The notes beneath the pieces were generated by a model. That model was not told where the DNA came from and ran no database searches. It was given only the letters and a program-made list of their open reading frames with translations. Source: a virus. From it: 64,000 nt of DNA. Location: IMG/VR virus record IMGVR_UViG_3300021956_000001, one strand, 5' to 3'. Positions within the stretch are counted from its first letter, which is position 1; each line of letters opens with the position of its first letter. The translations under genes were made by a program, and so were the position numbers. Of this stretch, positions 1-64,000 are shown piece after piece.

Positions 1-2
1 CA

Positions 3-44
3 TTAGATAGTGAGAACGCATATTATGGACTTGTAGCATTTTAG
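3..44 (+). CDS. 3' end of an ORF truncated by the window edge
   Basis: Only frame open from the edge; ..LDSENAYYGLVAF then TAG 42-44, 2 nt before the next ATG. Confidence 0.25.
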   Translation, partial: LDSENAYYGLVAF

Positions 45-46
45 TT

Positions 47-307
47 ATGAAGTATATAGTTAGAACATTGGTCGGTGTATTATATATGCTGACCAAATAT
101 ATAATTCTTGCAATAGCAACTATTGTATTAGTTATATGGGACTTAAGCTTTGAGAATCTAGAAGAGCTTTGGCAAGATCATCGTACATATTATATCAAGA
201 CTATATTTTGTACAATAGAAGAATATAGATATGATACACTCATGGATTTTATTCTTAATAGAAAGAACTATCAATACGCAGATACAAATAACAGATATAC
301 CAAATAA
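47..307 (+). CDS. hypothetical small membrane protein (86 aa)
   Basis: ATG ORF co-oriented with neighbours; hydrophobic helix YIILAIATIVLVIW. Confidence 0.5.
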   Translation: MKYIVRTLVGVLYMLTKYIILAIATIVLVIWDLSFENLEELWQDHRTYYIKTIFCTIEEYRYDTLMDFILNRKNYQYADTNNRYTK

Positions 308-309
308 TC

Positions 310-528
310 ATGCAGAAAGAAATCAACAAGAAAATAACAATACTTATAGTAATATTTACACTAGCAGCATTAGTTGTTAGTGTAGGTTTACTACAATCAG
401 AGTATAAAACAACTAAATGGACACAACAAAAGCCTATATCATATCCAGAGGAAATATATATGGCTGAACCAGGTGATACATTAGTTGTAGAGAAAGTTAG
501 TGATAGTATTTACATTCAATTTAAATAA
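310..528 (+). CDS. hypothetical protein with N-terminal TM anchor (72 aa)
   Basis: Starts 2 nt after previous stop; ITILIVIFTLAALVVSVGLL. Confidence 0.55.
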   Translation: MQKEINKKITILIVIFTLAALVVSVGLLQSEYKTTKWTQQKPISYPEEIYMAEPGDTLVVEKVSDSIYIQFK

Positions 529-538
529 CAAATAAGAT

Positions 539-685
539 ATGGACCAATATGTTATACATTTAGATACTCATTTTTTATATTGGGATCTAAAAAGGCTTTA
601 TGATTTAATAAATAAATCTGACGACGATGATTTAAAAGACTATTTGCCTTACATACAACAGAAATTAGATGAAGCAGAAAATTAA
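539..685 (+). CDS. hypothetical acidic protein (48 aa, below ORF-track cutoff)
   Basis: Hand translation MDQYVIHLDTHFLYWDLKRLYDLINKSDDDDLKDYLPYIQQKLDEAEN; preceded by junction motif ACAAATAAGATATG; replaces antisense ORF 552..761. Confidence 0.4.
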   Translation: MDQYVIHLDTHFLYWDLKRLYDLINKSDDDDLKDYLPYIQQKLDEAEN

Positions 686-714
686 TATTTAAAAATAAAT
701 AATAATGAATAATA

Positions 715-912
715 ATGAATAATCTTATGAAAGAATCAATAATAACATTCGTGAGCTTCATGATATTGTTTTATCTAATAGGAGCATTTATAGCAGCATC
801 ATTTGACATTAGTCAATGGGATATACATCTTAGAGGAGCTATTGCTTTTTTTGGATTTTCAGTATCTATGCTTTTTGCAGCAACAATTCATGATGATAAA
901 CAGAACTACTAA
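715..912 (+). CDS. hypothetical membrane protein (65 aa, 2 TM)
   Basis: Two hydrophobic helices (FVSFMILFYLIGAFIAA, AIAFFGFSVSMLFAA). Confidence 0.5.
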   Translation: MNNLMKESIITFVSFMILFYLIGAFIAASFDISQWDIHLRGAIAFFGFSVSMLFAATIHDDKQNY

Positions 913-1079
913 TGACAATGGAAGTAGTAAGAAACAGGATGTCAGAGATTGATGTCCTGTATTCTAAGCTTGATGCAATTGAGCTTAGATATGGAGCCAA
1001 CATGATATCATATATGGACTATATGATTGAGAAAACAAAACTAGAAGAGAAACTTAATAAGCTATTTAATATAGCATAA
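912..1079 (+). CDS. hypothetical protein (55 aa, below cutoff)
   Basis: TAATG overlap with previous stop; hand translation MTMEVVRNRMSEIDVLYSKLDAIELRYG...KLFNIA. Confidence 0.4.
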   Translation: MTMEVVRNRMSEIDVLYSKLDAIELRYGANMISYMDYMIEKTKLEEKLNKLFNIA

Positions 1080-1090
1080 ACTTAAACATT

Positions 1091-1306
1091 ATGAGAAAAC
1101 CAATCCTTGTGTTAGTATTTTCTATAGCAACAGCTTTGCTATTAATAGGTCCATTTTTTCTTCCTGAGGAATGGATATACATTAAACACAACAAATCAAT
1201 AGTTCATCCAATAGCTGAAACATTGCTGTCAGTATCAATGATTATTCTTGGATTATTTGCAGGAAGTGGAATAGCATCATTCTTTGAAAAAATATTAAAC
1301 GATTAA
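1091..1306 (+). CDS. hypothetical membrane protein (71 aa)
   Basis: Two hydrophobic segments (ILVLVFSIATALLLIGPFF; LLSVSMIILGLFAGSGIASFF). Confidence 0.5.
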   Translation: MRKPILVLVFSIATALLLIGPFFLPEEWIYIKHNKSIVHPIAETLLSVSMIILGLFAGSGIASFFEKILND

Positions 1307-1318
1307 TATTAACTAAGC

Positions 1319-1549
1319 ATGGCAAATACAAGTACATTCTATGTTTCTTCTAAAGATAATAAGATTAGAGAAACAACAGAACCAAGTAGAGAGTATTTCG
1401 TTCCTGGTGGAAAGAAAGAAGGACAGGCAAAGTACATTATTGAAGTGTTTGGTAATAATAATAAAAATTTTGCTAAACAAGTAAGAGATATGTTAGATGA
1501 TTATTGTATGTCAGATGATATTTTCGAGATTAAAATAGAAACCCGTTAA
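1319..1549 (+). CDS. hypothetical protein (76 aa)
   Basis: ATG ORF, co-oriented, compact spacing. Confidence 0.55.
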   Translation: MANTSTFYVSSKDNKIRETTEPSREYFVPGGKKEGQAKYIIEVFGNNNKNFAKQVRDMLDDYCMSDDIFEIKIETR

Positions 1550-1560
1550 ATTAAATAAAC

Positions 1561-1821
1561 ATGGCAGAGCAAGAACAAGAACCAACTGTAGAACAGTTAA
1601 CAGAAAAGCTTGATACACTAATCAAGAAACAAAAATCTCTTGATGAACTAAGAAGTTCAATCATTAAATTGCAAGAAGATTTGATTGGTGAACTAAGAGA
1701 TGAATTAGAAATAGAGAAAAGAAGAGGACATCTATCATTCAAAGCAGGAACATTCTTTGGTCTTGTAGTTGGTACAGTGATATGTATTGTTGCTGATCTC
1801 ATAATAGCTGCAATACGATGA
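1561..1821 (+). CDS. coiled-coil protein with C-terminal TM anchor (86 aa)
   Basis: Charged heptad-like N-terminus, C-terminal FFGLVVGTVICIVADLIIAAI; antisense ORF 1551..1844 rejected. Confidence 0.55.
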   Translation: MAEQEQEPTVEQLTEKLDTLIKKQKSLDELRSSIIKLQEDLIGELRDELEIEKRRGHLSFKAGTFFGLVVGTVICIVADLIIAAIR

Positions 1822-1988
1822 TTCTTTATTGTATAGTAAGCCAATTAATCATGCTAGGCATGATATTGGAAAATAATAGTCAAGACAATGAATCTTTTTC
1901 ATTAAGACAACTTGTAGGACTATTTATTGCTCCAGTGATATTACCAATCATTGTTGGTATAACATTAGCAGAAAAACAAAAGAAATAA
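1818..1988 (+). CDS. hypothetical small membrane protein (56 aa, below cutoff)
   Basis: ATGA overlap with previous stop; hand translation MILYCIVSQLIMLGMILENNSQ...GLFIAPVILPIIVGITLAEKQKK. Confidence 0.35.
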   Translation: MILYCIVSQLIMLGMILENNSQDNESFSLRQLVGLFIAPVILPIIVGITLAEKQKK

Positions 1989-2011
1989 TAACCAATTAAA
2001 TCCTTAATAAC

Positions 2012-2509
2012 ATGAGTACAATCAAATTTGATCACAGTAAAAATCATTTCCATGAAGCATTAGGAATGGATAACGATGATCACCAATTATTAGTTAAATC
2101 ATTAGCAGATATGTCAACATATTTACTTAAGAAAGAACCAACTAAAAGTGAAATGGCTGAACTATTAGCTAACACATTGAGTTACAGAGAGTTGTTATAT
2201 TTAGCAACAGAAGGTCTTGAAATGAAAACTAAAGATGCATTAGATGTATACGGTGATTTTCAAAAGATGGTAGATGAAAGAGGTCTTGAAAGAGATAGTG
2301 ATGAATTTACAGAAGCAATGCATGAAGCTGTAAAGAAAAGTAAATCTGCCTCACCATTTTCATCATCATCTATCAAATCAATTGCCATTGATCCAACAGA
2401 TATAGATGGATCTTTAGACAAATATGATCTTCCAGATGAAATTAAATCTGAGTTAAAGAAACGCATCTTGCAAGAGATGAAAGATAGACTTAGTGACCAA
2501 GAAGATTAA
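2012..2509 (+). CDS. hypothetical protein, paralogue of 2706..2966
   Basis: N-terminus FDHSKNHFHEALGMDNDD resembles FNYNHDSKNLDEALGLEQD of 2706..2966; preceded by AATCCTTAATAAC motif. Confidence 0.6.
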   Translation: MSTIKFDHSKNHFHEALGMDNDDHQLLVKSLADMSTYLLKKEPTKSEMAELLANTLSYRELLYLATEGLEMKTKDALDVYGDFQKMVDERGLERDSDEFTEAMHEAVKKSKSASPFSSSSIKSIAIDPTDIDGSLDKYDLPDEIKSELKKRILQEMKDRLSDQED

Positions 2510-2511
2510 TT

Positions 2512-2688
2512 ATGAAGACTATATCTAAACCTAGAAGGAGAATACTCAAAGGGACATTAGTAGCATCTACTAATGTTCACAAGAGTATTATCTCTAAGAG
2601 GCTGATAGTCAAAGTGATATATTCAGCTTTAAATTATAAAGTGTTATCTCAACAAGTGGGTGAGGTAAGAACATCGTATGAACAATAA
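2512..2688 (+). CDS. hypothetical basic protein (58 aa, below cutoff)
   Basis: Hand translation MKTISKPRRRILKGTLVASTNVHKSIISKRL...; starts 2 nt after previous stop. Confidence 0.3.
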   Translation: MKTISKPRRRILKGTLVASTNVHKSIISKRLIVKVIYSALNYKVLSQQVGEVRTSYEQ

Positions 2689-2705
2689 TCCTTAATACAA
2701 AAATT

Positions 2706-2966
2706 ATGAATCCAGATTTCAATTACAATCATGACAGTAAAAACTTAGATGAAGCTCTAGGTTTAGAACAAGACTTTTCAGAAAAGTTGACTAAGAAGAT
2801 AGTGTTGATCACTAGTACACTAGCTGAAAAAGAAACTTTATCAATTAGTACAATTGTTGAAGATATGGTAGCTATTTGTTCAGATGAACAAATTGCATTA
2901 TTAGCAGGATTTTACATCAAGGGACAATTTGATGGCTTTATGAAACACATTGAAAGCGAGGAATAA
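2706..2966 (+). CDS. hypothetical protein, paralogue of 2012..2509
   Basis: Shared N-terminal motif; preceded by AATCCTTAATAC motif. Confidence 0.55.
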   Translation: MNPDFNYNHDSKNLDEALGLEQDFSEKLTKKIVLITSTLAEKETLSISTIVEDMVAICSDEQIALLAGFYIKGQFDGFMKHIESEE

Positions 2967-3169
2967 TGAAACTAATACAAGAACTATTTAAGTTTCTTGA
3001 TATAGACCAGCATGATGAAGAGATAAACAGAGCATTTACTATGTTTATTAAGGTGCTTGTAGTGATTATAATGCTAGTAGCAATACTAGCATTTTCACTA
3101 CTTGTGTACAACATCATTGTACATGGTATATCAAAGAATGCAACATTTGGTCTAATTGATTATGTATAG
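2966..3169 (+). CDS. hypothetical TM protein (67 aa)
   Basis: TAATG overlap; helix VLVVIIMLVAILAFSLLVYNIIV. Confidence 0.5.
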   Translation: MKLIQELFKFLDIDQHDEEINRAFTMFIKVLVVIIMLVAILAFSLLVYNIIVHGISKNATFGLIDYV

Positions 3170-3171
3170 AC

Positions 3172-3465
3172 ATGGAAAAGAAACTATTACCTATAGGAAC
3201 TAAAGTTTATATCAGAGATGATTCAGAATATTATGAACAAGGTGTAAGTGGTGGTAAAAAAATTATTGGTGAAGTAACATGTCATTTAAGTTCTAAATAC
3301 ACATATGACGATTCTTATGTATATGAAGTAACTTGGAGCCAATATGACAATAATACATATAAACCTATTGATATTGAACCAGTAGAACCTATAGAAAGAG
3401 AAAAAAGCGAAGAAGAAATTAACAACGAATTAAAACAATTATTTAATAAAATCCTTAATAACTAG
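3172..3465 (+). CDS. hypothetical protein (97 aa)
   Basis: ATG ORF, compact spacing. Confidence 0.55.
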   Translation: MEKKLLPIGTKVYIRDDSEYYEQGVSGGKKIIGEVTCHLSSKYTYDDSYVYEVTWSQYDNNTYKPIDIEPVEPIEREKSEEEINNELKQLFNKILNN

Positions 3466-3469
3466 AAAA

Positions 3470-4489
3470 ATGAACACAGAAAGAACAACAACAATCGGAG
3501 AGAAATTTGTATTTATGGATAAGACTATGTCTATCCTTAATGTAGGTATGGCTACAAACAAGAATGTAGTGTTATATGGTCCAGGTGGACATGGTAAATC
3601 AGAAATCACATTAGATTTCTTGAAAGAGAAGGGAATTGATCCATATATCATCACTATGGGTACAGGTATGACAACAGACAGATTGTTTGGTGGTCTTAAC
3701 ATACCAACATTTGAAGCATCAGGTAAGATTGAATACTTGGTTGAGAATAGTTTCATGAACCATGAGTATGTTATCTTCGAGGAGATGTTTGATGCACCAG
3801 ATTTTATCTTGGAGCAATTGAAAGATATCATCTCAAGTGGTGTATTCAGAAATGGTACACAGAAGTTTCCTATCAAAACTAAGTTCATTGTATGTTGTAC
3901 AAATAGAACTCGTGAGGAATTCTCTAAGAATATGTCATTGAAAGCATTAATGGAGCGTTTTCCTCTTGAACTTAATGTTGTATGGGATAATTATACAGAG
4001 ATTGCTTACAACAAGTTGTTAGAAACTAAGTTTGGTGAAGGTAACATTGATCCAATCATTCCATTCTTGTTACAAGAGTATGCTAAGAATGGTATTGTTA
4101 TTTCACCTCGTGTAGCTGTAACAGCTTACCAAGTGTTTGAGCAATGTGGACCAGATTCATTAACATTTATTGCTGAGTTTGCTAAGAAACCATCATTAAT
4201 TGCTGATGCTATCAAGAAATTTGAATCAACCATCAAGTTTAGAGAGATGTCTGCAGAGATTTCTGAATTGATTGATCTATTGGAAGCTAATAGTATGTCA
4301 ACTAGTGATGCTACAAAACAGTTCAAGAAAGATCTTACAGAGCTTCAAAACAAATTAGCAGCTGTTAAGAAATTAACTGTTAATGATGATATTGCACACA
4401 TGCTTGCATCATTGACTAAAGCTGTTGGTGAGAAAGTGAAAGCTTTTGATAAGAAACAACAAGTAGCACAAATAGTAGTAGAACTATAA
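3470..4489 (+). CDS. AAA+ ATPase, MoxR/CobS-like
   Basis: Walker A LYGPGGHGKSE, Walker B-like YVIFEEMFDAP; ~340 aa; followed after 2 nt by a vWA protein as in CobS-CobT / MoxR-vWA pairs. Confidence 0.8.
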   Translation: MNTERTTTIGEKFVFMDKTMSILNVGMATNKNVVLYGPGGHGKSEITLDFLKEKGIDPYIITMGTGMTTDRLFGGLNIPTFEASGKIEYLVENSFMNHEYVIFEEMFDAPDFILEQLKDIISSGVFRNGTQKFPIKTKFIVCCTNRTREEFSKNMSLKALMERFPLELNVVWDNYTEIAYNKLLETKFGEGNIDPIIPFLLQEYAKNGIVISPRVAVTAYQVFEQCGPDSLTFIAEFAKKPSLIADAIKKFESTIKFREMSAEISELIDLLEANSMSTSDATKQFKKDLTELQNKLAAVKKLTVNDDIAHMLASLTKAVGEKVKAFDKKQQVAQIVVEL

Positions 4490-4491
4490 TT

Positions 4492-5862
4492 ATGTGGGAA
4501 GATGAATTTGATTATGGATATGGGTCTTCAAAGGCCCATAATCCATATAGCTACACATATGGTGGTGGCTACAAAAGTAAAGGCAGAACTAGTTGGTCTA
4601 GAACTAGTTGGTCAGGTTTTTCATTTGCAACAGCATTTGAAGATGATGATGCTGATTTGATGGTGAAAGACCCTGTGTCTTATATTACACCAACAAAGGT
4701 TGAGATCAAAAGAAAAGCAAGTGTTTGGAAAGATGAGGCTATTGATACTATCAAAGAGTTAGCACGTGTGTGTTATTTCAAAATGTTAGATGAGAAAGAC
4801 TATCTAAGAGAAGATCTTGCAGACTGGGAAAATATAGATGATGAATTGAAAGGACAATATAGTCAAAAGAAAGAACTATATGATAGCATTTATGATCAAT
4901 TTATTCCAGGATTTACACCATTAGAGCAAGCAATTGCTATATTTCTTCAATTACAAAGTAGTAATGCTGAAAGAGATGGAGGTGAGAAGTCAGATGAACT
5001 AGATATGCAGAAGACATTAGGATTTGATAGAGAATTATATTCTGATCCAACAATCAACGAACAACTAAACTATAATGAGTTAAGTAAAGAGAGAAAGATG
5101 GAGATCATGAATAAGATTTCTATCATTGGTGATCTTGGTACTCAGTTTAAAGTGGAGAAAGAAGTTGAGGAGAAGATTGTAGCAAACTCTGATCAGTATG
5201 CTAAGAAGATTATGAGAGACTATTCACAGTTTCACATGATTGATCTATATCAAAAGATGTTTCCTAACTTTAGAAGTAAGTTCTTAACTAAAGACTTAAC
5301 AGTTAATGTTCCTGTTGATAGAAAAGAACAAAAGCAGAAGATTATTATTCTTTTGGATTACTCTGGATCTATGGATTATGATGAGAAACAAATCTGGGTT
5401 AATGCTATTCTTATAGATAGATTCAGATATGTTATGAAAGGAGAAGCTGAAGTGTTCTTTAGTTATTTTGTTGAACACACAGGAGAACTTCAATTTCATC
5501 ATGTTACTAATAGAGAGGAAGTTATTCAATTCTGGCAAATGTTCTCTAATGAACCTGATGGTGGTACAACAGCAATTGGTGACATTGTAAACTATGTAGC
5601 TGATCAAGTTGTTAATCATCATAAGTTACACAATCTTGATATTGATTTGTCAGAAGAGAAACCAGAAATCTTAATCATCAATGATGGTCAAGATAGAGTG
5701 CATTCAGAGAAGTTCCCTTATAAAGTGAATGCTATATCATTAATGCAATTTAGCGATCAATTAAAAAATCTTTGTGTTGCAACAGATGGTAAGCAAGTGA
5801 AGGTGGAAGAAAATGATGTTGTTACAGCATATTCTAAACAAGGAGAACAAATCATCTCTTAA
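4492..5862 (+). CDS. von Willebrand factor A (vWA) domain protein, CobT-like partner of the AAA+ ATPase
   Basis: C-terminal MIDAS DxSxS (IILLDYSGSMDYD), GGTTAIGD, IINDGQD; low-complexity/acidic N-terminal half. Confidence 0.75.
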   Translation: MWEDEFDYGYGSSKAHNPYSYTYGGGYKSKGRTSWSRTSWSGFSFATAFEDDDADLMVKDPVSYITPTKVEIKRKASVWKDEAIDTIKELARVCYFKMLDEKDYLREDLADWENIDDELKGQYSQKKELYDSIYDQFIPGFTPLEQAIAIFLQLQSSNAERDGGEKSDELDMQKTLGFDRELYSDPTINEQLNYNELSKERKMEIMNKISIIGDLGTQFKVEKEVEEKIVANSDQYAKKIMRDYSQFHMIDLYQKMFPNFRSKFLTKDLTVNVPVDRKEQKQKIIILLDYSGSMDYDEKQIWVNAILIDRFRYVMKGEAEVFFSYFVEHTGELQFHHVTNREEVIQFWQMFSNEPDGGTTAIGDIVNYVADQVVNHHKLHNLDIDLSEEKPEILIINDGQDRVHSEKFPYKVNAISLMQFSDQLKNLCVATDGKQVKVEENDVVTAYSKQGEQIIS

Positions 5863-5877
5863 TAATTTTGTTAATTA

Positions 5878-5904
5878 AGCCCTGTAATGTATATTTGCAG
5901 GGCT
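5878..5904 (+). terminator. hairpin after the vWA gene
   Basis: AGCCCTG (5878-84) pairs with CAGGGCT (5898-5904); no long T-run. Confidence 0.4.
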
Positions 5905-5919
5905 ATTAAACTAAAGCTT

Positions 5920-6000
5920 ATGAAGAAGAAAACAGCAGGTGTTGTATTACTATTTACGTTCTTTTTATTATTAATGATAACAAAGGTAACAAACCCATGA
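5920..6000 (+). CDS. micro-ORF, 26-aa hydrophobic peptide
   Basis: Hand translation MKKKTAGVVLLFTFFLLLMITKVTNP; ATGA-coupled to the next ORF. Confidence 0.3.
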   Translation: MKKKTAGVVLLFTFFLLLMITKVTNP

Positions 6001-6116
6001 TAGATACATATAATGAACCACCAGAAGAGTTCGAAAGAGAATGTGCTTTTTGTGGAGAGCCTACAAACAAAGAATTTTGTAGTAAGGAATGTAAGAAAGC
6101 TAATGATAATGATTAA
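5997..6116 (+). CDS. 39-aa Cys4 zinc-ribbon protein
   Basis: Hand translation MIDTYNEPPEEFERECAFCGEPTNKEFCSKECKKANDND (CxxC-x8-CxxxC); replaces antisense ORF 5871..6137. Confidence 0.4.
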   Translation: MIDTYNEPPEEFERECAFCGEPTNKEFCSKECKKANDND

Positions 6117-6661
6117 AAACCACACATAGAAAGACAAACAAGTAAGTTAAAAATATTTGTGAGTGCAAATTATGAAAACTCTCACTTATAACACTATCAA
6201 GAGGTGTTATGTTTGTTGAGTATGATAATAGTTAAAGCGTACACCTGACTTTTTGCGTTAGCTCTACTTTAATGATTTATCCCAATCTTGATGGATGTGT
6301 GGTTTTATAATAAAATAGCTAAGCTGTGTAAAGTGTCAGAACTGATAATCTGTTAGAAGCTATAGGTTAAACATTGAATACCTTTGTAATAACTAAAGAA
6401 CGATAATCGTGAAACCAAGTAAGGGTAGAGGTGTTCATATAAGTTTTACATAAAGATACTATCAGTAATGGTAGATGTGTTGTTCCCTTGAGAAAGGAAT
6501 TGGAGAAATGTGGCAATGGGTTTCCAACTCCCACACAACACAAATGAGTTCTCAGCTTGACCCTACTCTTATATGGGCGTAAATATAAAGAAACAGTCAT
6601 ATAAGAAAGAGGGTGCTAGATTTAAAAAAGTAATGATAAGTGTCCTCACATGAGGAATATT

Positions 6662-6984
6662 GGGGGCGACTGGTTTTGACAGGTTACCACTAATTAATAC
6701 AATCAGCCAGAGAGATAACTGTAAACTAAGGTGAATTTAATTAATTGGCAACAAAACAACTCGTGTAGTAGCTCTAGGAGCAAACGCACAAATCGAAGCT
6801 AACATGAACAAAGTATTCTCTCTATTGGGAGAAGAAGTTGCTGTAGCAGCCTAAATTGAATAAGGATTTCTCTGTTAGATTAAACAGAGTGGTGGATCGT
6901 TAAGCCTAGCTTGACCCTAAATAAGCTGTATAAATTGTATTAATGAAAGTAGTTTGGACGTGGGTTCGATTCCCACCGCCTCCA
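6662..6984 (+). ncRNA. ssrA: tmRNA (SsrA), full length, phage-encoded
   Basis: 5' GGGGGCGACTGGTTTTGACAGG and 3' GGACGTGGGTTCGATTCCCACCGCCTCCA match tmRNA ends; 7-bp acceptor (6662-68 / 6977-83) with G3:U70; T-arm GTGGG/CCCAC; internal tag frame 6747-6851 ending ..EEVAVAA then TAA 6852-54. Confidence 0.85.
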
Positions 6985-7138
6985 CTAGAACTTGGAATTG
7001 TAGATACATTGATTCCTTACAAACCTTGTAATGTTGGCCGTTATTATGAAGTGCTAATCTGCAATTCTGTTACATTACGTGTACATTTATTAAATAGCGA
7101 ATAATAACATAGGTGACTAATAGGAAAGACTATTAAAT

Positions 7139-7327
7139 GATTGAGTGGCGGAATAGTTAGGAATATTAAAGGTCCTTTCATGGTAGACGCTTTATGTATT
7201 TGTGATATAAAAAAATTGCTATGGTCAGAGTCTTGGCAAAGTTACCGCATAGATGGTGTACATAACACCTAAACAATACATAAGATGGTGTACAACAATA
7301 CAGGTTCGAATCCTGTCTCAATCACAG
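7139..7327 (+). other. tRNA-like element (tRNA-Leu-like D-arm and canonical T-arm/acceptor, about 110 nt too long)
   Basis: GATTGAG (7139-45) is the exact complement of CTCAATC (7320-26). T-arm ACAGG-TTCGAAT-CCTGT. 5' part TGGCGGAAT...GGTAGACGC resembles class II tRNA-Leu D-arm with an insertion. No clean cloverleaf could be folded by eye. Confidence 0.3.
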
Positions 7328-7458
7328 CAGTTGCTTGATGTCAAATATGTACAGCAACAGACATTGGAGAAATTTGGCTTCTCATGAATGTTAAGTCCTA
7401 TCCACACAGAGAAGGAGTTGAGTACTTACGGAGGAAGTAGAGTCCAATCTCAACAACA

Positions 7459-7486
7459 AGGCTATCAGAAATGGTAGCCTTTTTTA
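7459..7486 (+). terminator. rho-independent terminator closing the RNA island
   Basis: AGGCTA (7459-64) / TAGCCT (7475-80) followed by TTTTTTATTTT. Confidence 0.65.
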
Positions 7487-7517
7487 TTTTATATTAATCC
7501 TTAATAACTATAAAAAC

Positions 7518-7664
7518 ATGAAAACAATTAAAATGAAACCAACTGAGTTTTATCAGTTCAGACAATTAGCATTTGCAATGAGTGTTGCATTTGTATGTAC
7601 AATAGCACATGGTGTGTATATTGTAGAGGCCAATATAAATCAACTTGAGAAGTTGGGTTATTAA
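7518..7664 (+). CDS. hypothetical protein (48 aa, below cutoff)
   Basis: Hand translation MKTIKMKPTEFYQFRQLAFAMSVAFVCTIAHGVYIVEANINQLEKLGY; preceded by AATCCTTAATAAC motif; replaces antisense ORF 7558..7764. Confidence 0.4.
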   Translation: MKTIKMKPTEFYQFRQLAFAMSVAFVCTIAHGVYIVEANINQLEKLGY

Positions 7665-7677
7665 GGAGGGGAATGAT

Positions 7678-7707
7678 GGGCTCTGTAACAGGAGCCCTTA
7701 TTCTTTT
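7678..7707 (+). terminator. hairpin plus T-rich tail
   Basis: GGGCTC (7678-83) / GAGCCC (7692-97) then TTATTCTTTT. Confidence 0.45.
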
Positions 7708-7729
7708 AATCAATAAATAAATTATTATT

Positions 7730-7942
7730 ATGTCAGTCATTAAACGAAAAATAACACAAAACATGATGCTTGATCATAATGGTGAGCAATATGATTTAGG
7801 AAAATTAGTTACAACAACATTAGGTTATTGTACAGCAAGTAAAAAACGTATCCCATCATTCAAGTGTATAAAAACAGGAAAAACATTTACAGATGTAAAT
7901 AAGTTATCACGACATTTAGCAATATTACTAAAAAACAAATAA
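7730..7942 (+). CDS. hypothetical protein (70 aa)
   Basis: ATG ORF; ends ..LLKNK* inside the AAAAACAAATAAGATATG junction motif. Confidence 0.5.
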   Translation: MSVIKRKITQNMMLDHNGEQYDLGKLVTTTLGYCTASKKRIPSFKCIKTGKTFTDVNKLSRHLAILLKNK

Positions 7943-7945
7943 GAT

Positions 7946-8680
7946 ATGAAAACATTTGTAATGGGAGATATCCATGGTAATCATAGAGCAATGTTACAAT
8001 GCTTTGAGAGAAGTGGATTTGACAAACAGAAAGACACACTTATACAATTAGGTGATGTAGCAGATGGATGGAGTGAAACTGCAGAATGTGTAGAAGAACT
8101 ATTATCCATCAAGAATCTAATTAGTATTAGAGGTAATCATGATGTATGGGTTAATGATTGGTTCCAAATGGGCCAAACACCTATATTATGGACAGAACAA
8201 GGTGGTAAAGCAACTATGGCTTCCTATGTAAGAACAGGATTGTTAGTAGATCAACATCATAAAGACTTCTGGAAAGACCAACAAGATTGGTATATAGATG
8301 ATCAGAATAGATTGTTTATACATGCTGGTTGGGATTATCATTATGAAGGACCATGGGAGAAACAAGCTGGTTTAAGAGTGAATGCTGGTACAACAGCAAG
8401 AGAATGTCATTGGGATAGAAGCCTTATACTTGGTGCTAGATCAGCATTTGGTAAGAAGAATAATCCTGCTGGTAAGTTTAAACCTCTTGAACAGTTTCAT
8501 GAAATCTATGTTGGACACACTGCTGATAACACAGGACCTCATCAATATGGTAATCTATGGAATCTTGATAGTGGAGCTGGTTGGACTGGTAAACTTACCA
8601 TCATGAACATAGATAGTAAAGAATATTGGCAAAGTGATTTCGCAACCTTATTATACCCAGAAGAAAATGGAAGACGATAA
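7946..8680 (+). CDS. calcineurin-like metallophosphoesterase (lambda-PPase/ApaH-type Ser/Thr phosphatase)
   Basis: Motifs GDIHGN, GDVADG, RGNHD, later HAG and GH. Confidence 0.85.
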   Translation: MKTFVMGDIHGNHRAMLQCFERSGFDKQKDTLIQLGDVADGWSETAECVEELLSIKNLISIRGNHDVWVNDWFQMGQTPILWTEQGGKATMASYVRTGLLVDQHHKDFWKDQQDWYIDDQNRLFIHAGWDYHYEGPWEKQAGLRVNAGTTARECHWDRSLILGARSAFGKKNNPAGKFKPLEQFHEIYVGHTADNTGPHQYGNLWNLDSGAGWTGKLTIMNIDSKEYWQSDFATLLYPEENGRR

Positions 8681-9080
8681 ACCAGAATACTTAGGATTCT
8701 TTAGTAAGTGGATTAAGCCAGTACATGAATCAAAGAAAAAAGCACAAGCTCAAGAAGAAGAAGAAGAAGAGCTAGCAGATAGAACTGATGAGTTAGCTGT
8801 GCGAATGGAACAAGATGAAATAAGACGTAAACTAAAATTATCTATATCACAAAGTATGTTTATGTTCAACTCTACACCACCAACTCCTAATGGATATATT
8901 TATGGAGCAGATGCAATTTCTGAAGAAGTAAGACCTGAACCAATTGATATGACTCAATACATCCATAAAGATGAAATGGTTCAGATATTATTAGATTCAA
9001 GACATGCTATGTTTAATGATAGAATTCCATCAGTATTAGAAGTGTTGGAATGGATAGATCAACGTGAAAGAAAAAAATGA
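8667..9080 (+). CDS. hypothetical acidic protein
   Basis: Start moved to internal ATG 8667 (MEDDKPEYLG..), 14-nt overlap with phosphatase; the track start 8634 would overlap 47 nt. Confidence 0.5.
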   Translation: MEDDKPEYLGFFSKWIKPVHESKKKAQAQEEEEEELADRTDELAVRMEQDEIRRKLKLSISQSMFMFNSTPPTPNGYIYGADAISEEVRPEPIDMTQYIHKDEMVQILLDSRHAMFNDRIPSVLEVLEWIDQRERKK

Positions 9081-9364
9081 ATACGCAAAGAGAACTAGAG
9101 ATTAGAGCTATACACATTATATATACCAAATTATACAAGAATGCATATCCTTCAGCTGATTATGAAAGATTAGTTCAGAATGCAATTGTAAAAGATGGTA
9201 AAAAGCTCATTAAAAGTAAAGCATATACAATATCGGAAGCAAAATTTAACAAGATTGTTGATCAAGAACTCGATTGGGGGAACTTCAGCAATCTATCAAG
9301 AACAATTATTAAACAGACAATCATCGAAGGGTGTTGTCCTAAAATCGAAGAGACATGCAAATAG
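9077..9364 (+). CDS. hypothetical protein (95 aa)
   Basis: ATGA overlap with upstream stop. Confidence 0.55.
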   Translation: MNTQRELEIRAIHIIYTKLYKNAYPSADYERLVQNAIVKDGKKLIKSKAYTISEAKFNKIVDQELDWGNFSNLSRTIIKQTIIEGCCPKIEETCK

Positions 9365-9588
9365 TAAACGGAAAATGGGTAGACAAATTTGAAAACCCAG
9401 TAGATCATTTTAATGTAAGTGAATTAGTTGAGATTTCAGACCATGTAACAGCGTTATATGGTAAAGACATCACCTATGAGAGAATTAAGCTTGTAGGATC
9501 ATTAAAATCACTTAATTCAAAGCAAGAAAGCATTATTGCTGACTTGTTACAAGACCATTCACTAATTTCTAAACTAGCAGGATATTAA
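9355..9588 (+). CDS. hypothetical protein (77 aa)
   Basis: ATG ORF, short overlap with upstream gene. Confidence 0.5.
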   Translation: MQIVNGKWVDKFENPVDHFNVSELVEISDHVTALYGKDITYERIKLVGSLKSLNSKQESIIADLLQDHSLISKLAGY

Positions 9589-9590
9589 TC

Positions 9591-9752
9591 ATGAGAAATA
9601 TTAAATCATTAACAAGATTATTACAAATATGCTTGTTAGCATACGGATGTTATTTATTAGACCAAGGATCAATAGGATTTGGTCTATTCCAGGTATTATT
9701 AAACGGAATGAGTTTACATGCTCAATTCATAAATATTTATAAAGATGAGTAA
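9591..9752 (+). CDS. hypothetical small membrane protein (53 aa, below cutoff)
   Basis: Hand translation MRNIKSLTRLLQICLLAYGCYLLDQGSIGFGLFQVLLNGMSLHAQFINIYKDE. Confidence 0.35.
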   Translation: MRNIKSLTRLLQICLLAYGCYLLDQGSIGFGLFQVLLNGMSLHAQFINIYKDE

Positions 9753-10077
9753 GTATTATATACTAGAGGATAAAACACCTGTCCAAGTGGCAGGTGTTAA
9801 AGAATGGGCTGAGAAATTTCAAGGTACTAGATCTGTAGATAGAGATACATTTGGTAAAGTGTTAGTATCTACAGTGTTTTTAGGGATAGATCATTCTTGG
9901 GATGGTGGTAAACCATTATTGTTTGAGACAATGATATTTGGTGGTAAACATGATGAATATCAAATGAGATGTTCTACATGGGATGAAGCTATTGAGCAAC
10001 ATGAAGAAGCTTGTAAACTTGTAAGTAATAAATTTGTATTATGGTTAAGAAGAAAATTAAAGACTATGAAGATCTAA
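9745..10077 (+). CDS. hypothetical protein (110 aa)
   Basis: ATG ORF; motif VSTVFLGIDHSW..PLLFETMIFGG recalls a widespread phage family of unknown function (from memory only). Confidence 0.6.
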   Translation: MSKYYILEDKTPVQVAGVKEWAEKFQGTRSVDRDTFGKVLVSTVFLGIDHSWDGGKPLLFETMIFGGKHDEYQMRCSTWDEAIEQHEEACKLVSNKFVLWLRRKLKTMKI

Positions 10078-10325
10078 TAGGGAAAGAAGCTTATGGATTT
10101 AAGTTTACAAGTGTTACTGGTCCTAATTTTGTTCCTGAGATGAAAAATTATATAGGTAAAGTGGGAACCATTGAAGATGTAAGTAAAGGTTCTCTAAATT
10201 TACTTGCAAAACTTCGTTTTGATGATGGTGAATATTGGCATTATCCAGCTTCTCAAGTGAAACATCATTTAGTTCCTCCTATAGACATTAATGAATTGTT
10301 TAATGAAATTAGTAAGATATGTTAA
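10041..10325 (+). CDS. tandem family member 1
   Basis: ..YEDLIGKEAYGFKF..NYIGKVGTIEDV..YWHYPASQV..IDINELFNEISKIC. Confidence 0.65.
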   Translation: MVKKKIKDYEDLIGKEAYGFKFTSVTGPNFVPEMKNYIGKVGTIEDVSKGSLNLLAKLRFDDGEYWHYPASQVKHHLVPPIDINELFNEISKIC

Positions 10326-10597
10326 AGTATAAAGAACTTATAGGTCAAACTATTGAAGGATTTAAGTTTGATGGAAAAAAATATAATTGTGGATATGGTG
10401 TTAATATGGATAATTATATTGGTAAAGAAGGAGTTATTGAAAGTTTTACTGATGGTTCTAGTGATAGAGAGACACATTTCACTATCCGATTTCTTAATGG
10501 TAATACTTATTTATATCCAGCACATCTTGTATTAGAATATCATATACCAGATATTCCATTAGAAGAATTATTTTATAAAATCAGTAAGATATGTTAG
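10319..10597 (+). CDS. tandem family member 2
   Basis: ..YKELIGQTIEGFKF..NYIGKEGVIESF..YLYPAHLV..LEELFYKISKIC; ATGTTAA overlap. Confidence 0.65.
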   Translation: MLKYKELIGQTIEGFKFDGKKYNCGYGVNMDNYIGKEGVIESFTDGSSDRETHFTIRFLNGNTYLYPAHLVLEYHIPDIPLEELFYKISKIC

Positions 10598-10854
10598 CAA
10601 AAGAAGAATATATAGGAGTGACTGTAGAAGGATTTTACTTTGATCGTAATGAAAATGTTTCTCATACTCCTGGTATGAATAGACATATAGGTAAGCCAGG
10701 TGAAATTGTAGGAATTGGTCCATCAAAAAAAACATATAGCCTGAGATTTCAAGATCGTTCACAGTATAATTATCCAGCTGATAAAATTCATGAAATGTTT
10801 CCTCAAACATCTATAGATTTAAAATCATTGTTTAACCAAATACAGAAATTATGA
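10591..10854 (+). CDS. tandem family member 3
   Basis: ..EEYIGVTVEGFYF..RHIGKPGEIVGI..YNYPADKI..IDLKSLFNQIQKL. Confidence 0.65.
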   Translation: MLAKEEYIGVTVEGFYFDRNENVSHTPGMNRHIGKPGEIVGIGPSKKTYSLRFQDRSQYNYPADKIHEMFPQTSIDLKSLFNQIQKL

Positions 10855-11126
10855 AAGACATGCAAGAATATGTAGGACAAGAAATTATAGGATTTGAGTT
10901 TAAGGATACAACATATATAGATTATGGTTGTGAACATGAAAATTATGTTGGTGTTCTTGGTACAATAGTAGAAGTTGAAGAAGATAATGATGATGGAGAT
11001 TATTCTTGTAGAGTTCAATTTCCTAATAATGAAGAAGGTGAATGGTATCCAATGGATAATATAGATAATCATATTGTTAACCCTGTAGATTTAAATCAAT
11101 TATTTAAAGACATTAGTAGGATATGA
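10851..11126 (+). CDS. tandem family member 4
   Basis: ..QEYVGQEIIGFEF..NYVGVLGTIVEV..EWYPMDNI..VDLNQLFKDISRI; ATGA overlap. Confidence 0.65.
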   Translation: MKDMQEYVGQEIIGFEFKDTTYIDYGCEHENYVGVLGTIVEVEEDNDDGDYSCRVQFPNNEEGEWYPMDNIDNHIVNPVDLNQLFKDISRI

Positions 11127-11410
11127 AATACGCAAAAATCGATTACGAAAAAATCAATAAAGAACTAAAAGCTAAAAAAGTTTATGGTTTTGAATTTAAA
11201 GGTTTTGGTGCTACAGATGACATGAAGAAATATGTTGGAAAAATAGGTGAGATACGTGAGCTTCATGGTACACATCCTGAATATACAAAAGTTGTTTTTC
11301 ATGAAGAAGCAAGACAATACTACTATCCAACCAAAGAACTTGAAGACCATTTAGTAGATGTAGAGCCTGTAGATCTCGATAAGTTGTTTAATGAAATTAG
11401 TAGATTATGA
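11123..11410 (+). CDS. tandem family member 5
   Basis: ..KKVYGFEFKG..KYVGKIGEIREL..YYYPTKEL..VDLDKLFNEISRL; ATGA overlap. Confidence 0.65.
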   Translation: MKYAKIDYEKINKELKAKKVYGFEFKGFGATDDMKKYVGKIGEIRELHGTHPEYTKVVFHEEARQYYYPTKELEDHLVDVEPVDLDKLFNEISRL

Positions 11411-11682
11411 AAGATGAAGATATCATAGGAGAAGAGTTTGAAGGTGTCATGTTTAAAGATCTTGGTATATTATATTATAGTAGTCATCATTGTGAATTTT
11501 TAGGAAAGATTGGTATTGTAGAAAAACTACATTATAAATTACCATACTGTAAAGTAATATTTAAAGTAAGTGATGATGTTTCAACAGAACTTTGGTATCC
11601 AACAGAAGTAGTAAGAGAACAAATACAAAATAAAGTACCTATAGATCTAAACGAATTATTAACACAAATTAAATCCTTATAA
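11407..11682 (+). CDS. tandem family member 6
   Basis: ..EDIIGEEFEGVMF..EFLGKIGIVEKL..LWYPTEVV..IDLNELLTQIKSL; ATGA overlap. Confidence 0.65.
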   Translation: MKDEDIIGEEFEGVMFKDLGILYYSSHHCEFLGKIGIVEKLHYKLPYCKVIFKVSDDVSTELWYPTEVVREQIQNKVPIDLNELLTQIKSL

Positions 11683-11684
11683 CC

Positions 11685-12056
11685 ATGGAAAAAGAATTTA
11701 TACCATACGAACAAGCATTAAAACTTAAAGAATTAGGATTTGATGAAGAATGTTTTGGAATTTATGGAAAGAATGGAGAGGAATTATATAAGGTTGTAAA
11801 AGATAAATTTGATTCTATAGATGATTTACATTTCATAAAAGCACCACTTTACCAACAAGCATTTAGATGGTTTAGAGAGAAGTACGGTTATGATGTGACA
11901 ATTAAAAAATGTACACCAAGTGAATATAAGTTTGAAATCGAACAATTATTTGTCAAGGGGGATAGTTACTATTTTATCGATTTCCCGTTCACATCCTACG
12001 AAGAAGCAGAACTTGAATGTCTTAAAAAACTAATAGAATTATGCAAGAACAACTAA
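11685..12056 (+). CDS. hypothetical protein, paralogue of 12041..12355
   Basis: N-terminus IPYEQALKLKELGFDE resembles ITFETAKLASEKGYS; both end in E-A-x-x-x-x-L-x-x-L-I-E. Confidence 0.6.
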   Translation: MEKEFIPYEQALKLKELGFDEECFGIYGKNGEELYKVVKDKFDSIDDLHFIKAPLYQQAFRWFREKYGYDVTIKKCTPSEYKFEIEQLFVKGDSYYFIDFPFTSYEEAELECLKKLIELCKNN

Positions 12057-12355
12057 TAACATTTGAAACAGCTAAGTTAGCTAGTGAAAAAGGGTATTCA
12101 CCTATTTTATTAGGTGAAGTATTTAGAAAAAGCCTACCAACTCAATCACTTCTTCAAAAATGGTTAAGAGAAGTTCATAATATTCATATTGACATCCCTT
12201 ATATGGATGAAGTGCTAATATTTGGATATAAAATAACTACAATAGCCAATAATACAGAAGTTGTTGAAATATATAAATACAACTTGTATGAAGAAGCATT
12301 GGAGATTGGATTACAAGAAGCACTTAAACTAATAGAAATTGTTAAAAACAAATAA
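12041..12355 (+). CDS. hypothetical protein, paralogue of 11685..12056
   Basis: See 11685..12056; ends ..VKNK* in AAAAACAAATAA motif. Confidence 0.55.
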   Translation: MQEQLITFETAKLASEKGYSPILLGEVFRKSLPTQSLLQKWLREVHNIHIDIPYMDEVLIFGYKITTIANNTEVVEIYKYNLYEEALEIGLQEALKLIEIVKNK

Positions 12356-12357
12356 CC

Positions 12358-12675
12358 ATGGAAGAACAAGAAAACATGATATTCATCAATGGAATGCATG
12401 AATACGATTATGAAAAGACATCAAATGGTCTGATCACAACACACAGTCTTTATTATGCTAACGCTGAAGTTTGGAATTCAGAGATTAGAGGAACACTAGC
12501 TGCTACAATAAAAGATGATGGTGATGGATATGAGCTCACAGGTAATGCTAAACCTAGTAAGAAAGGTGAGATCGATTATCATTATGCTCAACAGTTAGAA
12601 ATCTTATTAAGACTTGCTGATCTCAAAACACCAAATGTTTATGAGATGTCACAACAGTCAAAAATAGAATTCTAA
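12358..12675 (+). CDS. hypothetical protein (105 aa)
   Basis: ATG ORF, compact spacing. Confidence 0.55.
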   Translation: MEEQENMIFINGMHEYDYEKTSNGLITTHSLYYANAEVWNSEIRGTLAATIKDDGDGYELTGNAKPSKKGEIDYHYAQQLEILLRLADLKTPNVYEMSQQSKIEF

Positions 12676-13154
12676 TGTATTATCCAGCAGAACTTGTATA
12701 CAAAAACTACATGCCAGATGAATTAACTTCTGGCATGTTGTTTATGAAGATTCTTCATCCAGGAACTGTAAAAGAACTTGTAGAGCTATGGACACTAGAC
12801 AGAGTGCCACAAGATAAGGATAAGTTCTTATCAGAAAATGGTGCACCAGTAGAACTATTCATCATAGATGAAGAAGGTGATGTACTAGCTGAACCAGAAG
12901 AGATAGCTTGGTTTGATCTTGGAGAAGCATTTATGACATTAACAGACATTAGTCTTAAAGAACTAAACATAATTCTTAACGAACATGATGGATTAGTTGA
13001 AATAGAGATTAATGATGAAGACTATGAAGAGGGATATGTAAGCCCTACATTACAAATGAACAAGGTGACACTTAGGTTTCTTACAGATTATGATGAGGAA
13101 GAAGATGACCTTAGTGATTGGAATGTAACACTTAACGATGGATTAGAAGAATAA
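12675..13154 (+). CDS. hypothetical strongly acidic protein (159 aa)
   Basis: TAATG overlap; long D/E runs (DEEGDVLAEPEE, NDEDYEE, DYDEEEDDLSD). Confidence 0.6.
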   Translation: MYYPAELVYKNYMPDELTSGMLFMKILHPGTVKELVELWTLDRVPQDKDKFLSENGAPVELFIIDEEGDVLAEPEEIAWFDLGEAFMTLTDISLKELNIILNEHDGLVEIEINDEDYEEGYVSPTLQMNKVTLRFLTDYDEEEDDLSDWNVTLNDGLEE

Positions 13155-13181
13155 AATAATAAAATAATTAAATAATTAATT

Positions 13182-13517
13182 ATGGCTACAGTAAAAAAAT
13201 ATAAATATAAAGGTATTGATATAAAAATAGAAGTGTATGATGATGGATTCTTTCATGGTTATGCCTTAGATATTTTATCTACATCAAATAAAGATAAAGA
13301 TGCAAATCTTTCTAATGGTTATCCAACAATGGACAGAGCTATGGTAGATATTGAGTATAAAGTAGACAAGTTCTTATGTACAACTCCCAAAACATATGCA
13401 GAACTAGCTGATGCAATCACTGGATCTTTAGTATGGACAGGTTATGAAGAAGCACATGCTGATGAATTCATTATCAAGACATTAGTAGAGAACTTTGTAA
13501 AAGCAAATAGCTTATGA
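13182..13517 (+). CDS. hypothetical protein (111 aa)
   Basis: ATG ORF. Confidence 0.55.
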   Translation: MATVKKYKYKGIDIKIEVYDDGFFHGYALDILSTSNKDKDANLSNGYPTMDRAMVDIEYKVDKFLCTTPKTYAELADAITGSLVWTGYEEAHADEFIIKTLVENFVKANSL

Positions 13518-13840
13518 ATAGAACAACTGAAATAACATTAGCTATGCAGCTGGTGTTAGAGCTTATGGATGACATAGGACTCAAAGGAAGAACAAAGCAA
13601 CTTGGTAACATGTTTGTCAAAGAGTTAGAAAAGACTGTTGAAGACAACTATAATAAGATGTACCAGAATGACCCACAAGCTGCTATCAATGTAATGAATT
13701 CAAAACATAGATTGATAAGCCAGATATCAGAGATGAATGAACCAGATGCAATTATGCTATCTGATCTAATTAATCATTACGTTGAAAACATAGAAGAATT
13801 TAGAGAAAAGAAAGTTACATATTTTACAGAGCTCCTATAA
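13514..13840 (+). CDS. hypothetical protein (108 aa)
   Basis: ATGA overlap. Confidence 0.55.
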   Translation: MNRTTEITLAMQLVLELMDDIGLKGRTKQLGNMFVKELEKTVEDNYNKMYQNDPQAAINVMNSKHRLISQISEMNEPDAIMLSDLINHYVENIEEFREKKVTYFTELL

Positions 13841-13852
13841 AACTAGAAAGAC

Positions 13853-14398
13853 ATGGCTGAAAGAAAGAAAACATACGTTGATTCATACAACAAGAAAATA
13901 GTGAGAGAGTTTATTCTCCAAAGATTTCAATTTGAATCAATTGTTGGACTTGCTGGTCCAGATATTAATGACTATTTACATCACTTAGAAACAAAAGGAT
14001 GTAAAGAGTTTGAGATATATGAGAACAATTCGATGGTTGCATTACAGCAACTAGCTAAAGTTAAAACAAAGTCCAAATTATCTATTGTCTGTGGAGACAT
14101 TCTTGATGCAAATCCTTATAAGCCTAATACATTATTCGATCTTGATTTTTGTGCTTCTGTAAGATTTTTACAAGAGCACATTGCAAAATTTAAAGACAAT
14201 TTCATAATGACCTTTAGCACAAGAATAGGCCTACAGGAAACAATAGATACATTTTTTAAAGCAAGAAAAGAAACTGTGTTGAAAGAGGAGAATATTAATT
14301 ATCCTCTTCCACATACAGTGTATACAACAGAAAATGGAAACTATTTATTTATCAAGTATTTCGACACATCAGCAATGTGTTGTTTTGCTAAAATCTAG
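13853..14398 (+). CDS. hypothetical protein; weak Rossmann/SAM-methyltransferase-like pattern
   Basis: IVGLAGPD (motif I-like), FEIYEN, CGDILD, LFDLDFC; weak pattern match only. Confidence 0.5.
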   Translation: MAERKKTYVDSYNKKIVREFILQRFQFESIVGLAGPDINDYLHHLETKGCKEFEIYENNSMVALQQLAKVKTKSKLSIVCGDILDANPYKPNTLFDLDFCASVRFLQEHIAKFKDNFIMTFSTRIGLQETIDTFFKARKETVLKEENINYPLPHTVYTTENGNYLFIKYFDTSAMCCFAKI

Positions 14399-14403
14399 AA
14401 AAC

Positions 14404-15060
14404 ATGGAAATTTTAACATTAGAACAATCAGATTATTATAAAGCTTGTATTTTTAGATCAAAACTTAATAAAAAATTATTTTTTGAAGAATTACCAGACT
14501 TATTTACTTTAAAAGAAGCTCTTGCTATAGGTGAAAAATTTTACATGAAAGCAAGAACAGTTAGTGAATTATTAAGTACATGCACACCTTATTTATTAAT
14601 GCAACCAGCTTTTGGATTATACGAAAAAATAAAAGTGTCTTCATATAGTGAAACTAATGAATCTTTTGATATACCAGAAACACGTAGAATGAAAAAAACA
14701 AACCGTATGCACCAAATAAAGTTTTATACAAAAAAGGAAATTGATGAAATGGTATCATTAATTAAAGATCCAACAGTTAATATACATAATGTTAGTTTAG
14801 AATTAGCAAAAAAACATGAAAGAAGTCATGAAGCAGTTAAACTTAAAATGTATCAATTAAAAAGAAAACTAGAAACTGGAAAAGAATTAAAAACAAAATC
14901 AACTACTGAACCAAAGAAAAATGTTAAACCAGAACCTGTAGTAAAAAAAGAGCAACAACAACCTGCAGATATAGGTGTAGATGTTCCACATGGTATGACA
15001 TTTGAAGGTAAACCAAAACGTATCACATTACATTCTGATCACTTCAGAATTTATTTTTAA
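14404..15060 (+). CDS. hypothetical protein (218 aa), Lys-rich C-terminal half
   Basis: ATG ORF followed by terminator at 15071. Confidence 0.55.
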   Translation: MEILTLEQSDYYKACIFRSKLNKKLFFEELPDLFTLKEALAIGEKFYMKARTVSELLSTCTPYLLMQPAFGLYEKIKVSSYSETNESFDIPETRRMKKTNRMHQIKFYTKKEIDEMVSLIKDPTVNIHNVSLELAKKHERSHEAVKLKMYQLKRKLETGKELKTKSTTEPKKNVKPEPVVKKEQQQPADIGVDVPHGMTFEGKPKRITLHSDHFRIYF

Positions 15061-15070
15061 CAAAAATAAT

Positions 15071-15100
15071 TAGAGGCACTTATTGTGTCTCTAATTTTTT
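15071..15100 (+). terminator. rho-independent terminator
   Basis: TAGAGGCAC / GTGTCTCTA stem (one G:U), loop TTATT, then TTTTTT. Confidence 0.65.
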
Positions 15101-15104
15101 AGAT

Positions 15105-15112
15105 TATCTTTG
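15105..15112 (+). promoter_or_regulatory. Bacteroidota-type -7 box TATCTTTG
   Basis: Matches TAnnTTTG, 22 nt upstream of the polymerase ATG and just after a terminator. Confidence 0.45.
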
Positions 15113-15133
15113 TAAGTTCAAACCACAACGCAT

Positions 15134-17098
15134 ATGGAAGAAGAAGTAATTATATATGATATTGAAACCATGCAAGAACTATTTCTTGTTGTTTGTATGG
15201 AACCAGGTAAAGCAGGTAAGAGCTTTCAGGTATCTAAATGGAAGAATCAACTAGATGCTTTTGTTAGATATACAGAGAAGCACCCTGATGCTTATTGGGT
15301 AGGTTATAATAATCTACGCTTTGATAGCCAAGTTGTTGAGTGGATATTGAGAAACTATGATAATTGGCATGAGTTAAGTAATTTAGAGATCACTGCTAAG
15401 ATAGCACAGAAAGCTGCAGATGTTATACATGATGCAAACTTTGATGTGTTTCCTGAGTATAGAGAACATGAATTAACACTCAAACAATTAGATCTGTTCA
15501 AGATACATCATTATGACAACAAGAACAGAAGAGTTAGCTTAAAGAGGCTTGAGTTTGAAATGGACCTAGAGAACATTGAAGAGATGCCCATACATCACAC
15601 CAAAACTAACATGACTAAAGAAGAGGTAGAACTCACTATTGATTATTGTTATAATGATGTGGATGCAACTTATGAATTCTATAAAATAACCCTGGGTGAT
15701 ACAGATCATCCACTTTACAAAGGAGATAACCGAATAGAACTGAGAAGAGATATCGAGGAAGAATTTGGTATTCCATGTTTAAACTATTCTGATAGTAAGA
15801 TAGGGGATGAAATGATCAAGAAGTACTATTGTCAAGAGAAAGGTATTGAGTATAGAGAACTTCCAAGAAAAGGATTTTTCAGAAAGAACATAGAAGTTAA
15901 GAATTGCATTGCAAAGTATGTGTGCTTTGAGACAGATCAGTTACATGAATTTCTTAAGAAGATTAAAAAGCTAAATCTCGGTCTTCAGGATGATTTCAAA
16001 GAGCATATAAATTTCCATGGAAATGTATATTCATTTATGAAGGGTGGTCTCCATACAGAGAACAAACCTGAAATCTTTGAAGCTGATGAAGAATACGAGA
16101 TAATCGATTGGGATGTTAGTTCTTACTACCCAGCAATCATTATTAATAACGGTAGATTTCCTGCTCACTTAGGTAAAGAATTCCTTCTTGGATACAAACA
16201 GATGTTTGAGAAGAGATTGGAGCTTAAACCTCAAGCAAAGAAGGATAAACGTATTAAAGGGATTGTTGGAGCACTTAAACTTGCAGTTAACTCTGTATAT
16301 GGTAAGTCATCTGATATGCAAAACTGGATTTATGATAGGCAGTTAACTATGTTCACCACTATAACTGGTGAGCTTAGCTTAATGATGCTTATTGAACAAT
16401 ACGAGTTAAATGGCATACACGTGATCTCTGCAAATACGGATGGTGTAACTATCAAGATTAAGAAAGATCTTATTCCACTCATGCACAGACTTAATGATTG
16501 GTGGTCTGAGTTAACTCAATATGAGTTAGAGCGTACGGATTACAGTAAAATTATCTTTAGTACAGTTAATGATTATTTAGCAATTAAAACCGATGGAGAG
16601 ATTAAAAAGAAAGGTGATTTCCTTACTGACTTTGAGCTTCATAAGAACAAATCAGCGAGAATTGTTCCTATTGCTCTTGAGCGTTATTTTGTTGATGGTG
16701 TGCCTGTGGAGGATACGATATGTAATCATGATAATCTATATGATTTCTGCATAAGACAGAAAGCATCTAGAGACTTTCATTACGAGGGCATTGATAGATC
16801 CACAGGAGAAACAATTGTATTTGATAAACTAATACGTTACTATGTATCTGATGAGGGAGTGAAACTGCTTAAAATCAAGAACGAGAGCTGTCAGACTAAA
16901 GCTGCAAAGATTAGTCAGGTGGAAGCTGGTGAATGGTTAGCAACAGTTTGTAACTTCTTACCAAAGAATACAAAAGTAGAAGGTGTAAACTATAAGTATT
17001 ACATTGAAAAAGCTGAAAGAATAATCAATAAGATTAAAACTGGAGGTAGCAGACGTATGGTTATTGTAGATCCTAATCAATTAAATTTATTTGGATAA
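15134..17098 (+). CDS. family B DNA polymerase with 3'-5' exonuclease
   Basis: ExoI YDIET, ExoII NNLRFD, ExoIII YCYNDVDATY; motif A DVSSYYPAII, motif B KLAVNSVYGK, motif C SANTDGV. Confidence 0.85.
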   Translation: MEEEVIIYDIETMQELFLVVCMEPGKAGKSFQVSKWKNQLDAFVRYTEKHPDAYWVGYNNLRFDSQVVEWILRNYDNWHELSNLEITAKIAQKAADVIHDANFDVFPEYREHELTLKQLDLFKIHHYDNKNRRVSLKRLEFEMDLENIEEMPIHHTKTNMTKEEVELTIDYCYNDVDATYEFYKITLGDTDHPLYKGDNRIELRRDIEEEFGIPCLNYSDSKIGDEMIKKYYCQEKGIEYRELPRKGFFRKNIEVKNCIAKYVCFETDQLHEFLKKIKKLNLGLQDDFKEHINFHGNVYSFMKGGLHTENKPEIFEADEEYEIIDWDVSSYYPAIIINNGRFPAHLGKEFLLGYKQMFEKRLELKPQAKKDKRIKGIVGALKLAVNSVYGKSSDMQNWIYDRQLTMFTTITGELSLMMLIEQYELNGIHVISANTDGVTIKIKKDLIPLMHRLNDWWSELTQYELERTDYSKIIFSTVNDYLAIKTDGEIKKKGDFLTDFELHKNKSARIVPIALERYFVDGVPVEDTICNHDNLYDFCIRQKASRDFHYEGIDRSTGETIVFDKLIRYYVSDEGVKLLKIKNESCQTKAAKISQVEAGEWLATVCNFLPKNTKVEGVNYKYYIEKAERIINKIKTGGSRRMVIVDPNQLNLFG

Positions 17099-17100
17099 AT

Positions 17101-17373
17101 ATGGAAAAAAAGAAAACAATCAATCGTAACAACATTACAAATCATCTAATCGAATACCAACTCAATATGATAGGTAAGACAGTTGATGAAATTGAAACTG
17201 ATGAACTTTGGTATTCTAATAACACCATGAGTCCAGAACAACATGAGGAATTCAAAGCTTATGCTATTCCTCTATTAAAAAAAGTATTTAAGTTTAACAA
17301 AACGAAGGCATTACAAACATTCAGTTGGTTTGATTTGTCATATGGTCTTCGTATTAATCCTGAACAATTATGA
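17101..17373 (+). CDS. hypothetical protein (90 aa)
   Basis: ATG ORF 2 nt after polymerase stop. Confidence 0.55.
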   Translation: MEKKKTINRNNITNHLIEYQLNMIGKTVDEIETDELWYSNNTMSPEQHEEFKAYAIPLLKKVFKFNKTKALQTFSWFDLSYGLRINPEQL

Positions 17374-17645
17374 ACATGTTAGAAATTTTATTTGTTGCAT
17401 TACCAGTTGTTGCATTAGTTGCAGCACTAAGTTTGTTCTTTTATCATTCGAAAGATAGAGAGTATACAATTACATTGAACATTGAGTCTGAAGAAGAACA
17501 AGCTCCCATTACATCAGAACTTGTAGCTAAGCCTAAAAGACGTTATAAAAAACGTAAAAAGAAAGCTCCAGTAGCAGCACCAGCAGCTCCTGAAGTTATT
17601 CCTGTAGCTACTAAAAGAGTAGGAAGACCTAGAAAAACTACATAA
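17370..17645 (+). CDS. membrane-anchored basic protein with AT-hook
   Basis: N-terminal TM ILFVALPVVALVAALSLFFY; basic tail KPKRRYKKRKKK..KRVGRPRKTT (GRP core AT-hook). Confidence 0.6.
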   Translation: MNMLEILFVALPVVALVAALSLFFYHSKDREYTITLNIESEEEQAPITSELVAKPKRRYKKRKKKAPVAAPAAPEVIPVATKRVGRPRKTT

Positions 17646-17839
17646 TGGATTGGTTGCTTCAAGATTGGGAGCATGAGTATCCCAAGGATGAAATCTATGC
17701 TATGGAAAGACAGCATCAGATAGAATTAGAATGGCAACAATGGGAAGAAGAAGAGGCTTCTAAAAGAAGAAAGCCTGCATTAATCAAAGTTTTAACACCA
17801 AAGAAAGATGAAGTTACACATAACACCTCAACAATTTGA
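17645..17839 (+). CDS. hypothetical protein (64 aa)
   Basis: TAATG overlap. Confidence 0.5.
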   Translation: MDWLLQDWEHEYPKDEIYAMERQHQIELEWQQWEEEEASKRRKPALIKVLTPKKDEVTHNTSTI

Positions 17840-18437
17840 GGAACTCATCAAAAGAAGTTATAACCTAGATATCATTTATTTATTAAAGCTAATAGAGGAG
17901 CAGTATGACATTGCTCCTCTTTATGCTGATAGCATGAAAATATCAGCATTATATCAGTCTTTAATAAGAAAAGGATTGATCACTGAGACAGATGAAAAGC
18001 TGACAGTGTTAGGGAAAGATCTTTTAGAGTTTGTAGGAGCAAAGGATTCCAAGAAGATAATCAAAAGAAAACCTGCAACAACAGATTTTGAAGAATGGTG
18101 GAAGACTTATCCAGGTACAGATTCCTTTGAGTATAAAGGAAAGACGTTCAAAGGTACCAGAGCTATTAGAAAGGGTAAGGATGAATGTAGATTGAAGTTT
18201 GATAAGATTATACTAGAGGGAGATTATACAGCTGCACAGCTTATAGAAGCTCTCAAGTATGAAATCTTACAAAAGAAAGAAGCTTCTGTTGCTACTAATA
18301 GTAATAGAATGACATTCATGCAAGGATCTTCTGTATATCTAAATCAAAGAGCATTCGAAGCTTACATAGAACTTATTAATGAAGGTGCTACAATAGAAGA
18401 ATCACCAGATAAACCAGAAGGAGGTACAGACATATGA
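17808..18437 (+). CDS. hypothetical protein upstream of helicase (possible loader; unsupported)
   Basis: ATG ORF, ATGA-coupled to helicase gene. Confidence 0.55.
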   Translation: MKLHITPQQFEELIKRSYNLDIIYLLKLIEEQYDIAPLYADSMKISALYQSLIRKGLITETDEKLTVLGKDLLEFVGAKDSKKIIKRKPATTDFEEWWKTYPGTDSFEYKGKTFKGTRAIRKGKDECRLKFDKIILEGDYTAAQLIEALKYEILQKKEASVATNSNRMTFMQGSSVYLNQRAFEAYIELINEGATIEESPDKPEGGTDI

Positions 18438-19498
18438 GTTTTGACTTATTAAAAGCAGAAGTAGAAAAAGGACTTGCTGATAAGAATGGTGGTATACCAA
18501 TGGGTTTTGATAGGCTTAGCCGCTATGTTGGGATCAGAAAAGGTATGTACTATCTTGTTGGTGGTAATACTGGTTCTGGTAAAACATCATTTATAGATGA
18601 TGCATTTGTTCTTAATCCAATTGATTGGGCCCTATCTAAAGAAGGAAAAGCTTCTGGTATCACTGTGAAGGTTTGGTATAGATCTATGGAAAGAAGTAGA
18701 ACTTACAAAATGGCTAAATGGGTAACCAGAAAGATTTTTATTGACCAAGGAATAATCATTCCTGTTAATAAGCTTCTTGGTTGGACAGAGAAAATGACCA
18801 AAGATGAACATGACTTATTCTTGTATTATGAAGATTACATGAAGGAGCTAGAAGAATGTGTTACAATCATCGATGGTCCAGAGAATCCTGTTGGTATAGC
18901 CAAAGAACTTAAAGCTTATGCTGAAGAGAGAGGAACTATAGAAAAGATTGACAAGTATAATAGTATTTATGTTCCCAATAATCCAAATGAAATAACTCTT
19001 GTAGTTGTAGATCATATTGGTTTGTTAAAGACAACTAAAGACCAGCCTACTAAAAAGGAAGCTATTGATAAGATGTCTGATGAATTACGTTATGCTAGAG
19101 ATTTCTATGGATATAGTCCTGTAGTGGTGAGTCAGTTCAATAGATCTATTTCTAATCCAATGAGGATTAAGAATGGTGATGTTGAGCCTCAACTAGAAGA
19201 TTTTGCAGAATCATCAAGTACACAAAATGATGCTGATGTTGTGATGGCTTTATTTGATCCTATGAGATATAAGGTACCAGATCCTTCTGGATATAACCTA
19301 GATAAGCTTAAGGATGAATATGGAGCTAAGTATTTCAGAAGTGTCAGAGTTATTAAGAATTCTTATGGTGAAGATGATCTTAGAATAGGACTAGGCTTCT
19401 TAGGCCAAGTTGGTATGTTCAAAGAGCTTCCTAGAAAGAAAGACATAACAGATGATGATTATGCAGCAGTTATTAACAAATCATATTTTCTTAGATAA
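18434..19498 (+). CDS. DnaB-like replicative helicase (RecA-fold C-terminal domain only)
   Basis: Walker A GGNTGSGKTSF, Walker B VVVDHIGLL, SQFNR, acidic ESSSTQNDADVV. Confidence 0.75.
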   Translation: MSFDLLKAEVEKGLADKNGGIPMGFDRLSRYVGIRKGMYYLVGGNTGSGKTSFIDDAFVLNPIDWALSKEGKASGITVKVWYRSMERSRTYKMAKWVTRKIFIDQGIIIPVNKLLGWTEKMTKDEHDLFLYYEDYMKELEECVTIIDGPENPVGIAKELKAYAEERGTIEKIDKYNSIYVPNNPNEITLVVVDHIGLLKTTKDQPTKKEAIDKMSDELRYARDFYGYSPVVVSQFNRSISNPMRIKNGDVEPQLEDFAESSSTQNDADVVMALFDPMRYKVPDPSGYNLDKLKDEYGAKYFRSVRVIKNSYGEDDLRIGLGFLGQVGMFKELPRKKDITDDDYAAVINKSYFLR

Positions 19499-19500
19499 AC

Positions 19501-19716
19501 ATGGAAGGAACCAAATTAGAATTTTGGAAAGATGGAGAATATACTGCTCAGGGAGGATATTTTGTCAGAAACAATTTAAAAGAGTTCATGCAAATGATAA
19601 TTGATAGTGGTAAAGAACCAGTAGGAGTTATTGTAGATCTTGAATCTTTTAATTTAGAAGTAATTGTAAAAGCAGAACTAGATGAACTTAGAGAAACTAC
19701 AGGAGATCAAGAGTGA
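19501..19716 (+). CDS. hypothetical protein (71 aa)
   Basis: ATG ORF. Confidence 0.5.
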   Translation: MEGTKLEFWKDGEYTAQGGYFVRNNLKEFMQMIIDSGKEPVGVIVDLESFNLEVIVKAELDELRETTGDQE

Positions 19717-19897
19717 AGTTAACAGATTTCAAAACACAATAGATGAAGCTATTGCTTTAGCAAAACTAACTCCTGGTCACACTATTGGAAGTGGTACATA
19801 TCTTTATGGTAAACATGACATCTCTGGAACTAGAATGTCAGGAGCTGTTAAAAGAAGAGCTCTAGATCTTAAATATTATTTAACAAAGAAACTATGA
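19682..19897 (+). CDS. hypothetical protein (71 aa)
   Basis: ATG ORF; 35-nt overlap with upstream gene lowers confidence. Confidence 0.4.
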   Translation: MNLEKLQEIKSEVNRFQNTIDEAIALAKLTPGHTIGSGTYLYGKHDISGTRMSGAVKRRALDLKYYLTKKL

Positions 19898-20148
19898 GAA
19901 AATTAATTACATTATTGGCACTGATACTATTTATAAGTTGTGACAAGATACCTGAAAAAAGACTTTTTTATAAGTACAAAAAAGGAGATATAGTTTATTT
20001 AAGACTAGATGGGACTAAAATTATGATAGAAAGCCCACTTTTATTTATTGAAGAAGAGCCTACTTATAGAGTTTATTACAAAAATAATGATGGGTCATAT
20101 TCTTCAGATATTATTCAAGAATTTTGCTTAACCAATAAACCTCAATAA
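19894..20148 (+). CDS. small lipoprotein (84 aa)
   Basis: MRKLITLLALILFISC-DK signal peptide with lipobox-like FISC. Confidence 0.55.
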   Translation: MRKLITLLALILFISCDKIPEKRLFYKYKKGDIVYLRLDGTKIMIESPLLFIEEEPTYRVYYKNNDGSYSSDIIQEFCLTNKPQ

Positions 20149-20150
20149 CT

Positions 20151-21227
20151 ATGACAATAAGAGACAAGAGGCAGAAGGAGTTTGCTGATGTGTGGCTCAA
20201 ACATGGTAAGTTTGGTATATTGAATCTATGTCCAAGATTTGGTAAGATTAGAACTAGTATACATGCTTTAAAGAAACTAAAGCCTGAAAGCATATTAATT
20301 GCTTATCCAGATAACAAGATCAAAGAGTCTTGGCAAGCTGATTTTGAAGAACTAGGATTTGATGACAGTATTGTCACATATACTACACACTTATCATTAA
20401 AGAAGCTTGCTGATCAAAGTTTTGATGTTGTAATCATTGATGAAATCCATCTATTGAGCGAGGCTCAAATAGAAGTGTGTAAGGATCTGTTTGATGTTAA
20501 TGGACAGATTCTTGGTTTAACTGGTACATTATCCAGTTGGACAGAAAGAACCCTAGAGGAAGAACTTGATCTTCATGTATTAGCACATTACCCAATTGAG
20601 AAAGCGATTGATGAAGGAGTTATTGTGGATTATGAAATACATGTAGTGAGAGTACCTTTAGATAACACTACAATGCAAGACTATAAAGGAAAGCAAAAGA
20701 CTGAAAAGAAACAGTTCGATGCTCTTACCTGGGTAGTCAATAAACTGCAGAATAGTGGAAGTGATACAATGTTTATGAGACTTGCAAGAATGCGACTTAT
20801 TCAATCCTCTTTAGCTAAAAGAAATGCTACAAAAGCATTACTTGCTAAACATGAAGATGAAAGAGTGTTAGTATTCTGTGGTACAACAAAAGTGGCAGAT
20901 GATCTTGGTATTCCTTCCTATCATAGTAAATCCAGTGAGAAACAAATGTTTGCTGATTTTGCTGAAGGGAAAGGTAATCACCTTGCTGTTGTTAAGATTG
21001 GTAACACAGGTGTAACTTATAAACCATTAAACAAAGTGATTATAAACTATTTTGATAGTAATGCAGAGAACTTAGCTCAGAAAATAAACAGATGTATGGC
21101 TATGGAGTATAACACTCCAGATAAGAAAGCACATATTTATATAGTGAGTAGTAATGAACCTGTAGAACTTAAATGGTTAAACAAAGCACTAGAATTCTTT
21201 GACAAAGACAAGATAAAATATGTATAA
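20151..21227 (+). CDS. superfamily 2 DEXH-box helicase
   Basis: Motif I PRFGKIRT, motif II VIIDEIH, motif III LTGT; two-lobe size. Confidence 0.7.
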   Translation: MTIRDKRQKEFADVWLKHGKFGILNLCPRFGKIRTSIHALKKLKPESILIAYPDNKIKESWQADFEELGFDDSIVTYTTHLSLKKLADQSFDVVIIDEIHLLSEAQIEVCKDLFDVNGQILGLTGTLSSWTERTLEEELDLHVLAHYPIEKAIDEGVIVDYEIHVVRVPLDNTTMQDYKGKQKTEKKQFDALTWVVNKLQNSGSDTMFMRLARMRLIQSSLAKRNATKALLAKHEDERVLVFCGTTKVADDLGIPSYHSKSSEKQMFADFAEGKGNHLAVVKIGNTGVTYKPLNKVIINYFDSNAENLAQKINRCMAMEYNTPDKKAHIYIVSSNEPVELKWLNKALEFFDKDKIKYV

Positions 21228-21286
21228 TTAAAAAAATTATTCGTATCTTTATACAACAAAAATCAATAATTAATTAAAGTAAAACT

Positions 21287-21481
21287 ATGAGCACATTTTT
21301 AGAAAGATTAGAACAAGAAGAAAAAGAACTAGCTAGTAAAGCAATTAAATTAAGTGAATTTCTAACAACTGATGCCTATCAAGAATTATCTGATGGAAAT
21401 CAATATCTTCTTCAAAAACAATTAGAAGTAATGTCGGAGTATGTTAACATACTAGGAACAAGAATTGAATTAAATAAATAA
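21287..21481 (+). CDS. hypothetical coiled-coil protein (64 aa)
   Basis: ATG ORF. Confidence 0.5.
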   Translation: MSTFLERLEQEEKELASKAIKLSEFLTTDAYQELSDGNQYLLQKQLEVMSEYVNILGTRIELNK

Positions 21482-21497
21482 TTAAAGCAAGTAAACA

Positions 21498-22169
21498 ATG
21501 GCAAGCAAATTAGTAGGAATTGTAGGTGCTACAGGTACTGGAAAGTCAACAAGTATCAAGCATTTAAATCCAGATGAAACGTATATTATTAATGTTGCAA
21601 AGAAAGAACTTCCTTTCAAAGGATCTGAAAAGCTTTACAACGTAGAAAAGAAGAACTACAAAGAAGTAGATGATGCAAATGAGATTACAAGATTATTACG
21701 TGTGATTTCAGACAAAGCTCCTCACATTAAGAACATTGTAATTGAAGATTCAAATTACATCATGGGATTTAATATGGTGGCTAAAGCTACTGAAACAGGA
21801 TTTACTAAGTTTAGTGTTATGGCTAAAGATATGGTGGATCTATTCAGAACAGCTAGAATGTTACGTGATGACATCACAGTGTTCTATTTAACTCACCCAG
21901 AAACTGTTGAAGATGGTGGAGAGATTATTGGATACAAAATTAAAACAGCAGGTAAGTTGATTGATAATCAAGTGTTACTAGAAGGACTTCTAACTGTGTG
22001 TCTTTACACTAATGTAGAAGAAAACAAAGATGGATCTGCATCATATGGTTTCATTACCAATAGATACAGAAAATATCCAGCAAAGAGTCCAGATGGAATG
22101 TTTGAGGACTTAAAAATTCCAAATGATTTGCAATTTGTTGCAGATAGTCTAACAGAATATTATAACTAA
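21498..22169 (+). CDS. single-domain P-loop ATPase, Sak4/AAA_24-like recombination protein
   Basis: Walker A GATGTGKST, Walker B NIVIEDS; ~220 aa; near an SSB-like gene. Confidence 0.5.
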   Translation: MASKLVGIVGATGTGKSTSIKHLNPDETYIINVAKKELPFKGSEKLYNVEKKNYKEVDDANEITRLLRVISDKAPHIKNIVIEDSNYIMGFNMVAKATETGFTKFSVMAKDMVDLFRTARMLRDDITVFYLTHPETVEDGGEIIGYKIKTAGKLIDNQVLLEGLLTVCLYTNVEENKDGSASYGFITNRYRKYPAKSPDGMFEDLKIPNDLQFVADSLTEYYN

Positions 22170-22181
22170 AAACCAAAAATT

Positions 22182-22463
22182 ATGAATGGAGATAATGCAG
22201 GACCAATACAAAGACCTATGACAGGTAATGTGGATCAAATAGATTCACCAAAAGAATACAGACCATCTAATAAAGATGTACTTAGAGATTATTCAGTTCA
22301 AATTGAATTTTTATCAATAGGATGTCTTATTAGAGTGGGATGTAAATCAATTCCTTTTCATACAGTAAAGGAAGCAATGAAAGCATTGAATGATTATGTA
22401 GCTAATCCATATGAAACTAGAATGATATGGGAAGAAAGATTTGCTAAAGACGAAGAACTATAA
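22182..22463 (+). CDS. hypothetical protein (93 aa)
   Basis: ATG ORF. Confidence 0.55.
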   Translation: MNGDNAGPIQRPMTGNVDQIDSPKEYRPSNKDVLRDYSVQIEFLSIGCLIRVGCKSIPFHTVKEAMKALNDYVANPYETRMIWEERFAKDEEL

Positions 22464-22496
22464 TTAATAAATAAAAACTAAATTAAAATTAAAGCT

Positions 22497-23372
22497 ATGA
22501 GTGGTATTGGAGGAACAAGAAGAGAATCAACAGGTGGAGAAGGTAACTTTTCAAAGAAAGTTGGTTTATTTGAAGCAAATGTAATTGCAATTAACCCTAC
22601 AATTGAGGAGTTTAAAGATGTCATTGGTATGGAACTTAAAGAAGACAGCAAAGCTGCTGAGTATTTAGGTGATACTAAAGATGGAAACACCTATTTACGT
22701 GTAGATATGTGGTTAGAAGAAGTTAAAACTAAAGAAAAGTTCAAGACTACATTCTTCTTAGAGGACAAAGAACGTGAAAACAAAGATGGAACTAAGAAAC
22801 AATATATCAATTCTGTTGGTATGTGTTCTTGGGCAGGTGATGAGAATGATCTTGCTGATTGGTTTACAAAAGATAGAGACTATCGTGTAGCTTATACAGG
22901 TGAAGAAGATCTTTATAACTTCTTACGTACATGGTTAGGAGGATTAGATTATCGTCATGCAGAAACCACTCTTATGTTAGAATGGAAAAAGTTGATGAGA
23001 GGTAATGTTAAAGACCTGAGAGATCAAATCAATGGTGAGTGGTGTAACACAGTTGTAGCTATGGCTACAGTGATCACTAAAGAAAGAGATGGTGAACCAA
23101 AAGAATATCAAGGTGTATTTAATAAAGCTTTCATTGGTGGATATGCTATGAAGCAATTCCGTAATATTGACTACAACAACAAACGCACACAAGCAGATCT
23201 TAAGAATAAGAAACCACGTGATTTGAAAGGTCATGAGAAATTTGTTCTTAGTGTTGCTGGAGAATATGGTTGTAAAGACTATTTTATATTCTCAGACTTA
23301 CAAGAGTATAATGCTGATGACAATTTAGTTGCATCTGATGATTATTTATCAGACGATGGTGGAGACTATTAG
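22497..23372 (+). CDS. putative ssDNA-binding protein
   Basis: Acidic tail ending in an aromatic residue (..SDDYLSDDGGDY*), as in E. coli SSB and T7 gp2.5 C-termini; position between recombination ATPase and primase. Confidence 0.45.
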   Translation: MSGIGGTRRESTGGEGNFSKKVGLFEANVIAINPTIEEFKDVIGMELKEDSKAAEYLGDTKDGNTYLRVDMWLEEVKTKEKFKTTFFLEDKERENKDGTKKQYINSVGMCSWAGDENDLADWFTKDRDYRVAYTGEEDLYNFLRTWLGGLDYRHAETTLMLEWKKLMRGNVKDLRDQINGEWCNTVVAMATVITKERDGEPKEYQGVFNKAFIGGYAMKQFRNIDYNNKRTQADLKNKKPRDLKGHEKFVLSVAGEYGCKDYFIFSDLQEYNADDNLVASDDYLSDDGGDY

Positions 23373-23395
23373 TCTAATTTAAATAGATAGATAGA

Positions 23396-23422
23396 GCCCT
23401 TGCAGAAATGTAAGGGCTTTTT
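23396..23422 (+). terminator. rho-independent terminator
   Basis: GCCCTT (23396-401) / AAGGGC (23412-17) then TTTTT. Confidence 0.65.
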
Positions 23423-23440
23423 CATCTAAACTATAGAGCT

Positions 23441-24445
23441 ATGATAAAAGGAGTAAGAAGAACAAGTTTAACAGCAGAGGCTATACTTGATAAGATTTCT
23501 GATTATGACATCTTTCGTTTCTATATGCCACATCAGAATTGGAGAATTAATTCTGTAACAAACTCTCCCTTTAGAAAAGATAATCATCCTTCCTTCTTAA
23601 TAGGATATAAGTCCAAGAATCTAACATTTATAGATTTTGGTGACAGTAGTATTAAAGGAGATTGTTTTGAATTTGTGAAGAAGTTGTTCAGGTTACCAAC
23701 ATTCGATGATGCATTACGAATGATTGATAGAGATTTTGATCTCGGTATTGCAACTGGTACATCTACACAGAATTATGTAAGAATAATTTCTGATTATGCT
23801 CAACCAACAGCAACAATGAAACGTGAGTATTTTATTCAGGTAAAAGCCAGAAAGTTTACACATGAAGAACTTGCATATTGGAATGAGTATTATCAAGATA
23901 TAGATGACCTCAGAGAGAACAATGTGTACTCAATAGATACAGTTTACCTAAACAAGAAGAAGTTTCCTCTAAAGGACACAGAATTGCGTTTTGGGTATCT
24001 ATATGAAGGACATTGGAAGATTTATAGACCGTTTGCTGACAAGAAAACCAAATGGATGCCTAATAATGTTCCTATCACCATGATGGATGGCCTACAAGAC
24101 ATAAAAGATTGTGATGTAGCATTCATTAACAAGAGTAAGAAAGATTATATGGTAATGAAAAAGATCTATCCTTGTTGTTGTGCTGTCCAAAATGAAGGTA
24201 TGGGATGTTTCTCTGAAGAGAATGTTGCATATCTAAAAGAGAATTCCGATAGACAGATACTAAGCTTTGATTCTGATGAGACTGGTGTGAAGAACTCACA
24301 ACAGATTACAGATAAGTTTGGATTTGAATATTGCAATGTTCCTAGATTATATTTAGGAGAAGGAATTAAAGATTGGGCAGACTTAGCACGAGTGCATGGA
24401 TTAAAAACAATAGAAAAATATTTAACACAGAAAGACATAATATGA
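23441..24445 (+). CDS. DnaG-like primase (TOPRIM) with degenerate zinc-binding region
   Basis: SPFRKDNHPSFLI...FIDFGDSSIKGDCFEFV parallels DnaG CPFHxExTPSF...CFGCGxxGD but lacks most Cys; acidic TOPRIM motif ILSFDSDETG. Confidence 0.65.
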   Translation: MIKGVRRTSLTAEAILDKISDYDIFRFYMPHQNWRINSVTNSPFRKDNHPSFLIGYKSKNLTFIDFGDSSIKGDCFEFVKKLFRLPTFDDALRMIDRDFDLGIATGTSTQNYVRIISDYAQPTATMKREYFIQVKARKFTHEELAYWNEYYQDIDDLRENNVYSIDTVYLNKKKFPLKDTELRFGYLYEGHWKIYRPFADKKTKWMPNNVPITMMDGLQDIKDCDVAFINKSKKDYMVMKKIYPCCCAVQNEGMGCFSEENVAYLKENSDRQILSFDSDETGVKNSQQITDKFGFEYCNVPRLYLGEGIKDWADLARVHGLKTIEKYLTQKDII

Positions 24446-24615
24446 TACTAGAAATTAATGACGACAACATTTACTTCTTAGAAGAAACTATCAAAGAGAA
24501 TGTAGAATGGTTATACACAACAGAAGATGATGAGGTGGAGTGTATAGGTGTAGAAAACTTAGAAGTTATTCTTAGTAAGTTTTTAGGTAAACAAGTAACT
24601 CTTCAACAAAGATAA
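24442..24615 (+). CDS. hypothetical protein (57 aa)
   Basis: Start moved to ATG 24442 (MILEINDDN..), ATGA overlap with the primase stop; track start 24373 would overlap 73 nt. Confidence 0.45.
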   Translation: MILEINDDNIYFLEETIKENVEWLYTTEDDEVECIGVENLEVILSKFLGKQVTLQQR

Positions 24616-24617
24616 TT

Positions 24618-24854
24618 ATGGACAGAGGATTAGAAAGACAAGCAAATGATGCTGTATCAACAATTAATGAATTAGTTTCATTTGTTGAATCATTAGAATC
24701 AGAAGTTGAAACTTTTCAAGCTCAAAACGAACTTTTAGAAGATAAAAATCAAGAATTAGAAGAACGTGTATCTGAATTAGAAGCTCAAGTGGAAGAACTT
24801 GAAAAAGCATTAGTAACATTAGACATTAAACCATGGACACAAAGTATGCAGTAA
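24618..24854 (+). CDS. acidic coiled-coil protein (78 aa)
   Basis: E/L-rich heptads (ELLEDKNQELEERVSELEAQVEELEKAL). Confidence 0.55.
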   Translation: MDRGLERQANDAVSTINELVSFVESLESEVETFQAQNELLEDKNQELEERVSELEAQVEELEKALVTLDIKPWTQSMQ

Positions 24855-25014
24855 TGGTAGAAGGCAAATCTTCTCCATCAAAATTTCACGATGATTATGA
24901 TTCAGCAGTAGCTGAAGCAACTAGATTAGCTCAAATGGAAAGACGAACAGTTTATGTTCTAAAACCAGTAGCTGTTGTTGAATTAAACGATGTTAAAATA
25001 ACAACTTTATAAAA

Positions 25015-25734
25015 ATGGAATGGCAAAAATTTAAACCAATGTTTCACCCTAGTTGGCATGCAAAGATGCGTCCATTTATAGAGAGTGAAGAGTGTGATAA
25101 GATTTATGCATTTCTAAAAGCAGAGAGTAGGAGGGGTAAAAAGATTGCCCCTCAATCTATGCACCTTTGGAGATGTTTCTTAGAGACCTCATTAGATGAT
25201 ATTAAAGCTGTGATTGTAGGTATGGCACCCTATCACACATTTAAGAATGATATGCCAGTAGCTGATGGTTTATTGATGGGATGTTCTATCACTAATCAAT
25301 TACAACCTACATTAGAACAGTTTTACGGTGGTATAGAAAGAGAATTATACAATGGACTAAACCTTAGTTATATCCCTAATCCAGATGTAAGTTATTTGGC
25401 CAAACAAGGAGTGCTTATGCTTAATGCTTCTCTATCTGTAGAAGTAAATAAAGCAGGTAGTCATCTTGATATATGGGAACCATTTATGAAATATTTATTT
25501 GAAGAAGTGTTGAATGTTACAGGAGTACCAGTGCTATTCTTAGGTAAGGATGCTGGTAAGTATAAAAAGTATACAGGCATATTCTCTCATAGTTTTGTAG
25601 TGAGTCATCCAGCAGCTGCTTCTTATAAAGGAACTGATTGGGATACAGAAGGAGTGTTTGGTAAAATAGATGTATTATTAGAAGAAAGTAATGGATTTGG
25701 TGTTCAATGGTTGGACATGGATGTACCATTTTAA
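25015..25734 (+). CDS. family-1 uracil-DNA glycosylase homologue lacking the catalytic Asp
   Basis: Collinear with E. coli Ung: VIVGMAPYH (vs VILGQDPYH), QGVLMLNASLSV (vs QGVLLLNTVLTV), SHPAAAS (vs PHPSPLS). Confidence 0.75.
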   Translation: MEWQKFKPMFHPSWHAKMRPFIESEECDKIYAFLKAESRRGKKIAPQSMHLWRCFLETSLDDIKAVIVGMAPYHTFKNDMPVADGLLMGCSITNQLQPTLEQFYGGIERELYNGLNLSYIPNPDVSYLAKQGVLMLNASLSVEVNKAGSHLDIWEPFMKYLFEEVLNVTGVPVLFLGKDAGKYKKYTGIFSHSFVVSHPAAASYKGTDWDTEGVFGKIDVLLEESNGFGVQWLDMDVPF

Positions 25735-25747
25735 AAAGAAATAAAAT

Positions 25748-25918
25748 ATGAAATTCTTTTTACATAAATTAAAATATAGTTTATTTTATTGGTTTGGAAG
25801 AAAGTATAAATATTGTTTTAATTGTCTTTTTGATAGATATACATTTACTAAAGTTGAATGGAGGTATATGTTATGCTGGAAATGCTATGAAAAGCATTCG
25901 TCAGGTAGACAAGGGTAA
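25748..25918 (+). CDS. 56-aa Cys4 zinc-ribbon protein (below cutoff)
   Basis: Hand translation MKFFLHKLKYSLFYWFGRKYKYCFNCLFDRYTFTKVEWRYMLCWKCYEKHSSGRQG; replaces antisense ORF 25848..26051. Confidence 0.4.
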   Translation: MKFFLHKLKYSLFYWFGRKYKYCFNCLFDRYTFTKVEWRYMLCWKCYEKHSSGRQG

Positions 25919-25940
25919 ACATTTTAAAAACAAATAAGAT

Positions 25941-26282
25941 ATGAAACAAAGACTTGAAAAATATTCTGAAAGATTTGACAATAAGGATAATGAACTTACA
26001 GAAGGTATTTTCAATCCTGATACTTGGGGTAAAAGGGTAGTAGAAAAACACATTGATATTTTAGATATGGGTCAAATTCCTCCAAAAGAAGAACATAAAC
26101 AAGAAACGCTTGAAGAAGCTGCTGAAATATTTGATTATACATTAGGAGTTGAATATTGTGCGTTTATTGAAGGTGCTAAATGGCAACAAGAACAAATAGG
26201 TAAGTCAGAATTTCTGCAAAGATTAAGAGCAACAAAATCTGATGCAGAAGCAAGAAGATTAATATTTGAACAATTTAAATAG
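25941..26282 (+). CDS. hypothetical protein (113 aa)
   Basis: ATG ORF preceded by AAAAACAAATAAGATATG motif. Confidence 0.55.
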   Translation: MKQRLEKYSERFDNKDNELTEGIFNPDTWGKRVVEKHIDILDMGQIPPKEEHKQETLEEAAEIFDYTLGVEYCAFIEGAKWQQEQIGKSEFLQRLRATKSDAEARRLIFEQFK

Positions 26283-26291
26283 AAATAAGAT

Positions 26292-26528
26292 ATGACAGCA
26301 GAACAATTTTTAGCTAAAAAATGTAGAGAATCAAAAATTGATTATGGAATACTTCCACCTCCTACAAGTGCAGAAGAGGCTTTAGAAATATTAACAGTAC
26401 ATTTCCTTGGACATGATTGGTGCACAGCAAATCCAATGAGTGCTGAACAAGTTTATACTGAAATAGTAGTAAGTATACTTGATAAAACTCAACCAAAAAG
26501 TTTTTTGAAAAGACTGTTTAACATTTAA
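26292..26528 (+). CDS. hypothetical protein (78 aa)
   Basis: ATG ORF preceded by TAGAAATAAGATATG motif. Confidence 0.55.
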   Translation: MTAEQFLAKKCRESKIDYGILPPPTSAEEALEILTVHFLGHDWCTANPMSAEQVYTEIVVSILDKTQPKSFLKRLFNI

Positions 26529-26542
26529 AAACAAATAAGATT

Positions 26543-26872
26543 ATGGAGAATGCATTAATAAAATTAGAAGATCTTAGAATAGGAGATGAAATACTTATTT
26601 CATGTCAGTCACACATGAAATATCTCAAAGTGTTAGATGTGCCTAGACTTAGTCCTACTAAGAAACATTGGAGTACAGGTGCTCCTTTGTATAAATCAGT
26701 TAGATGTTCCACTAGGCAAGATGTAATTACAAATACCTATACACATAATGGTAATTCATACACTAGAACACACAAAGAATGGGGAGTGACTGCTGAAGAT
26801 CATAATATTAGAATATCCCAAGATTTATCAGATAGACAAATCTGGTTAGTAAAAAGAGAAAATAACGATTAA
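26543..26872 (+). CDS. hypothetical protein (109 aa)
   Basis: ATG ORF preceded by AAAAACAAATAAGATTATG motif. Confidence 0.55.
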   Translation: MENALIKLEDLRIGDEILISCQSHMKYLKVLDVPRLSPTKKHWSTGAPLYKSVRCSTRQDVITNTYTHNGNSYTRTHKEWGVTAEDHNIRISQDLSDRQIWLVKRENND

Positions 26873-26883
26873 ATTAAAGCAAG

Positions 26884-29211
26884 ATGATTTTAGAAAAACA
26901 AACAGAAGCAAACATTATTGAACAAGGAACAACACAAGAGAGTATAGGAATGTCACTAGACTTAGATTCTGCACAGATATTGATGCAGATGTTAAGTAAG
27001 AATTTATATTCTGATGACATAGGTTCGACTGTCAGAGAATGTGCATCTAATGCACTAGATAGTCATAGAAGAGCTGGAGTGCACATGCCTATCATTGTGG
27101 GATTCAAACCTGCAGCAAGTGGAAATTATGAATTCACTGTAGAAGATTTTGGTGTAGGACTTGATGCTGATGATGTAAAGAACATTATTAGTAAATATGG
27201 TAAGTCTACAAAGCGTGACTCTGCTACAGAGTTAGGTATGATGGGTCTTGGTTTCAAAGCTCCTCTAGCATATAGCTCTAGTTTCTATTTTGTATGTAGA
27301 AAGAATGGAATGGAGCGTAAGTATATGATGTATGAAGGAGAAGATGTAAACACTATCGATCTTTTATATGAAGAACCAACTGCAGAAGGTAATGGTGTAA
27401 AAATTATTATTCCAGTTAAGTATCAAGATGGTTATCAATTCAGAAGAAAGATTAAAGAGCAATTGTGTTATTTTGAAAGTGTTTATTTCGATGTACCAGA
27501 AGATGCATCTATCACTAATGGATTTGTAATTGCTAGACATGAACACTTCCAATTCTCTGAATTAGCTGATGATCCATATTTACATGTATGTCTAGATAAT
27601 GTTTATTATCCATTAGACTTTGGTAAACTTGGCATTAATTCTATTAGATTCCCTATAGCTCTTAGATTCTCATTAAGTGATGGTATTTATCCAACACCAA
27701 ATAGAGAAGCTTTGAGATATACCAAGGAAGCTAAAGACATTATTCTTGAGAAACTAAAAACTGTAGCAAACTATTATGTAGAGAAATACAACACTCAAAT
27801 AGAATCAGGAACTGATGTTAAAAGCATCATTAACTATCTTGAAAGTACAAGTAGATACGTAAATCTTGGTAATGGTAAGAGACAAGATATTTCTCAGTTT
27901 CAAAAATATGCTACAACACAATTCACTGCACCTAAGTTAGAAGGTCTTGAGTTATTTGATATAGCTCATTTACATGCTACAACTAATACATATTGGTTAG
28001 GTGAGTATGCTACACAATTTGAACTTAGAAGCGATAGAATGTATGCAACTGACAAGTCTTATTGTTGGAGCTTTAGACCAAATCGTATAGCTGAAGACAA
28101 AGTTGATGTTTATGTATATACAGGAAAACTTCCCCAAGTAAAGAAAGATTATGTTAAATCTTTATATCCATCATCTGGTGCCAAAAATGTTATACTTGTT
28201 AAACATGCTCATCCAAAGGTGTTAGGTAAGAAGGGTAGAGTTAGTGATCTAAATTATAGACACATTCTTAGTCTTGATAAATATCCAAAATCTGAATGGA
28301 GAACTAGAATCAAAGACTATCAACATGTTGTTGGATTACTTACTGAAGGATTTATTGATCTTGATGCTATTGAAATACCAGAAGCATTTATTGAATCTAG
28401 AAAGAAAGCTAAAGCTGCAATTGCTGTAACCACTACTACATCATCTAAACGTCTTAAAGTGAAAGGTGAGATTGTTGGTAAAAAAGGTATTGCATTAATG
28501 CGATATGTAGAGGGTAGAAATTGTAAATTTGACTCTACATTGTATAAACTAGAAGATCTTGAATCAGCTAAGCACTTAAAAGTGTATGCTAATCATGCTG
28601 ATTATTTGAAACTAGATGCTTTATATGCAATGAAGGGTAAACAAAAGATTGAAGTGATTACATTTTCAGAAAGAGAATTGAAGATTGTAAACTCTTTAGA
28701 TATTCACAACATAATGTCATTTGATAAATTTATGGAAGGTAACAATGCACCATTTAAGAGACTTGTAACAAGTTATTTGATTCACAACTTCATACGTAAA
28801 TATGAAGCTACATTCAATAAAAGAGAAATAGTTGGATTTGTATCAACAAACTTGAGTGAGAGAATGAAAGTGTTAGTTGATTATAGATCTGCAAACTATG
28901 GTAGCGGAGCTTATCCAAGTTCTTCAGAGAAAGAGTTGTATGAAGCAATGTTAGTTGTTGCTCAAGAGAACAATCTATTTGACATGAATGTTTATCCAGA
29001 ACTATTACAATTACAAGAACTATTTGATAAGCTTCCATTCTTAAATCCTTTGTTTAAATCTATGGGATATTTTAATCCTGAAGATCCAATGGTAAATGTT
29101 GTAAGTGACTTATTCAAATATCACAGACAGAAAGTAGATTTAAAACACTACAATGTTAAATTGAATGAAGAAGTGCTAACTGAAGAACAAGTAGAAGAAT
29201 TATTAGACTAA
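26884..29211 (+). CDS. GHKL (Hsp90/MORC-type) ATPase, 775 aa
   Basis: Bergerat-fold motifs: N-box ECASNALDS, G1 DFGVGLD, G2 GMMGLGFKA, closest by eye to Hsp90 ELISNASDA / GxFGVGFYS. Confidence 0.7.
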   Translation: MILEKQTEANIIEQGTTQESIGMSLDLDSAQILMQMLSKNLYSDDIGSTVRECASNALDSHRRAGVHMPIIVGFKPAASGNYEFTVEDFGVGLDADDVKNIISKYGKSTKRDSATELGMMGLGFKAPLAYSSSFYFVCRKNGMERKYMMYEGEDVNTIDLLYEEPTAEGNGVKIIIPVKYQDGYQFRRKIKEQLCYFESVYFDVPEDASITNGFVIARHEHFQFSELADDPYLHVCLDNVYYPLDFGKLGINSIRFPIALRFSLSDGIYPTPNREALRYTKEAKDIILEKLKTVANYYVEKYNTQIESGTDVKSIINYLESTSRYVNLGNGKRQDISQFQKYATTQFTAPKLEGLELFDIAHLHATTNTYWLGEYATQFELRSDRMYATDKSYCWSFRPNRIAEDKVDVYVYTGKLPQVKKDYVKSLYPSSGAKNVILVKHAHPKVLGKKGRVSDLNYRHILSLDKYPKSEWRTRIKDYQHVVGLLTEGFIDLDAIEIPEAFIESRKKAKAAIAVTTTTSSKRLKVKGEIVGKKGIALMRYVEGRNCKFDSTLYKLEDLESAKHLKVYANHADYLKLDALYAMKGKQKIEVITFSERELKIVNSLDIHNIMSFDKFMEGNNAPFKRLVTSYLIHNFIRKYEATFNKREIVGFVSTNLSERMKVLVDYRSANYGSGAYPSSSEKELYEAMLVVAQENNLFDMNVYPELLQLQELFDKLPFLNPLFKSMGYFNPEDPMVNVVSDLFKYHRQKVDLKHYNVKLNEEVLTEEQVEELLD

Positions 29212-29218
29212 TAACATA

Positions 29219-29239
29219 GGGGGAGAAATCCCCCTTTTT
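29219..29239 (+). terminator. rho-independent terminator
   Basis: GGGGGA-GAAA-TCCCCC then TTTTT. Confidence 0.7.
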
Positions 29240-29260
29240 AAACAATTAAATAAACAAACT

Positions 29261-30775
29261 ATGAGCAAATTTTTAAGTCTTGACTGGTTCAAGAGCAGAG
29301 TGGAAACTACAATTGAAAAAGTTGTAACAAGTAAATTAGAATCTTTAATGGAGCAAGACGACCATGAAGAAAGACTGAGCCTTATTAAGAGTATCAAGTT
29401 GGTTAATGATACACTTACAGTGGTGCTACATGATGGATCAGTGATAGGTAAGCCTAATGCTGATAAAGATGATTATGATGCTGTATTGGATGCCAGAGAT
29501 GAAGAATCTATTTACAATATTATGTCTTCTGCAGAAGTTAGACATGAAAAGCAGATGTATGCAGACATGCGTGTAAAAATGGAAGCTTTACAAGAAGGAA
29601 TTCAAATGTTAGATGGTCTTCCTGATTTTGTTATAGATGGTAATTCAGTGTCTTTATCTGGTACATCTAGAACAATGCCACAATTATTAGTGGAGAGATT
29701 CATTGAGATTGTAAACAGAGTGAAATATCAAAAAGGATTTGGATTCACTCCTGAATCATTACAAGAAGATGATGAGTATTTAGCTCATAAAAACTTCTTC
29801 ATGTGGTGTTGTTTAAATCCAAGAGCTGAAGTGGCAAATGAATTGTATAGATTCTTGAATGAGAATTCATTTAGAATTACTAAACAAGGATTCTTCGTAG
29901 CTCTTAGAAATGTTGTAACTCTTCATGGATCTCCAGAACTTGTACACTTTGTAAGTAACACTTATAATAAAGTGAAAGCTGTATGGAAAAAGAACCCAGA
30001 GCACTATTCTGTATTTTTACAAAATGGAGAATATAAACTTGTTCATGATGATAAGTTGTATGAAGAGAAGACATTCACATCTACTACATGTCAAGAGTGT
30101 GATGGTGATGGTGGATGGAATGATTATGATGGTTGGGAAGATGGTGAATGGGTAGATTGTGATAACTGTAATGGTTCAGGAGAAGTAGATGCATATGAAT
30201 ATACAGAAACTGTTCGTGTAGAACATGGTCAACTTATTGGTAGACTTCTTGAGTTGTATTTAGATCTTCCTAATAGAGAGGAAAATAGATTTACAGATGA
30301 TTGGACTAAGACATTTGATATTCGTATTGGTCAATTGACAAGTATGCCTATGGAAGAATGTAACTGGAGTACACAAGATTGTGCTGCTGCAGGATTACAC
30401 TTTACAGCAGACCAAATTCACTATGTTGGATGTGGTGATCAATCTGTTCTTGTACTTATCAATCCTATGAAGGTGGTAGGTATTGGACAACATAAAGGTA
30501 GATGTTATGAGTATCTTCCAATTATGACCGTACCAAGAGAAGAAGCTACAAGAATTCTACATGATGGTCAGTTTGATACATTACAACTTGATGAGCAATA
30601 TGCTATTTCTGAGTTAGAATCATTAGCAGAAAAAGCCCTAGCAGGGTTCGCTGCTGAAACTAAGAAATATGAGTTCAATATGCCTACTATTTCATCAAAA
30701 GAAATAGAAGCTATTGTATTGAGTCTTAGTGAGATGAAAGAGAAGATTAGTAGTCGTGTAACAACTATTGATTAA
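29261..30775 (+). CDS. 504-aa protein with DnaJ-type CxxCxGxG zinc-finger repeats
   Basis: CQECDGDG ... CDNCNGSG within an acidic W/D-rich insert. Confidence 0.6.
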   Translation: MSKFLSLDWFKSRVETTIEKVVTSKLESLMEQDDHEERLSLIKSIKLVNDTLTVVLHDGSVIGKPNADKDDYDAVLDARDEESIYNIMSSAEVRHEKQMYADMRVKMEALQEGIQMLDGLPDFVIDGNSVSLSGTSRTMPQLLVERFIEIVNRVKYQKGFGFTPESLQEDDEYLAHKNFFMWCCLNPRAEVANELYRFLNENSFRITKQGFFVALRNVVTLHGSPELVHFVSNTYNKVKAVWKKNPEHYSVFLQNGEYKLVHDDKLYEEKTFTSTTCQECDGDGGWNDYDGWEDGEWVDCDNCNGSGEVDAYEYTETVRVEHGQLIGRLLELYLDLPNREENRFTDDWTKTFDIRIGQLTSMPMEECNWSTQDCAAAGLHFTADQIHYVGCGDQSVLVLINPMKVVGIGQHKGRCYEYLPIMTVPREEATRILHDGQFDTLQLDEQYAISELESLAEKALAGFAAETKKYEFNMPTISSKEIEAIVLSLSEMKEKISSRVTTID

Positions 30776-30790
30776 GAATGTTAATTACAG

Positions 30791-30825
30791 TTATGTCGCA
30801 ATTATTTACTATTTTTGCGACATAA
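30791..30825 (+). promoter_or_regulatory. 11-bp perfect hairpin containing a TAnnTTTG box
   Basis: TTATGTCGCAA (30791-801) / TTGCGACATAA (30815-825); TATTTTTG at 30810-17, 25 nt upstream of ATG 30842. Confidence 0.45.
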
Positions 30826-30841
30826 CTTAATTTAAAAGATT

Positions 30842-31231
30842 ATGGCAAAGAGAGTGTTAGTCCCAAAGACAAGATGTAATGGAACAATGAGTGAAGCAGC
30901 CTTCTGGAGCTTCATAAGAAGTGCTTTGAGACAAAAAAGTAGATGGTGGAAGCCTATATCAGTATGTAAAGAGAATGCAAAACGTCCATATAAAGGACCA
31001 AACAAGCGTCAGAAATATGAATATCAGTGTAAGAAGTGTAAGAAGTGGTTTCCAGATAAACAGATCAATATAGATCACATACAACCTGCAGGTAGCTTAA
31101 ATACAGCTCAAGACTTACCAGGATTTGTAGAAAGATTATTCTGTGAACAAGACAACTTACAAGTGTTATGCACTGGTTGCCATGATAAGAAGACCCTTAA
31201 AGAAAAACAATCTAAAAAGAAAACAGTATGA
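30842..31231 (+). CDS. HNH endonuclease
   Basis: CKKCKK..IDHIQP..N..LCTGCHDKKT (HNH with Cys4 zinc site). Confidence 0.75.
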   Translation: MAKRVLVPKTRCNGTMSEAAFWSFIRSALRQKSRWWKPISVCKENAKRPYKGPNKRQKYEYQCKKCKKWFPDKQINIDHIQPAGSLNTAQDLPGFVERLFCEQDNLQVLCTGCHDKKTLKEKQSKKKTV

Positions 31232-31368
31232 AAACATTTAGAATAATATATCTACCACACGGTAGAGAGGACAAAGAGTGGATTGATGTACAAGCTACAT
31301 CTATACAAGATGCTATGAATAATTTCAAAGGAGGTCCAATATTAGATGTCAGAGAAGAAAATGATTAA
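31228..31368 (+). CDS. hypothetical protein (46 aa, below cutoff)
   Basis: ATGA overlap; hand translation MKTFRIIYLPHGREDKEWIDVQATSIQDAMNNFKGGPILDVREENDstop. Confidence 0.35.
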   Translation: MKTFRIIYLPHGREDKEWIDVQATSIQDAMNNFKGGPILDVREEND

Positions 31369-31522
31369 ATGGATTATAAGTAGAGTTACTATGGTTAAAC
31401 TTGGTAAATCATTTTGGGATAAAGTGGCACAAAAACCTGTATATTATTGGAGAGATTGCTACTTTGATGTATACATGGCATCATCTAGATGGGGACTTAG
31501 AGTAAAAATGAACAATTTATGA
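31361..31522 (+). CDS. hypothetical protein (53 aa, below cutoff)
   Basis: Hand translation MIKWIISRVTMVKLGKSFWDKVAQKPVYYWRDCYFDVYMASSRWGLRVKMNNL. Confidence 0.35.
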   Translation: MIKWIISRVTMVKLGKSFWDKVAQKPVYYWRDCYFDVYMASSRWGLRVKMNNL

Positions 31523-31665
31523 GTAGAACCGTAAAGAAAAAGAAGACTGGAGCTAAAGCTGTAAGTCATCAATGTAGAAACAATGGTACATGTCCATGGT
31601 GTTTTAGAGATAGAATGTACAAACATTTAAAAAGATTATTCAAATATGGGACAGATAACGATTAA
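31519..31665 (+). CDS. 48-aa basic Cys-rich protein (below cutoff)
   Basis: ATGA overlap; MSRTVKKKKTGAKAVSHQCRNNGTCPWCFRDRMYKHLKRLFKYGTDND. Confidence 0.4.
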   Translation: MSRTVKKKKTGAKAVSHQCRNNGTCPWCFRDRMYKHLKRLFKYGTDND

Positions 31666-31873
31666 TAAAACACCTTCATTTAATGAAGTGTGGTATGAAG
31701 GAAACATTGAACACATGGGTAAACAACATTTCTTCTGGTTAATACATCCGCAAGGATTAGATGTTAAAGGAGAGAATTATGAACTTGAAGTGAGATGGTT
31801 CTTTAGTAATGTGCCAAGAGAAGTGAGAGCATTGTATCCACAAATTATAGAAGCATTTAAACAAACATTATGA
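31646..31873 (+). CDS. hypothetical protein (75 aa)
   Basis: ATG ORF. Confidence 0.5.
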   Translation: MGQITINKTPSFNEVWYEGNIEHMGKQHFFWLIHPQGLDVKGENYELEVRWFFSNVPREVRALYPQIIEAFKQTL

Positions 31874-32922
31874 TAGAGGGAGTAGCAAAAACAGAAGCAG
31901 AGTACAGAGCTGTACAAATGGACTCATCGAGTTCACTAAAAGATTTCTCACAAGACAGAAGAAAGTATTACAAGAAGTATGTTCTTGGTGAGAGAGTAGA
32001 AGAAAAGGAAAACCTTGCTGCCAATATGGGTAGAATTGTAGAAACCATATTAATGGAACCAGAAACATTTGATGATAAGTTCTTTATGTCATCATGTATG
32101 TCTACACCAACAGGACTTATGCTTGAATTTGTTGAAGCATTATATCGTGTAACCAAAGAAGCTACAGATGAATTTGGTACTGTAACAAGACCATTTAGTG
32201 AATTAGCTGAAGAGGCATACAAACTGTCAGGATTCAAAATTAAATTTGAAGCTGTACTTACTAAATTCATAGGAAGTGATGCTGAGGTTTATTATAATGA
32301 AATTCGTACTGTAAGAACTAAAGGACTCACTGTTGTAAACACTGCAGAAATTTCAATTGCTGAAAAGATTGTAGAACAGCTGAAAACTAATAGTACAACA
32401 GCACCAATTGTAAACTTGGTAAATAGTGCCAGATATACAATTATGGATCAGTTACAAGTGGAAGGATATACAATTGACAATTTCCCACTTAAATCTATGC
32501 TTGATAAAGTGATAGTTGATCATGAAGAAAAAGTTATTAAACCATATGATCTTAAGTGTACATGGTCTGTAGAGAACTTCTATGAAGAATATTATTTATA
32601 CAGAAGAGCATACATTCAAGCTTATCTATATTATAATGCAATGTTACATCTTGCACAAGATGAATTAAGTGAGTATTATGGATATAGAGTGGATTATCTG
32701 CAGTTTATTGTATGTGATTCTAGTAATTATTATTCTCCATTAATCTACACTCTTGATGAAGGAGATATGGAAGATGCATATCATGGATTTGTACACAAAG
32801 GAAGAACTTATCCAGGTGTCAAAGATATCATTGAAAGTGTTAAATGGGCAATCAACACAGGTGTATGGAACACAAGCCACAAAAATTATTTAGCTAACGG
32901 TGTTGTAAATATTAAAGGATAA
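31870..32922 (+). CDS. PD-(D/E)XK nuclease (Cas4/RecB-family exonuclease-like)
   Basis: ..LDKVIVD.., YDLKC (D-x-K), RRAYIQAYLYY (QxxxY). Confidence 0.55.
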   Translation: MIEGVAKTEAEYRAVQMDSSSSLKDFSQDRRKYYKKYVLGERVEEKENLAANMGRIVETILMEPETFDDKFFMSSCMSTPTGLMLEFVEALYRVTKEATDEFGTVTRPFSELAEEAYKLSGFKIKFEAVLTKFIGSDAEVYYNEIRTVRTKGLTVVNTAEISIAEKIVEQLKTNSTTAPIVNLVNSARYTIMDQLQVEGYTIDNFPLKSMLDKVIVDHEEKVIKPYDLKCTWSVENFYEEYYLYRRAYIQAYLYYNAMLHLAQDELSEYYGYRVDYLQFIVCDSSNYYSPLIYTLDEGDMEDAYHGFVHKGRTYPGVKDIIESVKWAINTGVWNTSHKNYLANGVVNIKG

Positions 32923-32923
32923 T

Positions 32924-33475
32924 ATGGAAGTAAAAAAGACCATAACAAGTATTTTTATGGTGCCTACATTAAAGGCACCTAAAGATGCTTTGAGAAGTAA
33001 TGGATTTATCAATGGTTATATTAAAGATGAAACTGCAGAACATCATTATGAGGGATGCATCTATTTGTTATTTCGTCCAGAGAACATTGATAAGTTTAGA
33101 GAATTTCTAGATAATGAATATGAACGAACAAAAGATGTTGTAGAGGATTATGATTATGAAGGAGGATATGTTGTTGTTGTTTATAAACTGAATTCAGAAT
33201 TGAAAGATGATTATAATCTTGTTAAAGAAGGTAAATATTCTAGAACATCTAAAGAGTTCAAACTGCAATTTCCAAAAGTTATTAAAATAACTAAGAATGG
33301 ATTGAATAGAGATGAAATATCTTTACAGTATAGAATATTTAACAGAACACAAGATTTAATTGATTTCTGGGAAGAAAAGCTAGGAATTAAATTTGATGAT
33401 GGTATGGAGGTGTGGGATGGATTTGATGAACAAAAAGAAGTGTTGAACATTAATAAACTCAAAGAAAATGTATAA
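32924..33475 (+). CDS. hypothetical protein (183 aa)
   Basis: ATG ORF 1 nt after previous stop. Confidence 0.55.
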   Translation: MEVKKTITSIFMVPTLKAPKDALRSNGFINGYIKDETAEHHYEGCIYLLFRPENIDKFREFLDNEYERTKDVVEDYDYEGGYVVVVYKLNSELKDDYNLVKEGKYSRTSKEFKLQFPKVIKITKNGLNRDEISLQYRIFNRTQDLIDFWEEKLGIKFDDGMEVWDGFDEQKEVLNINKLKENV

Positions 33476-33680
33476 CGAAGAAATATACCAAAAAATGAAA
33501 GCAGAGTTTGGTGCACTACTAATGCCAGCAGTAACTGATATTATATCTAAACTGTATGACATTAAGTATGAAGCTGCTAAGAATACAGATGCTCTTACTG
33601 AATATGATTATGAGCGTGATTGGTGGATGGAAAAACATAAAGAAATAATCTCTAAATTAGAAAACACATGTCAGGACTAG
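33468..33680 (+). CDS. hypothetical protein (70 aa)
   Basis: ATG ORF, short overlaps both sides. Confidence 0.5.
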   Translation: MYNEEIYQKMKAEFGALLMPAVTDIISKLYDIKYEAAKNTDALTEYDYERDWWMEKHKEIISKLENTCQD

Positions 33681-34048
33681 ATTTATTAGAAAAATATCCA
33701 TTAGCTGCTAAAGTAGTTAGTGAGTGGGTAATGCAACAGATGTTAGAATCATTTAATGATGAATCTGTACCAGAAGATTTTAAGAACTATATGCTTCAAC
33801 AAGGAGTGGATAACGATAAGTTAGCTGTCATGATTGATGCACAACCTAGATTCTTGTTTGATGTATTTGATCACAATGATGTTATTATTGAGACTATTGT
33901 ATTTCCAGATAAAACATTCTCTTGCAAGATAGGAAATTTAGCAACAACAAACTTTTGGAAAACACGAAGAGAGTCTGAGAAACATGCTATTGAAGGAGCT
34001 TTTGAAATCTTGAATAACAAACTAACACCAGAACCAGTAGAAGAATAA
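33668..34048 (+). CDS. hypothetical protein (126 aa)
   Basis: ATG ORF. Confidence 0.55.
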   Translation: MSGLDLLEKYPLAAKVVSEWVMQQMLESFNDESVPEDFKNYMLQQGVDNDKLAVMIDAQPRFLFDVFDHNDVIIETIVFPDKTFSCKIGNLATTNFWKTRRESEKHAIEGAFEILNNKLTPEPVEE

Positions 34049-34084
34049 TTCTATTGGTTTCTTGTGTATTAAATAACGATAGAT

Positions 34085-34092
34085 TATATTTG
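34085..34092 (+). promoter_or_regulatory. Bacteroidota-type -7 box TATATTTG
   Basis: Matches TAnnTTTG, 19 nt upstream of ATG 34111. Confidence 0.4.
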
Positions 34093-34110
34093 TCAAAACA
34101 AACAGAAATT

Positions 34111-34449
34111 ATGAGAACCAACCAAGAATTTAATGAGAAGTACAAAGACTACATAGATGGAGATCATTACGGAATAGATATTAATATTCCTGCAGTTCTT
34201 GTATATGTAGATCAAATATTCCAAGATCTTATAAAGATAGAAGGATTTAAGTACCAGCAGATCAAAACTAAGTTTGGATTAGCCAGAGTGTACACAAATC
34301 TAGATGAACTTCTTCCATTTGTTGGAAGAATTATTAATCAGGAATTAGAAGAGAAGATCAACTTCATATTGAAAGTGGAATACGAAATAGAACGTAGATT
34401 AGCAAGCATTAATTTAGACAAAGATGGAAAGAGTATTCAACCAGTTTAA
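34111..34449 (+). CDS. hypothetical protein (112 aa)
   Basis: Track start 34054 is TTG; first ATG 34111 (MRTNQEF..) lies just downstream of a -7 box. Confidence 0.5.
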   Translation: MRTNQEFNEKYKDYIDGDHYGIDINIPAVLVYVDQIFQDLIKIEGFKYQQIKTKFGLARVYTNLDELLPFVGRIINQELEEKINFILKVEYEIERRLASINLDKDGKSIQPV

Positions 34450-34675
34450 AGGACTCAAGGTAGTTCATAAGAACTATGAAGGAGTGCTATGTGGATATAA
34501 TGATGAACATTTCATTCTCGCTGTAGAAGGTAATAATCCATTATCCTTTAGAAAGCTTCCTAAGACATCTGTCATACCAATGGAAGAATATAAAGATGTC
34601 AAGTATAGATATATCTATGAGAACGAGAGTGAGCTAATTAAGCAAGCTAATGATAACAAAAACAAGGGAACATAA
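34424..34675 (+). CDS. hypothetical protein (83 aa)
   Basis: ATG ORF. Confidence 0.5.
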   Translation: MERVFNQFKGLKVVHKNYEGVLCGYNDEHFILAVEGNNPLSFRKLPKTSVIPMEEYKDVKYRYIYENESELIKQANDNKNKGT

Positions 34676-34682
34676 AATAAGA

Positions 34683-34847
34683 ATGTCTCCAAAGACTAAA
34701 CTATTAATATGTGAGTATAAGGAGAAGTTTCCTAGTCTTTCACCAGAAGAAATATGTATGGCATTCTCAACTGAACTTAAAAGCGTAGAACGTTTGTTCA
34801 AAGAAGAATACATAACAGTTGCTTCTAAAATGAATAGAAAAAGATGA
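34683..34847 (+). CDS. hypothetical protein (54 aa)
   Basis: Start moved to ATG 34683 (MSPKTKLL..) to avoid 26-nt overlap. Confidence 0.4.
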   Translation: MSPKTKLLICEYKEKFPSLSPEEICMAFSTELKSVERLFKEEYITVASKMNRKR

Positions 34848-35026
34848 GTAGTAAAGAGTATATATTAGGTGTAGATTACACAATAGAAGAAGGGCGAGTT
34901 GTTTGGTCAAGTGAATATCTTGCTAAAAAAGGCACTTGTTGTGGGAATGCATGTAACAATTGCCCTTATACAAAACCATTTAAAGGAAACACAAAGCTTA
35001 GAAAAAAGTATAAAAATATTGAATAA
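34844..35026 (+). CDS. small Cys-rich protein (60 aa)
   Basis: ATGA overlap; GTCCGNACNNCPY motif. Confidence 0.5.
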   Translation: MSSKEYILGVDYTIEEGRVVWSSEYLAKKGTCCGNACNNCPYTKPFKGNTKLRKKYKNIE

Positions 35027-35058
35027 TTGTTCATATTTCTGTTTTTAATTGTTGGAAT

Positions 35059-35084
35059 AGCCTCTGAGAAATCAGGGGCTTTTT
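35059..35084 (+). terminator. rho-independent terminator
   Basis: AGCCTCTGA-GAAA-TCAGGGGCT (one G:U) then TTTT. Confidence 0.65.
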
Positions 35085-35119
35085 CGACTAAAACACTAGG
35101 AAAATAGGACAATATTTCG

Positions 35120-35127
35120 TAAATTTG
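35120..35127 (+). promoter_or_regulatory. Bacteroidota-type -7 box TAAATTTG
   Basis: Matches TAnnTTTG, 24 nt upstream of recA ATG, after a terminator. Confidence 0.45.
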
Positions 35128-35150
35128 AAAGACAATTAAAACAATTAAAT

Positions 35151-36233
35151 ATGGCTAAGAAAGCACAAACAGAGAGTGGAAATAAGTTCCAAGATGCATT
35201 AGACAGGTTAAACAAACAATATGGTGTAGGTACCATATTAGGATTAGACAGTAAGACTAATGTTGAGTATGATCTCATCAGTACAGGTAGTGTTGGATTT
35301 GATTATCTAACATTAGGTATTGGTGGATTTGCTAAAGGTAAAATGTATGAACTTATGGGCTGGGAGGGCACAGGTAAATCTACAATATGTGGACATGCTG
35401 TTGCTAACTGTCAGGCTAAAGGAGGAAAAGTTGTTTATATCGATGGTGAGAATGCTGTTGATAGAAACTATTTTAGACAACTAGGAGTGAATACAGAAGA
35501 TATGTTGATTGCTCAACCATCATGTGGTGAGGAAGGTTTCAACATTGCTTTACAAATGATTGAGACAGGAGAAGTTGATCTTGTAATTGTAGATAGTGAC
35601 AGTTCATTAATTCCTAAAGCTGTATTAGATGGTGATGTAGGAGAACATGCTATTGGTAAGAAAGCTAAACTTAATAGTTCTGCTTATCCAAAACTAAAAA
35701 GTGCTATCAATAAGAACAATGTATGTCTTATTGTCATCTCTCAATATAGAGAAAAGATTGGTGTAATGTTTGGTAATCCAACAACAACACAAGGTGGACA
35801 TGCATTGAAGTTTTATTCAGATTGTAGAATAGAAGTTTCTAAATCATTAGCTAAAGATGGAGATGTAACTTATGGTAATATCACTAAAGTGAAAGCTACT
35901 AAGAATAAAATGTCTCCTCCATATAGACTAGCTCAATTTGAGATTGTTTATGGTCAAGGGATTGATATTCTTGATGAGATGATGGAGTTGATTAATGAAT
36001 TTGAGATAGGTCGTAAGTATGGTAAAACAATGACAATTGATGGAACCAAATATGATCTTGAAGAATTCAAACAACTTGTTGTAGATAATCCAGAGTTTTA
36101 TGATGAATTAAAACAAAAGATTATTGCTAAGATTCAACAAAGTGATATTGAAGTGGAAGAACCTGAAGTAGAAGAAGAAGATGATGTAAAATTACCATCT
36201 CCAGATCTATTCGCAACATCAGAAGAACTATGA
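35151..36233 (+). CDS. recA: RecA recombinase
   Basis: Walker A [51 protein letters not shown] is near-identical in pattern to RecA L2 region [27 protein letters not shown]. Confidence 0.9.
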   Translation: [360 protein letters not shown]

Positions 36234-36958
36234 TAATCGGTATAAACGGTAAGATTGGATCTGGTAAAGACACTGTAGGTAGCATTATTCAATACTTAAC
36301 TTCTGAAGATAGTTCAGAGAACTGTATAAAAAGAGTTAGAGGAGGATTACCTATTGATGGATATCATAACAGTGTTTGGGAAATTAAAAAGTTTGCAGGG
36401 AAGCTAAAACAAACAGCTTCCCTTCTTACTGGAATTCCTGTAGAGAAGTTTGAAGATCAAGAGTTCAAGAAGACATATTTAGGTGAAGAGTGGAACTCTC
36501 CTTATAATATACCTTTCTCTGGTCCAGACTTTGTAGAACATGATGGAGGAATGACTGTTAGAACTCTTCTCCAAAGACTTGGTACAGAAGCAATGCGTGA
36601 TGGATTACATGAGAATGTATGGGTTAATGCTTTGTTTGCTGATTACAACCCTCGTTTGCAATTTGAAAAATCATTTCATGGAATGAAAGAAGGTGTGCCA
36701 TTACTACATCCTAAATGGATCATTACAGATATGAGATTTCCTAATGAGATGGATGCTGTTTATAAAAGAGAAGGATGTACTATTAGAGTGGTAAGAGATT
36801 ATGCACTAAGAGGTGGTCCAGAAGATCCAAAAAATCTTCATCCTTCAGAAACAGCTCTTGACAATTCACATTTTGATTATGAAATTATCAATGATGGAAC
36901 AATAGAAGATCTTATAGAAAAGGTAAGAGAAATATTAATTAGAGAAGACTTATTATGA
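36230..36958 (+). CDS. deoxynucleoside monophosphate kinase
   Basis: P-loop GINGKIGSGKDT; ITDMRFPNE motif typical of phage dNMP kinases. Confidence 0.7.
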   Translation: MIIGINGKIGSGKDTVGSIIQYLTSEDSSENCIKRVRGGLPIDGYHNSVWEIKKFAGKLKQTASLLTGIPVEKFEDQEFKKTYLGEEWNSPYNIPFSGPDFVEHDGGMTVRTLLQRLGTEAMRDGLHENVWVNALFADYNPRLQFEKSFHGMKEGVPLLHPKWIITDMRFPNEMDAVYKREGCTIRVVRDYALRGGPEDPKNLHPSETALDNSHFDYEIINDGTIEDLIEKVREILIREDLL

Positions 36959-37338
36959 ATCCAAGATTTGAACCAAAACATATATTAGCAATAGACTTTG
37001 ATCTAACTATATGTATGAGTGATTATCCAGCCCTTGGCCCCATCAGAGATGAGGCTAAGGTGGCTATCACAAAACTATACAATGAAGGATTTGGTATTGT
37101 AATTAATACATGTAGAGAAGGACATGCTTTATCTGATGCTATGCATTGGTTAAAAGAGAATGATATTCCTTATCACTATGTTAATTGTAACTTTCCTCAT
37201 CTAATAGAACATTACAAAGCTGATTGTCGTAAGATATCTGCAGATATGTACATTGATGATAAAGGAGTGGAACCTCTTCCATCATGGGAAACTATTTATA
37301 ACATAATACATAAAAAATTTATAAACAATGAAAAATAG
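36955..37338 (+). CDS. HAD-superfamily phosphatase-like protein
   Basis: N-terminal DxD nucleophile motif LAIDFDLT; C-terminal YIDDK. Confidence 0.45.
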   Translation: MNPRFEPKHILAIDFDLTICMSDYPALGPIRDEAKVAITKLYNEGFGIVINTCREGHALSDAMHWLKENDIPYHYVNCNFPHLIEHYKADCRKISADMYIDDKGVEPLPSWETIYNIIHKKFINNEK

Positions 37339-37984
37339 TGTAGAACTAATTGGTCATTATGGAGATGATAAAATTCATGCAAGTTCTGCATGGACATCTA
37401 CCTCCAGAGAGATTACATTAGAGAAAGAAGCAAGAATTCCTGCTTTATTAAGTATGTTAGCTTCAGAGGGACATCATACACCGTTTGAGAAGAGTTCTTT
37501 ACACTTCTTGGTAACAGTAGACCAGGCAACTCACATTCATCTCTTAAAACATCGTATTGGTGTTTCTATTAATGGAGAGAGTGCTAGGTATAAAGAACTT
37601 AAAGAAGATAAGACATATATTCCTGAAGATTGGTCAATGGGTCATGAATCTTCTGCAGAACATGGAATATTAACTCATTGGGCAGATACATTAGTAACTC
37701 AATCATCTGTGATGAATAAACTATATCATCAATGTCTTGAAGATTTATCTCCTATTCTTGGTCGCAAAAGAGCTAAGGAATCAGCAAGATTCTTTAAATC
37801 AATGAACTCTCAGATCACTATGGATGTAATGTTCAATTGGAGAAGCTTTGCTCACTTCCAAGGATTGAGAAATTCAGAACATGCACAAGTAGAAGTTAGA
37901 GAATTAGCTCAAGAAATGTTAGATCTTGTTAAGAACATACCAGGTAATCCATTTGAACATACATTAAAAGCTTTTAATCTATGA
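37328..37984 (+). CDS. thyX: flavin-dependent thymidylate synthase ThyX
   Basis: ThyX signature KHRIGVSINGESARY (RHRxxSxxxxSxRY-like), HTPFE; ~220 aa. Confidence 0.8.
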   Translation: MKNSVELIGHYGDDKIHASSAWTSTSREITLEKEARIPALLSMLASEGHHTPFEKSSLHFLVTVDQATHIHLLKHRIGVSINGESARYKELKEDKTYIPEDWSMGHESSAEHGILTHWADTLVTQSSVMNKLYHQCLEDLSPILGRKRAKESARFFKSMNSQITMDVMFNWRSFAHFQGLRNSEHAQVEVRELAQEMLDLVKNIPGNPFEHTLKAFNL

Positions 37985-38307
37985 GAGAAACAACTATTGA
38001 TATACCAATATATCAATGTAAATTAACCATAATAGTAGATAAGGATTTGTCTTATGTTGAAGAAAAATATAAGACAAAATCTTTAAAAAATTATGGAGCA
38101 ATTACAATGAGAATTCCAGATACATTTAGTGAATATGTAATAGCTTTTGAATATTCAGAAAGTAGTATAATAGCTCACGAAGTTACTCATCTAAAGAACT
38201 ACATATATGATGACTTGGGTATAGAACTAGATAGATTTAATGATGAACCAGAAGCATATCTTGTTGGTTGGTTAGTTAAACAGATTGATGAATTTTTAAA
38301 CAATTAA
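37981..38307 (+). CDS. small HExxH protein (putative metallopeptidase-like)
   Basis: IIAHEVTHL motif; ATGA overlap with thyX. Confidence 0.4.
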   Translation: MRETTIDIPIYQCKLTIIVDKDLSYVEEKYKTKSLKNYGAITMRIPDTFSEYVIAFEYSESSIIAHEVTHLKNYIYDDLGIELDRFNDEPEAYLVGWLVKQIDEFLNN

Positions 38308-38309
38308 TT

Positions 38310-38615
38310 ATGAAATATCAAGAATTAGAAGCCCTTGTAATAGCTTGGGCAACACAAAAAGGAATCTTAGAAAAAGGAACTCCAAAAGGACAAGCTTTAA
38401 AGACTTGGGAAGAAACAGATGAATTAATCCAAGCAATTAATGATGAGAATCAAGCAGAGATTGTTGATGCATTAGGAGATATTCTAGTAACAATCATCAT
38501 TCAAGCTGAGATGCAAGGATTAAGTCTTACAGAATGTTTAGAGAGTGCATACAATGTAATTGCTAAACGTACAGGTAAAATGGTTGATGGACAATTTGTG
38601 AAAGATGGCAATTAG
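38310..38615 (+). CDS. MazG-like nucleotide pyrophosphohydrolase
   Basis: WEETDEL ... VDALGDILV (ExxE/ExxD metal motifs), ~100-aa all-helical. Confidence 0.65.
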   Translation: MKYQELEALVIAWATQKGILEKGTPKGQALKTWEETDELIQAINDENQAEIVDALGDILVTIIIQAEMQGLSLTECLESAYNVIAKRTGKMVDGQFVKDGN

Positions 38616-38898
38616 TGATTTCCCTCAGAGATGTGGTAAGTGCTTAGGTTATTTAACTATGCCTTACAATTGGAGTAGTACAGCACAACCAATTATGTGT
38701 AGTTGTCCTAAACCAGTTAATGTATTAGGAACACTTGCTTGGGAATGTCCTAGATGTAGAAAGATTAATGCTCCATGGAAAGACTCTTGTGATTGTACAC
38801 CTTCTCCGTTAAGTAGTAATCCTACATGTAATACACAACCGTACACTGCAGGAATTAATCCTTTTAATCATTTTTTTAAGAAAGAAGATGAAGTGTAA
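38605..38898 (+). CDS. Cys-rich zinc-ribbon protein (97 aa)
   Basis: CGKC..CSCP..CPRC..CDC. Confidence 0.5.
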   Translation: MAISDFPQRCGKCLGYLTMPYNWSSTAQPIMCSCPKPVNVLGTLAWECPRCRKINAPWKDSCDCTPSPLSSNPTCNTQPYTAGINPFNHFFKKEDEV

Positions 38899-39286
38899 AA
38901 CATGTGGAAAATCATGTGAAAAAGAATATTGCTTCAAGCACAAACCAAGAACACAACTAAAACAAGGTGAGAGAAAGTCCAGTTTATTATCGAAAAAACT
39001 GGACAAATCTCCTGATAATTCGTTGAAAATGAAGATGTTCTTTATGGATTGCTGGAAGGCAAGACCACATAGGTCAGAAGTGAGTGGTGTGTATTTAGGT
39101 AGTGAACCTATGAGTACATATTTTCATCACATCCTTCCTAAAAGTAAATATCCTGAAGCTTGTTTTGATGAAGAAAATATTATACTTTTGACACTTGATG
39201 AACATACTAATGTTGAAGCTGACATTTATAAGTATGAAGAAGTAAATAAAAGACGTGAACAATTAAAAATTAAATACAACTTATGA
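38888..39286 (+). CDS. HNH-family nuclease-like protein
   Basis: N-terminal CKTCGKSC..C..H; YFHHILPKSKYPE ... LLTLDEHTNVE. Confidence 0.55.
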   Translation: MKCKTCGKSCEKEYCFKHKPRTQLKQGERKSSLLSKKLDKSPDNSLKMKMFFMDCWKARPHRSEVSGVYLGSEPMSTYFHHILPKSKYPEACFDEENIILLTLDEHTNVEADIYKYEEVNKRREQLKIKYNL

Positions 39287-39543
39287 ACATTAAAGTGATG
39301 AAATTTAGCGCTAAGTGGTGTGGACCATGTAGAGTGCTTGCTCAAACTCTAGAAGGAGTTGAGGGTATTGAAAACATTGACATTGATGAGAATATGGAAT
39401 TAGCCAGATCTTACAATGTTAGAAATGTACCATTATTAATCTTCTTTAAGAATGATAAAGAAGTACATAGACAAACTGGAGCCATCTCTAAACAGAAGTA
39501 CGAAGATCTTATCATGGAGATTAATGATTCAAAAGAAATATAA
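39283..39543 (+). CDS. thioredoxin
   Basis: Active site WCGPC; ~86 aa; NVRNVPLLIFF cis-Pro region. Confidence 0.85.
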   Translation: MNIKVMKFSAKWCGPCRVLAQTLEGVEGIENIDIDENMELARSYNVRNVPLLIFFKNDKEVHRQTGAISKQKYEDLIMEINDSKEI

Positions 39544-39557
39544 TTAAAACAACCAAT

Positions 39558-39836
39558 ATGAAAAACCAATTTTTTTACAAAGTGAAGATGAATGATAAGG
39601 AGTATACAGCTTCTTTAAACATCAACAAAGTGATTCGATCATTAGCTAATGACGAAGGAGGACTTATTGTTATTCTAGATGATTTCAATGAACGAGTGTC
39701 TAAACAACCAGACATTGATTTGAAGACTAACAAAATGAAAGGATTCAAAACTGTACGTGAAACTGTACAATCAGAAATTGAATTGACTCCAGAAGACGCA
39801 CAAAGATTTATTAAACTAACTGAATACCAAGGATAA
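39558..39836 (+). CDS. hypothetical protein (92 aa)
   Basis: ATG ORF. Confidence 0.55.
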   Translation: MKNQFFYKVKMNDKEYTASLNINKVIRSLANDEGGLIVILDDFNERVSKQPDIDLKTNKMKGFKTVRETVQSEIELTPEDAQRFIKLTEYQG

Positions 39837-40117
39837 TGAAACTATTAGGAAATCGTATCTATTTAGAGATACCAAAGAAAGAAGAAAGTAAACTTGTTGT
39901 AGATGAGAATACTAAAGAAGCATTAGAGAAAGAGATGCTTAAGAAAATGTCTAAGTTGACAGTACATAGTGTTGGTACATCAATTATGGACATTAAAGTG
40001 GGAGATGTTGTATTGATTGATCCTGCAGCTTTACAAAAAGCACCATTAATTCCATTGTCTGATGATCAGAATGTATTATTGGTATCACCATTTGATGTAA
40101 TCATGATCTGGGAATGA
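39836..40117 (+). CDS. GroES/Cpn10-like co-chaperonin
   Basis: MKLLGNRIYLEI.. (cf. GroES I-x-P-L-x-D-R-V-L-V), VGDVVLID, C-terminal DVIMIWE; 93 aa. Confidence 0.5.
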   Translation: MKLLGNRIYLEIPKKEESKLVVDENTKEALEKEMLKKMSKLTVHSVGTSIMDIKVGDVVLIDPAALQKAPLIPLSDDQNVLLVSPFDVIMIWE

Positions 40118-40776
40118 AAGCATTAATCTTTACATGTTCGTATAACAGACCTCATATGTTGAGACAATGCATGTTAAATGCAAAGAATCAATCGTATGAG
40201 AATTGTATACACACAGTAAACATTGTATCTGATGGAGGGAAGGATCAAAACTTCCTTCCTCTATACGATGATTTGTTAGATGACAAGCTTATTGTTACAA
40301 AAGGAAACAATAATCAAATTCATATTAATGAAGTGATTGCTATTAAAAGTGTTCCTGATTATAATGATTATGATGTATTTGTTAAGATGGATGATGATGA
40401 TATATACAAGAAGGATTATGTAAAGAACATCATTGAGTTGTTCCAAGCTAATTCAGATGTAGACATTGTGTCATCTAGAATTAATCATCAGCTTAACGGA
40501 ATACAAATGTTTTCTAATGATCTTGGATATGATAATCTAGGAGGTAATCCAAATAATAGTCTTTATCATATGCCTATGACATTTGCTTTCAATAAAAAAG
40601 CACTTGACGCTATTATTAACATTCCACTTCATGAAGTTGGATGGAATGATGATATGCTGTGGAGATATAAGTGGGAAGAGAATAATCTAAAACATATGGC
40701 TGTAGATAATCGAGAAGATTGTATATGGCATATACATGGAAAAAACATCTCTACTGGTAATTTCTTAAGACAATAA
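40114..40776 (+). CDS. family 2 (GT-A) glycosyltransferase
   Basis: ALIFTCSYNRPHML N-terminus; acidic VKMDDDDIY (DxD). Confidence 0.65.
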   Translation: MKALIFTCSYNRPHMLRQCMLNAKNQSYENCIHTVNIVSDGGKDQNFLPLYDDLLDDKLIVTKGNNNQIHINEVIAIKSVPDYNDYDVFVKMDDDDIYKKDYVKNIIELFQANSDVDIVSSRINHQLNGIQMFSNDLGYDNLGGNPNNSLYHMPMTFAFNKKALDAIINIPLHEVGWNDDMLWRYKWEENNLKHMAVDNREDCIWHIHGKNISTGNFLRQ

Positions 40777-40780
40777 AAAA

Positions 40781-40800
40781 AGCCTCTTTAATTAGAGGCT
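40781..40800. terminator. bidirectional terminator between convergent transcription units
   Basis: AAAAAAGCCTCT-TTAATT-AGAGGCTTTATTATTT; overlaps the stop of the minus-strand gene. Confidence 0.65.
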
Positions 40801-41417
40801 TTATTATTTATAAAAAGACAATCATATTGATTACCCCATGCATCGTACTTACTTAAGAGTGTGAATCCTTTTGATTCCATAAACTCTACAATATCATCAT
40901 GAATCTTTTGACCTTTCCACATCTCACTCTTTTCAGTTTCAACTTGAATAGCTTTAATGTTCTGAAGCTTATCTTCAAATCCATGTAGCACTTCTTGTGT
41001 AAACCCTTCAACATCTATTTTAATAAGATCTACTCCAGGTAAACCTAAGTAATCTAGAAAGTTTGATATGGTGTTTGTCTCTACAGTTATCTTATTAGAT
41101 GGAACATCATAAGCAACACATTCTAATATAGAAGATATACCTATGTTATTATCATGATCTGTAAGTGGTACAGCATTGAATTCAACTGTTCCTATTTTAT
41201 TAGAAGCAGCAAATCCAAATGTATTGAACTGTGGATACATAGCTTTGATTCTATCACATAGAGCTGGATAAGCTTCTATGATATAACAATCTTCAGGATT
41301 TAGTTTCCAGTAGTCTGCTACATACTTTGTATCATGTCCATCTCTACTACCTATTTCCATAAATGTAATAGGAGTAAAAGAAAGTTCTGTAGTTAGTTGG
41401 TTTAATTCATTTCTCAT
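40788..41417 (-). CDS. FkbM-family SAM-dependent methyltransferase
   Basis: FMEIGSRDGHDT (motif I), IIEAYP, DLIKIDVEGFTQEVL, AIQVETE. Confidence 0.8.
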   Translation of the reverse strand: MRNELNQLTTELSFTPITFMEIGSRDGHDTKYVADYWKLNPEDCYIIEAYPALCDRIKAMYPQFNTFGFAASNKIGTVEFNAVPLTDHDNNIGISSILECVAYDVPSNKITVETNTISNFLDYLGLPGVDLIKIDVEGFTQEVLHGFEDKLQNIKAIQVETEKSEMWKGQKIHDDIVEFMESKGFTLLSKYDAWGNQYDCLFINNKASN

Positions 41418-41554
41418 TTTGATAATCTCTTAGATTTCATTGGAGTCATAGGACTTTTTAATCTACTTGGTGTATCAGCTTCCTTCATGAAGTTTGGCTT
41501 CTTAGGATTGGGAGCTTTCACTTTTGGTGCATTTCTAGGTTTTCCTGATTTCAT
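41414..41554 (-). CDS. 46-aa basic protein (below cutoff)
   Basis: Hand translation MKSGKPRNAPKVKAPNPKKPNFMKEADTPSRLKSPMTPMKSKRLSK; ATGA-coupled to the methyltransferase. Confidence 0.4.
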   Translation of the reverse strand: MKSGKPRNAPKVKAPNPKKPNFMKEADTPSRLKSPMTPMKSKRLSK

Positions 41555-41634
41555 TATTTATTACTTTCAATTAAACATTTAGGACACAATCCTTCAGCAC
41601 TCTTTTCAATAAGATGTGTAGGACAAGTGTTCAT
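41554..41634 (-). CDS. 26-aa Cys/His micro-protein
   Basis: Hand translation MNTCPTHLIEKSAEGLCPKCLIESNK; TAATG coupling on both sides. Confidence 0.3.
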   Translation of the reverse strand: MNTCPTHLIEKSAEGLCPKCLIESNK

Positions 41635-41960
41635 TATTTATTATTTTTAGCTTTACGCTCAGCACCCATTTTCTTAAATGTCTTAGCTAATGCTTTACGT
41701 TTAGGTGTACATGTAGCTTTTGTCATTGGTGTGCAATATCCTTTATGTTTTGGATTAACAGCTTTCTGGATCCAATTACCATCTTTAGCTTTGACAGTAG
41801 CTCCTTTTTTAGCAATTACACCACGTCCTTTAAGAACATCAGCTTTAGTAATTTTTCCATCTTTATTAAGATCAGGAAATGAACCACCAGCTTTAGCTTT
41901 TTTAGGTAAAGATCCTCTCATTCTTGGAGCATCTTGGATAAGTTTTTTAATAGTAGCCAT
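41634..41960 (-). CDS. Lys-rich basic protein, MATIKK family member 1 (108 aa)
   Basis: Starts MATIKK; about 25 Lys in 108 aa by my count; ..TPKRKALAKTFKK shared with member 3. Confidence 0.65.
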   Translation of the reverse strand: MATIKKLIQDAPRMRGSLPKKAKAGGSFPDLNKDGKITKADVLKGRGVIAKKGATVKAKDGNWIQKAVNPKHKGYCTPMTKATCTPKRKALAKTFKKMGAERKAKNNK

Positions 41961-41966
41961 GATATA

Positions 41967-42365
41967 TTATTTTTTAGACATTTTACCACCACACTTCATA
42001 CAACCACCAGTTTTCATTTTAGTTGCACCAAGTTCTTTATCTTTCGTCAAAGAAGCTTTTCCTTTAGCACCACCTAATGTTCTCTTTTGAACTTTTGTGT
42101 ATGCACCTTTAGGATCTACAGGACCAACTCTTTTAGCTTGACCTTTAGTCCCAGCGGAAACAGAACCACCATTTTTCTTTTTAGGATAGTTTTTATTAGT
42201 CTTAGGATCTAACATTTTTTTATACTTAGGAATATCATTTAAGTATTGAAAATCTTGAGGATGTTTTGCAACATCTTTATCAGAGATTTTAACACCACTC
42301 ATTTCCCCAGGTTTAGAAGTTCCATTTTGGGCTTTTTTAATGCCAGTTTTTTTAATAGTTGCCAT
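41967..42365 (-). CDS. Lys-rich basic protein, MATIKK family member 2 (132 aa)
   Basis: Starts MATIKK; K/G-rich; C-terminal GGCMKCGGK. Confidence 0.65.
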   Translation of the reverse strand: MATIKKTGIKKAQNGTSKPGEMSGVKISDKDVAKHPQDFQYLNDIPKYKKMLDPKTNKNYPKKKNGGSVSAGTKGQAKRVGPVDPKGAYTKVQKRTLGGAKGKASLTKDKELGATKMKTGGCMKCGGKMSKK

Positions 42366-42396
42366 TGTATTGTTTTATAGATTAATTGTTAATTAT

Positions 42397-42819
42397 TTAG
42401 CAGTTCCATTTACGAAGAGCAAGTGCTTTTCTTGTAGGTTTGCCATCTTTTTTCATAGGACCTTTAACACCAGACATACGAGCACAAAAACTTTTTCTTC
42501 TATTGGCAGATTTACTTCCAGGTTTAAGCTTAGAAGGAGGTGTTGTAACAGCCATTTTTAATTTACTGCCAGGATTAGCACGTCTATAACTTGCTACTCC
42601 CTTTCTATTAAGTCCTCCTTTAGGATCTTTACCTTCAGATCTGGTCCAAGCTGGTGTACTAGCACCATTCTTTGCTTGTTTTATCTTCTTTTCTTGTTGA
42701 AGCATTTCCTTAGTAGGTTGTTTGCCAGATCCTTTATTAGCACGGATGTTATCCCACAAACCACGTTGTGAAGAACTTCCATCAGCTCTTTTAATTAAAG
42801 GTTTTTTAATTGTTGCCAT
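42397..42819 (-). CDS. Lys/Arg-rich basic protein, MATIKK family member 3 (140 aa)
   Basis: Starts MATIKK; RGLWDNIRANKGSGK; ..KPTRKALALRKWNC. Confidence 0.65.
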   Translation of the reverse strand: MATIKKPLIKRADGSSSQRGLWDNIRANKGSGKQPTKEMLQQEKKIKQAKNGASTPAWTRSEGKDPKGGLNRKGVASYRRANPGSKLKMAVTTPPSKLKPGSKSANRRKSFCARMSGVKGPMKKDGKPTRKALALRKWNC

Positions 42820-43009
42820 AACGTCTAAATGTTATATTAGGTTTAACAATAATGTCTTTATGAGTGTATTGCCACAACTCACCAGTCTCATTAATAATAA
42901 TAGTGTAAATGGTATCTGTCTCATGACCATAATCAGTAATGATCCATATCACCCCACTCCCCTTTGGTGTAATAACATCTAATCTATTCTTTGGTTCATA
43001 TATTCTCAT
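42806..43009 (-). CDS. hypothetical protein (67 aa)
   Basis: ATG ORF, 14-nt overlap with downstream gene. Confidence 0.5.
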   Translation of the reverse strand: MRIYEPKNRLDVITPKGSGVIWIITDYGHETDTIYTIIINETGELWQYTHKDIIVKPNITFRRYGNN

Positions 43010-43033
43010 AGAGAAGTGCTTTTGTTTGAAAAC

Positions 43034-43058
43034 AGCTGCTATTCGTCACCCAGCAGCT
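43034..43058 (-). terminator. intergenic hairpin
   Basis: AGCTGCT (43034-40) / AGCAGCT (43052-58), 7 bp; weak T-tract on minus strand. Confidence 0.35.
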
Positions 43059-43064
43059 ATAGTG

Positions 43065-43310
43065 CTATTCTACAACTTCCATTGTAGGTTTTGGTTCTTC
43101 AACCTCTTTAACCACATCAGCTTCTACAGCTCTAGACATGACTTTTTCAATAGCTTCATTTGTTTGAACCATCAATTGAAACCTTGCAGCTTCTTCTGAA
43201 GCTAAATAAGCTCTAACTGTATTAAGAATTAGACCAAATTCTGCTCCTGATAATGTGAATGTGTCTTCAGGAGTCCATGTGTAACGTTTGTTAGCATCAT
43301 AAATTGCCAT
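43065..43310 (-). CDS. hypothetical protein (81 aa)
   Basis: ATG ORF with upstream -7 box. Confidence 0.55.
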   Translation of the reverse strand: MAIYDANKRYTWTPEDTFTLSGAEFGLILNTVRAYLASEEAARFQLMVQTNEAIEKVMSRAVEADVVKEVEEPKPTMEVVE

Positions 43311-43339
43311 AATGTAATATTTTTAATTGATTTATGTCA

Positions 43340-43347
43340 CAAATATA
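43340..43347 (-). promoter_or_regulatory. Bacteroidota-type -7 box (minus strand TATATTTG)
   Basis: Plus-strand CAAATATA; 30 nt upstream of ATG 43310. Confidence 0.4.
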
Positions 43348-43364
43348 TGCTATAATTGTGATAC

Positions 43365-43646
43365 TTACAAATCAATTTTAAACATTATAGTGCCTGTAGA
43401 CTTTATGCTTTTAGAAAGTTCTAGTCTGATACCAAATATGTTATGTAGTTTAAGAATCTCTTCTAGTAACATCCCATTATATTTAGGTAAGCTAGGTGCT
43501 AATCTAAAATCGTATGAGCCACTAGCCTTCGTTATTTGAAGACTAGATAACTCATCAACTGAATTTATTACTCCCTCTAAGTGAGCAAAATAAACTTCTT
43601 CATTGTCTAATAAAACTTTGGGAAAGAATTTTCTGCTTATTTCCAT
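43365..43646 (-). CDS. hypothetical protein (93 aa)
   Basis: ATG ORF adjacent to upstream stop. Confidence 0.55.
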   Translation of the reverse strand: MEISRKFFPKVLLDNEEVYFAHLEGVINSVDELSSLQITKASGSYDFRLAPSLPKYNGMLLEEILKLHNIFGIRLELSKSIKSTGTIMFKIDL

Positions 43647-44072
43647 TTATGAGAGTGTTAATCTATATTTAATTTTAGCAGCATCTCCACTAAGAGATTG
43701 TGCTATGTTTTCAATATCAGGCATGTTATTAGCTTCTCCAAACCCTTCAAGCTTTTTAGCAAAAAGAATAAGTTCATTAACAACAACATTAGGCATTCCT
43801 GCAGAATAGTTTTTGATCTCTTCCACTTTCATTGCTTTAGTTCTTGTACCTGTATACCCCATAATCTTTTCTACAATCTCATCTTTAACATTAAAGACAA
43901 GATCATATAGATCACCTAGGGCCAAATGCTCTGCGAGACTAGTAGTTTGCCAGTGTAACTCATGAATCTGTAATTCAAAATAGTTAAGCTTGGCTTTTAT
44001 AGAATCCAGAGAGAGGGAGGAAGCTCCTGCTCCCTCCATCATTTCTTCTGGGAATAATGATTTTAATGCCAT
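43647..44072 (-). CDS. Dps/ferritin-like four-helix-bundle protein
   Basis: IHELHWQTTSLAEHLALGDLYD..VKDEIVEKI lines up with Dps ..AHWNMRG..FIAVHEMLD..LDTMAER (His, His, Asp, Glu ferroxidase ligands present). Confidence 0.45.
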   Translation of the reverse strand: MALKSLFPEEMMEGAGASSLSLDSIKAKLNYFELQIHELHWQTTSLAEHLALGDLYDLVFNVKDEIVEKIMGYTGTRTKAMKVEEIKNYSAGMPNVVVNELILFAKKLEGFGEANNMPDIENIAQSLSGDAAKIKYRLTLS

Positions 44073-44090
44073 TTATTTTTATTTAGTTTA

Positions 44091-44588
44091 TTAACAAGGT
44101 ACTTGTGCTCCTGTAGGAACAGCAGCATCTCCAATTGAATTGATAGTAAATTGTTTAGTGTAAGTTATACCTAATTGATCAAACTTAACATAAATTGCTT
44201 CATTTGGTGTAAAATATGTAGGAGTAAAAGCAGCATATATTATACTTGCAGTGGATATATCACCATTTGGTACACCCATATTTATAACTGCTCCTGTATT
44301 TGGAGGACATAAAAATACTGTAAATCTACTAGCTTCATAATCATTATACACTAAAGGAGGAGCTGTAGTAGTTGTAGTTGTAGTGCTACTACTAGTGCTA
44401 GTAGAAGTAGATGTACTGGTAGAACTAGTAGTTGTAGTTGTAGGAGCATAATTACAACATTCTGTTGAATTGATTTCTTTCCAGTTACCTACCTTTGGTT
44501 TTGATTTTTGCAAGATCAAACTACTTGGGATTATACGACCTGAACCATCAAATCGAACAAACGCTTTTAATTTATTTTGAAGTGCCAT
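44091..44588 (-). CDS. structural-module protein with poly-Ser/Thr tract, paralogue of 44592..44864
   Basis: N-terminus LKAFVRFDGSGRIIPSSLILQKSKPKVGNWKEI..ECCN shared with neighbour; 27-residue S/T tract; extra ~90-aa C-terminal domain. Confidence 0.65.
   Translation of the reverse strand: MALQNKLKAFVRFDGSGRIIPSSLILQKSKPKVGNWKEINSTECCNYAPTTTTTSSTSTSTSTSTSSSTTTTTTTAPPLVYNDYEASRFTVFLCPPNTGAVINMGVPNGDISTASIIYAAFTPTYFTPNEAIYVKFDQLGITYTKQFTINSIGDAAVPTGAQVPC
44361..44441 (-). repeat. poly-Thr/Ser coding tract
   Basis: TTTTTSSTSTSTSTSTSSSTTTTTTT. Confidence 0.8.
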
Positions 44589-44591
44589 CTA

Positions 44592-44864
44592 TTATACTGT
44601 TGTAGTAGTTGTTGTGGTTGTAGAAGTACTAGTTGATGTAGAAGTACTTGTAGAAGTTGATGTACTAGTTGAACTACTTGTAGTAGTTGTGGTAGGAGCA
44701 GCAGTGGTTGTAGTGGTAGTTGTAGGATTACAACACTCATACGTTAAAATTTCTTGCCATCTACCTACTTTAGGTTTCTTTTTTCTCAGAACTAAGCTGC
44801 CTGCGACAACTCTTCCACTACCATCGTAGCGGACAAATGCTTTAAGATCTCTCTGATTTGCCAT
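44592..44864 (-). CDS. 90-aa protein: conserved N-domain plus terminal poly-Ser/Thr tail
   Basis: LKAFVRYDGSGRVVAGSLVLRKKKPKVGRWQEI..ECCN then 42 residues almost entirely T/S to the stop; followed by TAA TAG. Confidence 0.6.
   Translation of the reverse strand: MANQRDLKAFVRYDGSGRVVAGSLVLRKKKPKVGRWQEILTYECCNPTTTTTTTAAPTTTTTSSSTSTSTSTSTSTSTSTSTTTTTTTTV
44598..44723 (-). repeat. poly-Thr/Ser coding tract
   Basis: TTTTTTTAAPTTTTTSSSTSTSTSTSTSTSTSTSTTTTTTTT. Confidence 0.8.
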
Positions 44865-44868
44865 GTTA

Positions 44869-45885
44869 TTAGTAATTAAGGTTATATTTGTTTGATAATT
44901 TCTTTAATTCGTTGGCATAATGCCATGTACAAAATTGTTTTGATTTCTCATCATTCAACACAATGTTCAAATGATGATCTTTAGTTGGATCTTGTCCCAT
45001 ATGGTATTTACCTTTATAGAAACAAGAGTGTCCATCTTGTTGTGTGGCAGCTATTCCTGCATTATGCAGAATAGATGTTGTTTCTAATCTAGAAATTGGA
45101 TCAGTTGCCCAAGCAAAGTCTAGTTCTTTAACCACTTTAGTTTCTTGTTCTCTAGCCCAAAGGTTCCAAAGAACAGCCCACATATCAGCACACCAGCTTT
45201 GGTATCCTGAATTCTCATCTTTAAAATACTCTCTGTTTATATTCTGAAGGTATGTTCTAATGATAATGCAATCATTCATCACCTTACTCCAGAAATAAGC
45301 ATCTACATTCTTTAAAAGATATTGTGCTCCTCCTGAATTTAAATTATTAGCTTCACAGATTTCTCTGTTGATTCCAATAACACTTGTTAATTCTCCAAGA
45401 ACATCTCTGTTCTTGTAATCTTCAAGCTTCTCTGGAAGCACTTGATGCACCTTACTATCAAAGTAGGATGCGTTTATATAACTATTTGTATCTGAGAGAT
45501 AACATATTTCATCTTCTAAGAACTGATCAACATTGAAATCTTTTGTAAACAGAATATCTGAATCACAATAGAAGATAGCTTTATCTTTTAATTCTGGATG
45601 CTCTTTGAAATGTTTCCAAAGGACGTAAGGACGTAGAATAGGAATATAGATTCCTAATAGATCACTTACATTATCAACATCTTTATAGAAATGAAACTCT
45701 GCTTCTGGATACAAGTCCATTACTTGTTTCCATTTTTGATTAACTTCTCTATTCTTAGGAGTAAAGATCAAGGATATAGCCTTATCAGACTGTCCTATGT
45801 TTCTAAGACTCTCTAGCCACAAATGCACTTGCCAAGTGTAATATGCGTCATCAGGACAAGCCTGAATGAATTTTAAATCTCTCAT
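44869..45885 (-). CDS. putative GT-A-like glycosyltransferase
   Basis: IFYCDSDILF (DxD-like) after a Rossmann-like N-terminal half; weak pattern call. Confidence 0.35.
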   Translation of the reverse strand: MRDLKFIQACPDDAYYTWQVHLWLESLRNIGQSDKAISLIFTPKNREVNQKWKQVMDLYPEAEFHFYKDVDNVSDLLGIYIPILRPYVLWKHFKEHPELKDKAIFYCDSDILFTKDFNVDQFLEDEICYLSDTNSYINASYFDSKVHQVLPEKLEDYKNRDVLGELTSVIGINREICEANNLNSGGAQYLLKNVDAYFWSKVMNDCIIIRTYLQNINREYFKDENSGYQSWCADMWAVLWNLWAREQETKVVKELDFAWATDPISRLETTSILHNAGIAATQQDGHSCFYKGKYHMGQDPTKDHHLNIVLNDEKSKQFCTWHYANELKKLSNKYNLNY

Positions 45886-45920
45886 TATGTAGTTGGTTTA
45901 TTAGTTTTTAATGATGTGCA

Positions 45921-46016
45921 TTAATTAGTTTTAGCTTCTTTTACTTTTTCTAAGATAGCTTTTACTTCTTCAGATTTAGGCTCTGGAGCTTGTGTGTTAG
46001 GAAAATGATTTGCCAT
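45921..46016 (-). CDS. 31-aa micro-ORF
   Basis: Hand translation MANHFPNTQAPEPKSEEVKAILEKVKEAKTN. Confidence 0.3.
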   Translation of the reverse strand: MANHFPNTQAPEPKSEEVKAILEKVKEAKTN

Positions 46017-46018
46017 GA

Positions 46019-46627
46019 TTAGTCTTGGAATATAGTTGGTGATTGAACAAAGTTTGGTAATAAAAACTCAAAGTCATATGACATTAATGCAGATATATCT
46101 CCACTATCAGCTGTATTAGCTGATGCTACAAGAGCATACCAGTATTCTCCATTTCCTTGAGGATTTTCATATGGATATAAATATAATGCAAAGTCAGAAA
46201 TAGTAGTGGTACCACCACCAGCTAAACTCAATACAGCACCATTTGCTAATGGTGTGTTAATAATGTTATTATCAACTGTAACTTGAAAAGAACCTGTAAT
46301 ATCTCCAGGGAAATAGAAAGGTTGTTGAGTACCGAAGTTTACAGTGCATAAATATTGTCCAAATCCATTACCACTACTATTAATAGGCATAATACCTTTA
46401 ATGTGATAAGAGATTAACTCTACACCATCTGTGTAAGTAAACTTAGCACCATCATTTGTTAATCCTGCAGGTGGATACCATTCAAATGGAATTCCTGTAG
46501 GAGTAGATGGATTTCCAGATACAGAAACTTTTGATGTCACCTTAATTAAATTTTCTAATTGTTTAGATATATTCCAAAGCAGATTTGATTGTTGACTTTG
46601 TCCTATTTGTTTTGCTGGTATTGCCAT
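46019..46627 (-). CDS. structural (fibre/receptor-binding-like) protein sharing an N-terminal module with 46640..47431
   Basis: MAIPAKQIGQSQQSNLLWNISKQLENLIKVTS resembles MAIPSKQIGWGTEENLLWQISKQLETLTNVTY. Confidence 0.6.
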   Translation of the reverse strand: MAIPAKQIGQSQQSNLLWNISKQLENLIKVTSKVSVSGNPSTPTGIPFEWYPPAGLTNDGAKFTYTDGVELISYHIKGIMPINSSGNGFGQYLCTVNFGTQQPFYFPGDITGSFQVTVDNNIINTPLANGAVLSLAGGGTTTISDFALYLYPYENPQGNGEYWYALVASANTADSGDISALMSYDFEFLLPNFVQSPTIFQD

Positions 46628-46639
46628 TATATTATATTT

Positions 46640-47431
46640 TTAAATTGTTCCCATTTGTAATGATCCTTCTGTTGCTGCAAATGGATTTTCTGTAGAATAA
46701 GTTGCTCCAGAATTTGTAGCATTATGTCCATTTCCACTAAGATCAGATAATTCCATTGGTAAATTAGTTCCTTGGAAAATTAACAATACATCACCACTGA
46801 TATTAGGAAGTGTACTTGTTGGTACTGTAAATCCAGCTGGATCATATACAGCTGTATTATTCCATCTAAAGTTACTCATTAATCCATTAAATGAAGAATC
46901 AGGTTCATTACCATCTCCAATAGTTAATGGAAGTCCTTGACTAGAAATACTTCCTGAATAAGGAGAGCTTGCAACTTGGAATCCATCAATTAACATATAA
47001 GCTGTAGATCCAGATCCAATTACACATAAATGGTACCATTGTCCTACATTAGGTTCAAATGCACCATTAATTAATGCACCATTATTTGCCCAAAAATATA
47101 ACTGACCACCTTCTATTGATATTGCATTAGGAGCTGGATAAGCACCAAAGCTATATGGACGTGGAAAACCATTTAAGTTAGATAAGTTTACAAACATTTC
47201 AATAGTAAAATCTCCTACAATATCAAAATCTGTACTAGCAGCAATTCCAACATTACCTGGTCCAGGTGCTACTGTAGTTGTAGTGGTTGTTGTACTTGTA
47301 CTAGTAGAAGTAGTACTAGTTATTTTACCTATATTATATGTGACATTGGTCAAAGTCTCTAATTGCTTAGAGATTTGCCACAACAGATTTTCTTCTGTTC
47401 CCCAACCTATTTGTTTAGATGGTATTGCCAT
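46640..47431 (-). CDS. LamG / concanavalin-A-like lectin domain protein
   Basis: GDFTIEMFV..GGQLYFWAN..GQWYHLCVIG..AYMLIDG..LTIGDG..FNGLMSNFRWNN pattern of Laminin_G_3 domains; S/T linker after shared N-module. Confidence 0.7.
   Translation of the reverse strand: MAIPSKQIGWGTEENLLWQISKQLETLTNVTYNIGKITSTTSTSTSTTTTTTTVAPGPGNVGIAASTDFDIVGDFTIEMFVNLSNLNGFPRPYSFGAYPAPNAISIEGGQLYFWANNGALINGAFEPNVGQWYHLCVIGSGSTAYMLIDGFQVASSPYSGSISSQGLPLTIGDGNEPDSSFNGLMSNFRWNNTAVYDPAGFTVPTSTLPNISGDVLLIFQGTNLPMELSDLSGNGHNATNSGATYSTENPFAATEGSLQMGTI
47273..47320 (-). repeat. poly-Thr/Ser coding tract
   Basis: STTSTSTSTTTTTTTV linker. Confidence 0.75.
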
Positions 47432-47454
47432 AGTTAAAAAAATTTAATGTTCTA

Positions 47455-47462
47455 CAAAAATA
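47455..47462 (-). promoter_or_regulatory. Bacteroidota-type -7 box (minus strand TATTTTTG)
   Basis: Plus-strand CAAAAATA, 24 nt upstream of ATG 47431. Confidence 0.4.
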
Positions 47463-47517
47463 TAATAATTTTCAATAGAACTGTGTGATTATAAATAAAT
47501 TAAAATAATCAAAAAGA

Positions 47518-47661
47518 TTATTTTCCTTGTCCTCGATAAAGCTTTTTATACTTTTTTGATGATTTTAGTTGAGAGGTTTTAGTTTTAGCATGAACTCCTG
47601 GTCTTGCCACTTTAATTTTTACCTTTTTCTCTGTAGCCTGTATTGATTTTGCTTTTGCCAT
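47518..47661 (-). CDS. 47-aa very basic protein (below cutoff)
   Basis: Hand translation MAKAKSIQATEKKVKIKVARPGVHAKTKTSQLKSSKKYKKLYRGQGK. Confidence 0.4.
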   Translation of the reverse strand: MAKAKSIQATEKKVKIKVARPGVHAKTKTSQLKSSKKYKKLYRGQGK

Positions 47662-47664
47662 GGT

Positions 47665-48135
47665 TTAAAATAATTTGTATTCAATTAATAATCCCATTGT
47701 TGATGGGGTGTTTTGTTTCACTGTATAAATAGCACCTGCTATCCATTTCTTATACTCTAATACTACATTAGCATGTGCTGATGGTTGTGAGAAATCAAAG
47801 GATGCTGTCTTAATTCCAGCATACCCATGTATATGAATCTTATGTAAATTGTTTAATACAGCATTTTGTTTATCGATGATAGACATTTGCTTCACTATAA
47901 TTGTGTCTTTGATAGATAGTTGTTCTCCAAATAATTTTTCTTTCTGTTGAAAATTGTTAATTCTCTCACTCTGGAGAGCAGCTATCTGTTTCAAAGCATC
48001 ATAACTAACAAGATCTTTAGCAATAGCTCTAGCTTGTTTCTCAGTTAATACTACAACACTATCTTTCGTAACGGTCTGTGAAAAACTGCTGAAGCCCACT
48101 AATAGGCAGACTATCAATAACTTTCTTTTCAACAT
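47665..48135 (-). CDS. exported protein overlapping the upstream TM/coiled-coil gene (o-spanin-like position)
   Basis: Signal peptide MLKRKLLIVCLLVGFSSFSQ; start embedded 77 nt inside 48059..48367 in another frame. Confidence 0.55.
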   Translation of the reverse strand: MLKRKLLIVCLLVGFSSFSQTVTKDSVVVLTEKQARAIAKDLVSYDALKQIAALQSERINNFQQKEKLFGEQLSIKDTIIVKQMSIIDKQNAVLNNLHKIHIHGYAGIKTASFDFSQPSAHANVVLEYKKWIAGAIYTVKQNTPSTMGLLIEYKLF

Positions 48136-48367
48136 ATTCTTTTTCTTTAATGGTTTTTATTTTGTCCACTATAATAGTGTCCACCTTTGATAGGCTATCT
48201 ATCTGTTTTGCTTTCTGTGCTGATATATCCTGTAAGCTATCAACCTCAACCTTTAGATGATTTGCCTCATCTAGTAACTTATCATTATTGATGTTACTAT
48301 GTAATGAGGCAATGATCCAAATGATGATGATAACTCCAGCTAACCATTGGTTTTTGATGAAGTTCAT
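48059..48367 (-). CDS. N-terminal TM plus coiled-coil protein (i-spanin- or holin-like)
   Basis: WLAGVIIIIWIIASL helix then charged coiled coil; immediately downstream of endolysin. Confidence 0.55.
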   Translation of the reverse strand: MNFIKNQWLAGVIIIIWIIASLHSNINNDKLLDEANHLKVEVDSLQDISAQKAKQIDSLSKVDTIIVDKIKTIKEKEYVEKKVIDSLPISGLQQFFTDRYER

Positions 48368-48369
48368 AA

Positions 48370-48984
48370 CTATCCTTTAATTTGTTTGTAGAAATTGTTT
48401 GTTCTTGTAACACGATCTTCTAATCCAATTACACCACCGTTTACACGTTTAGTAACCTTTGTAATTGCTTCTGAATTCACCACTGTACATAATGGAAGAA
48501 TACCATTCTTTTTGAAGAAGAATACAGCACTATCTAAATAGTATTTAGAACCTACTAGTTCTGGATGAGCTACACAGTCTTCCTTAATATAATCAGAGAA
48601 TGCTTTGAAGTTATCCTTACCTGTAGTTTGAATACCACCAGCACCTCTATATTTCCATCCATCTCCAGATTTTTCATCTCCATTACCCATTCTAGATGCA
48701 TATACTTTGTTAGCAATCTTCTCTGGTTGTCTTTCATAAGCCTTAGCTAATGCTTCTGTAGGAAAATATTTCTTGAAGATAGTCATTAATCCTTTAGCTC
48801 CATAGTTTAAGTTTTCTCTTTCTGCTGTGAAGTTGTTTGATTCGTGTGAAACTTGTCCTAAGATGTGAGCCAATTGCTCATCTGTTACACCCCATAATTC
48901 TTTCATTTTTGCAAATGAACCTTTACCTAAAATACCATCAGCTGTTAATCCGTTAGCTGCTTGAAATTCTGAAATTTTACTCAT
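48370..48984 (-). CDS. endolysin, GH19 (chitinase-like) muramidase with short peptidoglycan-binding motif
   Basis: LGQVSHESNNFTAERE, GNGDEKSGDGWKYRGAGGIQTTGKDNF, DSAVFFF, RVNGGVIGLEDR; N-terminal NGLTADGILG. Confidence 0.85.
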   Translation of the reverse strand: MSKISEFQAANGLTADGILGKGSFAKMKELWGVTDEQLAHILGQVSHESNNFTAERENLNYGAKGLMTIFKKYFPTEALAKAYERQPEKIANKVYASRMGNGDEKSGDGWKYRGAGGIQTTGKDNFKAFSDYIKEDCVAHPELVGSKYYLDSAVFFFKKNGILPLCTVVNSEAITKVTKRVNGGVIGLEDRVTRTNNFYKQIKG

Positions 48985-48995
48985 TGTTTATTGTT

Positions 48996-50258
48996 TTAAA
49001 GTTTGATTTTACTACCTATTGTTATTGCATAAGTCATAGGTATGTCTTTATTTGTATTACCGATTGTATTTATTCCTAAGTTCGCTTTGAACCTTTGCGT
49101 AAGATTGAAGTCAAAATTGCTTCCCATAATGAATGTAACATATTCGCTGTATGTAAATTTATTTGTAGCTGTTGTATAACTCATAGGTGATGATGATACT
49201 GCCACCATAGGAGATATTGTATATCTTTTAAATGGAAATGGTCTTGTTATAAAGGTTGTAAGTGATGGTGACATCATTACATCTTTTTCCATATTAATGA
49301 ATGTACCTCCAAGGGCATATCCAAACACCATTCCTTTCTTTAATAGGAATACATCATTCATTCCTATAGATACCACTTTAGTATTAAACATCAACATAGC
49401 TGTTAAGCTAAGTCCTGTAATCTTATATATACTTCCTTTATGATATGTATAACCTACAACATCATTACCAAATTTTATAGGCACCTTTCTATCATAATTA
49501 AACAATAGAGTTGTTTTAGATAGAGATAAAGAGAACTGCTTAAGGTTACTCCATATCATTGTATTTGCACTATAAGATGTTGCTCCTGTCAATGAACTTC
49601 TAGACAATCCAAATGATGCTACCTGGTTAAAGGATCCATCAAGGTTTTGCATGGTCATATAATTAGCAGCAATGAGTACAGGTTGTACAGCTTGTTGCTT
49701 TTTCTTGTCTTCCTTTTTCTCTTCTTTCTTCTCTTCTTTTTTCTCTTCCTTTTTTTCTTCTTTCTTAGTCTCTTGTTTAGATTCTTCTTTCTTCTCTTCT
49801 GATTTAGTCTCTGTCTTTGTTTCAGACTTTGATTCTGTTTTAGTTTCAGAACTACTAGAAGATGAACTACTAGAAGCAGGAGGTGGTGGTGCAGCTGCTA
49901 CTGGTGCAGGTGGAGGAGGAGGAGCTGGAATATTAATAGCACTTGATGCAGCTGCTGTTGCTGCTGATGTAGCAGCTTGAGTAGCTTGTGTTGCTGTTTG
50001 TTGAACTACAGTTTGAGTAGCTTGTGCTACAGAACATGGATTATATGTAGTCCACCAAGTGTATGTTTCTTCCAACCAAATCTGTAATGCTCCTGACTGT
50101 ACATCAGCTGCTGTAAATGCTTTACTTCTATTGTAAAACATAATTACAGTGGATCCCTGAAGAGGAATAGTAAATACTTTCATCTCTCCAGTGCATTTAT
50201 CGTAATAAGTTTGTGTTACAGTTTGACTGCTAGCACTTATTCCAATAAACAAGAACAA
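48996..50258 (-). CDS. exported protein: Pro-rich and Lys/Glu-rich linkers plus beta-rich C-terminal domain (possible OM protein); non-ATG start
   Basis: Track start is TTG 50258. In-frame upstream codons read I-K-K-I-I-F-I (ATT at 50279), giving a classical signal peptide xKKIIFILFLFIGISASSQ. PPPPPAPVAAAPPPP, then S-run and (E/K)-rich tract. Confidence 0.6.
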   Translation of the reverse strand: MFLFIGISASSQTVTQTYYDKCTGEMKVFTIPLQGSTVIMFYNRSKAFTAADVQSGALQIWLEETYTWWTTYNPCSVAQATQTVVQQTATQATQAATSAATAAASSAINIPAPPPPPAPVAAAPPPPASSSSSSSSSETKTESKSETKTETKSEEKKEESKQETKKEEKKEEKKEEKKEEKKEDKKKQQAVQPVLIAANYMTMQNLDGSFNQVASFGLSRSSLTGATSYSANTMIWSNLKQFSLSLSKTTLLFNYDRKVPIKFGNDVVGYTYHKGSIYKITGLSLTAMLMFNTKVVSIGMNDVFLLKKGMVFGYALGGTFINMEKDVMMSPSLTTFITRPFPFKRYTISPMVAVSSSPMSYTTATNKFTYSEYVTFIMGSNFDFNLTQRFKANLGINTIGNTNKDIPMTYAITIGSKIKL

Positions 50259-50274
50259 TATAAATATTATCTTT

Positions 50275-50991
50275 TTAATTTGTAAAGATTTGTTTTTGTA
50301 TCATTCGCTTCACCACTTTGGCTGTAGCACTTTCTAATGCTTTCTTTGTTGATGTACCTATACTAGATTGATTAAACTTCACCTCATCAACATTATCATT
50401 ATTCATAAGTGTAAGTTCTCTAGTTGTAATAGATTTACCTAGTCCAGATCCAGTCATATAAGTTCCAGATTGTGCATCCACCATCTTAACTTGTAGTCCT
50501 AGTCTAGTTACTAGTTTATTCTTTACACCATCTTTAAGATTGATTGTTTCATCTTCTGAAATAGAGAAGTCATAAACCTCGATATAACAGAAGTATTTAG
50601 CCAATACAATGTTTCCTTTCAGTTCTATCTTTTCTGTTGATATACCCTTCTGAGATGCTTTATATTGAGTAATCATTCTTTGTTTAATATCATTCTTAGT
50701 CTCAACGAATTCAAATCTGAATGTTTCTTCTAAGTATGCTACAACAATATTAGTAAGACCAAGTCCTATTCTATAATCTCCAAGTTCTGGATACTGTTCA
50801 ATCACTTCTTTAGACACACCAATGTCAAGAAGTGCTACAGGAATAGGTTTGCCATTATATTCAGGTAGAGTGTAAACAGATTCTTTTCCTTCAAATCCTG
50901 CTTGATAATCTTCAGTGACAGTTTTACCAATCACTTGGCCACAAGCAATACTTGTTACTAAGAATAATAGACTACCAAGGCTCTTCTTCAT
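50275..50991 (-). CDS. CsgG-like lipoprotein
   Basis: MKKSLGSLLFLVTSIAC lipobox-like; blocks GLGLTNIVVAYLEETFRFEFVE, YIEVYDFSI, LGLQVKMVDAQSGT, ALESATAKVV parallel CsgG blocks (by eye). Confidence 0.45.
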   Translation of the reverse strand: MKKSLGSLLFLVTSIACGQVIGKTVTEDYQAGFEGKESVYTLPEYNGKPIPVALLDIGVSKEVIEQYPELGDYRIGLGLTNIVVAYLEETFRFEFVETKNDIKQRMITQYKASQKGISTEKIELKGNIVLAKYFCYIEVYDFSISEDETINLKDGVKNKLVTRLGLQVKMVDAQSGTYMTGSGLGKSITTRELTLMNNDNVDEVKFNQSSIGTSTKKALESATAKVVKRMIQKQIFTN

Positions 50992-51265
50992 TTTTCTTTT
51001 TTTCTGGTGCTGGTTGAGTAGCTGGTGCAGCTTTTTCTTTAATGATTACAGTTTTACCTGGAGCAGCTTGTTGTTGCTTTTGTTGGTTAGTGTTTGTAAT
51101 ATTAATTACTGGAGCAGGTGCAGGAGCTGCAACTTCTTGCTTAGCTTCTTCTTTATCTTCACCATTTAACTTAGTTGTTACAAATCCACCTACAGCCACT
51201 GTAATTGTACTTGCCAATCCTATAAGGATGTTCTTGATTGAGTTTCCTCCTTGTTCTTCGCTCAT
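50972..51265 (-). CDS. TM protein with low-complexity A/P/Q/K tail (97 aa)
   Basis: ILIGLASTITVAVGGFVTT helix. Confidence 0.5.
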   Translation of the reverse strand: MSEEQGGNSIKNILIGLASTITVAVGGFVTTKLNGEDKEEAKQEVAAPAPAPVINITNTNQQKQQQAAPGKTVIIKEKAAPATQPAPEKKKNEEEPW

Positions 51266-51633
51266 AATAAATTAATTAAGGTTTTACCTATTTGTTGATT
51301 GTTTGAGTTATATAATTGAAGCTCGTATGAACTTCTTGGTAATGCTTTTGTATATACAGATAGTAAGTTATCTCCAGCTTTAGCATCTACTGATTCTGAA
51401 GAAACTGTCTTACCAGATAAGTCAACTATTTTAATTGTCACTTTATCTGCTGCTTCTAGTCTTACATTCATCTGTGCTTCTGCAGTAACAAAGTTTGAAG
51501 CAAGTTTAATACCAACAGTGCTAAGTCCTAACTCTGCAGGAACAGAAGATGAAGGAGCAACAATTGCATTATCAACCTCTGAACAAGAAAACATAAATGT
51601 AAACAATATAATTGGGATGAGTAATCTTTTCAT
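51262..51633 (-). CDS. small lipoprotein whose mature part resembles a T9SS type-A C-terminal sorting domain
   Basis: MKRLLIPIILFTFMFSC; KVTIKIVDLSGKTVSSESVDAKAGDNLLSVYTKALPRSSYELQLYNSNNQQIGKTLINL matches the beta-sandwich pattern of por_Secre_tail domains. Confidence 0.45.
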   Translation of the reverse strand: MKRLLIPIILFTFMFSCSEVDNAIVAPSSSVPAELGLSTVGIKLASNFVTAEAQMNVRLEAADKVTIKIVDLSGKTVSSESVDAKAGDNLLSVYTKALPRSSYELQLYNSNNQQIGKTLINLL

Positions 51634-53228
51634 TATTGTATATTTAAAATTACTTTGTTAGCTTTAGTATCTACAGCTTCTGCAAAGTAGGTGAATATTA
51701 ATCCTGATGTGTTGGTTAATTGTGCTTTTGGTGTAAATATAAGTTTGTAAGGAGTTCCTTGTTTAACTGTAGAAGCTCCTGTCTTATCTATTGATCCAAA
51801 TGTTATAATGTTCTCTTTATGTGTAGAGAAGTTTGAAATTGTATTTCCTGTATCAAATGTTACATTATCAAATGTAAGTTTGCTGTCATCATATCCTATT
51901 TGATATTCAGCTCCAGCTAAACCTGTAGCATTTAATCCTACTGTTACAACCACTTTACCATTAACTAATGCTGTATTAATTGATGTATCTGTAGTTGATG
52001 TTAATTGAGCTGATATACCAGATACAGAAAGTTGCTTACCAGCTGTATTAGTTGTACCAGAAACTGATAGTGGAGAGGAGTGAGAGAAATCAAGATCTCC
52101 TGCCCATGCATACGATAGATTATAGACTTCATTATCTGCTGTAGGTGTAATATTTGTTGGACCAGTTGGGTTAGCAAAGCTAGATGTAAATCCTGATAAG
52201 AACTTAGTAGGTTTAGTCATGTCTGTTGTAGGAAGTAATAATCCTTGTACACCAGAAAGATCTACACCCATCACTGTGGCAAATAAGTAATATGCATCTT
52301 GGCTATCAAAGTTTTGGTCCTGTGTAACATTAGCAATCCTATTCTCTAATATTGTAGAGAAGTATGGATCTGTATTATTAATACCTCTATCATTAATTGC
52401 TTTGAATGCCTTATATGCATCTGTAACAGTAATAATATTACTAGGGACATTTTGCCCCCATGCAGGATTTACCATTACTAGGTATTGTTTATTCTTCTCT
52501 ACTTTATCTGTTAGGAATTCTCCAGCACTATCTAATGGTCCTACAGCAACTGGTTGTGGATTAGTAGTCCAATCAACAACTCCTTGTGCATTTGTAGCCA
52601 TCACTTGTATAGCATGTTTTGTAATGTCATACCCAGCAGGAAATGCCACTTTAAACTTAACACTAGATACAAGTCTTGATACACTGTTTAAATTCAACCA
52701 TAGTACAGTAGATCCAACATTAGATACAGCTTGACCATTTCTTAATGTTGCATAAGCTGCGTGTAGTTTATGTATTTGTTGATATGATGTATTATCTTTA
52801 ATTGTATATCTCTGTGTAGCAATCACTCCTGATATAGGAGCATCTGTTCTTTGTACAGAAATTTGTGCAACATTCCAATCAGGATTTGGAGAATAACTCA
52901 TACCATATCTATATTGACCATAAAGATCTCCTACAGCAATCGTAGAATTATAATTGTAAGTATAGTTTGCCCAGTGAGTATAGAATGTTTGTGTAGAATT
53001 CCCTTGTAAGAATGTTGTAGAGTTTGGTACCAATTCCAAATGTTTATTTGAATAATGATATCTAAACCATAAATAGTTTACATCTAATCCTTGATTATTC
53101 ACTACATATTGTAATGTAATAACATCACCCACTTTATATGGACCTGGTTCTACCACTACTTGATCAATAATAACTTGACCAAAGGATAACATAGGTAGCA
53201 ATAATAACAACGCTAATAGCTTCTTCAT
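51633..53228 (-). CDS. 531-aa secreted protein (beta-rich; weak cohesin/Ig-like C-terminal region)
   Basis: Signal peptide MKKLLALLLLLPMLSFGQ; ..VVVTVGLNATGLAGAEYQIGYDDSKLTFDNV.. Confidence 0.6.
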   Translation of the reverse strand: MKKLLALLLLLPMLSFGQVIIDQVVVEPGPYKVGDVITLQYVVNNQGLDVNYLWFRYHYSNKHLELVPNSTTFLQGNSTQTFYTHWANYTYNYNSTIAVGDLYGQYRYGMSYSPNPDWNVAQISVQRTDAPISGVIATQRYTIKDNTSYQQIHKLHAAYATLRNGQAVSNVGSTVLWLNLNSVSRLVSSVKFKVAFPAGYDITKHAIQVMATNAQGVVDWTTNPQPVAVGPLDSAGEFLTDKVEKNKQYLVMVNPAWGQNVPSNIITVTDAYKAFKAINDRGINNTDPYFSTILENRIANVTQDQNFDSQDAYYLFATVMGVDLSGVQGLLLPTTDMTKPTKFLSGFTSSFANPTGPTNITPTADNEVYNLSYAWAGDLDFSHSSPLSVSGTTNTAGKQLSVSGISAQLTSTTDTSINTALVNGKVVVTVGLNATGLAGAEYQIGYDDSKLTFDNVTFDTGNTISNFSTHKENIITFGSIDKTGASTVKQGTPYKLIFTPKAQLTNTSGLIFTYFAEAVDTKANKVILNIQ

Positions 53229-53698
53229 AATTTTAATTTATCAATTAACTGCTCACACACTTTCTTTAGTGCTGAGGAAACGTTGGTTTGTGAAAATTTG
53301 CCTCCCTTATCAATAACTAATGTAGAGGCTGATATAGATTTAGCTTCACCTTTTATTACTACAGGCTTTGATGTTTTACCATCTGTAATCAATTTAGCCT
53401 GTGCAATAATCTGTGTCACTTCTTCTGTGCTACCATAAACTGCTAGTTGCATTGTGGTAGTCTTTACATCAAAATAGAGCATCTCTAATTCGAGCACTCT
53501 ATTTGAATTAGGAACCAAATCAAGGTTCTTCTCTTGCAACACTTCTGCAAGAATATTTTTTACTCCAAAGGCTAGGTCTCTATTACCAGCTAAAGGACCC
53601 ATCTCGATATTATTCTTGATGGATCCTATAGTGATATCTTGAGCAGTAGCCACTACACTCAAAAATAAAAAAAGACTACTCGCCAGTGTCTTCATCAT
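53225..53698 (-). CDS. secreted protein, short paralogue of the CsgG-like lipoprotein
   Basis: MMKTLASSLFLFLSVVATAQ; AFGVKNILAEVLQEKNLDLV, LEMLYFDV, AQAKLITDGKT, ALKKVCEQLIDKL parallel 50275..50991. Confidence 0.5.
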   Translation of the reverse strand: MMKTLASSLFLFLSVVATAQDITIGSIKNNIEMGPLAGNRDLAFGVKNILAEVLQEKNLDLVPNSNRVLELEMLYFDVKTTTMQLAVYGSTEEVTQIIAQAKLITDGKTSKPVVIKGEAKSISASTLVIDKGGKFSQTNVSSALKKVCEQLIDKLKL

Positions 53699-53927
53699 CT
53701 TTTTTAGAGTTGATAAATTTATCTACAGAACCAAATCCAAAGGCTCCAAGGCAAAGAAACAAGAATGCATTGAAAATGAATTCATTGATTACCAAGTCTT
53801 TACCATAGTATCCTGTTACGATATCAAATGATGCAAATACCACCATCACTAGAAATGCTAAAAATCCAATAACACTTTTTTCATTGATAGTGTTATCATC
53901 GTCAAACATTGTGAAAAACTTTTTCAT
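53676..53927 (-). CDS. two-TM small membrane protein (holin-like topology)
   Basis: VIGFLAFLVMVVFASFDIV and FIFNAFLFLCLGAFGFG, charged C-terminus. Confidence 0.5.
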   Translation of the reverse strand: MKKFFTMFDDDNTINEKSVIGFLAFLVMVVFASFDIVTGYYGKDLVINEFIFNAFLFLCLGAFGFGSVDKFINSKKDDEDTGE

Positions 53928-53930
53928 TTA

Positions 53931-54251
53931 TTATTTATTAAGGTTAGTATACAAGTTAGTAAAATATTGAACAACAAGAGCTGTAGCTACAATGATACCA
54001 ATGGTCCATGTAAATCTCTTTTTGAAATCTTCTTGTTGTTGAAGTTTATCTTCTAATATTTTTATTTTGTCTTTAAGGTCGTCTATGTCTTTAACAAAGC
54101 CACCGCTTTTGGTAAGGGCATTACCAAGAATAGCATCTACTACTTGTGTTAGTTTAGTGTCTATTGAAGTCATTTTTTCCTCTAGATCGTACAATCTTTG
54201 GTCCATGCTTTTTAATTCTTTTTCTACCTGTTGTTCAAAAGGTTGTGCCAT
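53931..54251 (-). CDS. coiled-coil protein with C-terminal TM anchor (106 aa)
   Basis: First gene of the minus-strand unit; WTIGIIVATALVVQYF. Confidence 0.55.
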   Translation of the reverse strand: MAQPFEQQVEKELKSMDQRLYDLEEKMTSIDTKLTQVVDAILGNALTKSGGFVKDIDDLKDKIKILEDKLQQQEDFKKRFTWTIGIIVATALVVQYFTNLYTNLNK

Positions 54252-54333
54252 GTTAATATTCCGTAAAAGTTAATGTAACGCAAAATGCCCAGCCTGTTCT
54301 GACTGGGTGTGTTGGTTATATATAATTGAACAA

Positions 54334-54341
54334 CAAATGTA
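54334..54341 (-). promoter_or_regulatory. Bacteroidota-type -7 box (minus strand TACATTTG)
   Basis: Plus-strand CAAATGTA in the divergent intergenic region, ~83 nt upstream of ATG 54251. Confidence 0.35.
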
Positions 54342-54417
54342 ATTTATTATATTATAAATATAAAGCCCTGAAAATAACTATTATGCATAATATAGCATAA
54401 CGTAAAAATATTTTTTA

Positions 54418-54425
54418 TATCTTTG
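54418..54425 (+). promoter_or_regulatory. Bacteroidota-type -7 box TATCTTTG
   Basis: 19 nt upstream of ATG 54444. Confidence 0.45.
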
Positions 54426-54443
54426 ATTTTTAAAACCAAGCTC

Positions 54444-56531
54444 ATGAAAATACTATATCTAGCACCTCATTTATCTACAGGAGGAATGCCAGCTTTTCTA
54501 TTGAAAACAATAGAGACACTTAAAGATGATGTTGAAATATGCGTTGTAGAATATGCATGTCATAGTCTTGATTATGTAGTACAACGTAATGCCATTATGG
54601 ATCTTGTTCCTGTATATACATTACATGAAGATAAGATGGAACTATTCAATGTAATAGAAGAATTCAAACCAGATGTAATTCATATACACGAACCATCAGA
54701 AAGATTGGATAGAAGGATGATTACTAAGCTATATGATAACAATAGGACCTATCGTATTGTAGAAACATGTCATGATGTATCATTCAATCCAGATGAAGAA
54801 AAAATATTTCATCCAGACTATTATGCATTCTGTACTCCTTACCATGTAGATACATTTGGTAAGATGCCATCTATGTATAGTGTTATAGAGTTTCCTATTG
54901 ATGATTATAGATTATCTGAAGAAGATGTATATGAAACTAAGATAGCTTTAGGTATGAATCTTAAAATGAAGCATGTTGTGAATGTTGGTCTTTGGACTCC
55001 TGGTAAGAATCAAGGTGAAATGTTAGAACTAGCTAGACAAATGCCAGATGTAGCATTTCATTTTGTAGGTAATCAAGCTGGAAACTTTGAACACTATTGG
55101 GGACCATTGATGAAAGCTGGAGTTCCAGATAATGTAAAGATATGGGGAGAAAGAAGTGATGCTGATAGATTTATAGATGCAGCAGATGTGTTTATGTTCA
55201 ACAGCACATGGGAATGTAATCCTTTGGTAATAAGAGAAGCTATATCTAAGGGTAAGAAGATCTTAGCTAGAAATCTTCCTCAGTACAAGAATATGTTCAC
55301 TAGATACATTACAAATCTAGATCCAAGAAAACTAAAGAATCAATTGTCAGATCTTCTTGAAGATAAAACAACTTATGATATTCTTAAGAATAACACAACA
55401 GCTAATTTTAGAAATAAATTAATGTCACTATATAGAGTGGTAACAGAATTTGATATTATGAAAAATGATGTAAAAGATTATAAGATTACGCAACACTTTG
55501 TAGGTCAACCATTTATAGAAATTACAGGAACAAGTGATAGTAATTTTACTATCGAATTCTATGATGAAACAGATAACTTATTCCATAGAGATGTAGTGAA
55601 GATTAATCACTGGGTAAAACTTAGTAGAGAATATTACACACAATGGACAACTAAAGTGTATAAAGATGATGAGCTAGTGTATACTAACTTATTAAACTAT
55701 GCAGATCAAAGAGTGTATATTGCTTTTGATAGTTCTTCATTAGGAGATAATATTGCTTGGATGCCTTATGTAGAAGAATTCAGAAAGAAGCATCATTGTA
55801 AAATGATTGTTTCTACATTCAAAAACTTCTTGTTTGAATCTCAGTACCCAGAGATTGAATTTGTTGAACCAGGATCCATAGTTACTAACTTGTATGGGAT
55901 GTATAAAATTGGTTGGTTCTATGATTATAACAAGGAACCTACATTACCAAACACTATACCATTACAAATGGCAGCTACAAATATTTTAGGTCTTGAGTAC
56001 ACAGAAATAAAACCTGAGATTATAGATCATAAAGATGATAGTGTTAGTGGATACATTACAATAGCTACTAATAGTACAGCAGGATGTAAGTTCTGGACTA
56101 GAGAGGGCTGGCAAGAAGTAATTAACTATTTACATGGAGAAGGCTGGTTAGTAATCAATACATCTAAAGAATCTAATCCTTTTGATAACTGTCAACCACT
56201 TCTTAATACAAGTATGGATAATACGATCACAGCTATATCTAATAGCAAGTTCTTCATTGGACTATCTAGTGGATTATCATGGTTAGCCTGGGCATTAGAA
56301 ACTCCTGTTATAATGATTTCTAACTTTACAGAAGAAGGTCATGAATTCAGTTGTCATAGAGTGACTAATACCAATGTATGTTATGGATGTTGGAATGATC
56401 CTAAATATAAGTTTGATAGAGGAGATTGGGATTGGTGTCCTGTACATAAGGGTACAGACAGACAATTTGAATGTCACAAAGAAATAACACCAGAGATGGT
56501 TATTACAGAAATAAAAAAGCTCCTTAATTAG
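54444..56531 (+). CDS. two-domain glycosyltransferase: N-terminal GT4 (GT-B) plus C-terminal GT9 heptosyltransferase-like domain
   Basis: Track start 54423 is TTG; ATG 54444 gives MKILYLAPHLSTGGMP (GT4 N-terminus), ECNPLVIREA (ExxxxxxxE). C-terminal RVYIAFDSSSLGDNIAWMPYV, ITIATNSTAGCKFWTREGW, FIGLSSGLSWLAWAL (GT9 blocks). Then a Cys-rich tail. Confidence 0.7.
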   Translation: MKILYLAPHLSTGGMPAFLLKTIETLKDDVEICVVEYACHSLDYVVQRNAIMDLVPVYTLHEDKMELFNVIEEFKPDVIHIHEPSERLDRRMITKLYDNNRTYRIVETCHDVSFNPDEEKIFHPDYYAFCTPYHVDTFGKMPSMYSVIEFPIDDYRLSEEDVYETKIALGMNLKMKHVVNVGLWTPGKNQGEMLELARQMPDVAFHFVGNQAGNFEHYWGPLMKAGVPDNVKIWGERSDADRFIDAADVFMFNSTWECNPLVIREAISKGKKILARNLPQYKNMFTRYITNLDPRKLKNQLSDLLEDKTTYDILKNNTTANFRNKLMSLYRVVTEFDIMKNDVKDYKITQHFVGQPFIEITGTSDSNFTIEFYDETDNLFHRDVVKINHWVKLSREYYTQWTTKVYKDDELVYTNLLNYADQRVYIAFDSSSLGDNIAWMPYVEEFRKKHHCKMIVSTFKNFLFESQYPEIEFVEPGSIVTNLYGMYKIGWFYDYNKEPTLPNTIPLQMAATNILGLEYTEIKPEIIDHKDDSVSGYITIATNSTAGCKFWTREGWQEVINYLHGEGWLVINTSKESNPFDNCQPLLNTSMDNTITAISNSKFFIGLSSGLSWLAWALETPVIMISNFTEEGHEFSCHRVTNTNVCYGCWNDPKYKFDRGDWDWCPVHKGTDRQFECHKEITPEMVITEIKKLLN

Positions 56532-56537
56532 GAGCTT
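56517..56537. terminator. bidirectional terminator
   Basis: AAAAAGCTCC-TTAATTA-GGAGCTTTTATTTT between convergent genes. Confidence 0.65.
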
Positions 56538-56542
56538 TTATT

Positions 56543-56731
56543 TTATGCGTTTGCTTTTACAACCTTATCCTTCATAGGACCTTCTGGTCTCTGATCTAGT
56601 GGTGTTGATATCACCTCAATAGCTTTAGCAATTGCAACAGCTTGTTGTAATGTAAATGCTCCTCTTAATTGAGCATCATTAGCAGCTTGGATCAATATAC
56701 CCAACGCATCATTTACAGTCATGTTTTCCAT
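56543..56731 (-). CDS. hypothetical helical protein (62 aa)
   Basis: ATG ORF, last gene of the fibre operon. Confidence 0.5.
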   Translation of the reverse strand: MENMTVNDALGILIQAANDAQLRGAFTLQQAVAIAKAIEVISTPLDQRPEGPMKDKVVKANA

Positions 56732-56773
56732 AATATTGTTGATTTATATTACAAAGATAATATTAATTTTTTA

Positions 56774-57115
56774 TTAAAAATTAATATTTGGAATATATCC
56801 TATTAAATCAAATAATGTTCTATAATCAACAGTTATTTCTACTTCATTTGGTATATTTTTATTTGATATCATTACTATACAATCATCAATTAATTCAACA
56901 TTTGTATTTGGATTATCAGAATGATTAGTATATCTTCCTAAATCATCTGTTTCATTCCAGGGTTCCTGCATTGTTTCTTTTTGCCAAAGATATCTTGACT
57001 CTTCACTTTGAGCCTCTTTAGTTACCCATTTACCAATAATAGTATCTATATTAATATTAGATGTAGATACTATTTTAATATTATTTAAATCAGATTTATC
57101 TATTTTATAATTCAT
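56774..57115 (-). CDS. minimal SET-domain protein (putative protein lysine methyltransferase), 113 aa
   Basis: LGRYTNHSDNPNT (cf. RFxNHSCxPN) and NEVEITVDYR (cf. GEELTxDY); size like chlorovirus vSET; TAATG-coupled to the upstream gene. Confidence 0.5.
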   Translation of the reverse strand: MNYKIDKSDLNNIKIVSTSNINIDTIIGKWVTKEAQSEESRYLWQKETMQEPWNETDDLGRYTNHSDNPNTNVELIDDCIVMISNKNIPNEVEITVDYRTLFDLIGYIPNINF

Positions 57116-57951
57116 TACTTGATATTATGAGTAAGTATATTATTTGCAAAATAAGTATGTGAAGGAGATAATGATAATGGATATATTGTTTTAATTTCTT
57201 TATTAAATTTAACAGAAGTTACTTCTATTTCATTTTTATTAATATCATATAAATAATCTCCAATTTGAATAGATCCTATAGTATCAAATCTCCATAAACC
57301 ATCTCTTTTATATAATTGACTATGGAAAGGAGTTGCTTCTAATAATCCATCATTTATCATAACAGTTTGATCAGCAGTTTGTTTTTCAATTTTAATAATA
57401 GGAGAATCTATTCTTGATTCTTGTAAATTATAAGTATTCCATTTATAAAGTTCTTCTACATCATTTGTATCTGTTAATGTACTTATATTAGATGACATTA
57501 ATAACTGATCAACATAAAGATTTTCTATTGGTACCTGTTGTCCATTCACAAGTGTTATTAAAGTTCCTTCTACAAAACATATAACACAAGCACTTGCTGC
57601 TGCTAAAACAGTAGTACTACTACTCCATGATCTAGCTATACTTCCATCAGAATAAAATGCAGTAGAAGCGTATGTAGTTCCTCCTGAATTAGTATAAATC
57701 TTAGTTGCTGTACTTAAATCAGATGAATTTATATAAAAATATCCTGCTGATACTCCACTACAAGCTATAGTTTTTGTACTTCCATAATATAAATATACAT
57801 AAGTTAGTGAACTGTATCCATAAAATTCAGATATAGCATCAGGAGTAGTCTTTCCAGCTGCAACACTTAATGTGTGCAATGAATAACTAGAGCTACCTAA
57901 TGCTGTATGAATTTGAGAAATCGATAAAGGTCCTGAACTTGGTAATGCCAT
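57115..57951 (-). CDS. protein with C-terminal Hint (intein/hedgehog-type autoprocessing) domain
   Basis: Block A CFVEGTLITLVNG at Cys125, block B TPFH, blocks F/G YPLSLSPSHTYFANNILTHN followed only by IK-stop. Confidence 0.7.
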   Translation of the reverse strand: MALPSSGPLSISQIHTALGSSSYSLHTLSVAAGKTTPDAISEFYGYSSLTYVYLYYGSTKTIACSGVSAGYFYINSSDLSTATKIYTNSGGTTYASTAFYSDGSIARSWSSSTTVLAAASACVICFVEGTLITLVNGQQVPIENLYVDQLLMSSNISTLTDTNDVEELYKWNTYNLQESRIDSPIIKIEKQTADQTVMINDGLLEATPFHSQLYKRDGLWRFDTIGSIQIGDYLYDINKNEIEVTSVKFNKEIKTIYPLSLSPSHTYFANNILTHNIK

Positions 57952-57957
57952 TTGTTA

Positions 57958-58323
57958 TTAGATTAGTAAAGTGGTAGTACTAGTTGTTGTTGGTGCCCAA
58001 GGAGAAGGTACTGGTTCATACTTAGGAGCTATTTGAGCTTCAATCTGTTTTGTAATACGCTCTTGCATATGTACTTTATCAGAAACAGCCTCTAACCAAG
58101 CTACAACATTTTCTGGTTGTAAGTCTGCAAAAGGAATATAGTTTTCTGTATCTGTAGGAAGAGGCATAGGAGTTGCTCCTATAAAGACACCTTCAATACC
58201 ATCTTCGTTTATACCAACATAGTTATATCTAACTCTTGTTACTACGTCTGTTAATTCTCCCAACACTGGAGCTATCTCCAGTTTCATTGTGTCATCTGTT
58301 AAGAATGTGAATGTTATTGCCAT
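57958..58323 (-). CDS. hypothetical fibre-module protein (121 aa)
   Basis: TAATG-coupled to fibre gene; ends PTTTSTTTLLI. Confidence 0.55.
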   Translation of the reverse strand: MAITFTFLTDDTMKLEIAPVLGELTDVVTRVRYNYVGINEDGIEGVFIGATPMPLPTDTENYIPFADLQPENVVAWLEAVSDKVHMQERITKQIEAQIAPKYEPVPSPWAPTTTSTTTLLI

Positions 58324-61300
58324 TATTTATTTATTAATTGGTTAACTAATTGTTTTAATTCTTCTATTTGTGTTTGTTGTTCTTTTATTGCTTCGATAAA
58401 TAATCCAGCTAAGTTACCATATGCTACTGAGTATTTATCTTTTTCATCAATTCTAACAACCTCTGGTATTACATTTAATAATTCTTGAGCTATAACTCCC
58501 ATATATATTGTGCTATCTCCATCAGGGTTAATATCATTTCTGTTAAATGTAACTCCTCTTATAGATTGTATTTTTGATACAGCGTTTTCTATAGTCTTTA
58601 TATTTTCTTTTAATCTAGCATCTGAGTATGCTATGACATCACCAGGAGAAGTAAAATCACCATTATTATTAAATTTCCATATCTTAGGTGTTGATAATGC
58701 ACCATCTCCTGTAAGTTTAATGGCACCGTATCCATTGTCACTAGCAATAGGTCTAACATATCCAAACTGTGTAGTATTAGCATATCCTGCTGTTGTTGTA
58801 CTATATCCTTGAATAAGTGGGTAAAAGTAATCAGCATTAGCTGTTAATCCTCCATTACTATTTCCAGTAAATGGAGCTACTCCTACAGACCCACCTGTAG
58901 ATATAGAATCAGCACCTGGATTTGTAGCTGTTATTCTTCCTGAATTACTTATAGAAGCAACATTTCCATTTGTTGTATTTCTAAATATCCAACCTCTATT
59001 AGCTGTTGAATCCATAGTAAAGTATGTAGCCCAATCTGCTGATACAGCTCCAAAAGTACCAAATGTTGCTGTTCCAGCAAACATTATACCATAAGTAGGT
59101 TGACCTCCCCCATAGTTAGCTCCATACAATGATAATCCATTACCTGAAGTACTAGATGAGTTATTTACTCCTATCCATGGTGCTTGCAATCTATTTGCAA
59201 CATCTACCACATTTAAGTTACTAGTAGACGCTGGATCCAAGTAATAACCAGTATTATTATAATCGTAATAAATAGTTCCATATACAGCTCCACTAAAGTT
59301 AGAATAGCTAGAATAATTTCCAGAATGCAATATAGATACCCAACTGTTCCATGAACCAGAAGTCATTCTTCTAAGTCTCCAGTCATCACTCCAAAAAGAT
59401 CCAGTCATCTGCCATCTATATCCATCTGAACCTGACCAAGAACCTCCAGCTACAGTAAGCCAATTCCACCAATCAGTACTAGGCATTCCAGTAACACTTG
59501 TTCCAAAATAAAATCCAGAAGAGTTAGAACTATCAGATGTGTTGGCATTACCACTACTCATTCCTTTAGATCTACCATTAGCATTATCTCCAAAAACTTG
59601 TCTATCTGCTGCAATTCCACCTAAACTTGCAGCATCACCTGAAGTATCTGAATAAGCAACTTCAACTGAATCTGGAGTAGCTGGACTTGCTTTAAATCTC
59701 CATCTGTTAGCAGATGAATTATAAGTTAAATATCCATAATATGGATTAGCACTACCATATGCATAAGCTGCATCTGTTGAATATAGTTTTGATGAATTTG
59801 TTGCATAAACTGCTGTTGTAGGTGTTGTACCACTAGTACCAGAAACACCACTAGATCCACTTGTTCCATTAACTCCTGAGGTTCCATTAACTCCTGAACT
59901 ACCAGATGTTCCATTCACACCACTTGTGCCTGATACACCTGATGTACCAGAAACTCCTGAAGTTCCACTTACACCACTTGTACCATTAAAGCCACTGGTT
60001 CCATTTGATCCATTAACTCCACTTGTTCCGTTCACTCCAGAAGTACCATTGATTCCTGATGTACCATTAACACCAGAAGAACCAGACGTTCCATTAATAC
60101 CACTGGTACCATTTATTCCACTTGACCCTGAAGATCCTGAAGTACCGTTTACACCACTAGTTCCATTTACTCCTGACGTACCTGCTGTACCACTTGTACC
60201 ATTCACACCAGATGTTCCTGACGTACCATTTATTCCTGAACTTCCTGAAGATCCATTTAGACCAGAAGATCCACTAGTTCCATTAATTCCACTTGTGCCA
60301 CTTGTACCATTTATTCCTGACGTTCCACTAGTCCCATCAATACCAGAAGAGCCAGATGACCCACTAGTACCAGTTGTTCCACTGGTTCCATTAACACCAC
60401 TACTTCCTGATGTCCCATCAGATCCTGTAAATCCAGAACTTCCAGATGTACCTGTTGTACCTGACGAACCAGAGGTCCCTGTAGTACCAGAAGTACCATT
60501 AGTTCCAGCTGCAGCAGCAATAGATGTTGTTACATATGAATATTCACTATCTTCTGTATACCAAGAAACAACTTTTGATGTACTCTCATAGTTACTAAAA
60601 TAAATCTTAACAATCATTCTATCTGTAGCAGCTACAGCAGTATGAGGAAATACTACATCAAGATTAGTTTCTGATATAATTCCCATACCATTCCAACTAA
60701 TAATAGAAGGAGATGATGTTATTAAAGATCCATAAGGAGTTCCTGTTGAATTAGCTAATTGTAATGTTACGTAAACTTGTATATCATCATTAGCTTGAGG
60801 TTTCATTGCATGTAAGTGAAATCTCTGTACACCTGATGGAATAATTGTAAATCCAAATTGATCACTAATAAATGATTGGACAAGGTCATCATGTTGATTA
60901 CCAGCCATTGTAAGAGTGACAGTTTGTAATCCAGTTGTTGTAGGAGTAGTAGATAATGCTTTATATGGAGAAATAGAAGAGTTTTGACTATTATTAAAAT
61001 AATAAACTCTACCACCACTCACTCCATCTACACCACTAGTACCTCCAGTTCCACTTGTTCCTGTTGTACCGCTTGTTCCACTAGAGCCACTAGTACCACT
61101 GGTTCCAGTAGTCCCAGAAGTTCCAGAGGTACCATCAGATCCATTAGACCCACTGGTTCCTGAACTCCCACTAGTTCCACTAGTTCCATCTATTGCACTT
61201 GTACCTGACGTACCACTAGTTCCCCCAGTACCATTAGTTCCCGAAGTTCCTGAGCTACCAGAGCTTCCTCCAGTTCCATCTGTGCCTGAAGATCCACTAG

Positions 61301-61664
61301 AGCCTGAAGTACCATCAATAGCTGATGTACCAGATGTTCCAGAAGTACCTCCTGTTCCATCAGTACCACTAGTACCTGAAGTGCCAGACGTACCATTAGA
61401 ACCTCTTGTACCACTGCTACCGCTAGTACCATTAACTCCAGGAACTCCTGATAAGTTAACAGTCCAATTACAGCATTCACCACTTCCTACAAATTTATCT
61501 GGAGTGATTACTAACTCTCCAGTAGAAGGATTATATGATACAACTTGACCGTTTATGTAATTACAATTGTCACAATATAACATTAAAAAGTCCCCAGGAC
61601 CATAAGCTAGTCCTGAAGAGATAGTAATTGTTAAATCGCAATATGGAGAAGATGGACAACTCAT
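58323..61664 (-). CDS. tail fibre/spike protein with two collagen-like tracts and C-terminal peptidase S74 intramolecular chaperone domain
   Basis: Long G-X-Y runs (GTSGSSGTNG...); C-terminus YSDARLKENI..IRGVTFNR..MGVIAQEL..VAYGNLAGLFIEAIKEQQ matches the endosialidase-type chaperone domain. Confidence 0.85.
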   Translation of the reverse strand: MSCPSSPYCDLTITISSGLAYGPGDFLMLYCDNCNYINGQVVSYNPSTGELVITPDKFVGSGECCNWTVNLSGVPGVNGTSGSSGTRGSNGTSGTSGTSGTDGTGGTSGTSGTSAIDGTSGSSGSSGTDGTGGSSGSSGTSGTNGTGGTSGTSGTSAIDGTSGTSGSSGTSGSNGSDGTSGTSGTTGTSGTSGSSGTSGTTGTSGTGGTSGVDGVSGGRVYYFNNSQNSSISPYKALSTTPTTTGLQTVTLTMAGNQHDDLVQSFISDQFGFTIIPSGVQRFHLHAMKPQANDDIQVYVTLQLANSTGTPYGSLITSSPSIISWNGMGIISETNLDVVFPHTAVAATDRMIVKIYFSNYESTSKVVSWYTEDSEYSYVTTSIAAAAGTNGTSGTTGTSGSSGTTGTSGSSGFTGSDGTSGSSGVNGTSGTTGTSGSSGSSGIDGTSGTSGINGTSGTSGINGTSGSSGLNGSSGSSGINGTSGTSGVNGTSGTAGTSGVNGTSGVNGTSGSSGSSGINGTSGINGTSGSSGVNGTSGINGTSGVNGTSGVNGSNGTSGFNGTSGVSGTSGVSGTSGVSGTSGVNGTSGSSGVNGTSGVNGTSGSSGVSGTSGTTPTTAVYATNSSKLYSTDAAYAYGSANPYYGYLTYNSSANRWRFKASPATPDSVEVAYSDTSGDAASLGGIAADRQVFGDNANGRSKGMSSGNANTSDSSNSSGFYFGTSVTGMPSTDWWNWLTVAGGSWSGSDGYRWQMTGSFWSDDWRLRRMTSGSWNSWVSILHSGNYSSYSNFSGAVYGTIYYDYNNTGYYLDPASTSNLNVVDVANRLQAPWIGVNNSSSTSGNGLSLYGANYGGGQPTYGIMFAGTATFGTFGAVSADWATYFTMDSTANRGWIFRNTTNGNVASISNSGRITATNPGADSISTGGSVGVAPFTGNSNGGLTANADYFYPLIQGYSTTTAGYANTTQFGYVRPIASDNGYGAIKLTGDGALSTPKIWKFNNNGDFTSPGDVIAYSDARLKENIKTIENAVSKIQSIRGVTFNRNDINPDGDSTIYMGVIAQELLNVIPEVVRIDEKDKYSVAYGNLAGLFIEAIKEQQTQIEELKQLVNQLINK
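59826..60512 (-). repeat. collagen-like G-X-Y coding tract (approximate bounds)
   Basis: About 229 codons of G-[TSVI]-[SNTG] triplets. Confidence 0.8.
61020..61448 (-). repeat. collagen-like G-X-Y coding tract (approximate bounds)
   Basis: GVPGVNGTSG...GVDGVSGG with two GTSAIDGTSG interruptions. Confidence 0.8.
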
Positions 61665-61689
61665 TATATTTTTATTTTAGTTTTATTTA

Positions 61690-63534
61690 TTAGCTACATG
61701 GAACATAAGTGTCACCTAAGAATGCTCCACAACATAAAGATGTTGATACTATTGAATATACACAAATTTCTATTGGATACTCTCCATAAGTCAATGTTAC
61801 AGATTGTTCTATATTTGAACAATCTATATAATTTACAGTTGCTGAATCTCCAGGATTTTCAGTTGGTGCAGTGAATGTCCACTTAGTGCACGATAATGGT
61901 GCTATTGTTGTACTAGTAGTTGTAGTTGTACTAGATGTACTGGATGTAGTAGTAGTTGTACATAATGATAAAGGAAGAGTTATACAACTTGTAGAGTTTC
62001 CTCTATATGAAAATGTAGCTCCTGAAGAACCACTGGTTCCTGTTGTTCCTGAACTACCTGATGTTCCAGTTGTACCACTAGTTCCGCTTGTACCTCCAGT
62101 ACCATCTGTTGCAGATGTTCCACTAGTACCTGTAGTTCCTGATGTTCCTGTGGTACCAGATGTACCGTTTGAACCATTAGATCCTGAAGTACCTGTTGTT
62201 CCCGAAGTACCATCAGAACCATTACTTCCACTTGTACCAGAGGTAGCACTAGTTCCAGAGCTTCCTGAAGTACCATTACTTCCTCGTGTACCACTTGTTC
62301 CATTGGTACCATTAGTACCGTTAAAACCTGATGTACCTGAGGTACCATTAGAGCCATGTGTTCCAGAAGAACCATTGCTTCCACTAGTTCCATTTGATCC
62401 GTTAGATCCAGAAGTTCCAGCAGAACCATTAGTCCCTGATGAGCCACTAGTTCCATGAGAACCAGTTGTACCACTAGATCCTGTAGTTCCACTAGTACCG
62501 TTGGTACCGCTAGATCCATTACTTCCTGAAGTTCCAAATGTACCGTTTATTCCACTAGTACCTGATGTTCCATTTCTACCGTTACTACCAGAGGTACCAA
62601 ATGTACCATTTAATCCTGAAGTACCACTAGATCCGTGAGACCCTGATGTTCCACTTGATCCATTACCACCATCAGCTCCAGAGGTGCCTGATGTACCATG
62701 TGTACCACTACTACCAGAAGAACCTGAAGAACCGTTTGATCCAGAGGTACCAGTAATACCTGATGTACCACTAGACCCACTATTTCCACTAGTTCCACTT
62801 GTACCATTAATAGCAGAACTACCAGAAGTACCAGCAGTCCCTGAAGAACCAGTTAATCCACTACTTCCACTTGTACCTGTAGTTCCAGAGCTACCACTTG
62901 TTCCATGTGAACCTGTTAACCCTGAGCTTCCAGAAGTCCCAGAACTTCCATCCCCACCAGAGGCACCAGCAAGATTGATTGTCCAAGAAGAATAAGTTCC
63001 TGATCCAACACAATTAACTGGGTTTATAAATGCTAATTCTCCTGTAGATGGATTATATGATGTTACTGTAGCTTCAAATGAATTATTTTGATCATGGGCT
63101 ATAATAATAGTTTGTCCTACACTATATGCTAATTCTGAATTAACAACAATTAATGCAGGATCGCACATGTCAAATGTTGAATAGGAAGGAGTTCTATATC
63201 TATCTCCATTCTCTCCTGATGTTCCTGATGTTCCAGCACTACCAGAGGTTCCACTAGTACCAGTTGTACCAGAAGTTCCTGAACTACCACTTGTAGCAGA
63301 TGTACCAGAACTACCATGAGTCCCAGAGGTTCCAGATGTTCCTGTTAAACCACTAGTACCTGACGTACCAGATGTTCCACTAACACCACAAATAGCTTGA
63401 TCAATTTTGATCAGAGCCATTTCTAAAGTGTCATTAGTATTAATTCCAGTACATATTAAATTACCTCCTTCGTAAAATACGCAGGTGGTGCTTAATATGA
63501 TAGGACAGGGAGCAGCTTCGCAAAATGGATTCAT
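61690..63534 (-). CDS. collagen-like fibre protein (614 aa) with Cys-rich termini
   Basis: Two G-X-Y tracts flanking a domain homologous to the N-terminus of 58323..61664 (SYNPSTGEL..VGSG..W[TI][VI]NL[SA]G); S/T tract near the C-terminus. Confidence 0.8.
   Translation of the reverse strand: MNPFCEAAPCPIILSTTCVFYEGGNLICTGINTNDTLEMALIKIDQAICGVSGTSGTSGTSGLTGTSGTSGTHGSSGTSATSGSSGTSGTTGTSGTSGSAGTSGTSGENGDRYRTPSYSTFDMCDPALIVVNSELAYSVGQTIIIAHDQNNSFEATVTSYNPSTGELAFINPVNCVGSGTYSSWTINLAGASGGDGSSGTSGSSGLTGSHGTSGSSGTTGTSGSSGLTGSSGTAGTSGSSAINGTSGTSGNSGSSGTSGITGTSGSNGSSGSSGSSGTHGTSGTSGADGGNGSSGTSGSHGSSGTSGLNGTFGTSGSNGRNGTSGTSGINGTFGTSGSNGSSGTNGTSGTTGSSGTTGSHGTSGSSGTNGSAGTSGSNGSNGTSGSNGSSGTHGSNGTSGTSGFNGTNGTNGTSGTRGSNGTSGSSGTSATSGTSGSNGSDGTSGTTGTSGSNGSNGTSGTTGTSGTTGTSGTSATDGTGGTSGTSGTTGTSGSSGTTGTSGSSGATFSYRGNSTSCITLPLSLCTTTTTSSTSSTTTTTSTTIAPLSCTKWTFTAPTENPGDSATVNYIDCSNIEQSVTLTYGEYPIEICVYSIVSTSLCCGAFLGDTYVPCS
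62015..62965 (-). repeat. collagen-like G-X-Y coding tract (approximate bounds)
   Basis: More than 300 codons of GTSGSSGxxG triplets. Confidence 0.8.
63200..63387 (-). repeat. collagen-like G-X-Y coding tract (approximate bounds)
   Basis: GVSGTSGTSGTSGLTG...GTSGENG. Confidence 0.8.
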
Positions 63535-63560
63535 AATCTTGTGTATTATTAAAACAAGAT

Positions 63561-63580
63561 CTGCTACAATGAAGTAGCAG
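63561..63580 (-). terminator. hairpin downstream of the 63653 gene
   Basis: CTGCTAC / GTAGCAG 7-bp stem; on the minus strand followed by ATCTTGTTTTAAT. Confidence 0.45.
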
Positions 63581-63588
63581 TCTGTTTA

Positions 63589-63596
63589 CAAATTTA
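63589..63596 (-). promoter_or_regulatory. Bacteroidota-type -7 box (minus strand TAAATTTG)
   Basis: Plus-strand CAAATTTA, ~55 nt upstream of fibre ATG 63534. Confidence 0.4.
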
Positions 63597-63652
63597 ATTC
63601 TTATATGTCTTTAAAAAAAGCGTGTGTATCAAATACTTGGTATAATATAGCT

Positions 63653-64000
63653 TTACCTCATACCATACTGTGATTGCATTTTCAATCCAAGGTCTTTTGC
63701 TAAATTAGGATAGAACATTGGTAATAATCCTGCAGCTTGACTCGATATAGGAAATGATCTCATCCAATATTTAATTACATTATTCTTATCTTCCATTTCT
63801 TGATTACCTGTTGCTATAGCATAGTTTTCTTTCATGAAATTAACAACTGCTTTTTCATAATTTTCAATTAATCCCATTGCTGGAAATATTCCTGTAGATA
63901 CTAATCCAGTTAAGCTTGTTGGATTATAGAAGTATCCAAGCTCATCTTTAAATTTATCTGTTGCTTTCAATAAAAATTTATATTGATTTTTAACAAAAGG
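63653..64000 (-). CDS. C-terminal part of a protein whose 5' end lies beyond the window
   Basis: Track 'M' at 63970 is a TTG; the frame stays open to position 64000 (..PFVKNQYKFLLKATDKF..). Confidence 0.5.
   Translation of the reverse strand, partial: PFVKNQYKFLLKATDKFKDELGYFYNPTSLTGLVSTGIFPAMGLIENYEKAVVNFMKENYAIATGNQEMEDKNNVIKYWMRSFPISSQAAGLLPMFYPNLAKDLGLKMQSQYGMR

What the first reader, a model, noticed from the sequence alone, without database searches (positions are those of the whole stretch)
6138..6661. About 520 nt of ORF-free, visibly structured sequence upstream of the tmRNA: candidate large ncRNA
In a genome where genes normally abut or overlap, 6138-6661 has no credible ORF on the plus strand. 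The only long frame is antisense (6367..6600) with poor protein-like composition. Nested long-range complementarity is visible. TGTGTTGT (6478-85) pairs with ACAACACA (about 6534-41). That helix encloses GGAATTGGA / TCCAACTCC, which pairs at 8 of 9 positions. Local hairpins include GTGAG..CTCAC (about 6160-6186), ATAGCT..AGCTAT (about 6314-6364) and TCCTC-ACAT-GAGGA (about 6643-6656). Large ornate ncRNAs such as GOLLD and ROOL are characteristically found in phages and prophages next to tRNA-type genes.
Basis: partly seen in the sequence, partly recalled or inferred. Interest (0 to 1): 0.6.

Follow-up and report, generated by a model that had tools for sequence, protein, structure and literature searches.

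The report
Array of new phage structured RNAs
The gene-free stretch in front of this phage's tmRNA is not spacer: it is a row of at least three conserved, folded non-coding RNA modules from uncatalogued families seen almost only in phages of Bacteroidota-type hosts, and what they do is unknown.

Summary
There is no conserved ORF on either strand. Almost every base belongs to modules that recur, always in the same order, in many uncultured phage contigs.

- **Domain I (6117-6305):** a pseudoknotted RNA closed by an 11-bp helix. Five of its 11 pairs show compensatory changes.
- **E1 (6311-6363):** a leader hairpin. All four inner pairs covary.
- **P hairpin (6364-6383).**
- **Core (6443-6620):** a hairpin with a GNRA loop, a three-way junction, a loop-to-strand pseudoknot and a long bulged helix. 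Across 84 homologues 98% of cells are paired and 18 of 24 pairs show double changes.

Rfam 15 matches nothing here, including GOLLD, ROOL, group I introns, RNase P and 6S. The modules also occur separately, with their own promoter or terminator, or inside tRNA arrays. The region is therefore better read as an RNA-gene operon than as one known large RNA. Its order is promoter 5863-5897, two tiny ORFs, Domain I, E1, P plus core, tmRNA, a tRNA-like gene, a trailer RNA and terminator 7458-7491.

The only cultured carrier of the core is the crAss-like Cellulophaga phage phi14:2. The matching intergenic regions there were reported as very abundant, stable long non-coding RNAs.

Function is inferred, not shown. 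This scan had already met the family on other DNA.

The parts
5863..5897 (+). Bacteroidota-type promoter: -33 TTTG inside TAATTTTG, and -7 box TATATTTG (5890-5897) set in a CCCTG...CAGGG hairpin. It is the likely start of the whole RNA operon.
   Evidence: One search shows TAnnTTTG with TTTG about 20 nt upstream. Region 5865-5907 is conserved in relatives L002-L006. In L005 the same element directly precedes the tmRNA. In L011, L115 and L120 it directly precedes E1. Promoter activity is inferred.
5997..6116 (+). 39-aa Cys-rich ORF, preceded by a possible 26-aa hydrophobic ORF (5921-6000). They lie between the promoter and the RNA modules.
   Evidence: No Pfam match. DNA similarity to Flavobacterium phage 1/32 under annotated hypothetical proteins (H39).
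6117..6305 (+). Domain I RNA.
- Closing helix 6117-6127 with 6295-6305.
- Inner helix CAAACAA 6136-42 with UUGUUUG 6212-18.
- Hairpin AACAC 6190-94 with GUGUU 6204-08.
- The loop AUCAAGA 6196-6202 pairs with UCUUGAU 6286-92, forming a pseudoknot.
- Variable inserts at 6145-6189 and 6230-6280.
   Evidence: Alignment A7 of 18 copies: 97% of cells paired, and 5 of 11 closing-helix pairs have changes on both sides. A 21-mer is exact in 18 IMG/VR contigs. It occurs alone with its own terminator (L266), with its own TAnnTTTG box (L258), or inside tRNA arrays (L256, L263). The inner helix 6136-42/6212-18 is seen by inspection only.
6311..6363 (+). E1 leader element.
- Outer stem AUAGCU 6315-20 with AGCUAU 6358-63.
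- Inner hairpin CAGA 6337-40 with UCUG 6349-52.
- 8-nt loop ACUGAUAA.
   Evidence: A 19-mer is exact in 47 IMG/VR contigs. All 4 inner pairs covary and 99% of cells are paired (A8). Elsewhere it sits right after a TAnnTTTG box and ends 0-3 nt before a tRNA 5' end.
6364..6383 (+). P hairpin: stem AGGU 6364-67 with ACCU 6380-83, and a conserved 12-nt loop UAAACAUUGAAU. It is the constant 5' companion of the core.
   Evidence: The stem varies in a compensatory way: AGG/CCU, GUGG/CCAC, GUGC/GCAC, CUCA/UGAG, AAGA/UCUU, CCGU/ACGG and UGG/CCA. The loop is kept. This was read by inspection; no formal count was made because MAFFT did not gap the 3' side.
6384..6442 (+). Variable linker between the P hairpin and the core. 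It is absent in short forms, where P sits about 10 nt from hairpin A.
6443..6620 (+). Core RNA.
- Conserved 5' strand UUUACAUAAAGAUA.
- Hairpin A 6459-64/6469-74 with a GUAA loop.
- Helix B 6476-82/6536-42.
- Hairpin B1 6483-86/6496-99.
- Variable hairpin B2 6500-6533.
- Pseudoknot: B1 loop UUGAGAA 6488-94 with UUCUCAG 6549-55.
- Helix D 6560-75/6598-6614 with conserved bulges.
- Tail GCUA.
   Evidence: Model R1 finds 84 copies in 100 loci. In A5, 98% of cells are paired, 18 of 24 pairs show double changes, and 0 of 500 shuffles reach the observed values. The base of helix D is mostly invariant. Its upper part covaries by inspection. The pseudoknot has one compensatory case (L024) and one wobble intermediate (L108).
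6621..6661 (+). tmRNA 5' leader with hairpin UCCUC-ACAU-GAGGA (6643-6656).
   Evidence: Region 6633-6661 is conserved with the tmRNA in L003, L004 and L006. L003 has CCCUC/GAGGG.
6662..6985 (+). tmRNA (known family). It lies outside the finding but in the same operon.
7139..7324 (+). tRNA-like gene with a perfect 7-bp acceptor stem (GAUUGAG/CUCAAUC) and a T arm. It is 186 nt long, so it is interrupted or expanded.
   Evidence: Sequence. Rfam tRNA partial hit 7284-7324 at 23 bits, below threshold. The fold keeps the acceptor stem and T arm.
7325..7456 (+). Conserved structured trailer RNA that always starts right after a tRNA or tmRNA 3' end.
   Evidence: An alignment of 19 copies shows compensatory changes by inspection: GUUGCU/AGCAAC to GUUACU/AGUAAC, and GUUGAG/CUCAAC to GAUGAG/CUCAUC.
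7458..7491 (+). Intrinsic terminator closing the RNA operon.

Best explanation
Window 6117-6620 is a tandem array of at least three structured non-coding RNA modules: Domain I, E1, and the P hairpin plus core. They belong to uncatalogued, essentially phage-only RNA families.

**How it most likely works (inferred).** The modules are transcribed as part of one RNA-gene operon. The operon runs from a Bacteroidota-type promoter at about 5863-5897, through the tmRNA, a tRNA-like gene and a trailer RNA, to the terminator at 7458-7491. Host tRNA-processing enzymes then cut at the tRNA-like 'punctuation' (RNase P at tmRNA and tRNA 5' ends, RNase Z-type enzymes at 3' ends). That releases compact, nuclease-resistant folded RNAs that accumulate and act in trans. 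They would most plausibly bind or decoy a conserved host or phage factor of translation, tRNA metabolism or tRNA-directed defence.

**Shown:**
- absence of a conserved ORF;
- conservation;
- base-pair covariation;
- modular occurrence;
- restriction to phage contigs;
- enrichment next to T-arm RNA genes.

**Inferred:**
- co-transcription;
- processing;
- stability;
- trans action.

**Unknown:** the target.
For: **No coding signal.** No ORF is conserved on either strand.

**Conservation**
- A core 20-mer is exact in 69 IMG/VR contigs ranging from 4 kb to 373 kb.
- Only 3 contigs, all from MAGs, carry it among one genome each of 185,579 prokaryote species.

**Covariation**
- Core: 98% of cells paired and 18 of 24 pairs with double changes.
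- Domain I closing helix: 5 of 11 pairs.
- E1 inner hairpin: 4 of 4 pairs.
- P hairpin: by inspection.

**Modularity**
- Domain I occurs alone with its own terminator or promoter box, or between tRNAs.
- E1 occurs between a promoter box and a tRNA.
- Of 117 P+core units, 86 have no T-arm-like hairpin, E1 or Domain I within about 130 nt upstream.

**Operon reading**
- The promoter is at 5863-5897.
- No terminator lies between there and 7458.
- L005 has the same promoter directly on the tmRNA.
- L011 has promoter, E1, P, core and tmRNA in a row.

**Link to tRNA-type genes.** A T-arm-like hairpin lies within 700 nt downstream on the same strand in 37 of 101 cases. The controls give 0 of 101 on the opposite strand and 8 of 92 far upstream.

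**Homing endonucleases.** Their genes have inserted at the two most conserved spots of the core. This is as expected for a gene under strong purifying selection in a phage population.

**Expression of a relative**
- phi14:2 carries P+core (R1, 59 bits) and a tmRNA-like gene (46 bits).
- They lie in the two long gaps that flank one gene.
- Drobysheva et al. (bioRxiv 10.1101/2020.03.07.982082) report two long intergenic regions in their re-numbered annotation.
- Those regions are transcribed rightward, above most genes, from the earliest time point, and do not decline later.
Against:
- The mapping of the phi14:2 paper's g004-g006 numbering onto GenBank coordinates is my inference.
- ARAGORN finds a tmRNA or tRNA within 800 nt downstream for only 16 of 116 cores. 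No protein partner gene is shared; the largest cluster covers 24 of 169 instances. The tie to tRNA biology is therefore statistical, not obligatory.
- Terminators are not enriched after the core: 8 of 123 against 49 of 600 controls. That fits a cis-acting leader as well as it fits a processed RNA.
- The pseudoknots rest mostly on invariant pairs.
- Whether the modules act separately or fold together in this phage is untested.
Confidence: 0.55

Rival explanations
1. Cis-acting leader. The modules are not products in their own right. They act on the transcript that carries them in one of three ways: guiding folding, processing or stability of the tmRNA and tRNA-like genes; acting as 5' stabilisers (E1); or modifying the transcribing polymerase so it reads through downstream terminators, as the put RNAs of phage HK022 do.
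For: - The modules always lie on the same strand as their neighbours.
- Terminators are not enriched after the core.
- In the window, the only terminator sits after the RNA genes and just before the next protein genes.
- E1 lies at the very 5' end of predicted transcripts and abuts tRNA 5' ends.
- The core lies 40-300 nt upstream of a tmRNA in at least 10 loci.
Against: - Downstream genes are very diverse, and most cores have no RNA gene after them.
- Domain I can be a free-standing unit with its own terminator (L266).
- The phi14:2 relatives stay abundant while other early transcripts fall, as stable products would.
- According to that paper, phi14:2 early genes are transcribed by a virion RNA polymerase unlike the host enzyme. 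A shared polymerase-binding role across these phages is therefore harder to picture.
Confidence: 0.22
2. One large ornate RNA. In this phage, 6117-6620 (about 500 nt) folds and acts as a single multi-domain molecule in the manner of GOLLD or ROOL, possibly forming multimeric assemblies. The modules found alone elsewhere would be reduced versions.
For: - Module order is invariant: Domain I, E1, P, core.
- The Domain I to next-module junction (GGUUUUAUAAUAAA) is conserved in several phages.
- Two domains are pseudoknotted and one carries a GNRA tetraloop that could dock elsewhere.
- The setting is a phage next to tRNA-type genes, as for GOLLD and ROOL.
Against: - Each module occurs without the others.
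- There is no helix that joins the domains and no covariation between them. The one candidate contact, E1 loop with hairpin A, does not covary.
- There is no Rfam similarity to GOLLD or ROOL.
Confidence: 0.14
3. Relic or unusual self-splicing intron or mobile element. The core would be an unrecognised group I-like ribozyme spread by homing endonucleases.
For: - HNH-type endonuclease ORFs sit inside the core in L004, L048, L057, L010, L083 and L092.
- The GUUCUCAGC stretch is loosely reminiscent of the group I 'R' element (from memory only).
- A pseudoknot and peripheral variable hairpins are present.
Against: - There is no Rfam group I or II match at E<=10.
- The strand order of the pseudoknot does not fit P3/P7 topology.
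- Flanks are unrelated between copies, and no interrupted gene is restored by removing the element.
- The endonuclease genes sit at two different sites with target duplication. That fits free-standing endonucleases targeting a conserved gene.
Confidence: 0.04
4. Small protein genes or chance structure in an AT-rich spacer.
For: - A 77-aa antisense ORF exists.
- The fold z-score is only about -2.4, and is similar on both strands.
Against: - The ORF is not conserved.
- Variable-length inserts break any frame.
- 20-nt blocks are identical across very different phages, and their stems covary.
Confidence: 0.02

Closest known systems
The two abundant 'long non-coding RNAs' of Cellulophaga crAss-like phage phi14:2 (Drobysheva et al., bioRxiv 10.1101/2020.03.07.982082)
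   Same: phi14:2 carries a P hairpin and a full core at record positions about 2909-3400 (R1, 59 bits). It also carries a tmRNA-like gene at 4031-4502 (46 bits against a cut-off of 47). Both lie in the two long gaps that flank one gene. The order (core, then tmRNA) and the orientation match the window.
   Different: The paper reports only transcript abundance, with no sequence family, structure or tmRNA identification. A 106-aa gene lies between core and tmRNA. My pattern checks found no E1 or Domain I motif in the phi14:2 stretch fetched. The mapping of the paper's gene numbers to coordinates is inferred.
GOLLD and ROOL (large ornate RNAs of phages and prophages, often beside tRNAs)
   Same: They are phage-borne, large, multi-pseudoknotted, adjacent to tRNA-type genes, without a protein partner gene, and of unknown function.
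   Different: There is no sequence or structure match in Rfam 15. The hosts differ: Flavobacteriia-type here, judged from relatives and promoter type. This locus is built of separable modules of 50-190 nt rather than one 600-800-nt RNA. Multimer formation is untested.
Stable RNAs C and D (species 1 and 2) of the phage T4 tRNA gene cluster (from established knowledge, not tested here)
   Same: They are non-tRNA stable RNAs of unknown function, encoded within and processed from a phage tRNA operon.
   Different: There is no sequence relation. The T4 RNAs are smaller and are not known to be widespread families with pseudoknots.
tRNA-punctuated processing (mitochondrial transcripts; the MALAT1 mascRNA 3'-end) as a mechanism
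   Same: Folded RNAs abut tRNA-like acceptor and T-arm structures at their 5' or 3' ends. RNase P and RNase Z could therefore define their ends.
   Different: This is only an analogy of mechanism. No cleavage data exist here.

Membership tests
GOLLD / ROOL (Rfam) | Match to the family covariance model (sequence plus secondary structure) | tested here: not met
   No hit at E<=10 in window 5800-7700. None at gathering score on the whole window or on 15 homologous loci. None on a complete homologue at E<=10.
Group I intron | Match to the Rfam Intron_gpI model, or a P3-P7 pseudoknotted core in canonical strand order | tested here: not met
   No hit. The pseudoknot joins a hairpin loop to the strand directly 3' of the enclosing helix, which is not the P3/P7 order.
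Group I intron | Interrupts a gene whose exons are restored on removal | tested here: not met
   Flanks differ between copies. tRNA and tmRNA genes beside it are intact.
Group I intron | Self-splicing activity | not testable with these tools
   Needs in vitro transcription and a GTP/Mg assay.
RNase P RNA, 6S RNA, SRP RNA and other Rfam families | Match to any of the 4227 covariance models | tested here: not met
   Only the tmRNA passes. Everything else scores 24 bits or less, well below its cut-off.
Uncatalogued phage 'P+core' RNA family (this scan; phi14:2 lncRNA) | GNRA-capped hairpin A, 7-bp helix B closing a three-way junction, and a B1 loop UUGAGAA complementary to UUCUCAG | tested here: met
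   The window scores 113 bits with R1. All helices are present at 6459-6555. R1 was built from an alignment that includes the window, so the match is partly by construction. The independent evidence is the exact 20-mer and 18-mer matches.
Uncatalogued phage 'P+core' RNA family | 3' helix D with the conserved GACCCUACUCUUA ... UAAGAAAGAGGGUGCUA frame | tested here: met
   6559-6618. The window lacks the optional helix C, as do L011, L032, L034, L035, L045, L056 and L073.
UG27 reverse-transcriptase ncRNA arrays (bioRxiv 10.64898/2026.09.22.753630) | Array of repeated ~150-nt units next to an RT plus two accessory genes | tested here: not met
   The modules are unlike one another. No RT-sized conserved neighbour appears among 169 contexts. 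None of the 18 window proteins scanned against Pfam is an RT. Not every window ORF was scanned.
tmRNA (for 6662-6985 only) | Rfam RF00023 above the gathering score, with an ARAGORN tag peptide | tested here: met
   93.3 bits against a cut-off of 47. Tag peptide ends in ...EEVAVAA.

The most novel reading that the evidence does not exclude
The core and Domain I are new functional RNA classes with an activity of their own. One possibility is a ribozyme that matures the phage's RNA operon without host RNases. Another is a self-assembling RNA (GOLLD/ROOL-like cage or scaffold) that captures or protects tmRNA, tRNAs or a host factor. Either would give phages of Bacteroidota an RNA-only tool to take over or shield translation against tRNA-targeting defences.
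Probability: 0.13. Interest if true: 0.9.

Novelty: new member of a known kind. Interest (0 to 1): 0.66.

Why it matters
Complex-fold bacterial and phage RNAs without a known job are rare. Past examples (riboswitches, ribozymes, OLE, GOLLD, ROOL) have repeatedly led to new biochemistry.

This locus offers several such folds at once. They are abundant in aquatic viromes and restricted to phages. They are interleaved with tmRNA and tRNA-like genes, at a time when phage tRNA genes are being recognised as counter-defence tools. One family member sits in a cultured model phage, phi14:2, where the RNA is already known to be highly expressed, so the question is directly testable.

The result also corrects annotation. 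Tiny 'hypothetical proteins' gp007-gp009 and gp011-gp014 of phi14:2 overlie these RNAs and an unannotated tmRNA-like gene.

Tried and rejected
- **Rfam:** searched at gathering and at E<=10 on the window, on a homologue and on phi14:2. Only the tmRNA was found.
- **Whole-genome search:** no genome is held for this window.
- **Coding hypothesis:** rejected.
- **Group I intron idea,** raised by the endonuclease inserts: rejected on topology, Rfam and missing exon context.
- **E1 loop to hairpin A contact.** The E1 loop ACUGAUA is perfectly complementary to UAUCAGU of hairpin A. Phages whose hairpin A differs (L084, L105/L113) keep an unchanged E1 3' half. From the stretches I read there is no sign of covariation, so I drop the contact.
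- **P element as a mere promoter** (it contains TACCTTTG, a TAnnTTTG box): the covarying stem and conserved loop argue for RNA structure. A dual role is not excluded.
- **Independent transcription unit for the core:** terminators are not enriched after it.
- **A shared protein partner gene:** none found.
- **UG27 RT arrays:** no RT found and no repeated unit.
- **Formal pair count for the P hairpin:** not made, because MAFFT left the 3' strand ungapped.
- **Fremin et al. 2023 catalogue of 8,495 IMG/VR candidate RNAs (PMC10690425):** it may already list these motifs without names. Its supplements are not held, so this could not be checked.

Full report
**Setting.** The window is a phage genome fragment.
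- It carries MoxR-type ATPase and vWA genes, a DnaB-like helicase, a primase-like gene and RecA.
- Its only DNA-level relatives among deposited phages are Cellulophaga and Flavobacterium phages, and they match almost only through the tmRNA.
- Five IMG/VR contigs of 45-113 kb share the vWA gene at 59-67% identity.
- ARAGORN and Rfam agree on a tmRNA at 6662-6985.
- Between the stop of the vWA gene (5862) and the next protein gene (7518), only two tiny ORFs exist, ending at 6116.

**Check of the observation.** On the + strand, 6117-6661 holds no ORF above 35 aa. The 77-aa antisense frame is not conserved.
- The inner helix is partly mis-assigned.
- The three local hairpins exist.
- Fold energy alone is unimpressive (z about -2.4 on either strand).
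- Rfam finds nothing but the tmRNA, even at E<=10.

**Conservation.** Comparison with the five relatives showed patchy, block-wise conservation and very different gap lengths between the vWA gene and the tmRNA. The gap runs from about 55 nt in L005 to 2.4 kb, with inserted genes, in L004.
- A 20-mer from the best block (6455-6474) has exact matches in 69 IMG/VR contigs of very different sizes.
- An 18-mer from 6534-6551 matches 35 contigs.
- A 19-mer from 6315-6333 matches 47.
- A 21-mer from Domain I matches 18.
- The same pattern hit only three MAG contigs among one genome each of 185,579 prokaryote species.

The elements therefore look essentially phage-borne. Among 50,697 deposited phage records, blastn finds the core only in phi14:2 and E1 only in Flavobacterium phages elemoA and elemoC.

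**Anatomy.** The blocks always come in the same order.

- **Domain I (6117-6305).** It is closed by an 11-bp helix whose outer pairs change in a compensatory way: CCA/UGG, UCA/UGA, CCAA/UUGG, UAA/UUA and CUAAA/UUUAG. Five of the 11 pairs have double changes and 97% of cells are paired. Inside it lie conserved strands that can form CAAACAA/UUGUUUG, a hairpin AACAC/GUGUU, and a loop-to-strand pairing AUCAAGA/UCUUGAU. These inner pairs are invariant or vary only on one side (wobble), so they are untested.
- **E1 (6311-6363).** It has an outer stem whose inner five pairs are nearly invariant, and an inner 4-bp hairpin in which every pair covaries.
- **P hairpin (6364-6383).** It keeps a 12-nt loop while its stem changes in a compensatory way.
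- **Core (6443-6620).** I built covariance model R1 on its 5' half and found 84 copies in 100 loci.
  - On that alignment, hairpin A, helix B and hairpin B1 all covary. Hairpin A always carries a GNRA loop (GUAA, GUGA, GAGA or GAAA).
  - Overall, 98% of cells are paired, 18 of 24 pairs have double changes, and 0 of 500 shuffles reach the observed values. Slid controls give 37-49% paired.
  - The alignment was fitted to the model, which favours the structure. The MAFFT-only alignment gives the same picture.
  - The B1 loop UUGAGAA is complementary to UUCUCAG just 3' of helix B. These bases are almost invariant. One phage has the double change G-C to A-U (L024) and another has the G-U intermediate (L108).
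  - Helix D has a nearly invariant base and an upper part that covaries by inspection. Many phages add an optional helix C that the window lacks.

**One RNA or several?** The modules are separable.
- Domain I is followed by its own terminator in L266, is preceded by a TAnnTTTG box in L258, and lies between tRNAs in L256 and L263.
- In several phages E1 lies directly after a TAnnTTTG promoter box and ends 0-3 nt before a tRNA. Examples are tRNA-Ala in elemoA and class II tRNAs elsewhere.
- Of 117 P+core units, 12 have E1 upstream, 8 have Domain I and 13 have a T-arm hairpin. The other 86 have none of these.
- I found no helix or covariation that links the domains.

The window therefore holds one of the most elaborate arrangements of a modular system. 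L011 has the simpler row of promoter, E1, P, core and tmRNA. L005 has the promoter directly on the tmRNA.

**Transcription context.**
- A canonical Bacteroidota promoter lies at 5863-5897: TTTG, then TATATTTG about 20 nt later, embedded in a conserved hairpin.
- The only terminator is at 7458-7491.
- Downstream of the tmRNA lies a 186-nt tRNA-like gene with a perfect acceptor stem and T arm (7139-7324).
- After that comes another conserved structured RNA (7325-7456). In 16 of its 19 aligned copies it starts directly after a T-arm and acceptor end.
- Across the family, T-arm-like hairpins lie within 700 nt downstream on the same strand in 37 of 101 cases. The opposite strand gives 0 of 101 and far upstream gives 8 of 92.
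- ARAGORN itself calls a tmRNA or tRNA within 800 nt in only 16 of 116 cases.
- Terminators are not enriched after the core.
- No protein gene is a constant neighbour.

**Homing endonucleases.** HNH-type endonuclease genes, or their remnants, sit inside the core at two spots. One is right after hairpin A (L004, L048, L057). The other is within GAGUUCUCAGC, with duplication of the target (L010, L083, L092). I read this as endonucleases exploiting the most conserved sequences of a widespread gene, not as evidence for an intron. No group I model matches, the pseudoknot order is wrong, and no exon is restored.

**Expression of a relative.**
- phi14:2 has the P hairpin and core at record positions about 2909-3400, and a tmRNA-like gene at 4031-4502.
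- Both lie under tiny annotated ORFs, in the two roughly 690-nt gaps that flank gp010.
- Drobysheva et al. describe two long intergenic regions on either side of one gene.
- Those regions are transcribed rightward at higher levels than most genes, from the first time point, without later decline. The authors call them long non-coding RNAs of unknown function.
- The match of the paper's numbering to these coordinates is my inference.

**Interpretation.** Structured non-coding RNA is, in my judgement, about 95% certain. The mechanism is inferred.
- My leading reading is co-transcription in an RNA operon, release by tRNA-processing enzymes at the tRNA-like punctuation, and action in trans as stable folded RNAs on a conserved factor of translation, tRNA metabolism or defence.
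- The very high sequence conservation across unrelated phages points to a conserved partner.
- The tRNA and tmRNA neighbourhood, and T-arm-like hairpins grafted into peripheral helices in some copies (L007, L012, L050), point towards tRNA biology.
- The main rival is a cis-acting leader role in processing, stabilisation or antitermination.
- A single GOLLD/ROOL-like large RNA remains possible for this particular phage.

**Novelty.** None of the modules is in Rfam 15.
- Earlier notes of this scan (e1-5351829, e1-5677028, e1-3279842) describe what appears to be the same or an overlapping family on other DNA. The scan has met it before.
- The phi14:2 transcripts were published without structure or family.
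- A 2023 catalogue of thousands of unnamed IMG/VR candidate RNAs may include these motifs. That could not be checked.
- I file the finding as new families within the known category of orphan phage structured RNAs.

Noticed in passing
window 7139-7324: A tRNA-like gene with a perfect 7-bp acceptor stem (GATTGAG/CTCAATC) and a canonical T arm. It is 186 nt long, so it has about 100 nt of extra sequence in the D and anticodon/variable region. ARAGORN misses it. Rfam tRNA matches only the acceptor plus T-arm minihelix (23 bits). Rfam calls similar over-long tRNAs (99-111 nt) in L004, L007, L016 and L023.
   Followed up: partly
window 7325-7456: Another conserved structured RNA of about 130 nt. In 16 of its 19 aligned copies it begins directly after a T-arm and acceptor end. 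Compensatory changes are visible in at least three helices. No Rfam match.
   Followed up: partly
window 5863-5907: A conserved promoter-like hairpin, CCCTGTAATGTATATTTGCAGGG, carrying the Bacteroidota -7 box. The same element directly precedes the tmRNA in L005, and precedes E1 in L011, L115 and L120.
   Followed up: partly
L097 (KC821624.1 phi14:2), record about 3106-3431 and 3912-4519: Seven tiny annotated 'hypothetical proteins' (gp007-009, gp011-014) overlie the P+core RNA and an unannotated tmRNA-like gene. The tmRNA-like gene scores 46 bits on Rfam, one bit under the cut-off (E 1e-16). These ORFs are probably mis-annotations.
   Followed up: partly
L003 about 8247-9033: In this relative, the tmRNA match stops near the T-arm region and homology resumes about 790 nt later. 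A 162-aa minus-strand ORF lies in between, and ARAGORN calls no tmRNA. The gene may be interrupted (by an intron or insertion) or broken.
   Followed up: no
L004 8839-9369; L010 about 3720 onward; L048 about 10650 onward; L057; L083/L092: HNH/NUMOD-type homing endonuclease genes are inserted into the core RNA gene at two recurrent positions. In L083 the insert is a decayed remnant with target duplication.
   Followed up: partly
L133, L134, L135 (genome contigs): The only 'cellular' hits are MAG contigs labelled Saccharibacteria, Sphingobacteriales and Nitrososphaerota. They are probably phage contigs mis-binned into MAGs.
   Followed up: no
L004 7496-7528: An Rfam DUF805b RNA motif hit just above its threshold (36.7 against 35.6 bits). 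It lies between the vWA gene and a 281-aa ORF.
   Followed up: no
window 3470-5862: A MoxR-like AAA ATPase followed by a vWA protein. This pair sits directly upstream of the RNA operon and is shared with 17 of 169 core contexts.
   Followed up: no

Follow-up and report, generated by a model that had tools for sequence, protein, structure and literature searches.

The 64,000-nucleotide stretch of viral DNA analysed here over its full length (IMG/VR record IMGVR_UViG_3300021956_000001, hereafter the window) carries on its plus strand, at 6662-6984, a complete one-piece tmRNA, and this gene very probably encodes a functional phage tmRNA that, as read from its sequence, would append an alanine and 35 encoded residues. 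It belongs to a long-tag tmRNA family that is nearly restricted to phages, whose RNA structure is under selection and whose tag is selected at the level of the peptide. The window tag appears to be made of two parts: a C-terminal ...EEVAVAA of the ordinary ssrA degron type and, before it, an extension of about 25 residues that is peculiar to the phages. Why should phages carry a tmRNA of their own? This family could address the question, being abundant and present in culturable phages of Cellulophaga and Flavobacterium psychrophilum; phage and host tmRNAs differ chiefly in the portions that determine the tag and how it is read, and the presence of a defined peptide-level motif in the tag makes it possible to test whether the fate of stalled proteins is under phage control.

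The identity of the gene, proposed in an earlier sequence-only reading as a complete phage-encoded tmRNA, is borne out by two programs. The Rfam model RF00023 (gathering score 47 bits) matches it with 93.3 bits (E = 5e-35) over the whole model (1-374), which is far beyond chance, and ARAGORN calls a single tmRNA in the window (6662-6985) and no tRNAs. From these results and from covariation, the mature RNA is 323 nt long and its last base is the discriminator A6984. The tRNA-like domain has the features expected of a tmRNA, namely an acceptor stem with G3:U70, a discriminator A and a T-loop of the UUCGA type. Read directly, the 5' strand of the acceptor stem (GGGGGCG, 6662-6668) pairs with CGCCTCC (6977-6983) over 7 bp, including the alanine identity pair G3 (6664):U70 (6981), and the T-arm (6960-6976), also supported by covariation, consists of GUGGG, the loop UUCGAUU and CCCAC; the canonical ends, acceptor stem and T-arm are thus where they were first noticed. 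G3:U70 never varies, and is found together with the discriminator A in all 79 unique members of the family. The bases following A6984 are CTA, so that CCA would have to be added after transcription. That the gene encodes no CCA was rightly pointed out from the sequence, but is not unusual: CCA is encoded in 0/79 phage family members and in 6/102 host-type Bacteroidota tmRNAs.

The tag frame (6747-6854) begins at the resume codon GGC 6747-6749, runs over 35 codons (GNKTTRVVALGANAQIEANMNKVFSLLGEEVAVAA), and ends at the stop TAA 6852-6854. The in-frame stops that had been described ahead of it, TGA 6732-6734 and TAA 6738-6740, are present, as is the open frame to TAA 6852-6854. Immediately before the resume codon, at positions -5 to -1, lies UAA-UU (6742-6746), and the same UAA-NN context occurs in 79/79 members, followed by GGC in 39 of them, GGA in 26 and GAC in 14. 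The Rfam consensus UAAuU|GCa is aligned on UAAUU|GGC of the window, which places the resume codon at GGC 6747. From the resume position, the frame stays open for 24 to 49 codons (median 35) before a TAA or TAG in the 79 unique members, and in the 73 unique tag ORFs the tag frame is open in every case and the other two frames contain stops in every case. Between the resume position and the conserved GCN-AAY-ATG (A-N-M) codons, eight different spacings occur in the range of 15-51 nt, each a multiple of 3, and the 660 in-frame codons of this segment hold no stop, versus 67 and 26 stops in the other frames. The frame has what is expected of a tmRNA: no start codon, a fixed spacing between UA(A/G) and the resume codon, a stop, and a hydrophobic residue followed by AA at its end. 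Resumption at GGC 6747 and a 35-codon tag, as first suggested, are upheld by the Rfam alignment, the UAA-NN geometry and the spacer and stop statistics. The comparison with Bacteroidota that came with this suggestion also holds for the glycine resume codon, since host-type tmRNAs read UAA-NN|GGN and encode the tags GENNYALAA or GETNYALAA.

The family was retrieved by searching IMG/VR for a conserved element of 28-31 nt located just upstream of the tag, which in the window reads CAGAGAGATAACTG-T-AAACTAAGGTGAA (6708-6735, 28 nt), is family-specific and nearly invariant, and occupies the position of pseudoknot 1. The exact element occurs in at least 119 viral contigs of IMG/VR and in one of 185,579 species genomes of bacteria and archaea, this sole cellular match being a 4.9-kb scaffold of a Flavobacteriales MAG. 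Among the matches listed, 124 sequences (123 loci and the window) yielded 105 complete tmRNAs, of which 79 are unique, with lengths of 301-474 nt; the closest of them (L011) has a tag that differs from that of the window by one residue. Most members were found through the pseudoknot-1-position motif, which biases the sample; a scan of viral contigs with an independent anchor brought one further member, the other 109 of its 110 new matches being due to chance. Members are defined as sequences on viral contigs in which CAGAGAGATAACTG-N(0-8)-AAACTAAGGTGAA is present, UAA-NN is followed by GGN or GAC, and the tag spans at least 24 codons and includes Q-x-x-A-N-M-x-x-V, and the window tmRNA has all of these features. 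Among isolates, distant BLAST against phage genomes detected family tmRNAs in the Cellulophaga phages Calle_1, phi38:1, phi40:1 and the crAss-like phi14:2, as well as in about 30 FpV4-like phages of Flavobacterium psychrophilum. These isolates fall into three unrelated lineages (Callevirus, Fipvunavirus and the crAss-like phi14:2).

The DNA of the window is that of a phage. It encodes tail fibres that have collagen repeats and an S74 chaperone domain, a head-protease-like protein and a NinI-like phosphatase, and its genes for replication and nucleotide metabolism comprise a DnaB-type helicase, RecA, ThyX, UDG, a dNMP kinase and MazG. Serglycin matches among its ORFs are artefacts of GS linkers. 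No close relative was found among 50,697 phage records, the best protein match being 35% identical to Chryseobacterium phage MA9V-3. A weak match to a type IX secretion sorting domain, along with the cultured phages that carry family tmRNAs, hints at a Bacteroidota host, and the window phage is regarded as a phage of Flavobacteria-like bacteria. Neither SmpB, Clp, Lon nor an integrase was found among the window ORFs of at least 95 residues, and a MoxR-like ATPase encoded upstream is not homologous to the 'ClpX' of MA9V-3. All-against-all clustering of the neighbours revealed no protein family present in more than 29 of 125 loci, and hence no candidate for an adaptor or a protease. Given the lack of a partner family and of SmpB, Clp and Lon in the window, the tmRNA seems to travel as an RNA gene and would have to use host factors.

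The tag was described from the sequence alone as very long, and it is: with 35 residues against 9 in host-type tags, it is approximately four times as long and stands at the top of the known range of 8-35 residues (PMC8012679), and other members of the family reach 49. Its conserved core (QIEANMNKVFSLL, residues 15-27, 6789-6827) corresponds to the family pattern Q-[IV]-x-A-N-M-x-x-V-[FH]-[SN]-[LI]-[LI]. Across 73 unique tags, Q and M never change and conservation reaches about 99% for each of A, N and V, with synonymous codon changes at the conserved residues: all four Ala codons (GCN), both Asn codons (AAY), three Val codons (GTN) and Leu codons of both the TTR and CTN types are used. In a codon alignment of these 73 tags, mean column entropy is 0.77 for the first, 0.76 for the second and 1.21 for the third codon position. 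The tag is thus selected as a peptide. Part of its conservation lies at the RNA level, since two covarying hairpins fall within the tag frame. As read from the sequence, the hydrophobic residues of the core (I, M, V, F, L) line one face of a helix, and AlphaFold2 predicts a single helix over residues 4-34 of the tag (pLDDT 87), a prediction given little weight because it was made from a single sequence for a short peptide.

Downstream of the core come an acidic stretch and then a hydrophobic residue followed by AA. Tags end in VAA in 43 cases, and in IAA, LAA or MAA in 22; in 73/79 unique tmRNAs the AA follows a hydrophobic or small residue. The VAA end of the window tag had been taken as a departure from LAA, an interpretation that has to be abandoned, since ssrA degrons normally may end in -VAA or -AVAA: in Caulobacter, the tag AANDNFAEEFAVAA, with its -AVAA ending, makes proteins unstable (PMC1233412). 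Bacteroides itself uses GETNYALAA, a strong degron of 9 residues. The divergent portion of the phage tag is the extension of about 25 residues on its N-terminal side, and not the -VAA end.

Selection on the RNA was assessed in the 23 members nearest to the window tmRNA in size, over ten helices and 59 pairs. Of all cells, 96.5% are paired, and compensatory changes occur at 25 of the 59 pairs; none of 500 shuffles equalled this, and sliding the partners by 1-3 columns reduced pairing to 40-49%. Compensatory changes affect 3/7 pairs of the acceptor stem and 3/5 pairs of the T-arm, which is 100% paired. A long helix 2, linking the tRNA-like and mRNA-like parts as in other tmRNAs, has its 5' strands at 6680-6707 and is made of H2a (6680-6687 with 6949-6956), H2b (6693-6703 with 6934-6944) and H2c (6704-6707 with 6925-6928); its 23 pairs are 98-100% paired, 10 of them with compensatory changes, and it is also found as an inverted repeat. 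Within the pseudoknot-1-position element, the sole pairing detected is a hairpin of 3-4 bp, (N)CAG with CUG(N'), whose fourth pair is Watson-Crick in 22/79 members with four pair types; inspection of this element did not reveal the canonical pseudoknot 1 pairing. Two hairpins lie in the tag frame. Helix 5 (GCUC-UAG-GAGC, 6771-6781) shows an exchange between G:C and U:A (9 versus 13 sequences) and a change from C:G to G:C in one sequence, and helix 6 (UUCUCUC-UAUU-GGGAGAA, 6816-6833) is 87.6% paired and has one pair with compensatory changes, seen in 6 sequences. The site of pseudoknots 2-4 (6870-6914) holds two hairpins (6870-6876 with 6883-6889, and 6900-6905 with 6909-6914), and 6 pairs of this region (helices 7-9) carry compensatory changes; no pseudoknot pairing was identified there by inspection, and the posterior probability of the Rfam alignment is low in this region. 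In E. coli, pseudoknots 2-4 are dispensable.

Upstream of the gene, the motif AGGGTGCTA(A/G) (6610-6618, in 14/79 loci) and the leader hairpin CCTCACATGAGG (6644-6655, in 9/79 loci) each occur exactly once in the 64-kb window and may represent a promoter or leader. A scan for sigma-70-type promoters, which does not cover those of Bacteroidota, gave 4 sites versus 6.5 expected. Downstream, a sequence scan detected a terminator-like hairpin followed by a T-run (7458-7481), the probable end of the transcription unit to which the tmRNA belongs. Around the tmRNA, about 1.4 kb (roughly 6138-7560) form an island poor in ORFs and composed of short modules that recur in many loci, with up to 100% identity over about 50 nt. 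This island also contains a tRNA-Leu-like gene of 186 nt (7139-7324), with insertions whose size differs between phages. Directly behind it lies a conserved RNA (7325-7457, about 135 nt) for which four helices are predicted, five pairs are compensatory and there is no Rfam match. In five loci, the ~135-nt RNA stands directly 3' of the tmRNA discriminator base.

How might such an RNA act? According to the proposal favoured here, the phage would transcribe the tmRNA from the RNA-gene island, located among its replication-side genes, and its trimming and the addition of CCA would fall to host enzymes. The alanyl-tRNA synthetase of the host would charge it by means of G3:U70, and host SmpB and EF-Tu would bring it to ribosomes stalled on broken mRNAs, where translation would restart at GGC 6747 and add alanine and the 35 residues up to the stop UAA 6852. 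Every step of this scheme, from expression and charging to tagging and what becomes of the tagged products, is inferred; by it the phage would increase ribosome-rescue capacity while infecting. Phages with a long-tag tmRNA would probably change the fate of unfinished proteins in this way. The conserved extension may, on a more tentative estimate, add a second recognition element to the tag, such that phage-tagged proteins would be handled unlike host-tagged ones. An adaptor or another AAA+ protease could provide the route, by analogy with the SspB-binding residues of the E. coli tag or with the Lon-directed tags of Mollicutes. Rather doubtful, though worth stating, is the broader idea that the core is a dedicated module by which a clade of flavobacterial phages reprograms the output of host ribosome rescue, with the tmRNA forming part of a conserved RNA island. 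If so, the protease, the adaptor or the cell location to which phage-tagged proteins are directed would differ from that of host-tagged ones, or the tag would give them a function, and the island would also include the tRNA-Leu-like gene with its insertions and the structured RNA of about 135 nt, which is undescribed.

The main rival is plain ribosome rescue, in which the tmRNA works, the long tag is meaningless, and what is conserved reflects RNA structure, decoding and a generic degron. The two hairpins with compensatory changes inside the ORF (helices 5 and 6) would be expected in this case, the hydrophobic residue followed by AA is the usual degron end, and no linked partner protein was found among the neighbours. 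However, the A-N-M-x-x-V core lies outside both hairpins and is kept through third-position changes, and 79/79 tags are long (24-49 codons, versus 9 residues in host tags), which indicates that tag length has been maintained across lineages. Rescue with a meaningless tag is consequently considered unlikely, and a contribution of the extension to the handling of tagged proteins is preferred.

A second possibility departs from degradation altogether: the tag would add a functional amphipathic helix to particular proteins, or the phage RNA would compete with host tmRNA and thereby alter or block the normal fate of stalled products. The conservation of the core as a peptide, its predicted helicity, and a host-like tmRNA domain that could compete for SmpB are all compatible with this; it is nevertheless an improbable reading, as 73/79 tags retain AA after a hydrophobic or small residue, a hallmark of ClpXP-type degrons, and nothing points to a particular target gene. 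The degron-bearing long tag remains the preferred interpretation.

A further alternative concerns the tag itself. ARAGORN and Infernal had been expected to fix the resume codon and the pseudoknots; in the event, the Rfam alignment settles on GGC 6747, ARAGORN gives GCA 6780, with a tag of 24 residues (ANAQIEANMNKVFSLLGEEVAVAA), and the pseudoknots were not located. Apart from the ARAGORN output, the small hairpin at 6771-6781, just upstream of GCA 6780, could be cited in favour of this codon. Yet the choice made by ARAGORN shifts among non-homologous positions from one member to another, several of its picks being a GGN right after UAA, and both the Rfam model and host-type tmRNAs put the resume codon 5 nt past UAA. 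GGC 6747 is preferred over GCA 6780 because the segment upstream of the latter, over its eight length classes, remains in frame and stop-free. ARAGORN's frame for the window tag is effectively excluded by this inconsistency across homologues and by the frame statistics. The point is of practical importance for annotation, since the program misplaces the resume codon in this family of long-tag phage tmRNAs; in several GenBank phage records, the tmRNA is missing or overlaid by spurious ORFs.

Comparison with the hosts was based on 103 complete host-type Bacteroidota tmRNAs retrieved from metagenomes via their tag, which has 9 residues (GENNYALAA in 84, GETNYALAA in 11). None of the 103 contains the phage pseudoknot-1-position element. 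Likeness is limited to nucleotides 1-21 and 291-323 of the window tmRNA, that is, to the tRNA-like domain (91-96% identity), and the middle 270 nt have no detectable similarity to host-type tmRNAs. Like Bacteroidota SsrA, the window tmRNA is a one-piece RNA with G3:U70, a glycine resume codon 5 nt past UAA, no encoded CCA (as is usual in the hosts) and a tag ending in AA. In contrast, Bacteroidota SsrA RNAs are 358-439 nt long, with a canonical pseudoknot 1 and a 9-residue tag, whereas the window tmRNA has 323 nt, pseudoknot 1 being replaced by a phage-specific element and pseudoknots 2-4 by hairpins. The host-like portion corresponds to the part that would have to fit host AlaRS, SmpB and RNase P. 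With likeness confined to this domain and the same resume geometry, the phage RNA appears to descend from a Bacteroidota tmRNA, with the host-recognised part kept and the remainder rebuilt.

That the gene could instead be a passenger without phage function, either a recently captured host ssrA or an attP-type fragment left by integration, is scarcely credible: tmRNA genes are indeed common integration sites from which phages can acquire fragments (PMC9004378), and the tRNA-like domain is nearly host-like, but the gene is complete and its 5' half intact, as the sequence-only reading had already argued, no integrase was found among the window ORFs of at least 95 residues, the middle part is unmatched in, and the whole identical to none of, the host-type tmRNAs, the motif is confined to a single MAG scaffold among the species genomes, and the covariation reflects long-term selection within phages.

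Phage tmRNAs as a kind are already known. They were reported in 402 of 18,146 phage genomes (about 2%), so that they are more widespread than the few phages to which full-length tmRNAs had been ascribed, and have been proposed either to keep hijacked translation running or to promote degradation of tagged proteins for recycling (PMC9004378). Complete tmRNA genes also occur in several lytic phages of other lineages than the window family, such as Melnitz, the pelagimyophages and MA9V-3. Those of Melnitz and the pelagimyophages are two-piece, and that of Melnitz is of the alphaproteobacterial type (PMC9004378). The tmRNA of MA9V-3 shares the resume context UAAAC|GGA-AAC, but is circularly permuted, with a 17-residue tag devoid of the A-N-M core, and was rejected as a family member. 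Cluster C mycobacteriophages, a separate lineage from the window family, likewise carry complete tmRNA genes in lytic phages.

Within the family, a single member is annotated in GenBank, the tmRNA of Calle_1 (MT732432), whose pseudoknot-1-position element is identical and which shares the resume context, the A-N-M core and the long tag; the Calle paper merely counted it, without analysis. Unannotated copies with the same features are present in phi38:1, phi40:1, phi14:2 and the FpV4-like Flavobacterium phages, and the phi38:1 transcriptome paper makes no mention of the family tmRNA. The literature search found no paper on the analysis, tag or expression of the long-tag family, and turned up no data on the charging of a member or on tagging by it. 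As far as the searched literature goes, what is new is therefore the clade and its near-restriction to phages, the two-part long tag with peptide-level selection, and the reduced architecture. The window phage is not close kin of any of these isolates; its tmRNA is shorter (323 nt versus 359-469 nt in the isolate phages), and, relative to that of Calle_1, it has a 5-codon insertion that holds the small in-frame hairpin.

Among cellular systems, a parallel is found in Mollicutes, where a longer ssrA tag is read by Lon and the sequence of the tag sets the protease that acts (PMC9382460). As in these bacteria, the phage tags are far longer than the E. coli type, and some of them likewise start with D-K or D-N. 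The Mollicutes tags, however, end in ...NYAFA and function in bacteria devoid of ClpXP, whereas the phage tags retain their -AA.

Downstream of the tmRNA lies a conserved module of about 135 nt (window 7325-7457, plus strand), which starts with CAGCAGUUGCUUGA, is bounded at its 3' side by a terminator-like hairpin (7458-7481), and was found in 22 tmRNA loci. Its consensus fold comprises four helices with 27 pairs, among which five compensatory and no broken pairs were recorded, and a comparison with Rfam returned no match at E-values up to 1, the module being considered here as a candidate for an undescribed structured RNA. In 14 of the 22 loci carrying it, a tRNA-like 3' end lies immediately 5' of the module, provided either by the tmRNA, whose discriminator directly precedes it (five loci), or by a tRNA-Leu-like gene (nine loci). 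Cleavage after the discriminator would perhaps free the module.

In the window, this tRNA-Leu-like gene occupies 7139-7324 on the plus strand and is recognized by its acceptor strands (GAUUGAG and CUCAAUC), which together with a canonical T-arm enclose approximately 150 nt; it was not called by a standard ARAGORN run. Homologues found elsewhere among the loci measure 96, 101 or 111 nt, and the copy of L011, the locus whose tmRNA is closest to that of the window, harbors a classic tRNA-Leu D-arm (GUGGCGGAAUUGGUAGACGC). Insertions are present in both the anticodon region and the D-arm of the window copy, which may represent a pseudogene, a tRNA that carries an intron, or a handle for processing.

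Both elements belong to an ORF-poor island that surrounds the tmRNA (about 6138-6660 and 6985-7560), and is composed of short modules common to many other tmRNA loci, far more conserved than the flanking genes: for example, one module (6310-6389) is found in at least 20 loci with up to 96% identity, another (6445-6500) in at least 15 loci with up to 100% identity, and a third (6533-6556) is likewise common to other tmRNA loci. Short direct repeats connect the region upstream of the tmRNA with its 3' part (6320-6336 with 6922-6938, and 6554-6565 with 6908-6919) and with its downstream flank (6459-6474 with 7462-7477, and 6499-6514 with 7363-7378), in an order that is not collinear. They may be the remnants of an older copy, or scars of recombination. 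Shortly before the mature 5' end of the tmRNA come the motif AGGGTGCTA(A/G) (6610-6618) and the hairpin CCTCACATGAGG (6644-6655), each present as a single copy within the window; among the 79 loci, the motif recurs upstream of the tmRNA in 14 and the hairpin in 9. These may represent leader or promoter elements of a mobile tmRNA cassette.

Beyond the island, 0.8-3 kb upstream of the tmRNA, two plus-strand genes encode a MoxR-like AAA+ ATPase (at 3470-4489) and, directly after it, a VWA-like protein (at 4492-5862). About 15-21 other loci also have homologues of these close to their tmRNA, a proximity that probably stems from synteny within a lineage and not from a link in function. On the minus strand, the window encodes two large collagen-repeat proteins (tail fibres; 58323-63534), one of which has an S74 chaperone domain at its C terminus. 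Two small proteins are also encoded on this strand (regions 56774-57115 and 51262-51633), one with a SET domain and the other with a weak match to a type IX secretion sorting domain.

The annotation of these tmRNAs in public records is faulty in several cases. In that of Calle_1, the tmRNA and tRNA-Glu features are offset by 52 nt from the ARAGORN and Rfam positions; the tmRNA feature is absent from the phi40:1, phi38:1, phi14:2 and FpV4-like records, some of which have 'hypothetical protein' ORFs drawn across it. The nearest cultured relative of the window's phage, Chryseobacterium phage MA9V-3, encodes a tmRNA (22766-23124, minus strand) with a 17-residue tag (GNVIDINKYVAKLEVAA), which shares the resume context UAAAC|GGA-AAC with the long-tag family, but is circularly permuted (two-piece) and falls outside that family.

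Follow-up and report, generated by a model that had tools for sequence, protein, structure and literature searches.

A phage enzyme with a GT8-like fold and poly-threonine tails that are gained and lost together: a candidate module for virion O-glycosylation

A 338-aa phage protein with a predicted glycosyltransferase fold is encoded beside two small proteins with long Thr/Ser tracts, and in closely related prophages its homologues are gained and lost together with poly-Thr tails on structural proteins. We consider it probable that poly-Thr/Ser tags on phage proteins are O-glycosylated in the cytoplasm, with this enzyme adding the first sugar, and that the proteins carrying the tags are anchored to the virion. 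The genes come from a 64,000-nt stretch of viral DNA (the window; IMG/VR virus record IMGVR_UViG_3300021956_000001), in which a sequence-only reading had seen a possible toolkit with which a phage decorates its own fibre or surface proteins with methylated glycans. Every element listed in that reading was present in the window, and the comparative tests described below support such a toolkit, with the glycans themselves being predicted.

The enzyme gene is placed in the late minus-strand gene block of the window and is packed operon-like with the two carrier genes, with gaps of 4 bp between the enzyme gene and the 90-aa gene and 3 bp between the 90-aa and 165-aa genes (Table 1). Neighbouring genes encode DUF5856, small uncharacterised proteins and fibre-like proteins. 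Genes for a capsid or tail-tube protein were not identified among the ORFs of the window. The two carriers had been read as adjacent paralogues with a common 47-aa N-domain, and BLASTP agreed, with an alignment of 58% identity (E = 2e-19) that spans the N-domain as far as ECCN. It was likewise borne out that the 90-aa ORF ends in TAA TAG, with the next ATG following immediately, and that the 338-aa protein encoded upstream features a YCDSD motif (residues 106-110). Thr/Ser runs of 42 and 27 residues had been reported for the pair; the former was recovered at its full length in the 90-aa protein, where it is broken only by AAP, but the latter comprises 26 residues in the 165-aa protein. A megablast search of 50,697 phage records with the 5 kb surrounding the locus returned zero matches and the window DNA polymerase is only ~31% identical to those of known phages, so no isolate relative could be used for comparison.

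Table 1. Features of the window that bear on the proposed glycosylation system, with predicted roles
Feature	Position	Strand	Basis or description	Predicted role
338-aa enzyme gene	44869..45885	-	ORF	Glycosyltransferase, GT8-like by fold
90-aa paralogue A	44592..44864	-	ORF	Proposed acceptor/carrier
Paralogue A, 42-residue Thr/Ser tail (residues 48-89) after 47-aa N-domain ending ECCN	44598..44723	-	Sequence	
165-aa paralogue B	44091..44588	-	ORF	
Paralogue B, N-domain	44448..44588	-	Shared with paralogue A	
Paralogue B, 26-residue Thr/Ser linker (residues 50-75)	44364..44441	-	S/T scan	
Paralogue B, 90-aa C-terminal domain	44094..44363	-	No assigned fold	
220-aa GT2 glycosyltransferase	40114..40776	+	Pfam PF00535 E = 6.4e-9; early/late gene junction	Possible glycan-elongating enzyme
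209-aa FkbM-family methyltransferase	40788..41417	-	Pfam PF05050 E = 6.8e-15; NCBIfam TIGR01444	Possible sugar O-methyltransferase
Fusion of GT4 (GT-B) N-terminal and TibC/Aah-type (BAHT) C-terminal domains	54444..56531	+	Pfam Glycos_transf_1 and Glyco_transf_9	
263-aa protein	46640..47431	-	Second conserved N-module (MAIPSKQIGW...), Thr/Ser linker, Laminin_G_3/ConA-like lectin domain	Probable further acceptor
Thr/Ser linker of 263-aa protein (residues 38-53)	47273..47320	-		
202-aa paralogue of 263-aa protein	46019..46627	-	MAIPxKQIG N-module in common, no S/T tract	
121-aa DUF7936 protein	57958..58323	-	Ends in PTTTSTTTLLI	Possible acceptor
S/T tract of DUF7936 protein (residues 112-118)	57970..57990	-		
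614-aa collagen-repeat fibre protein	61690..63534	-	18-residue Thr/Ser linker before Cys-rich C-terminal domain	Possible acceptor
Thr/Ser linker of fibre protein (residues 526-543)	61906..61959	-		

The 338-aa protein belongs with PHROG 4417 (E = 3e-56, residues 5-329 on profile positions 2-290 of 293), a phage protein family of ~780 protein clusters without an assigned function. Pfam searches returned no family at E <= 0.1, no NCBIfam family was matched, and neither a sequence search nor a profile search of the PDB gave a match; a survey of the literature found nothing on this enzyme family or on poly-Thr tails in phages. An AF2 model of the protein (pLDDT 78, pTM 0.84) displays a single Rossmann-like alpha/beta/alpha GT-A fold, and the best 50 matches listed by Foldseek against the PDB were all glycosyltransferases. 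These include WbbM, CmsA/Ktr4, glycogenin, XXYLT1 and the UGGT catalytic domain (E about 1e-5), and the likeness is moderate (TM 0.4-0.56, about 10-14% identity). Several of these GT-A/GT8-like matches (glycogenin, UGGT and XXYLT1) act on proteins or protein-bound glycans, and fold matches in BFVD include annotated viral GT8 proteins. As no sequence match was obtained in Pfam, NCBIfam or the PDB, we class the protein with GT-A, GT8-like glycosyltransferases by fold only and treat it as a family of its own.

Two motifs are invariant in the family alignments. Y106, D108 and D110 are unchanged in 20 close homologues and in eight homologues down to 30% identity, and the DxD motif (D108-S109-D110) lies inside this invariant Y-x-D-S-D; a second invariant motif, H274-N-A-G277, is also kept down to 30% identity. 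No hydrophobic or membrane segment was found in the enzyme, which is predicted to be soluble. In some members of the family the enzyme is joined to another domain, of methyltransferase, GT2, GT6 or radical-SAM/SPASM type, and the methyltransferase fusions fit the idea of a methylated glycan.

Enzyme and carrier genes also keep together in related metagenomic phage loci. Of 80 such loci, in which the enzyme is 63-77% identical to the 338-aa protein, 79 have an N-domain/poly-Thr gene just downstream of the enzyme gene. When loci were instead anchored on DUF5856, all of those with enough sequence had the N-domain gene and all but one had the enzyme; both genes are carried by 36/36 of the anchored loci in which the enzyme gene could be detected and the upstream sequence extended for 2.5 kb or more. 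These counts indicate that the enzyme/N-domain module is core in the window's lineage, which is lytic-type with genomes of about 110 kb, and DUF5856-anchored co-variation is uninformative within this lineage for that reason. The lineage is a large group of uncultured aquatic phages, whose hosts are probably Bacteroidota.

In unrelated phages, too, enzyme homologues were found close to poly-Thr tracts, at distances of up to 350 bp. A Chryseobacterium phage encodes two S/T-tract proteins immediately upstream of its enzyme homologue; distant homology between the N-domains of this phage and of the window was considered and rejected, as hhalign detected no kinship (probability 0.1). In Lactobacillus PLE3, Lactococcus 1706 and the Enterococcus phages phiFL2B and VPE25, poly-T tails are encoded within a few kb of the enzyme, and the protein that carries them is the capsid protein, the major tail protein or a head-module protein of 125 aa. 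The enzyme homologue sits inside the head/tail gene modules of these Firmicutes phages, and the gene for the tagged protein directly adjoins it in several of them. Across the Chryseobacterium, Lactobacillus, Lactococcus and Enterococcus phages, the carriers near the enzyme (capsid, tail-tube, decoration and fibre proteins) are mutually non-homologous. A reverse test employed 120 viral loci picked solely for eight Thr codons, with 116 poly-Pro loci as the control. The enzyme was present in seven of the poly-Thr loci, always no more than 350 bp from the tract, and in none of the poly-Pro loci (p = 0.014), while the remaining 113 poly-Thr loci were without a PHROG 4417-type enzyme within the sequence covered per locus.

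Two sets of prophage loci showed that the enzyme and the tails are gained and lost together. Among 27 loci with a phiFL2B-like tail protein, all 12 with the enzyme have poly-T on both the tail and head proteins, and none of the 15 without it do. Loci with a PLE3-like capsid protein (n = 69) divide into 36 that have both the enzyme and the tail and 33 that have neither, an on/off pattern that holds even between capsid proteins that are 94-99% identical. When the sets are pooled, poly-Thr tails occur in 48/48 loci with the enzyme and 0/48 without it, where the loci are those of closely related prophages and the independent gain or loss events are far fewer than the loci themselves; distinct groups are represented by at least three identity tiers in the phiFL2B-like set and by three tail variants in the PLE3-like set. 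This co-variation, which bears on dependence and not on chemistry, shows that the enzyme and the tag depend on each other. Together with the glycosyltransferase fold and the close linkage, it lends support to the functional link between the glycosyltransferase and the S/T proteins that had been proposed for the window.

Searches with Pfam and NCBIfam confirmed the other sugar enzymes named in the earlier reading, which are a GT2 protein, an FkbM methyltransferase and a GT4-GT9 fusion (Table 1). At the position of the GT2 gene, relatives hold differing sets of GT2 and acetyltransferase genes. Residues 367-693 of the fusion protein scored 266 bits against NCBIfam TIGR04414 (curated cut-off 200, E = 4.8e-79), and its C-terminal domain aligned with TibC (PDB 4RAP, E = 5.6e-51), including a CYGCW...WCP...FEC motif. 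The iron-finger cysteines of TibC are C339, C342, C358 and C370 (PMC4358343), and all four positions align with Cys in the phage protein. These alignments identify the "GT9" half as a predicted TibC/Aah-type protein O-heptosyltransferase domain, which makes protein glycosylation independently plausible in this phage. TibC glycosylates Ser rather than Thr (PMC4358343), so (ST)n stretches within the tracts, or the G-T-S collagen repeats, would be more fitting substrates for this domain than pure poly-Thr.

With three further glycosyltransferase domains in the window, the tags might be glycosylated in another order, the first sugar coming from the TibC-like domain, the GT2 protein or a host enzyme and the 338-aa enzyme only extending it. 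GT8 enzymes often elongate glycans, for example in the glycosylation of serine-rich-repeat adhesins in Firmicutes, and the co-variation is compatible with the extension of a sugar that another enzyme attached first. We regard this order of events as unlikely. No other glycosyltransferase is annotated in the inspected structural regions of PLE3, 1706 and phiFL2B (36-41 kb prophages), and only the enzyme of the 338-aa family tracks the tails without exception. In addition, TibC-like genes are nearly absent from phages (4/50,697 records), and accessory glycosyltransferases vary between close relatives of the window phage, whereas the 338-aa-type enzyme is core.

The AF2 model of the 165-aa protein has pLDDT >90 for approximately residues 11-40 of the N-domain, which form three beta strands, followed by a disordered S/T tract and a poorly predicted C-domain of low confidence. 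On this model, the 47-aa N-domain is a beta-rich folded unit and not a disordered leader; the domain alone is too small for a meaningful fold search. The 90-aa protein belongs to a family of 169 clusters, whose members span 52-83 aa and contain 0-3 blocks of five or more S/T residues, relatives of the 165-aa protein bear variable C-terminal domains, and tblastn with the N-domain against phage records returned zero matches. Pfam matches of the S/T proteins to HCV_capsid, New_glue and MGC-24 scored below threshold and were rejected as low-complexity artefacts.

Proteins of 52-90 aa in which a CC motif separates a strongly conserved N-terminal part from a hypervariable C-terminal one, encoded directly after the gene of a modifying enzyme, also recall the precursors of RiPP-like glycopeptides, in which the N-domain would be a leader and the Thr-rich part a core, and whose products would be released at lysis or remain intracellular instead of joining the virion. 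One member of the enzyme family is moreover fused to a radical-SAM/SPASM domain of the type typical of peptide maturases. It is nonetheless quite improbable that the carriers are such precursors, given that many relatives feature globular domains of 60-320 aa before or after the tract, that capsid and tail-tube proteins in other phages bear the same tag, that the N-domain is confidently predicted to fold, and that no leader peptidase, protease or exporter gene was found among the genes adjoining the locus.

S/T tracts are not confined to the two carriers. Runs of at least six consecutive S/T residues occur eight times in the window ORFs, in excess of the approximately 0.16 expected by chance from composition, and seven of the eight belong to minus-strand late genes. 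The tracts that had been noted in three more late proteins were all found (Table 1). The tracts had also been described as slippage-prone and potentially variable in length. Length does vary among relatives, by whole T7 blocks, but the DNA consists of imperfect repeats (61-80% matches, just 2.7-3.7 perfect hexamer copies), which leaves the tracts ill suited to simple slippage.

Secreted proteins of Bacteroidota often contain S/T-rich linkers, and the poly-Thr tracts could in principle be unmodified, flexible linkers of this kind that are associated with the enzyme only indirectly. The 338-aa enzyme would then act on glycans of the host envelope, for receptor masking or serotype conversion, or on another non-protein target. 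Many phage glycosyltransferases do target host polysaccharides or DNA (reviewed in PMC12619734). We consider this very improbable for an enzyme that lacks a membrane segment, is encoded inside head and tail gene modules and is core in a lytic-type lineage of ~110 kb; joint gain and loss with terminal tails that link nothing would also be left unexplained. Glycosylation of phage DNA (hypermodified bases) as a protection against restriction has precedents in the well-known DNA-modifying phage glycosyltransferases (bioRxiv 10.1101/2023.12.21.572611 and PMC13326640) and a dNMP kinase is encoded in the window, but it is scarcely credible here, as the window encodes ThyX with no hydroxymethylase or TET-like enzyme found among the proteins scanned, small temperate Firmicutes phages keep the enzyme in the structural operon beside tagged proteins, and DNA modification does not explain the co-variation with poly-Thr tails.

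In the mechanism that we favour, glycosylation of the tags on virion proteins, the 338-aa protein would be a soluble, metal-dependent (DxD) GT-A glycosyltransferase that is produced late in infection and moves a sugar from a nucleotide-sugar donor to the hydroxyl groups of poly-Thr/Ser in the cytoplasm. The tracts would be portable acceptor tags on which the enzyme lays down the first sugar, and the carriers are predicted to be part of the virion. In the window's lineage, the tags would be mainly on the two small dedicated carriers encoded directly downstream of the enzyme, built from the 47-aa beta-rich N-domain and either a tag alone or a tag and a variable distal domain, and in fibre-like proteins they would double as linkers. 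Most likely, the N-domain fixes the carrier to the virion, so that the glycosylated tail would stand out from the particle, either like the brush of a mucin or like a stiff stalk bearing the distal binding domain, with a putative role in shielding, anti-aggregation or adhesion. The GT2 protein, the GT4 and TibC-like fusion and the FkbM protein would lengthen these glycans, diversify them or add methyl groups, or else act on Ser residues.

A wider reading, to which we give an even chance, is that the PHROG 4417 enzyme and a homopolymeric Thr tag of about 7-40 residues constitute a two-part portable "glyco-tag" module that passes between phages whose hosts belong to two or more bacterial phyla. 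The tag could then be grafted onto any virion protein, whether capsid, tail tube, decoration protein, fibre linker or 47-aa anchor, and phages of Bacteroidota and of gut or dairy Firmicutes would as a result wear a mucin-like coat of sugars. If this is true, virion glycosylation is a widespread phage trait that can be predicted by sequence, from the presence of a PHROG 4417 homologue and a poly-Thr tail, and it would reach phages of Enterococcus, Lactobacillus, Lactococcus, Staphylococcus/Mammaliicoccus and Clostridium as well as an uncultured aquatic lineage. Several of these phage groups are relevant to phage therapy and dairy fermentation. It would also provide a function for a family of ~780 clusters that is now without one, and a minimal pair of tag and enzyme that is testable in cultivable phages and perhaps useful for the glyco-engineering of capsids.

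To our knowledge, glycosylated phage particles have so far been demonstrated essentially only in mycobacteriophages, whose glycans alter antibody recognition. In Che8, Corndog and Myrna, phage glycosyltransferases glycosylate the C-termini of capsid and tail-tube proteins (Freeman et al. 2023, Cell Host Microbe, as cited in PMC12619734, PMC11256854 and PMC4351075), and the structural operon of Corndog contains genes for an O-methyltransferase and glycosyltransferases. The system predicted here has phage-encoded cytoplasmic glycosyltransferases in common with these phages, and the Firmicutes relatives bear their tags on the same two proteins, capsid and tail tube. It differs in its enzyme family, as tblastn with the 338-aa enzyme against the 50,697 phage records gave 77 matches and no Mycobacterium phage among them. 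Unlike in mycobacteriophages, the predicted acceptor can be recognised as a homopolymeric Thr tag, which is found on proteins that are unrelated to each other and moves between them, and the tags of the window's lineage are on dedicated 47-aa-domain and fibre-like proteins instead of capsid and tail tube.

Dense modification of repetitive proteins is also known outside phages. The BAHT enzymes TibC and Aah work in the cytoplasm, where they attach O-linked sugars to numerous Ser residues of a repetitive protein, and they match the C-terminal half of the fusion protein, not the 338-aa protein; unlike TibC and Aah, the phage version is joined to a GT4 domain, and the window showed no obvious gene for an autotransporter. 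Serine-rich-repeat adhesins of Gram-positive bacteria undergo dense cytoplasmic O-glycosylation of Ser/Thr tracts by GtfA/GtfB and GT8-type Gly enzymes, and in eukaryotic mucin-type O-glycosylation, initiated by the GT27 ppGalNAc-T, long low-complexity Ser/Thr tracts are densely modified. GT8-fold enzymes participate in such systems, as a GT8-like enzyme would here, with no sequence kinship of the 338-aa enzyme detected in Pfam or the PDB, whereas their initiators are of other families (GT4 for GtfA/B; GT27) and their substrates are cell-surface adhesins or mucins, not virus proteins. The chlorovirus PBCV-1 glycosylates its capsid in the cytoplasm with virus-encoded enzymes, including a methyltransferase domain. 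PBCV-1 is a virus of eukaryotes whose glycans are N-linked to Asn in the folded capsid protein, and it has no homopolymeric tag, but it is comparable to the phage proposed here in having its own glycosylation machinery for a virion protein, sugar methylation included.

The window (GC ~32%) is a phage-like genome segment in which plus-strand replication genes (DnaB-like helicase, primase, RecA, dNMP kinase, ThyX and a UDG-like protein) extend up to ~40 kb and are followed by a minus-strand late-gene block. Three co-directional late ORFs are packed in an operon-like manner: 4 bp separate the gene for a 338-aa protein (hereafter the enzyme) from a 90-aa ORF, and the ATG of a 165-aa ORF comes directly after the TAA TAG stop of the latter. 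The two small proteins are 58% identical (BLASTP E = 2e-19) over an N-domain ending in ECCN, which is followed by a tract of 42 Thr/Ser residues in the 90-aa protein (48-89, interrupted only by AAP) and of 26 in the 165-aa protein (50-75). Runs of at least six consecutive Ser/Thr residues occur eight times in the ORFs of the window, compared with ~0.16 expected from composition, and late genes hold seven of the eight, including three further tracts named in a sequence-only reading that had proposed a phage-encoded toolkit for virion O-glycosylation. ORF coordinates, BLASTP and tract counts bore out the three-ORF arrangement, shared N-domain and S/T tracts described there, and the YCDSD motif of the 338-aa protein and the GT2, FkbM methyltransferase and GT4+GT9 fusion genes that it listed are all real.

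Coordinates of the three-gene locus and the second candidate protein glycosyltransferase in the window
Feature	Coordinates	Strand	Remarks
Enzyme gene	44869..45885	-	338 aa
90-aa N-domain protein gene	44592..44864	-	paralogue of 165-aa protein
165-aa N-domain protein gene	44091..44588	-	paralogue of 90-aa protein
GT4 + TibC/Aah-type O-heptosyltransferase fusion	54423..56531	+	NCBIfam TIGR04414, PDB 4RAP alignment

The enzyme has no match in Pfam, NCBIfam or PDB sequences and is a full-length member (E = 3e-56) of PHROG 4417, a family with no assigned function. It is highly conserved, with 2,850 matching proteins in a large database, the best 120 of which are 70-91% identical. An AlphaFold2 model built with 20 homologues (pLDDT 78, pTM 0.84) matched GT-A glycosyltransferases in the PDB (E ~1e-5, TM 0.4-0.56), namely WbbM, core-mannan synthase, glycogenin, xyloside xylosyltransferase and the catalytic domain of UDP-glucose:glycoprotein glucosyltransferase. 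GT8-annotated proteins were matched among predicted viral structures, where the nearest proteins are uncharacterised phage proteins. Y106-x-D108-S-D110, S131-D132, G186-A-Q, H274-N-A-G and F289-x-K-G-x-Y294 are invariant in an alignment reaching down to 30% identity, and a search of the sequence for a hydrophobic segment found none. Based on these fold matches, the invariant DxD motif and the lack of a hydrophobic segment, the enzyme is predicted to be a soluble, DxD-type, GT8-like glycosyltransferase of an uncharacterised family. At a 50% identity threshold, 1.84 billion representative proteins yield ~780 clusters of this family, whose longer members (P0345, P0254, P0300, P0324, P0366 and P0313) carry fused methyltransferase (Methyltransf_24/23), GT2, GT6 or radical-SAM/SPASM domains. 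In view of the radical-SAM/SPASM fusion, further peptide or protein modification chemistry may act on the same substrates.

In a sample of 80 IMG/VR loci with enzymes 63-77% identical to that of the window, a strict pattern detected between one and three N-domain ORFs behind the enzyme gene in 74; five of the other six had an N-domain ORF by eye or another poly-Thr protein, whereas in the sixth the sequence stops after an inserted gene. In one IMG/VR relative (L016, 9019..9729), a GIY-YIG-like gene is inserted directly after the enzyme gene, the usual place of the carrier gene. The N-domain family comprises 169 clusters, and the 120 members examined are 52-83 aa long with the consensus ...LKAFVRYDGSGRVVAGSLxLRKxKPKVGxWxEIxxYECCN. 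The Thr/Ser blocks behind it (at least five residues each) number from zero to three; most are runs of ~7 Thr, often with VAP or AAP between them. Thr predominates over Ser across the family (1,716 vs 221). The longest tail seen is that of the 90-aa copy of the window (45 residues, 39 of them S/T; median 24 and 15). AlphaFold2 predicted three short beta strands within residues 8-39 of the N-domain (pLDDT >90 for approximately residues 11-40) and disorder in the Thr/Ser tract.

Enzyme loci encode four architectures: the N-domain is followed by the tail alone, by a Thr linker and then a variable Cys-rich globular domain, by a globular domain that ends in a Thr tail, or by a non-Thr 'LLLE...ILQEDG...IIL' tail. 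Virion-attaching proteins usually combine a conserved N-module with variable distal parts, so the N-domain may serve as an anchor. Some N-domain paralogues downstream of the enzyme (IMG/VR relatives L036, L065, L070-L072, L025) have a conserved acidic, Leu-rich tail, 'GDFLLLESSTPEDNQYILQEDGSRIIL', in place of the Thr tail, which may be an alternative, non-glycosylated interaction motif, and a 454-aa protein of another relative (L042, 4873..6237) contains two tandem N-domain copies before a T9 tract. The suggestion that the tracts are slippage-prone held only in part: their DNA is an imperfect repeat (61-80% matches) and therefore no classic slippage substrate, but in two contigs from one sample the protein measures 68 and 59 aa, a difference of one Thr block exactly, so tract length does change in whole blocks.

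A tblastn search with the enzyme matched 77 phage records, including a Chryseobacterium phage (35% identity) and Lactobacillus, Enterococcus, Staphylococcus, Lactococcus and Clostridium phages (~30%). Directly upstream of the Chryseobacterium phage enzyme are three genes, two of which encode long S/T tracts; all three proteins share an N-domain of their own, with no detectable similarity to that of the window. In Lactobacillus phage PLE3, the enzyme gene lies between the capsid and connector genes, the capsid and major tail proteins end in ...PTTTTTTTSK and ...ETTTTTTTSK, respectively, and five Thr blocks account for most of a 125-aa protein. A 'major structural protein' ending in T10-HHD precedes the enzyme in Lactococcus phage 1706, and Enterococcus phages phiFL2B and VPE25 carry poly-Thr tails on head and/or major tail proteins. 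The public label 'major tail protein' for phiFL2B gp49 (L006 5001..5909, GenBank GQ478085) is almost certainly wrong, as gp49 is a PHROG 4417 homologue; the tail-tube protein is likely gp48, which is encoded upstream and has a poly-Thr tail.

This association was also recovered in reverse. Among 120 IMG/VR stretches selected solely for eight consecutive ACN codons, seven encoded the enzyme, each time at most 350 bp from the tract, and their tagged proteins were tail-protein-like or fibre-like (229 to 2,067 aa); the enzyme was found in 0/116 poly-Pro control stretches of equal total length (Fisher p = 0.014). Across 27 loci whose tail protein is 65-100% identical to phiFL2B gp48, the enzyme is directly downstream in 12, all with poly-Thr on tail and head proteins, and none of the 15 loci lacking it has a poly-Thr tail. 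The enzyme loci fall at three identity tiers (~100%, 84% and 66%), interleaved with enzyme-less loci. A second set, restricted to loci that encode a PLE3-like capsid protein followed by 2.5 kb or more of sequence, numbered 69: 36 with both poly-Thr tail and enzyme, 33 with neither and no discordant locus. Capsid proteins that are 94-99% identical differ only in their ends (...VLIPKP versus ...VLVPTTTTTTTSK or ...PGKTTTTTTSHG). Pooled, tails occur in 48/48 loci with the enzyme and 0/48 without it, although the loci are related and independent events are far fewer than 96. Tails and enzyme clearly come and go together. Both are core in the lineage of the window, which hence offers no presence/absence contrast.

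The C-terminal half of the GT4 fusion protein (54444..56531) scored 266 bits against NCBIfam TIGR04414 ('autotransporter strand-loop-strand O-heptosyltransferase', curated cut-off 200) and aligned with E. coli TibC (PDB 4RAP, E = 5.6e-51), with all four iron-finger cysteines conserved. Enzymes of the TibC/Aah type attach O-linked sugars to Ser in repetitive adhesins (PMC4358343). Judged by this homology, the phage encodes a member of a proven protein O-glycosyltransferase family, here joined to GT4. Phages very rarely carry such genes (4/50,697 records: three huge phages of 636-735 kb and one Microcystis phage). Since TibC acts on Ser, not Thr (PMC4358343), its counterpart here might target the unusually Ser-rich (ST)n stretches of the window tracts or the G-T-S collagen repeats. 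The GT2 and FkbM methyltransferase genes lie at the early/late junction, where relatives hold other GT2 and acetyltransferase sets, consistent with a variable glycan-tailoring cassette that works together with a conserved core enzyme.

The G-T-S / G-S-S collagen-type triplets make up two large fibre proteins (58323..61664 and 61690..63534, minus strand; Pfam Collagen E = 8e-46 and 5e-50), the first of which has '...GSGECCNW...' near its N-terminus, echoing the ECCN end of the N-domain, and a C-terminal endosialidase-chaperone (Peptidase_S74) domain. The N-terminal half of a 278-aa protein (57115..57951, minus) resembles the small Cys-bounded distal domains after Thr linkers at other loci, and its C-terminal half (CFVEGTLITL to ILTHNIK) looks like a Hint/intein-type autoprocessing domain, with sub-threshold Pfam matches only (Intein_splicing E = 0.018, PT-HINT E = 0.11). 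A gene run at 47665..53698 (minus) encodes proteins with signal-peptide or lipoprotein-like N-termini, unusual for a phage. Of these, one of 531 aa has a cohesin-like domain, and one of 420 aa has an S9 run and a long Lys/Glu-rich repeat ahead of a possible beta-barrel-like C-terminus. A Bacteroidota host is hinted at by a third, of 123 aa, which weakly matches a type IX secretion C-terminal sorting domain (24 bits, cut-off 27). At 41634..42819 (minus), three tandem paralogues, all small, very basic and starting MATIKK, may be proteins of the virion interior or associated with its DNA; the same set is present in relatives, and one copy matches DUF6321 (E = 3e-22) and PHROG 4689.

Collectively, locus anatomy, fold, conserved motif, linkage and co-variation make O-glycosylation of poly-Thr/Ser tags on structural or particle-associated phage proteins the probable function of the GT8-like enzyme. 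It would add sugar to these tags in the cytoplasm, and the bearers in the window's lineage would mainly be the two N-domain proteins. The acceptor, initiation as opposed to extension, the sugar, the virion location and the biological role are predicted parts of this reading. There is a small chance that another enzyme starts the glycan and the 338-aa enzyme only extends it. That the small proteins are RiPP-like glycopeptide precursors and not virion parts is quite improbable, and slightly less probable again is an enzyme acting on host glycans, with the tracts as unmodified linkers, which cannot explain terminal, non-linking tails that appear and disappear together with the enzyme. Glycosylation of DNA fails to explain the same tails and is very improbable.

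Neither this enzyme family nor poly-Thr tails on phage proteins turned up in our literature search, whose coverage was incomplete. Glycosylation of the tags is directly testable in cultivable Enterococcus, Lactobacillus and Lactococcus phages. The closest system in function to this module, which is predicted from sequences, is mycobacteriophage virion glycosylation. That system is described as having glycans on the C-termini of capsid and tail-tube subunits (PMC12619734, PMC11256854) and, in Corndog, glycosyltransferases and an O-methyltransferase within the structural operon (PMC12619734, PMC11256854, PMC4351075). The module reported here differs in its enzyme family (no mycobacteriophage was among the 77 tblastn records), in a homopolymeric Thr tag that is mobile among non-homologous proteins, and in a dedicated small carrier protein.
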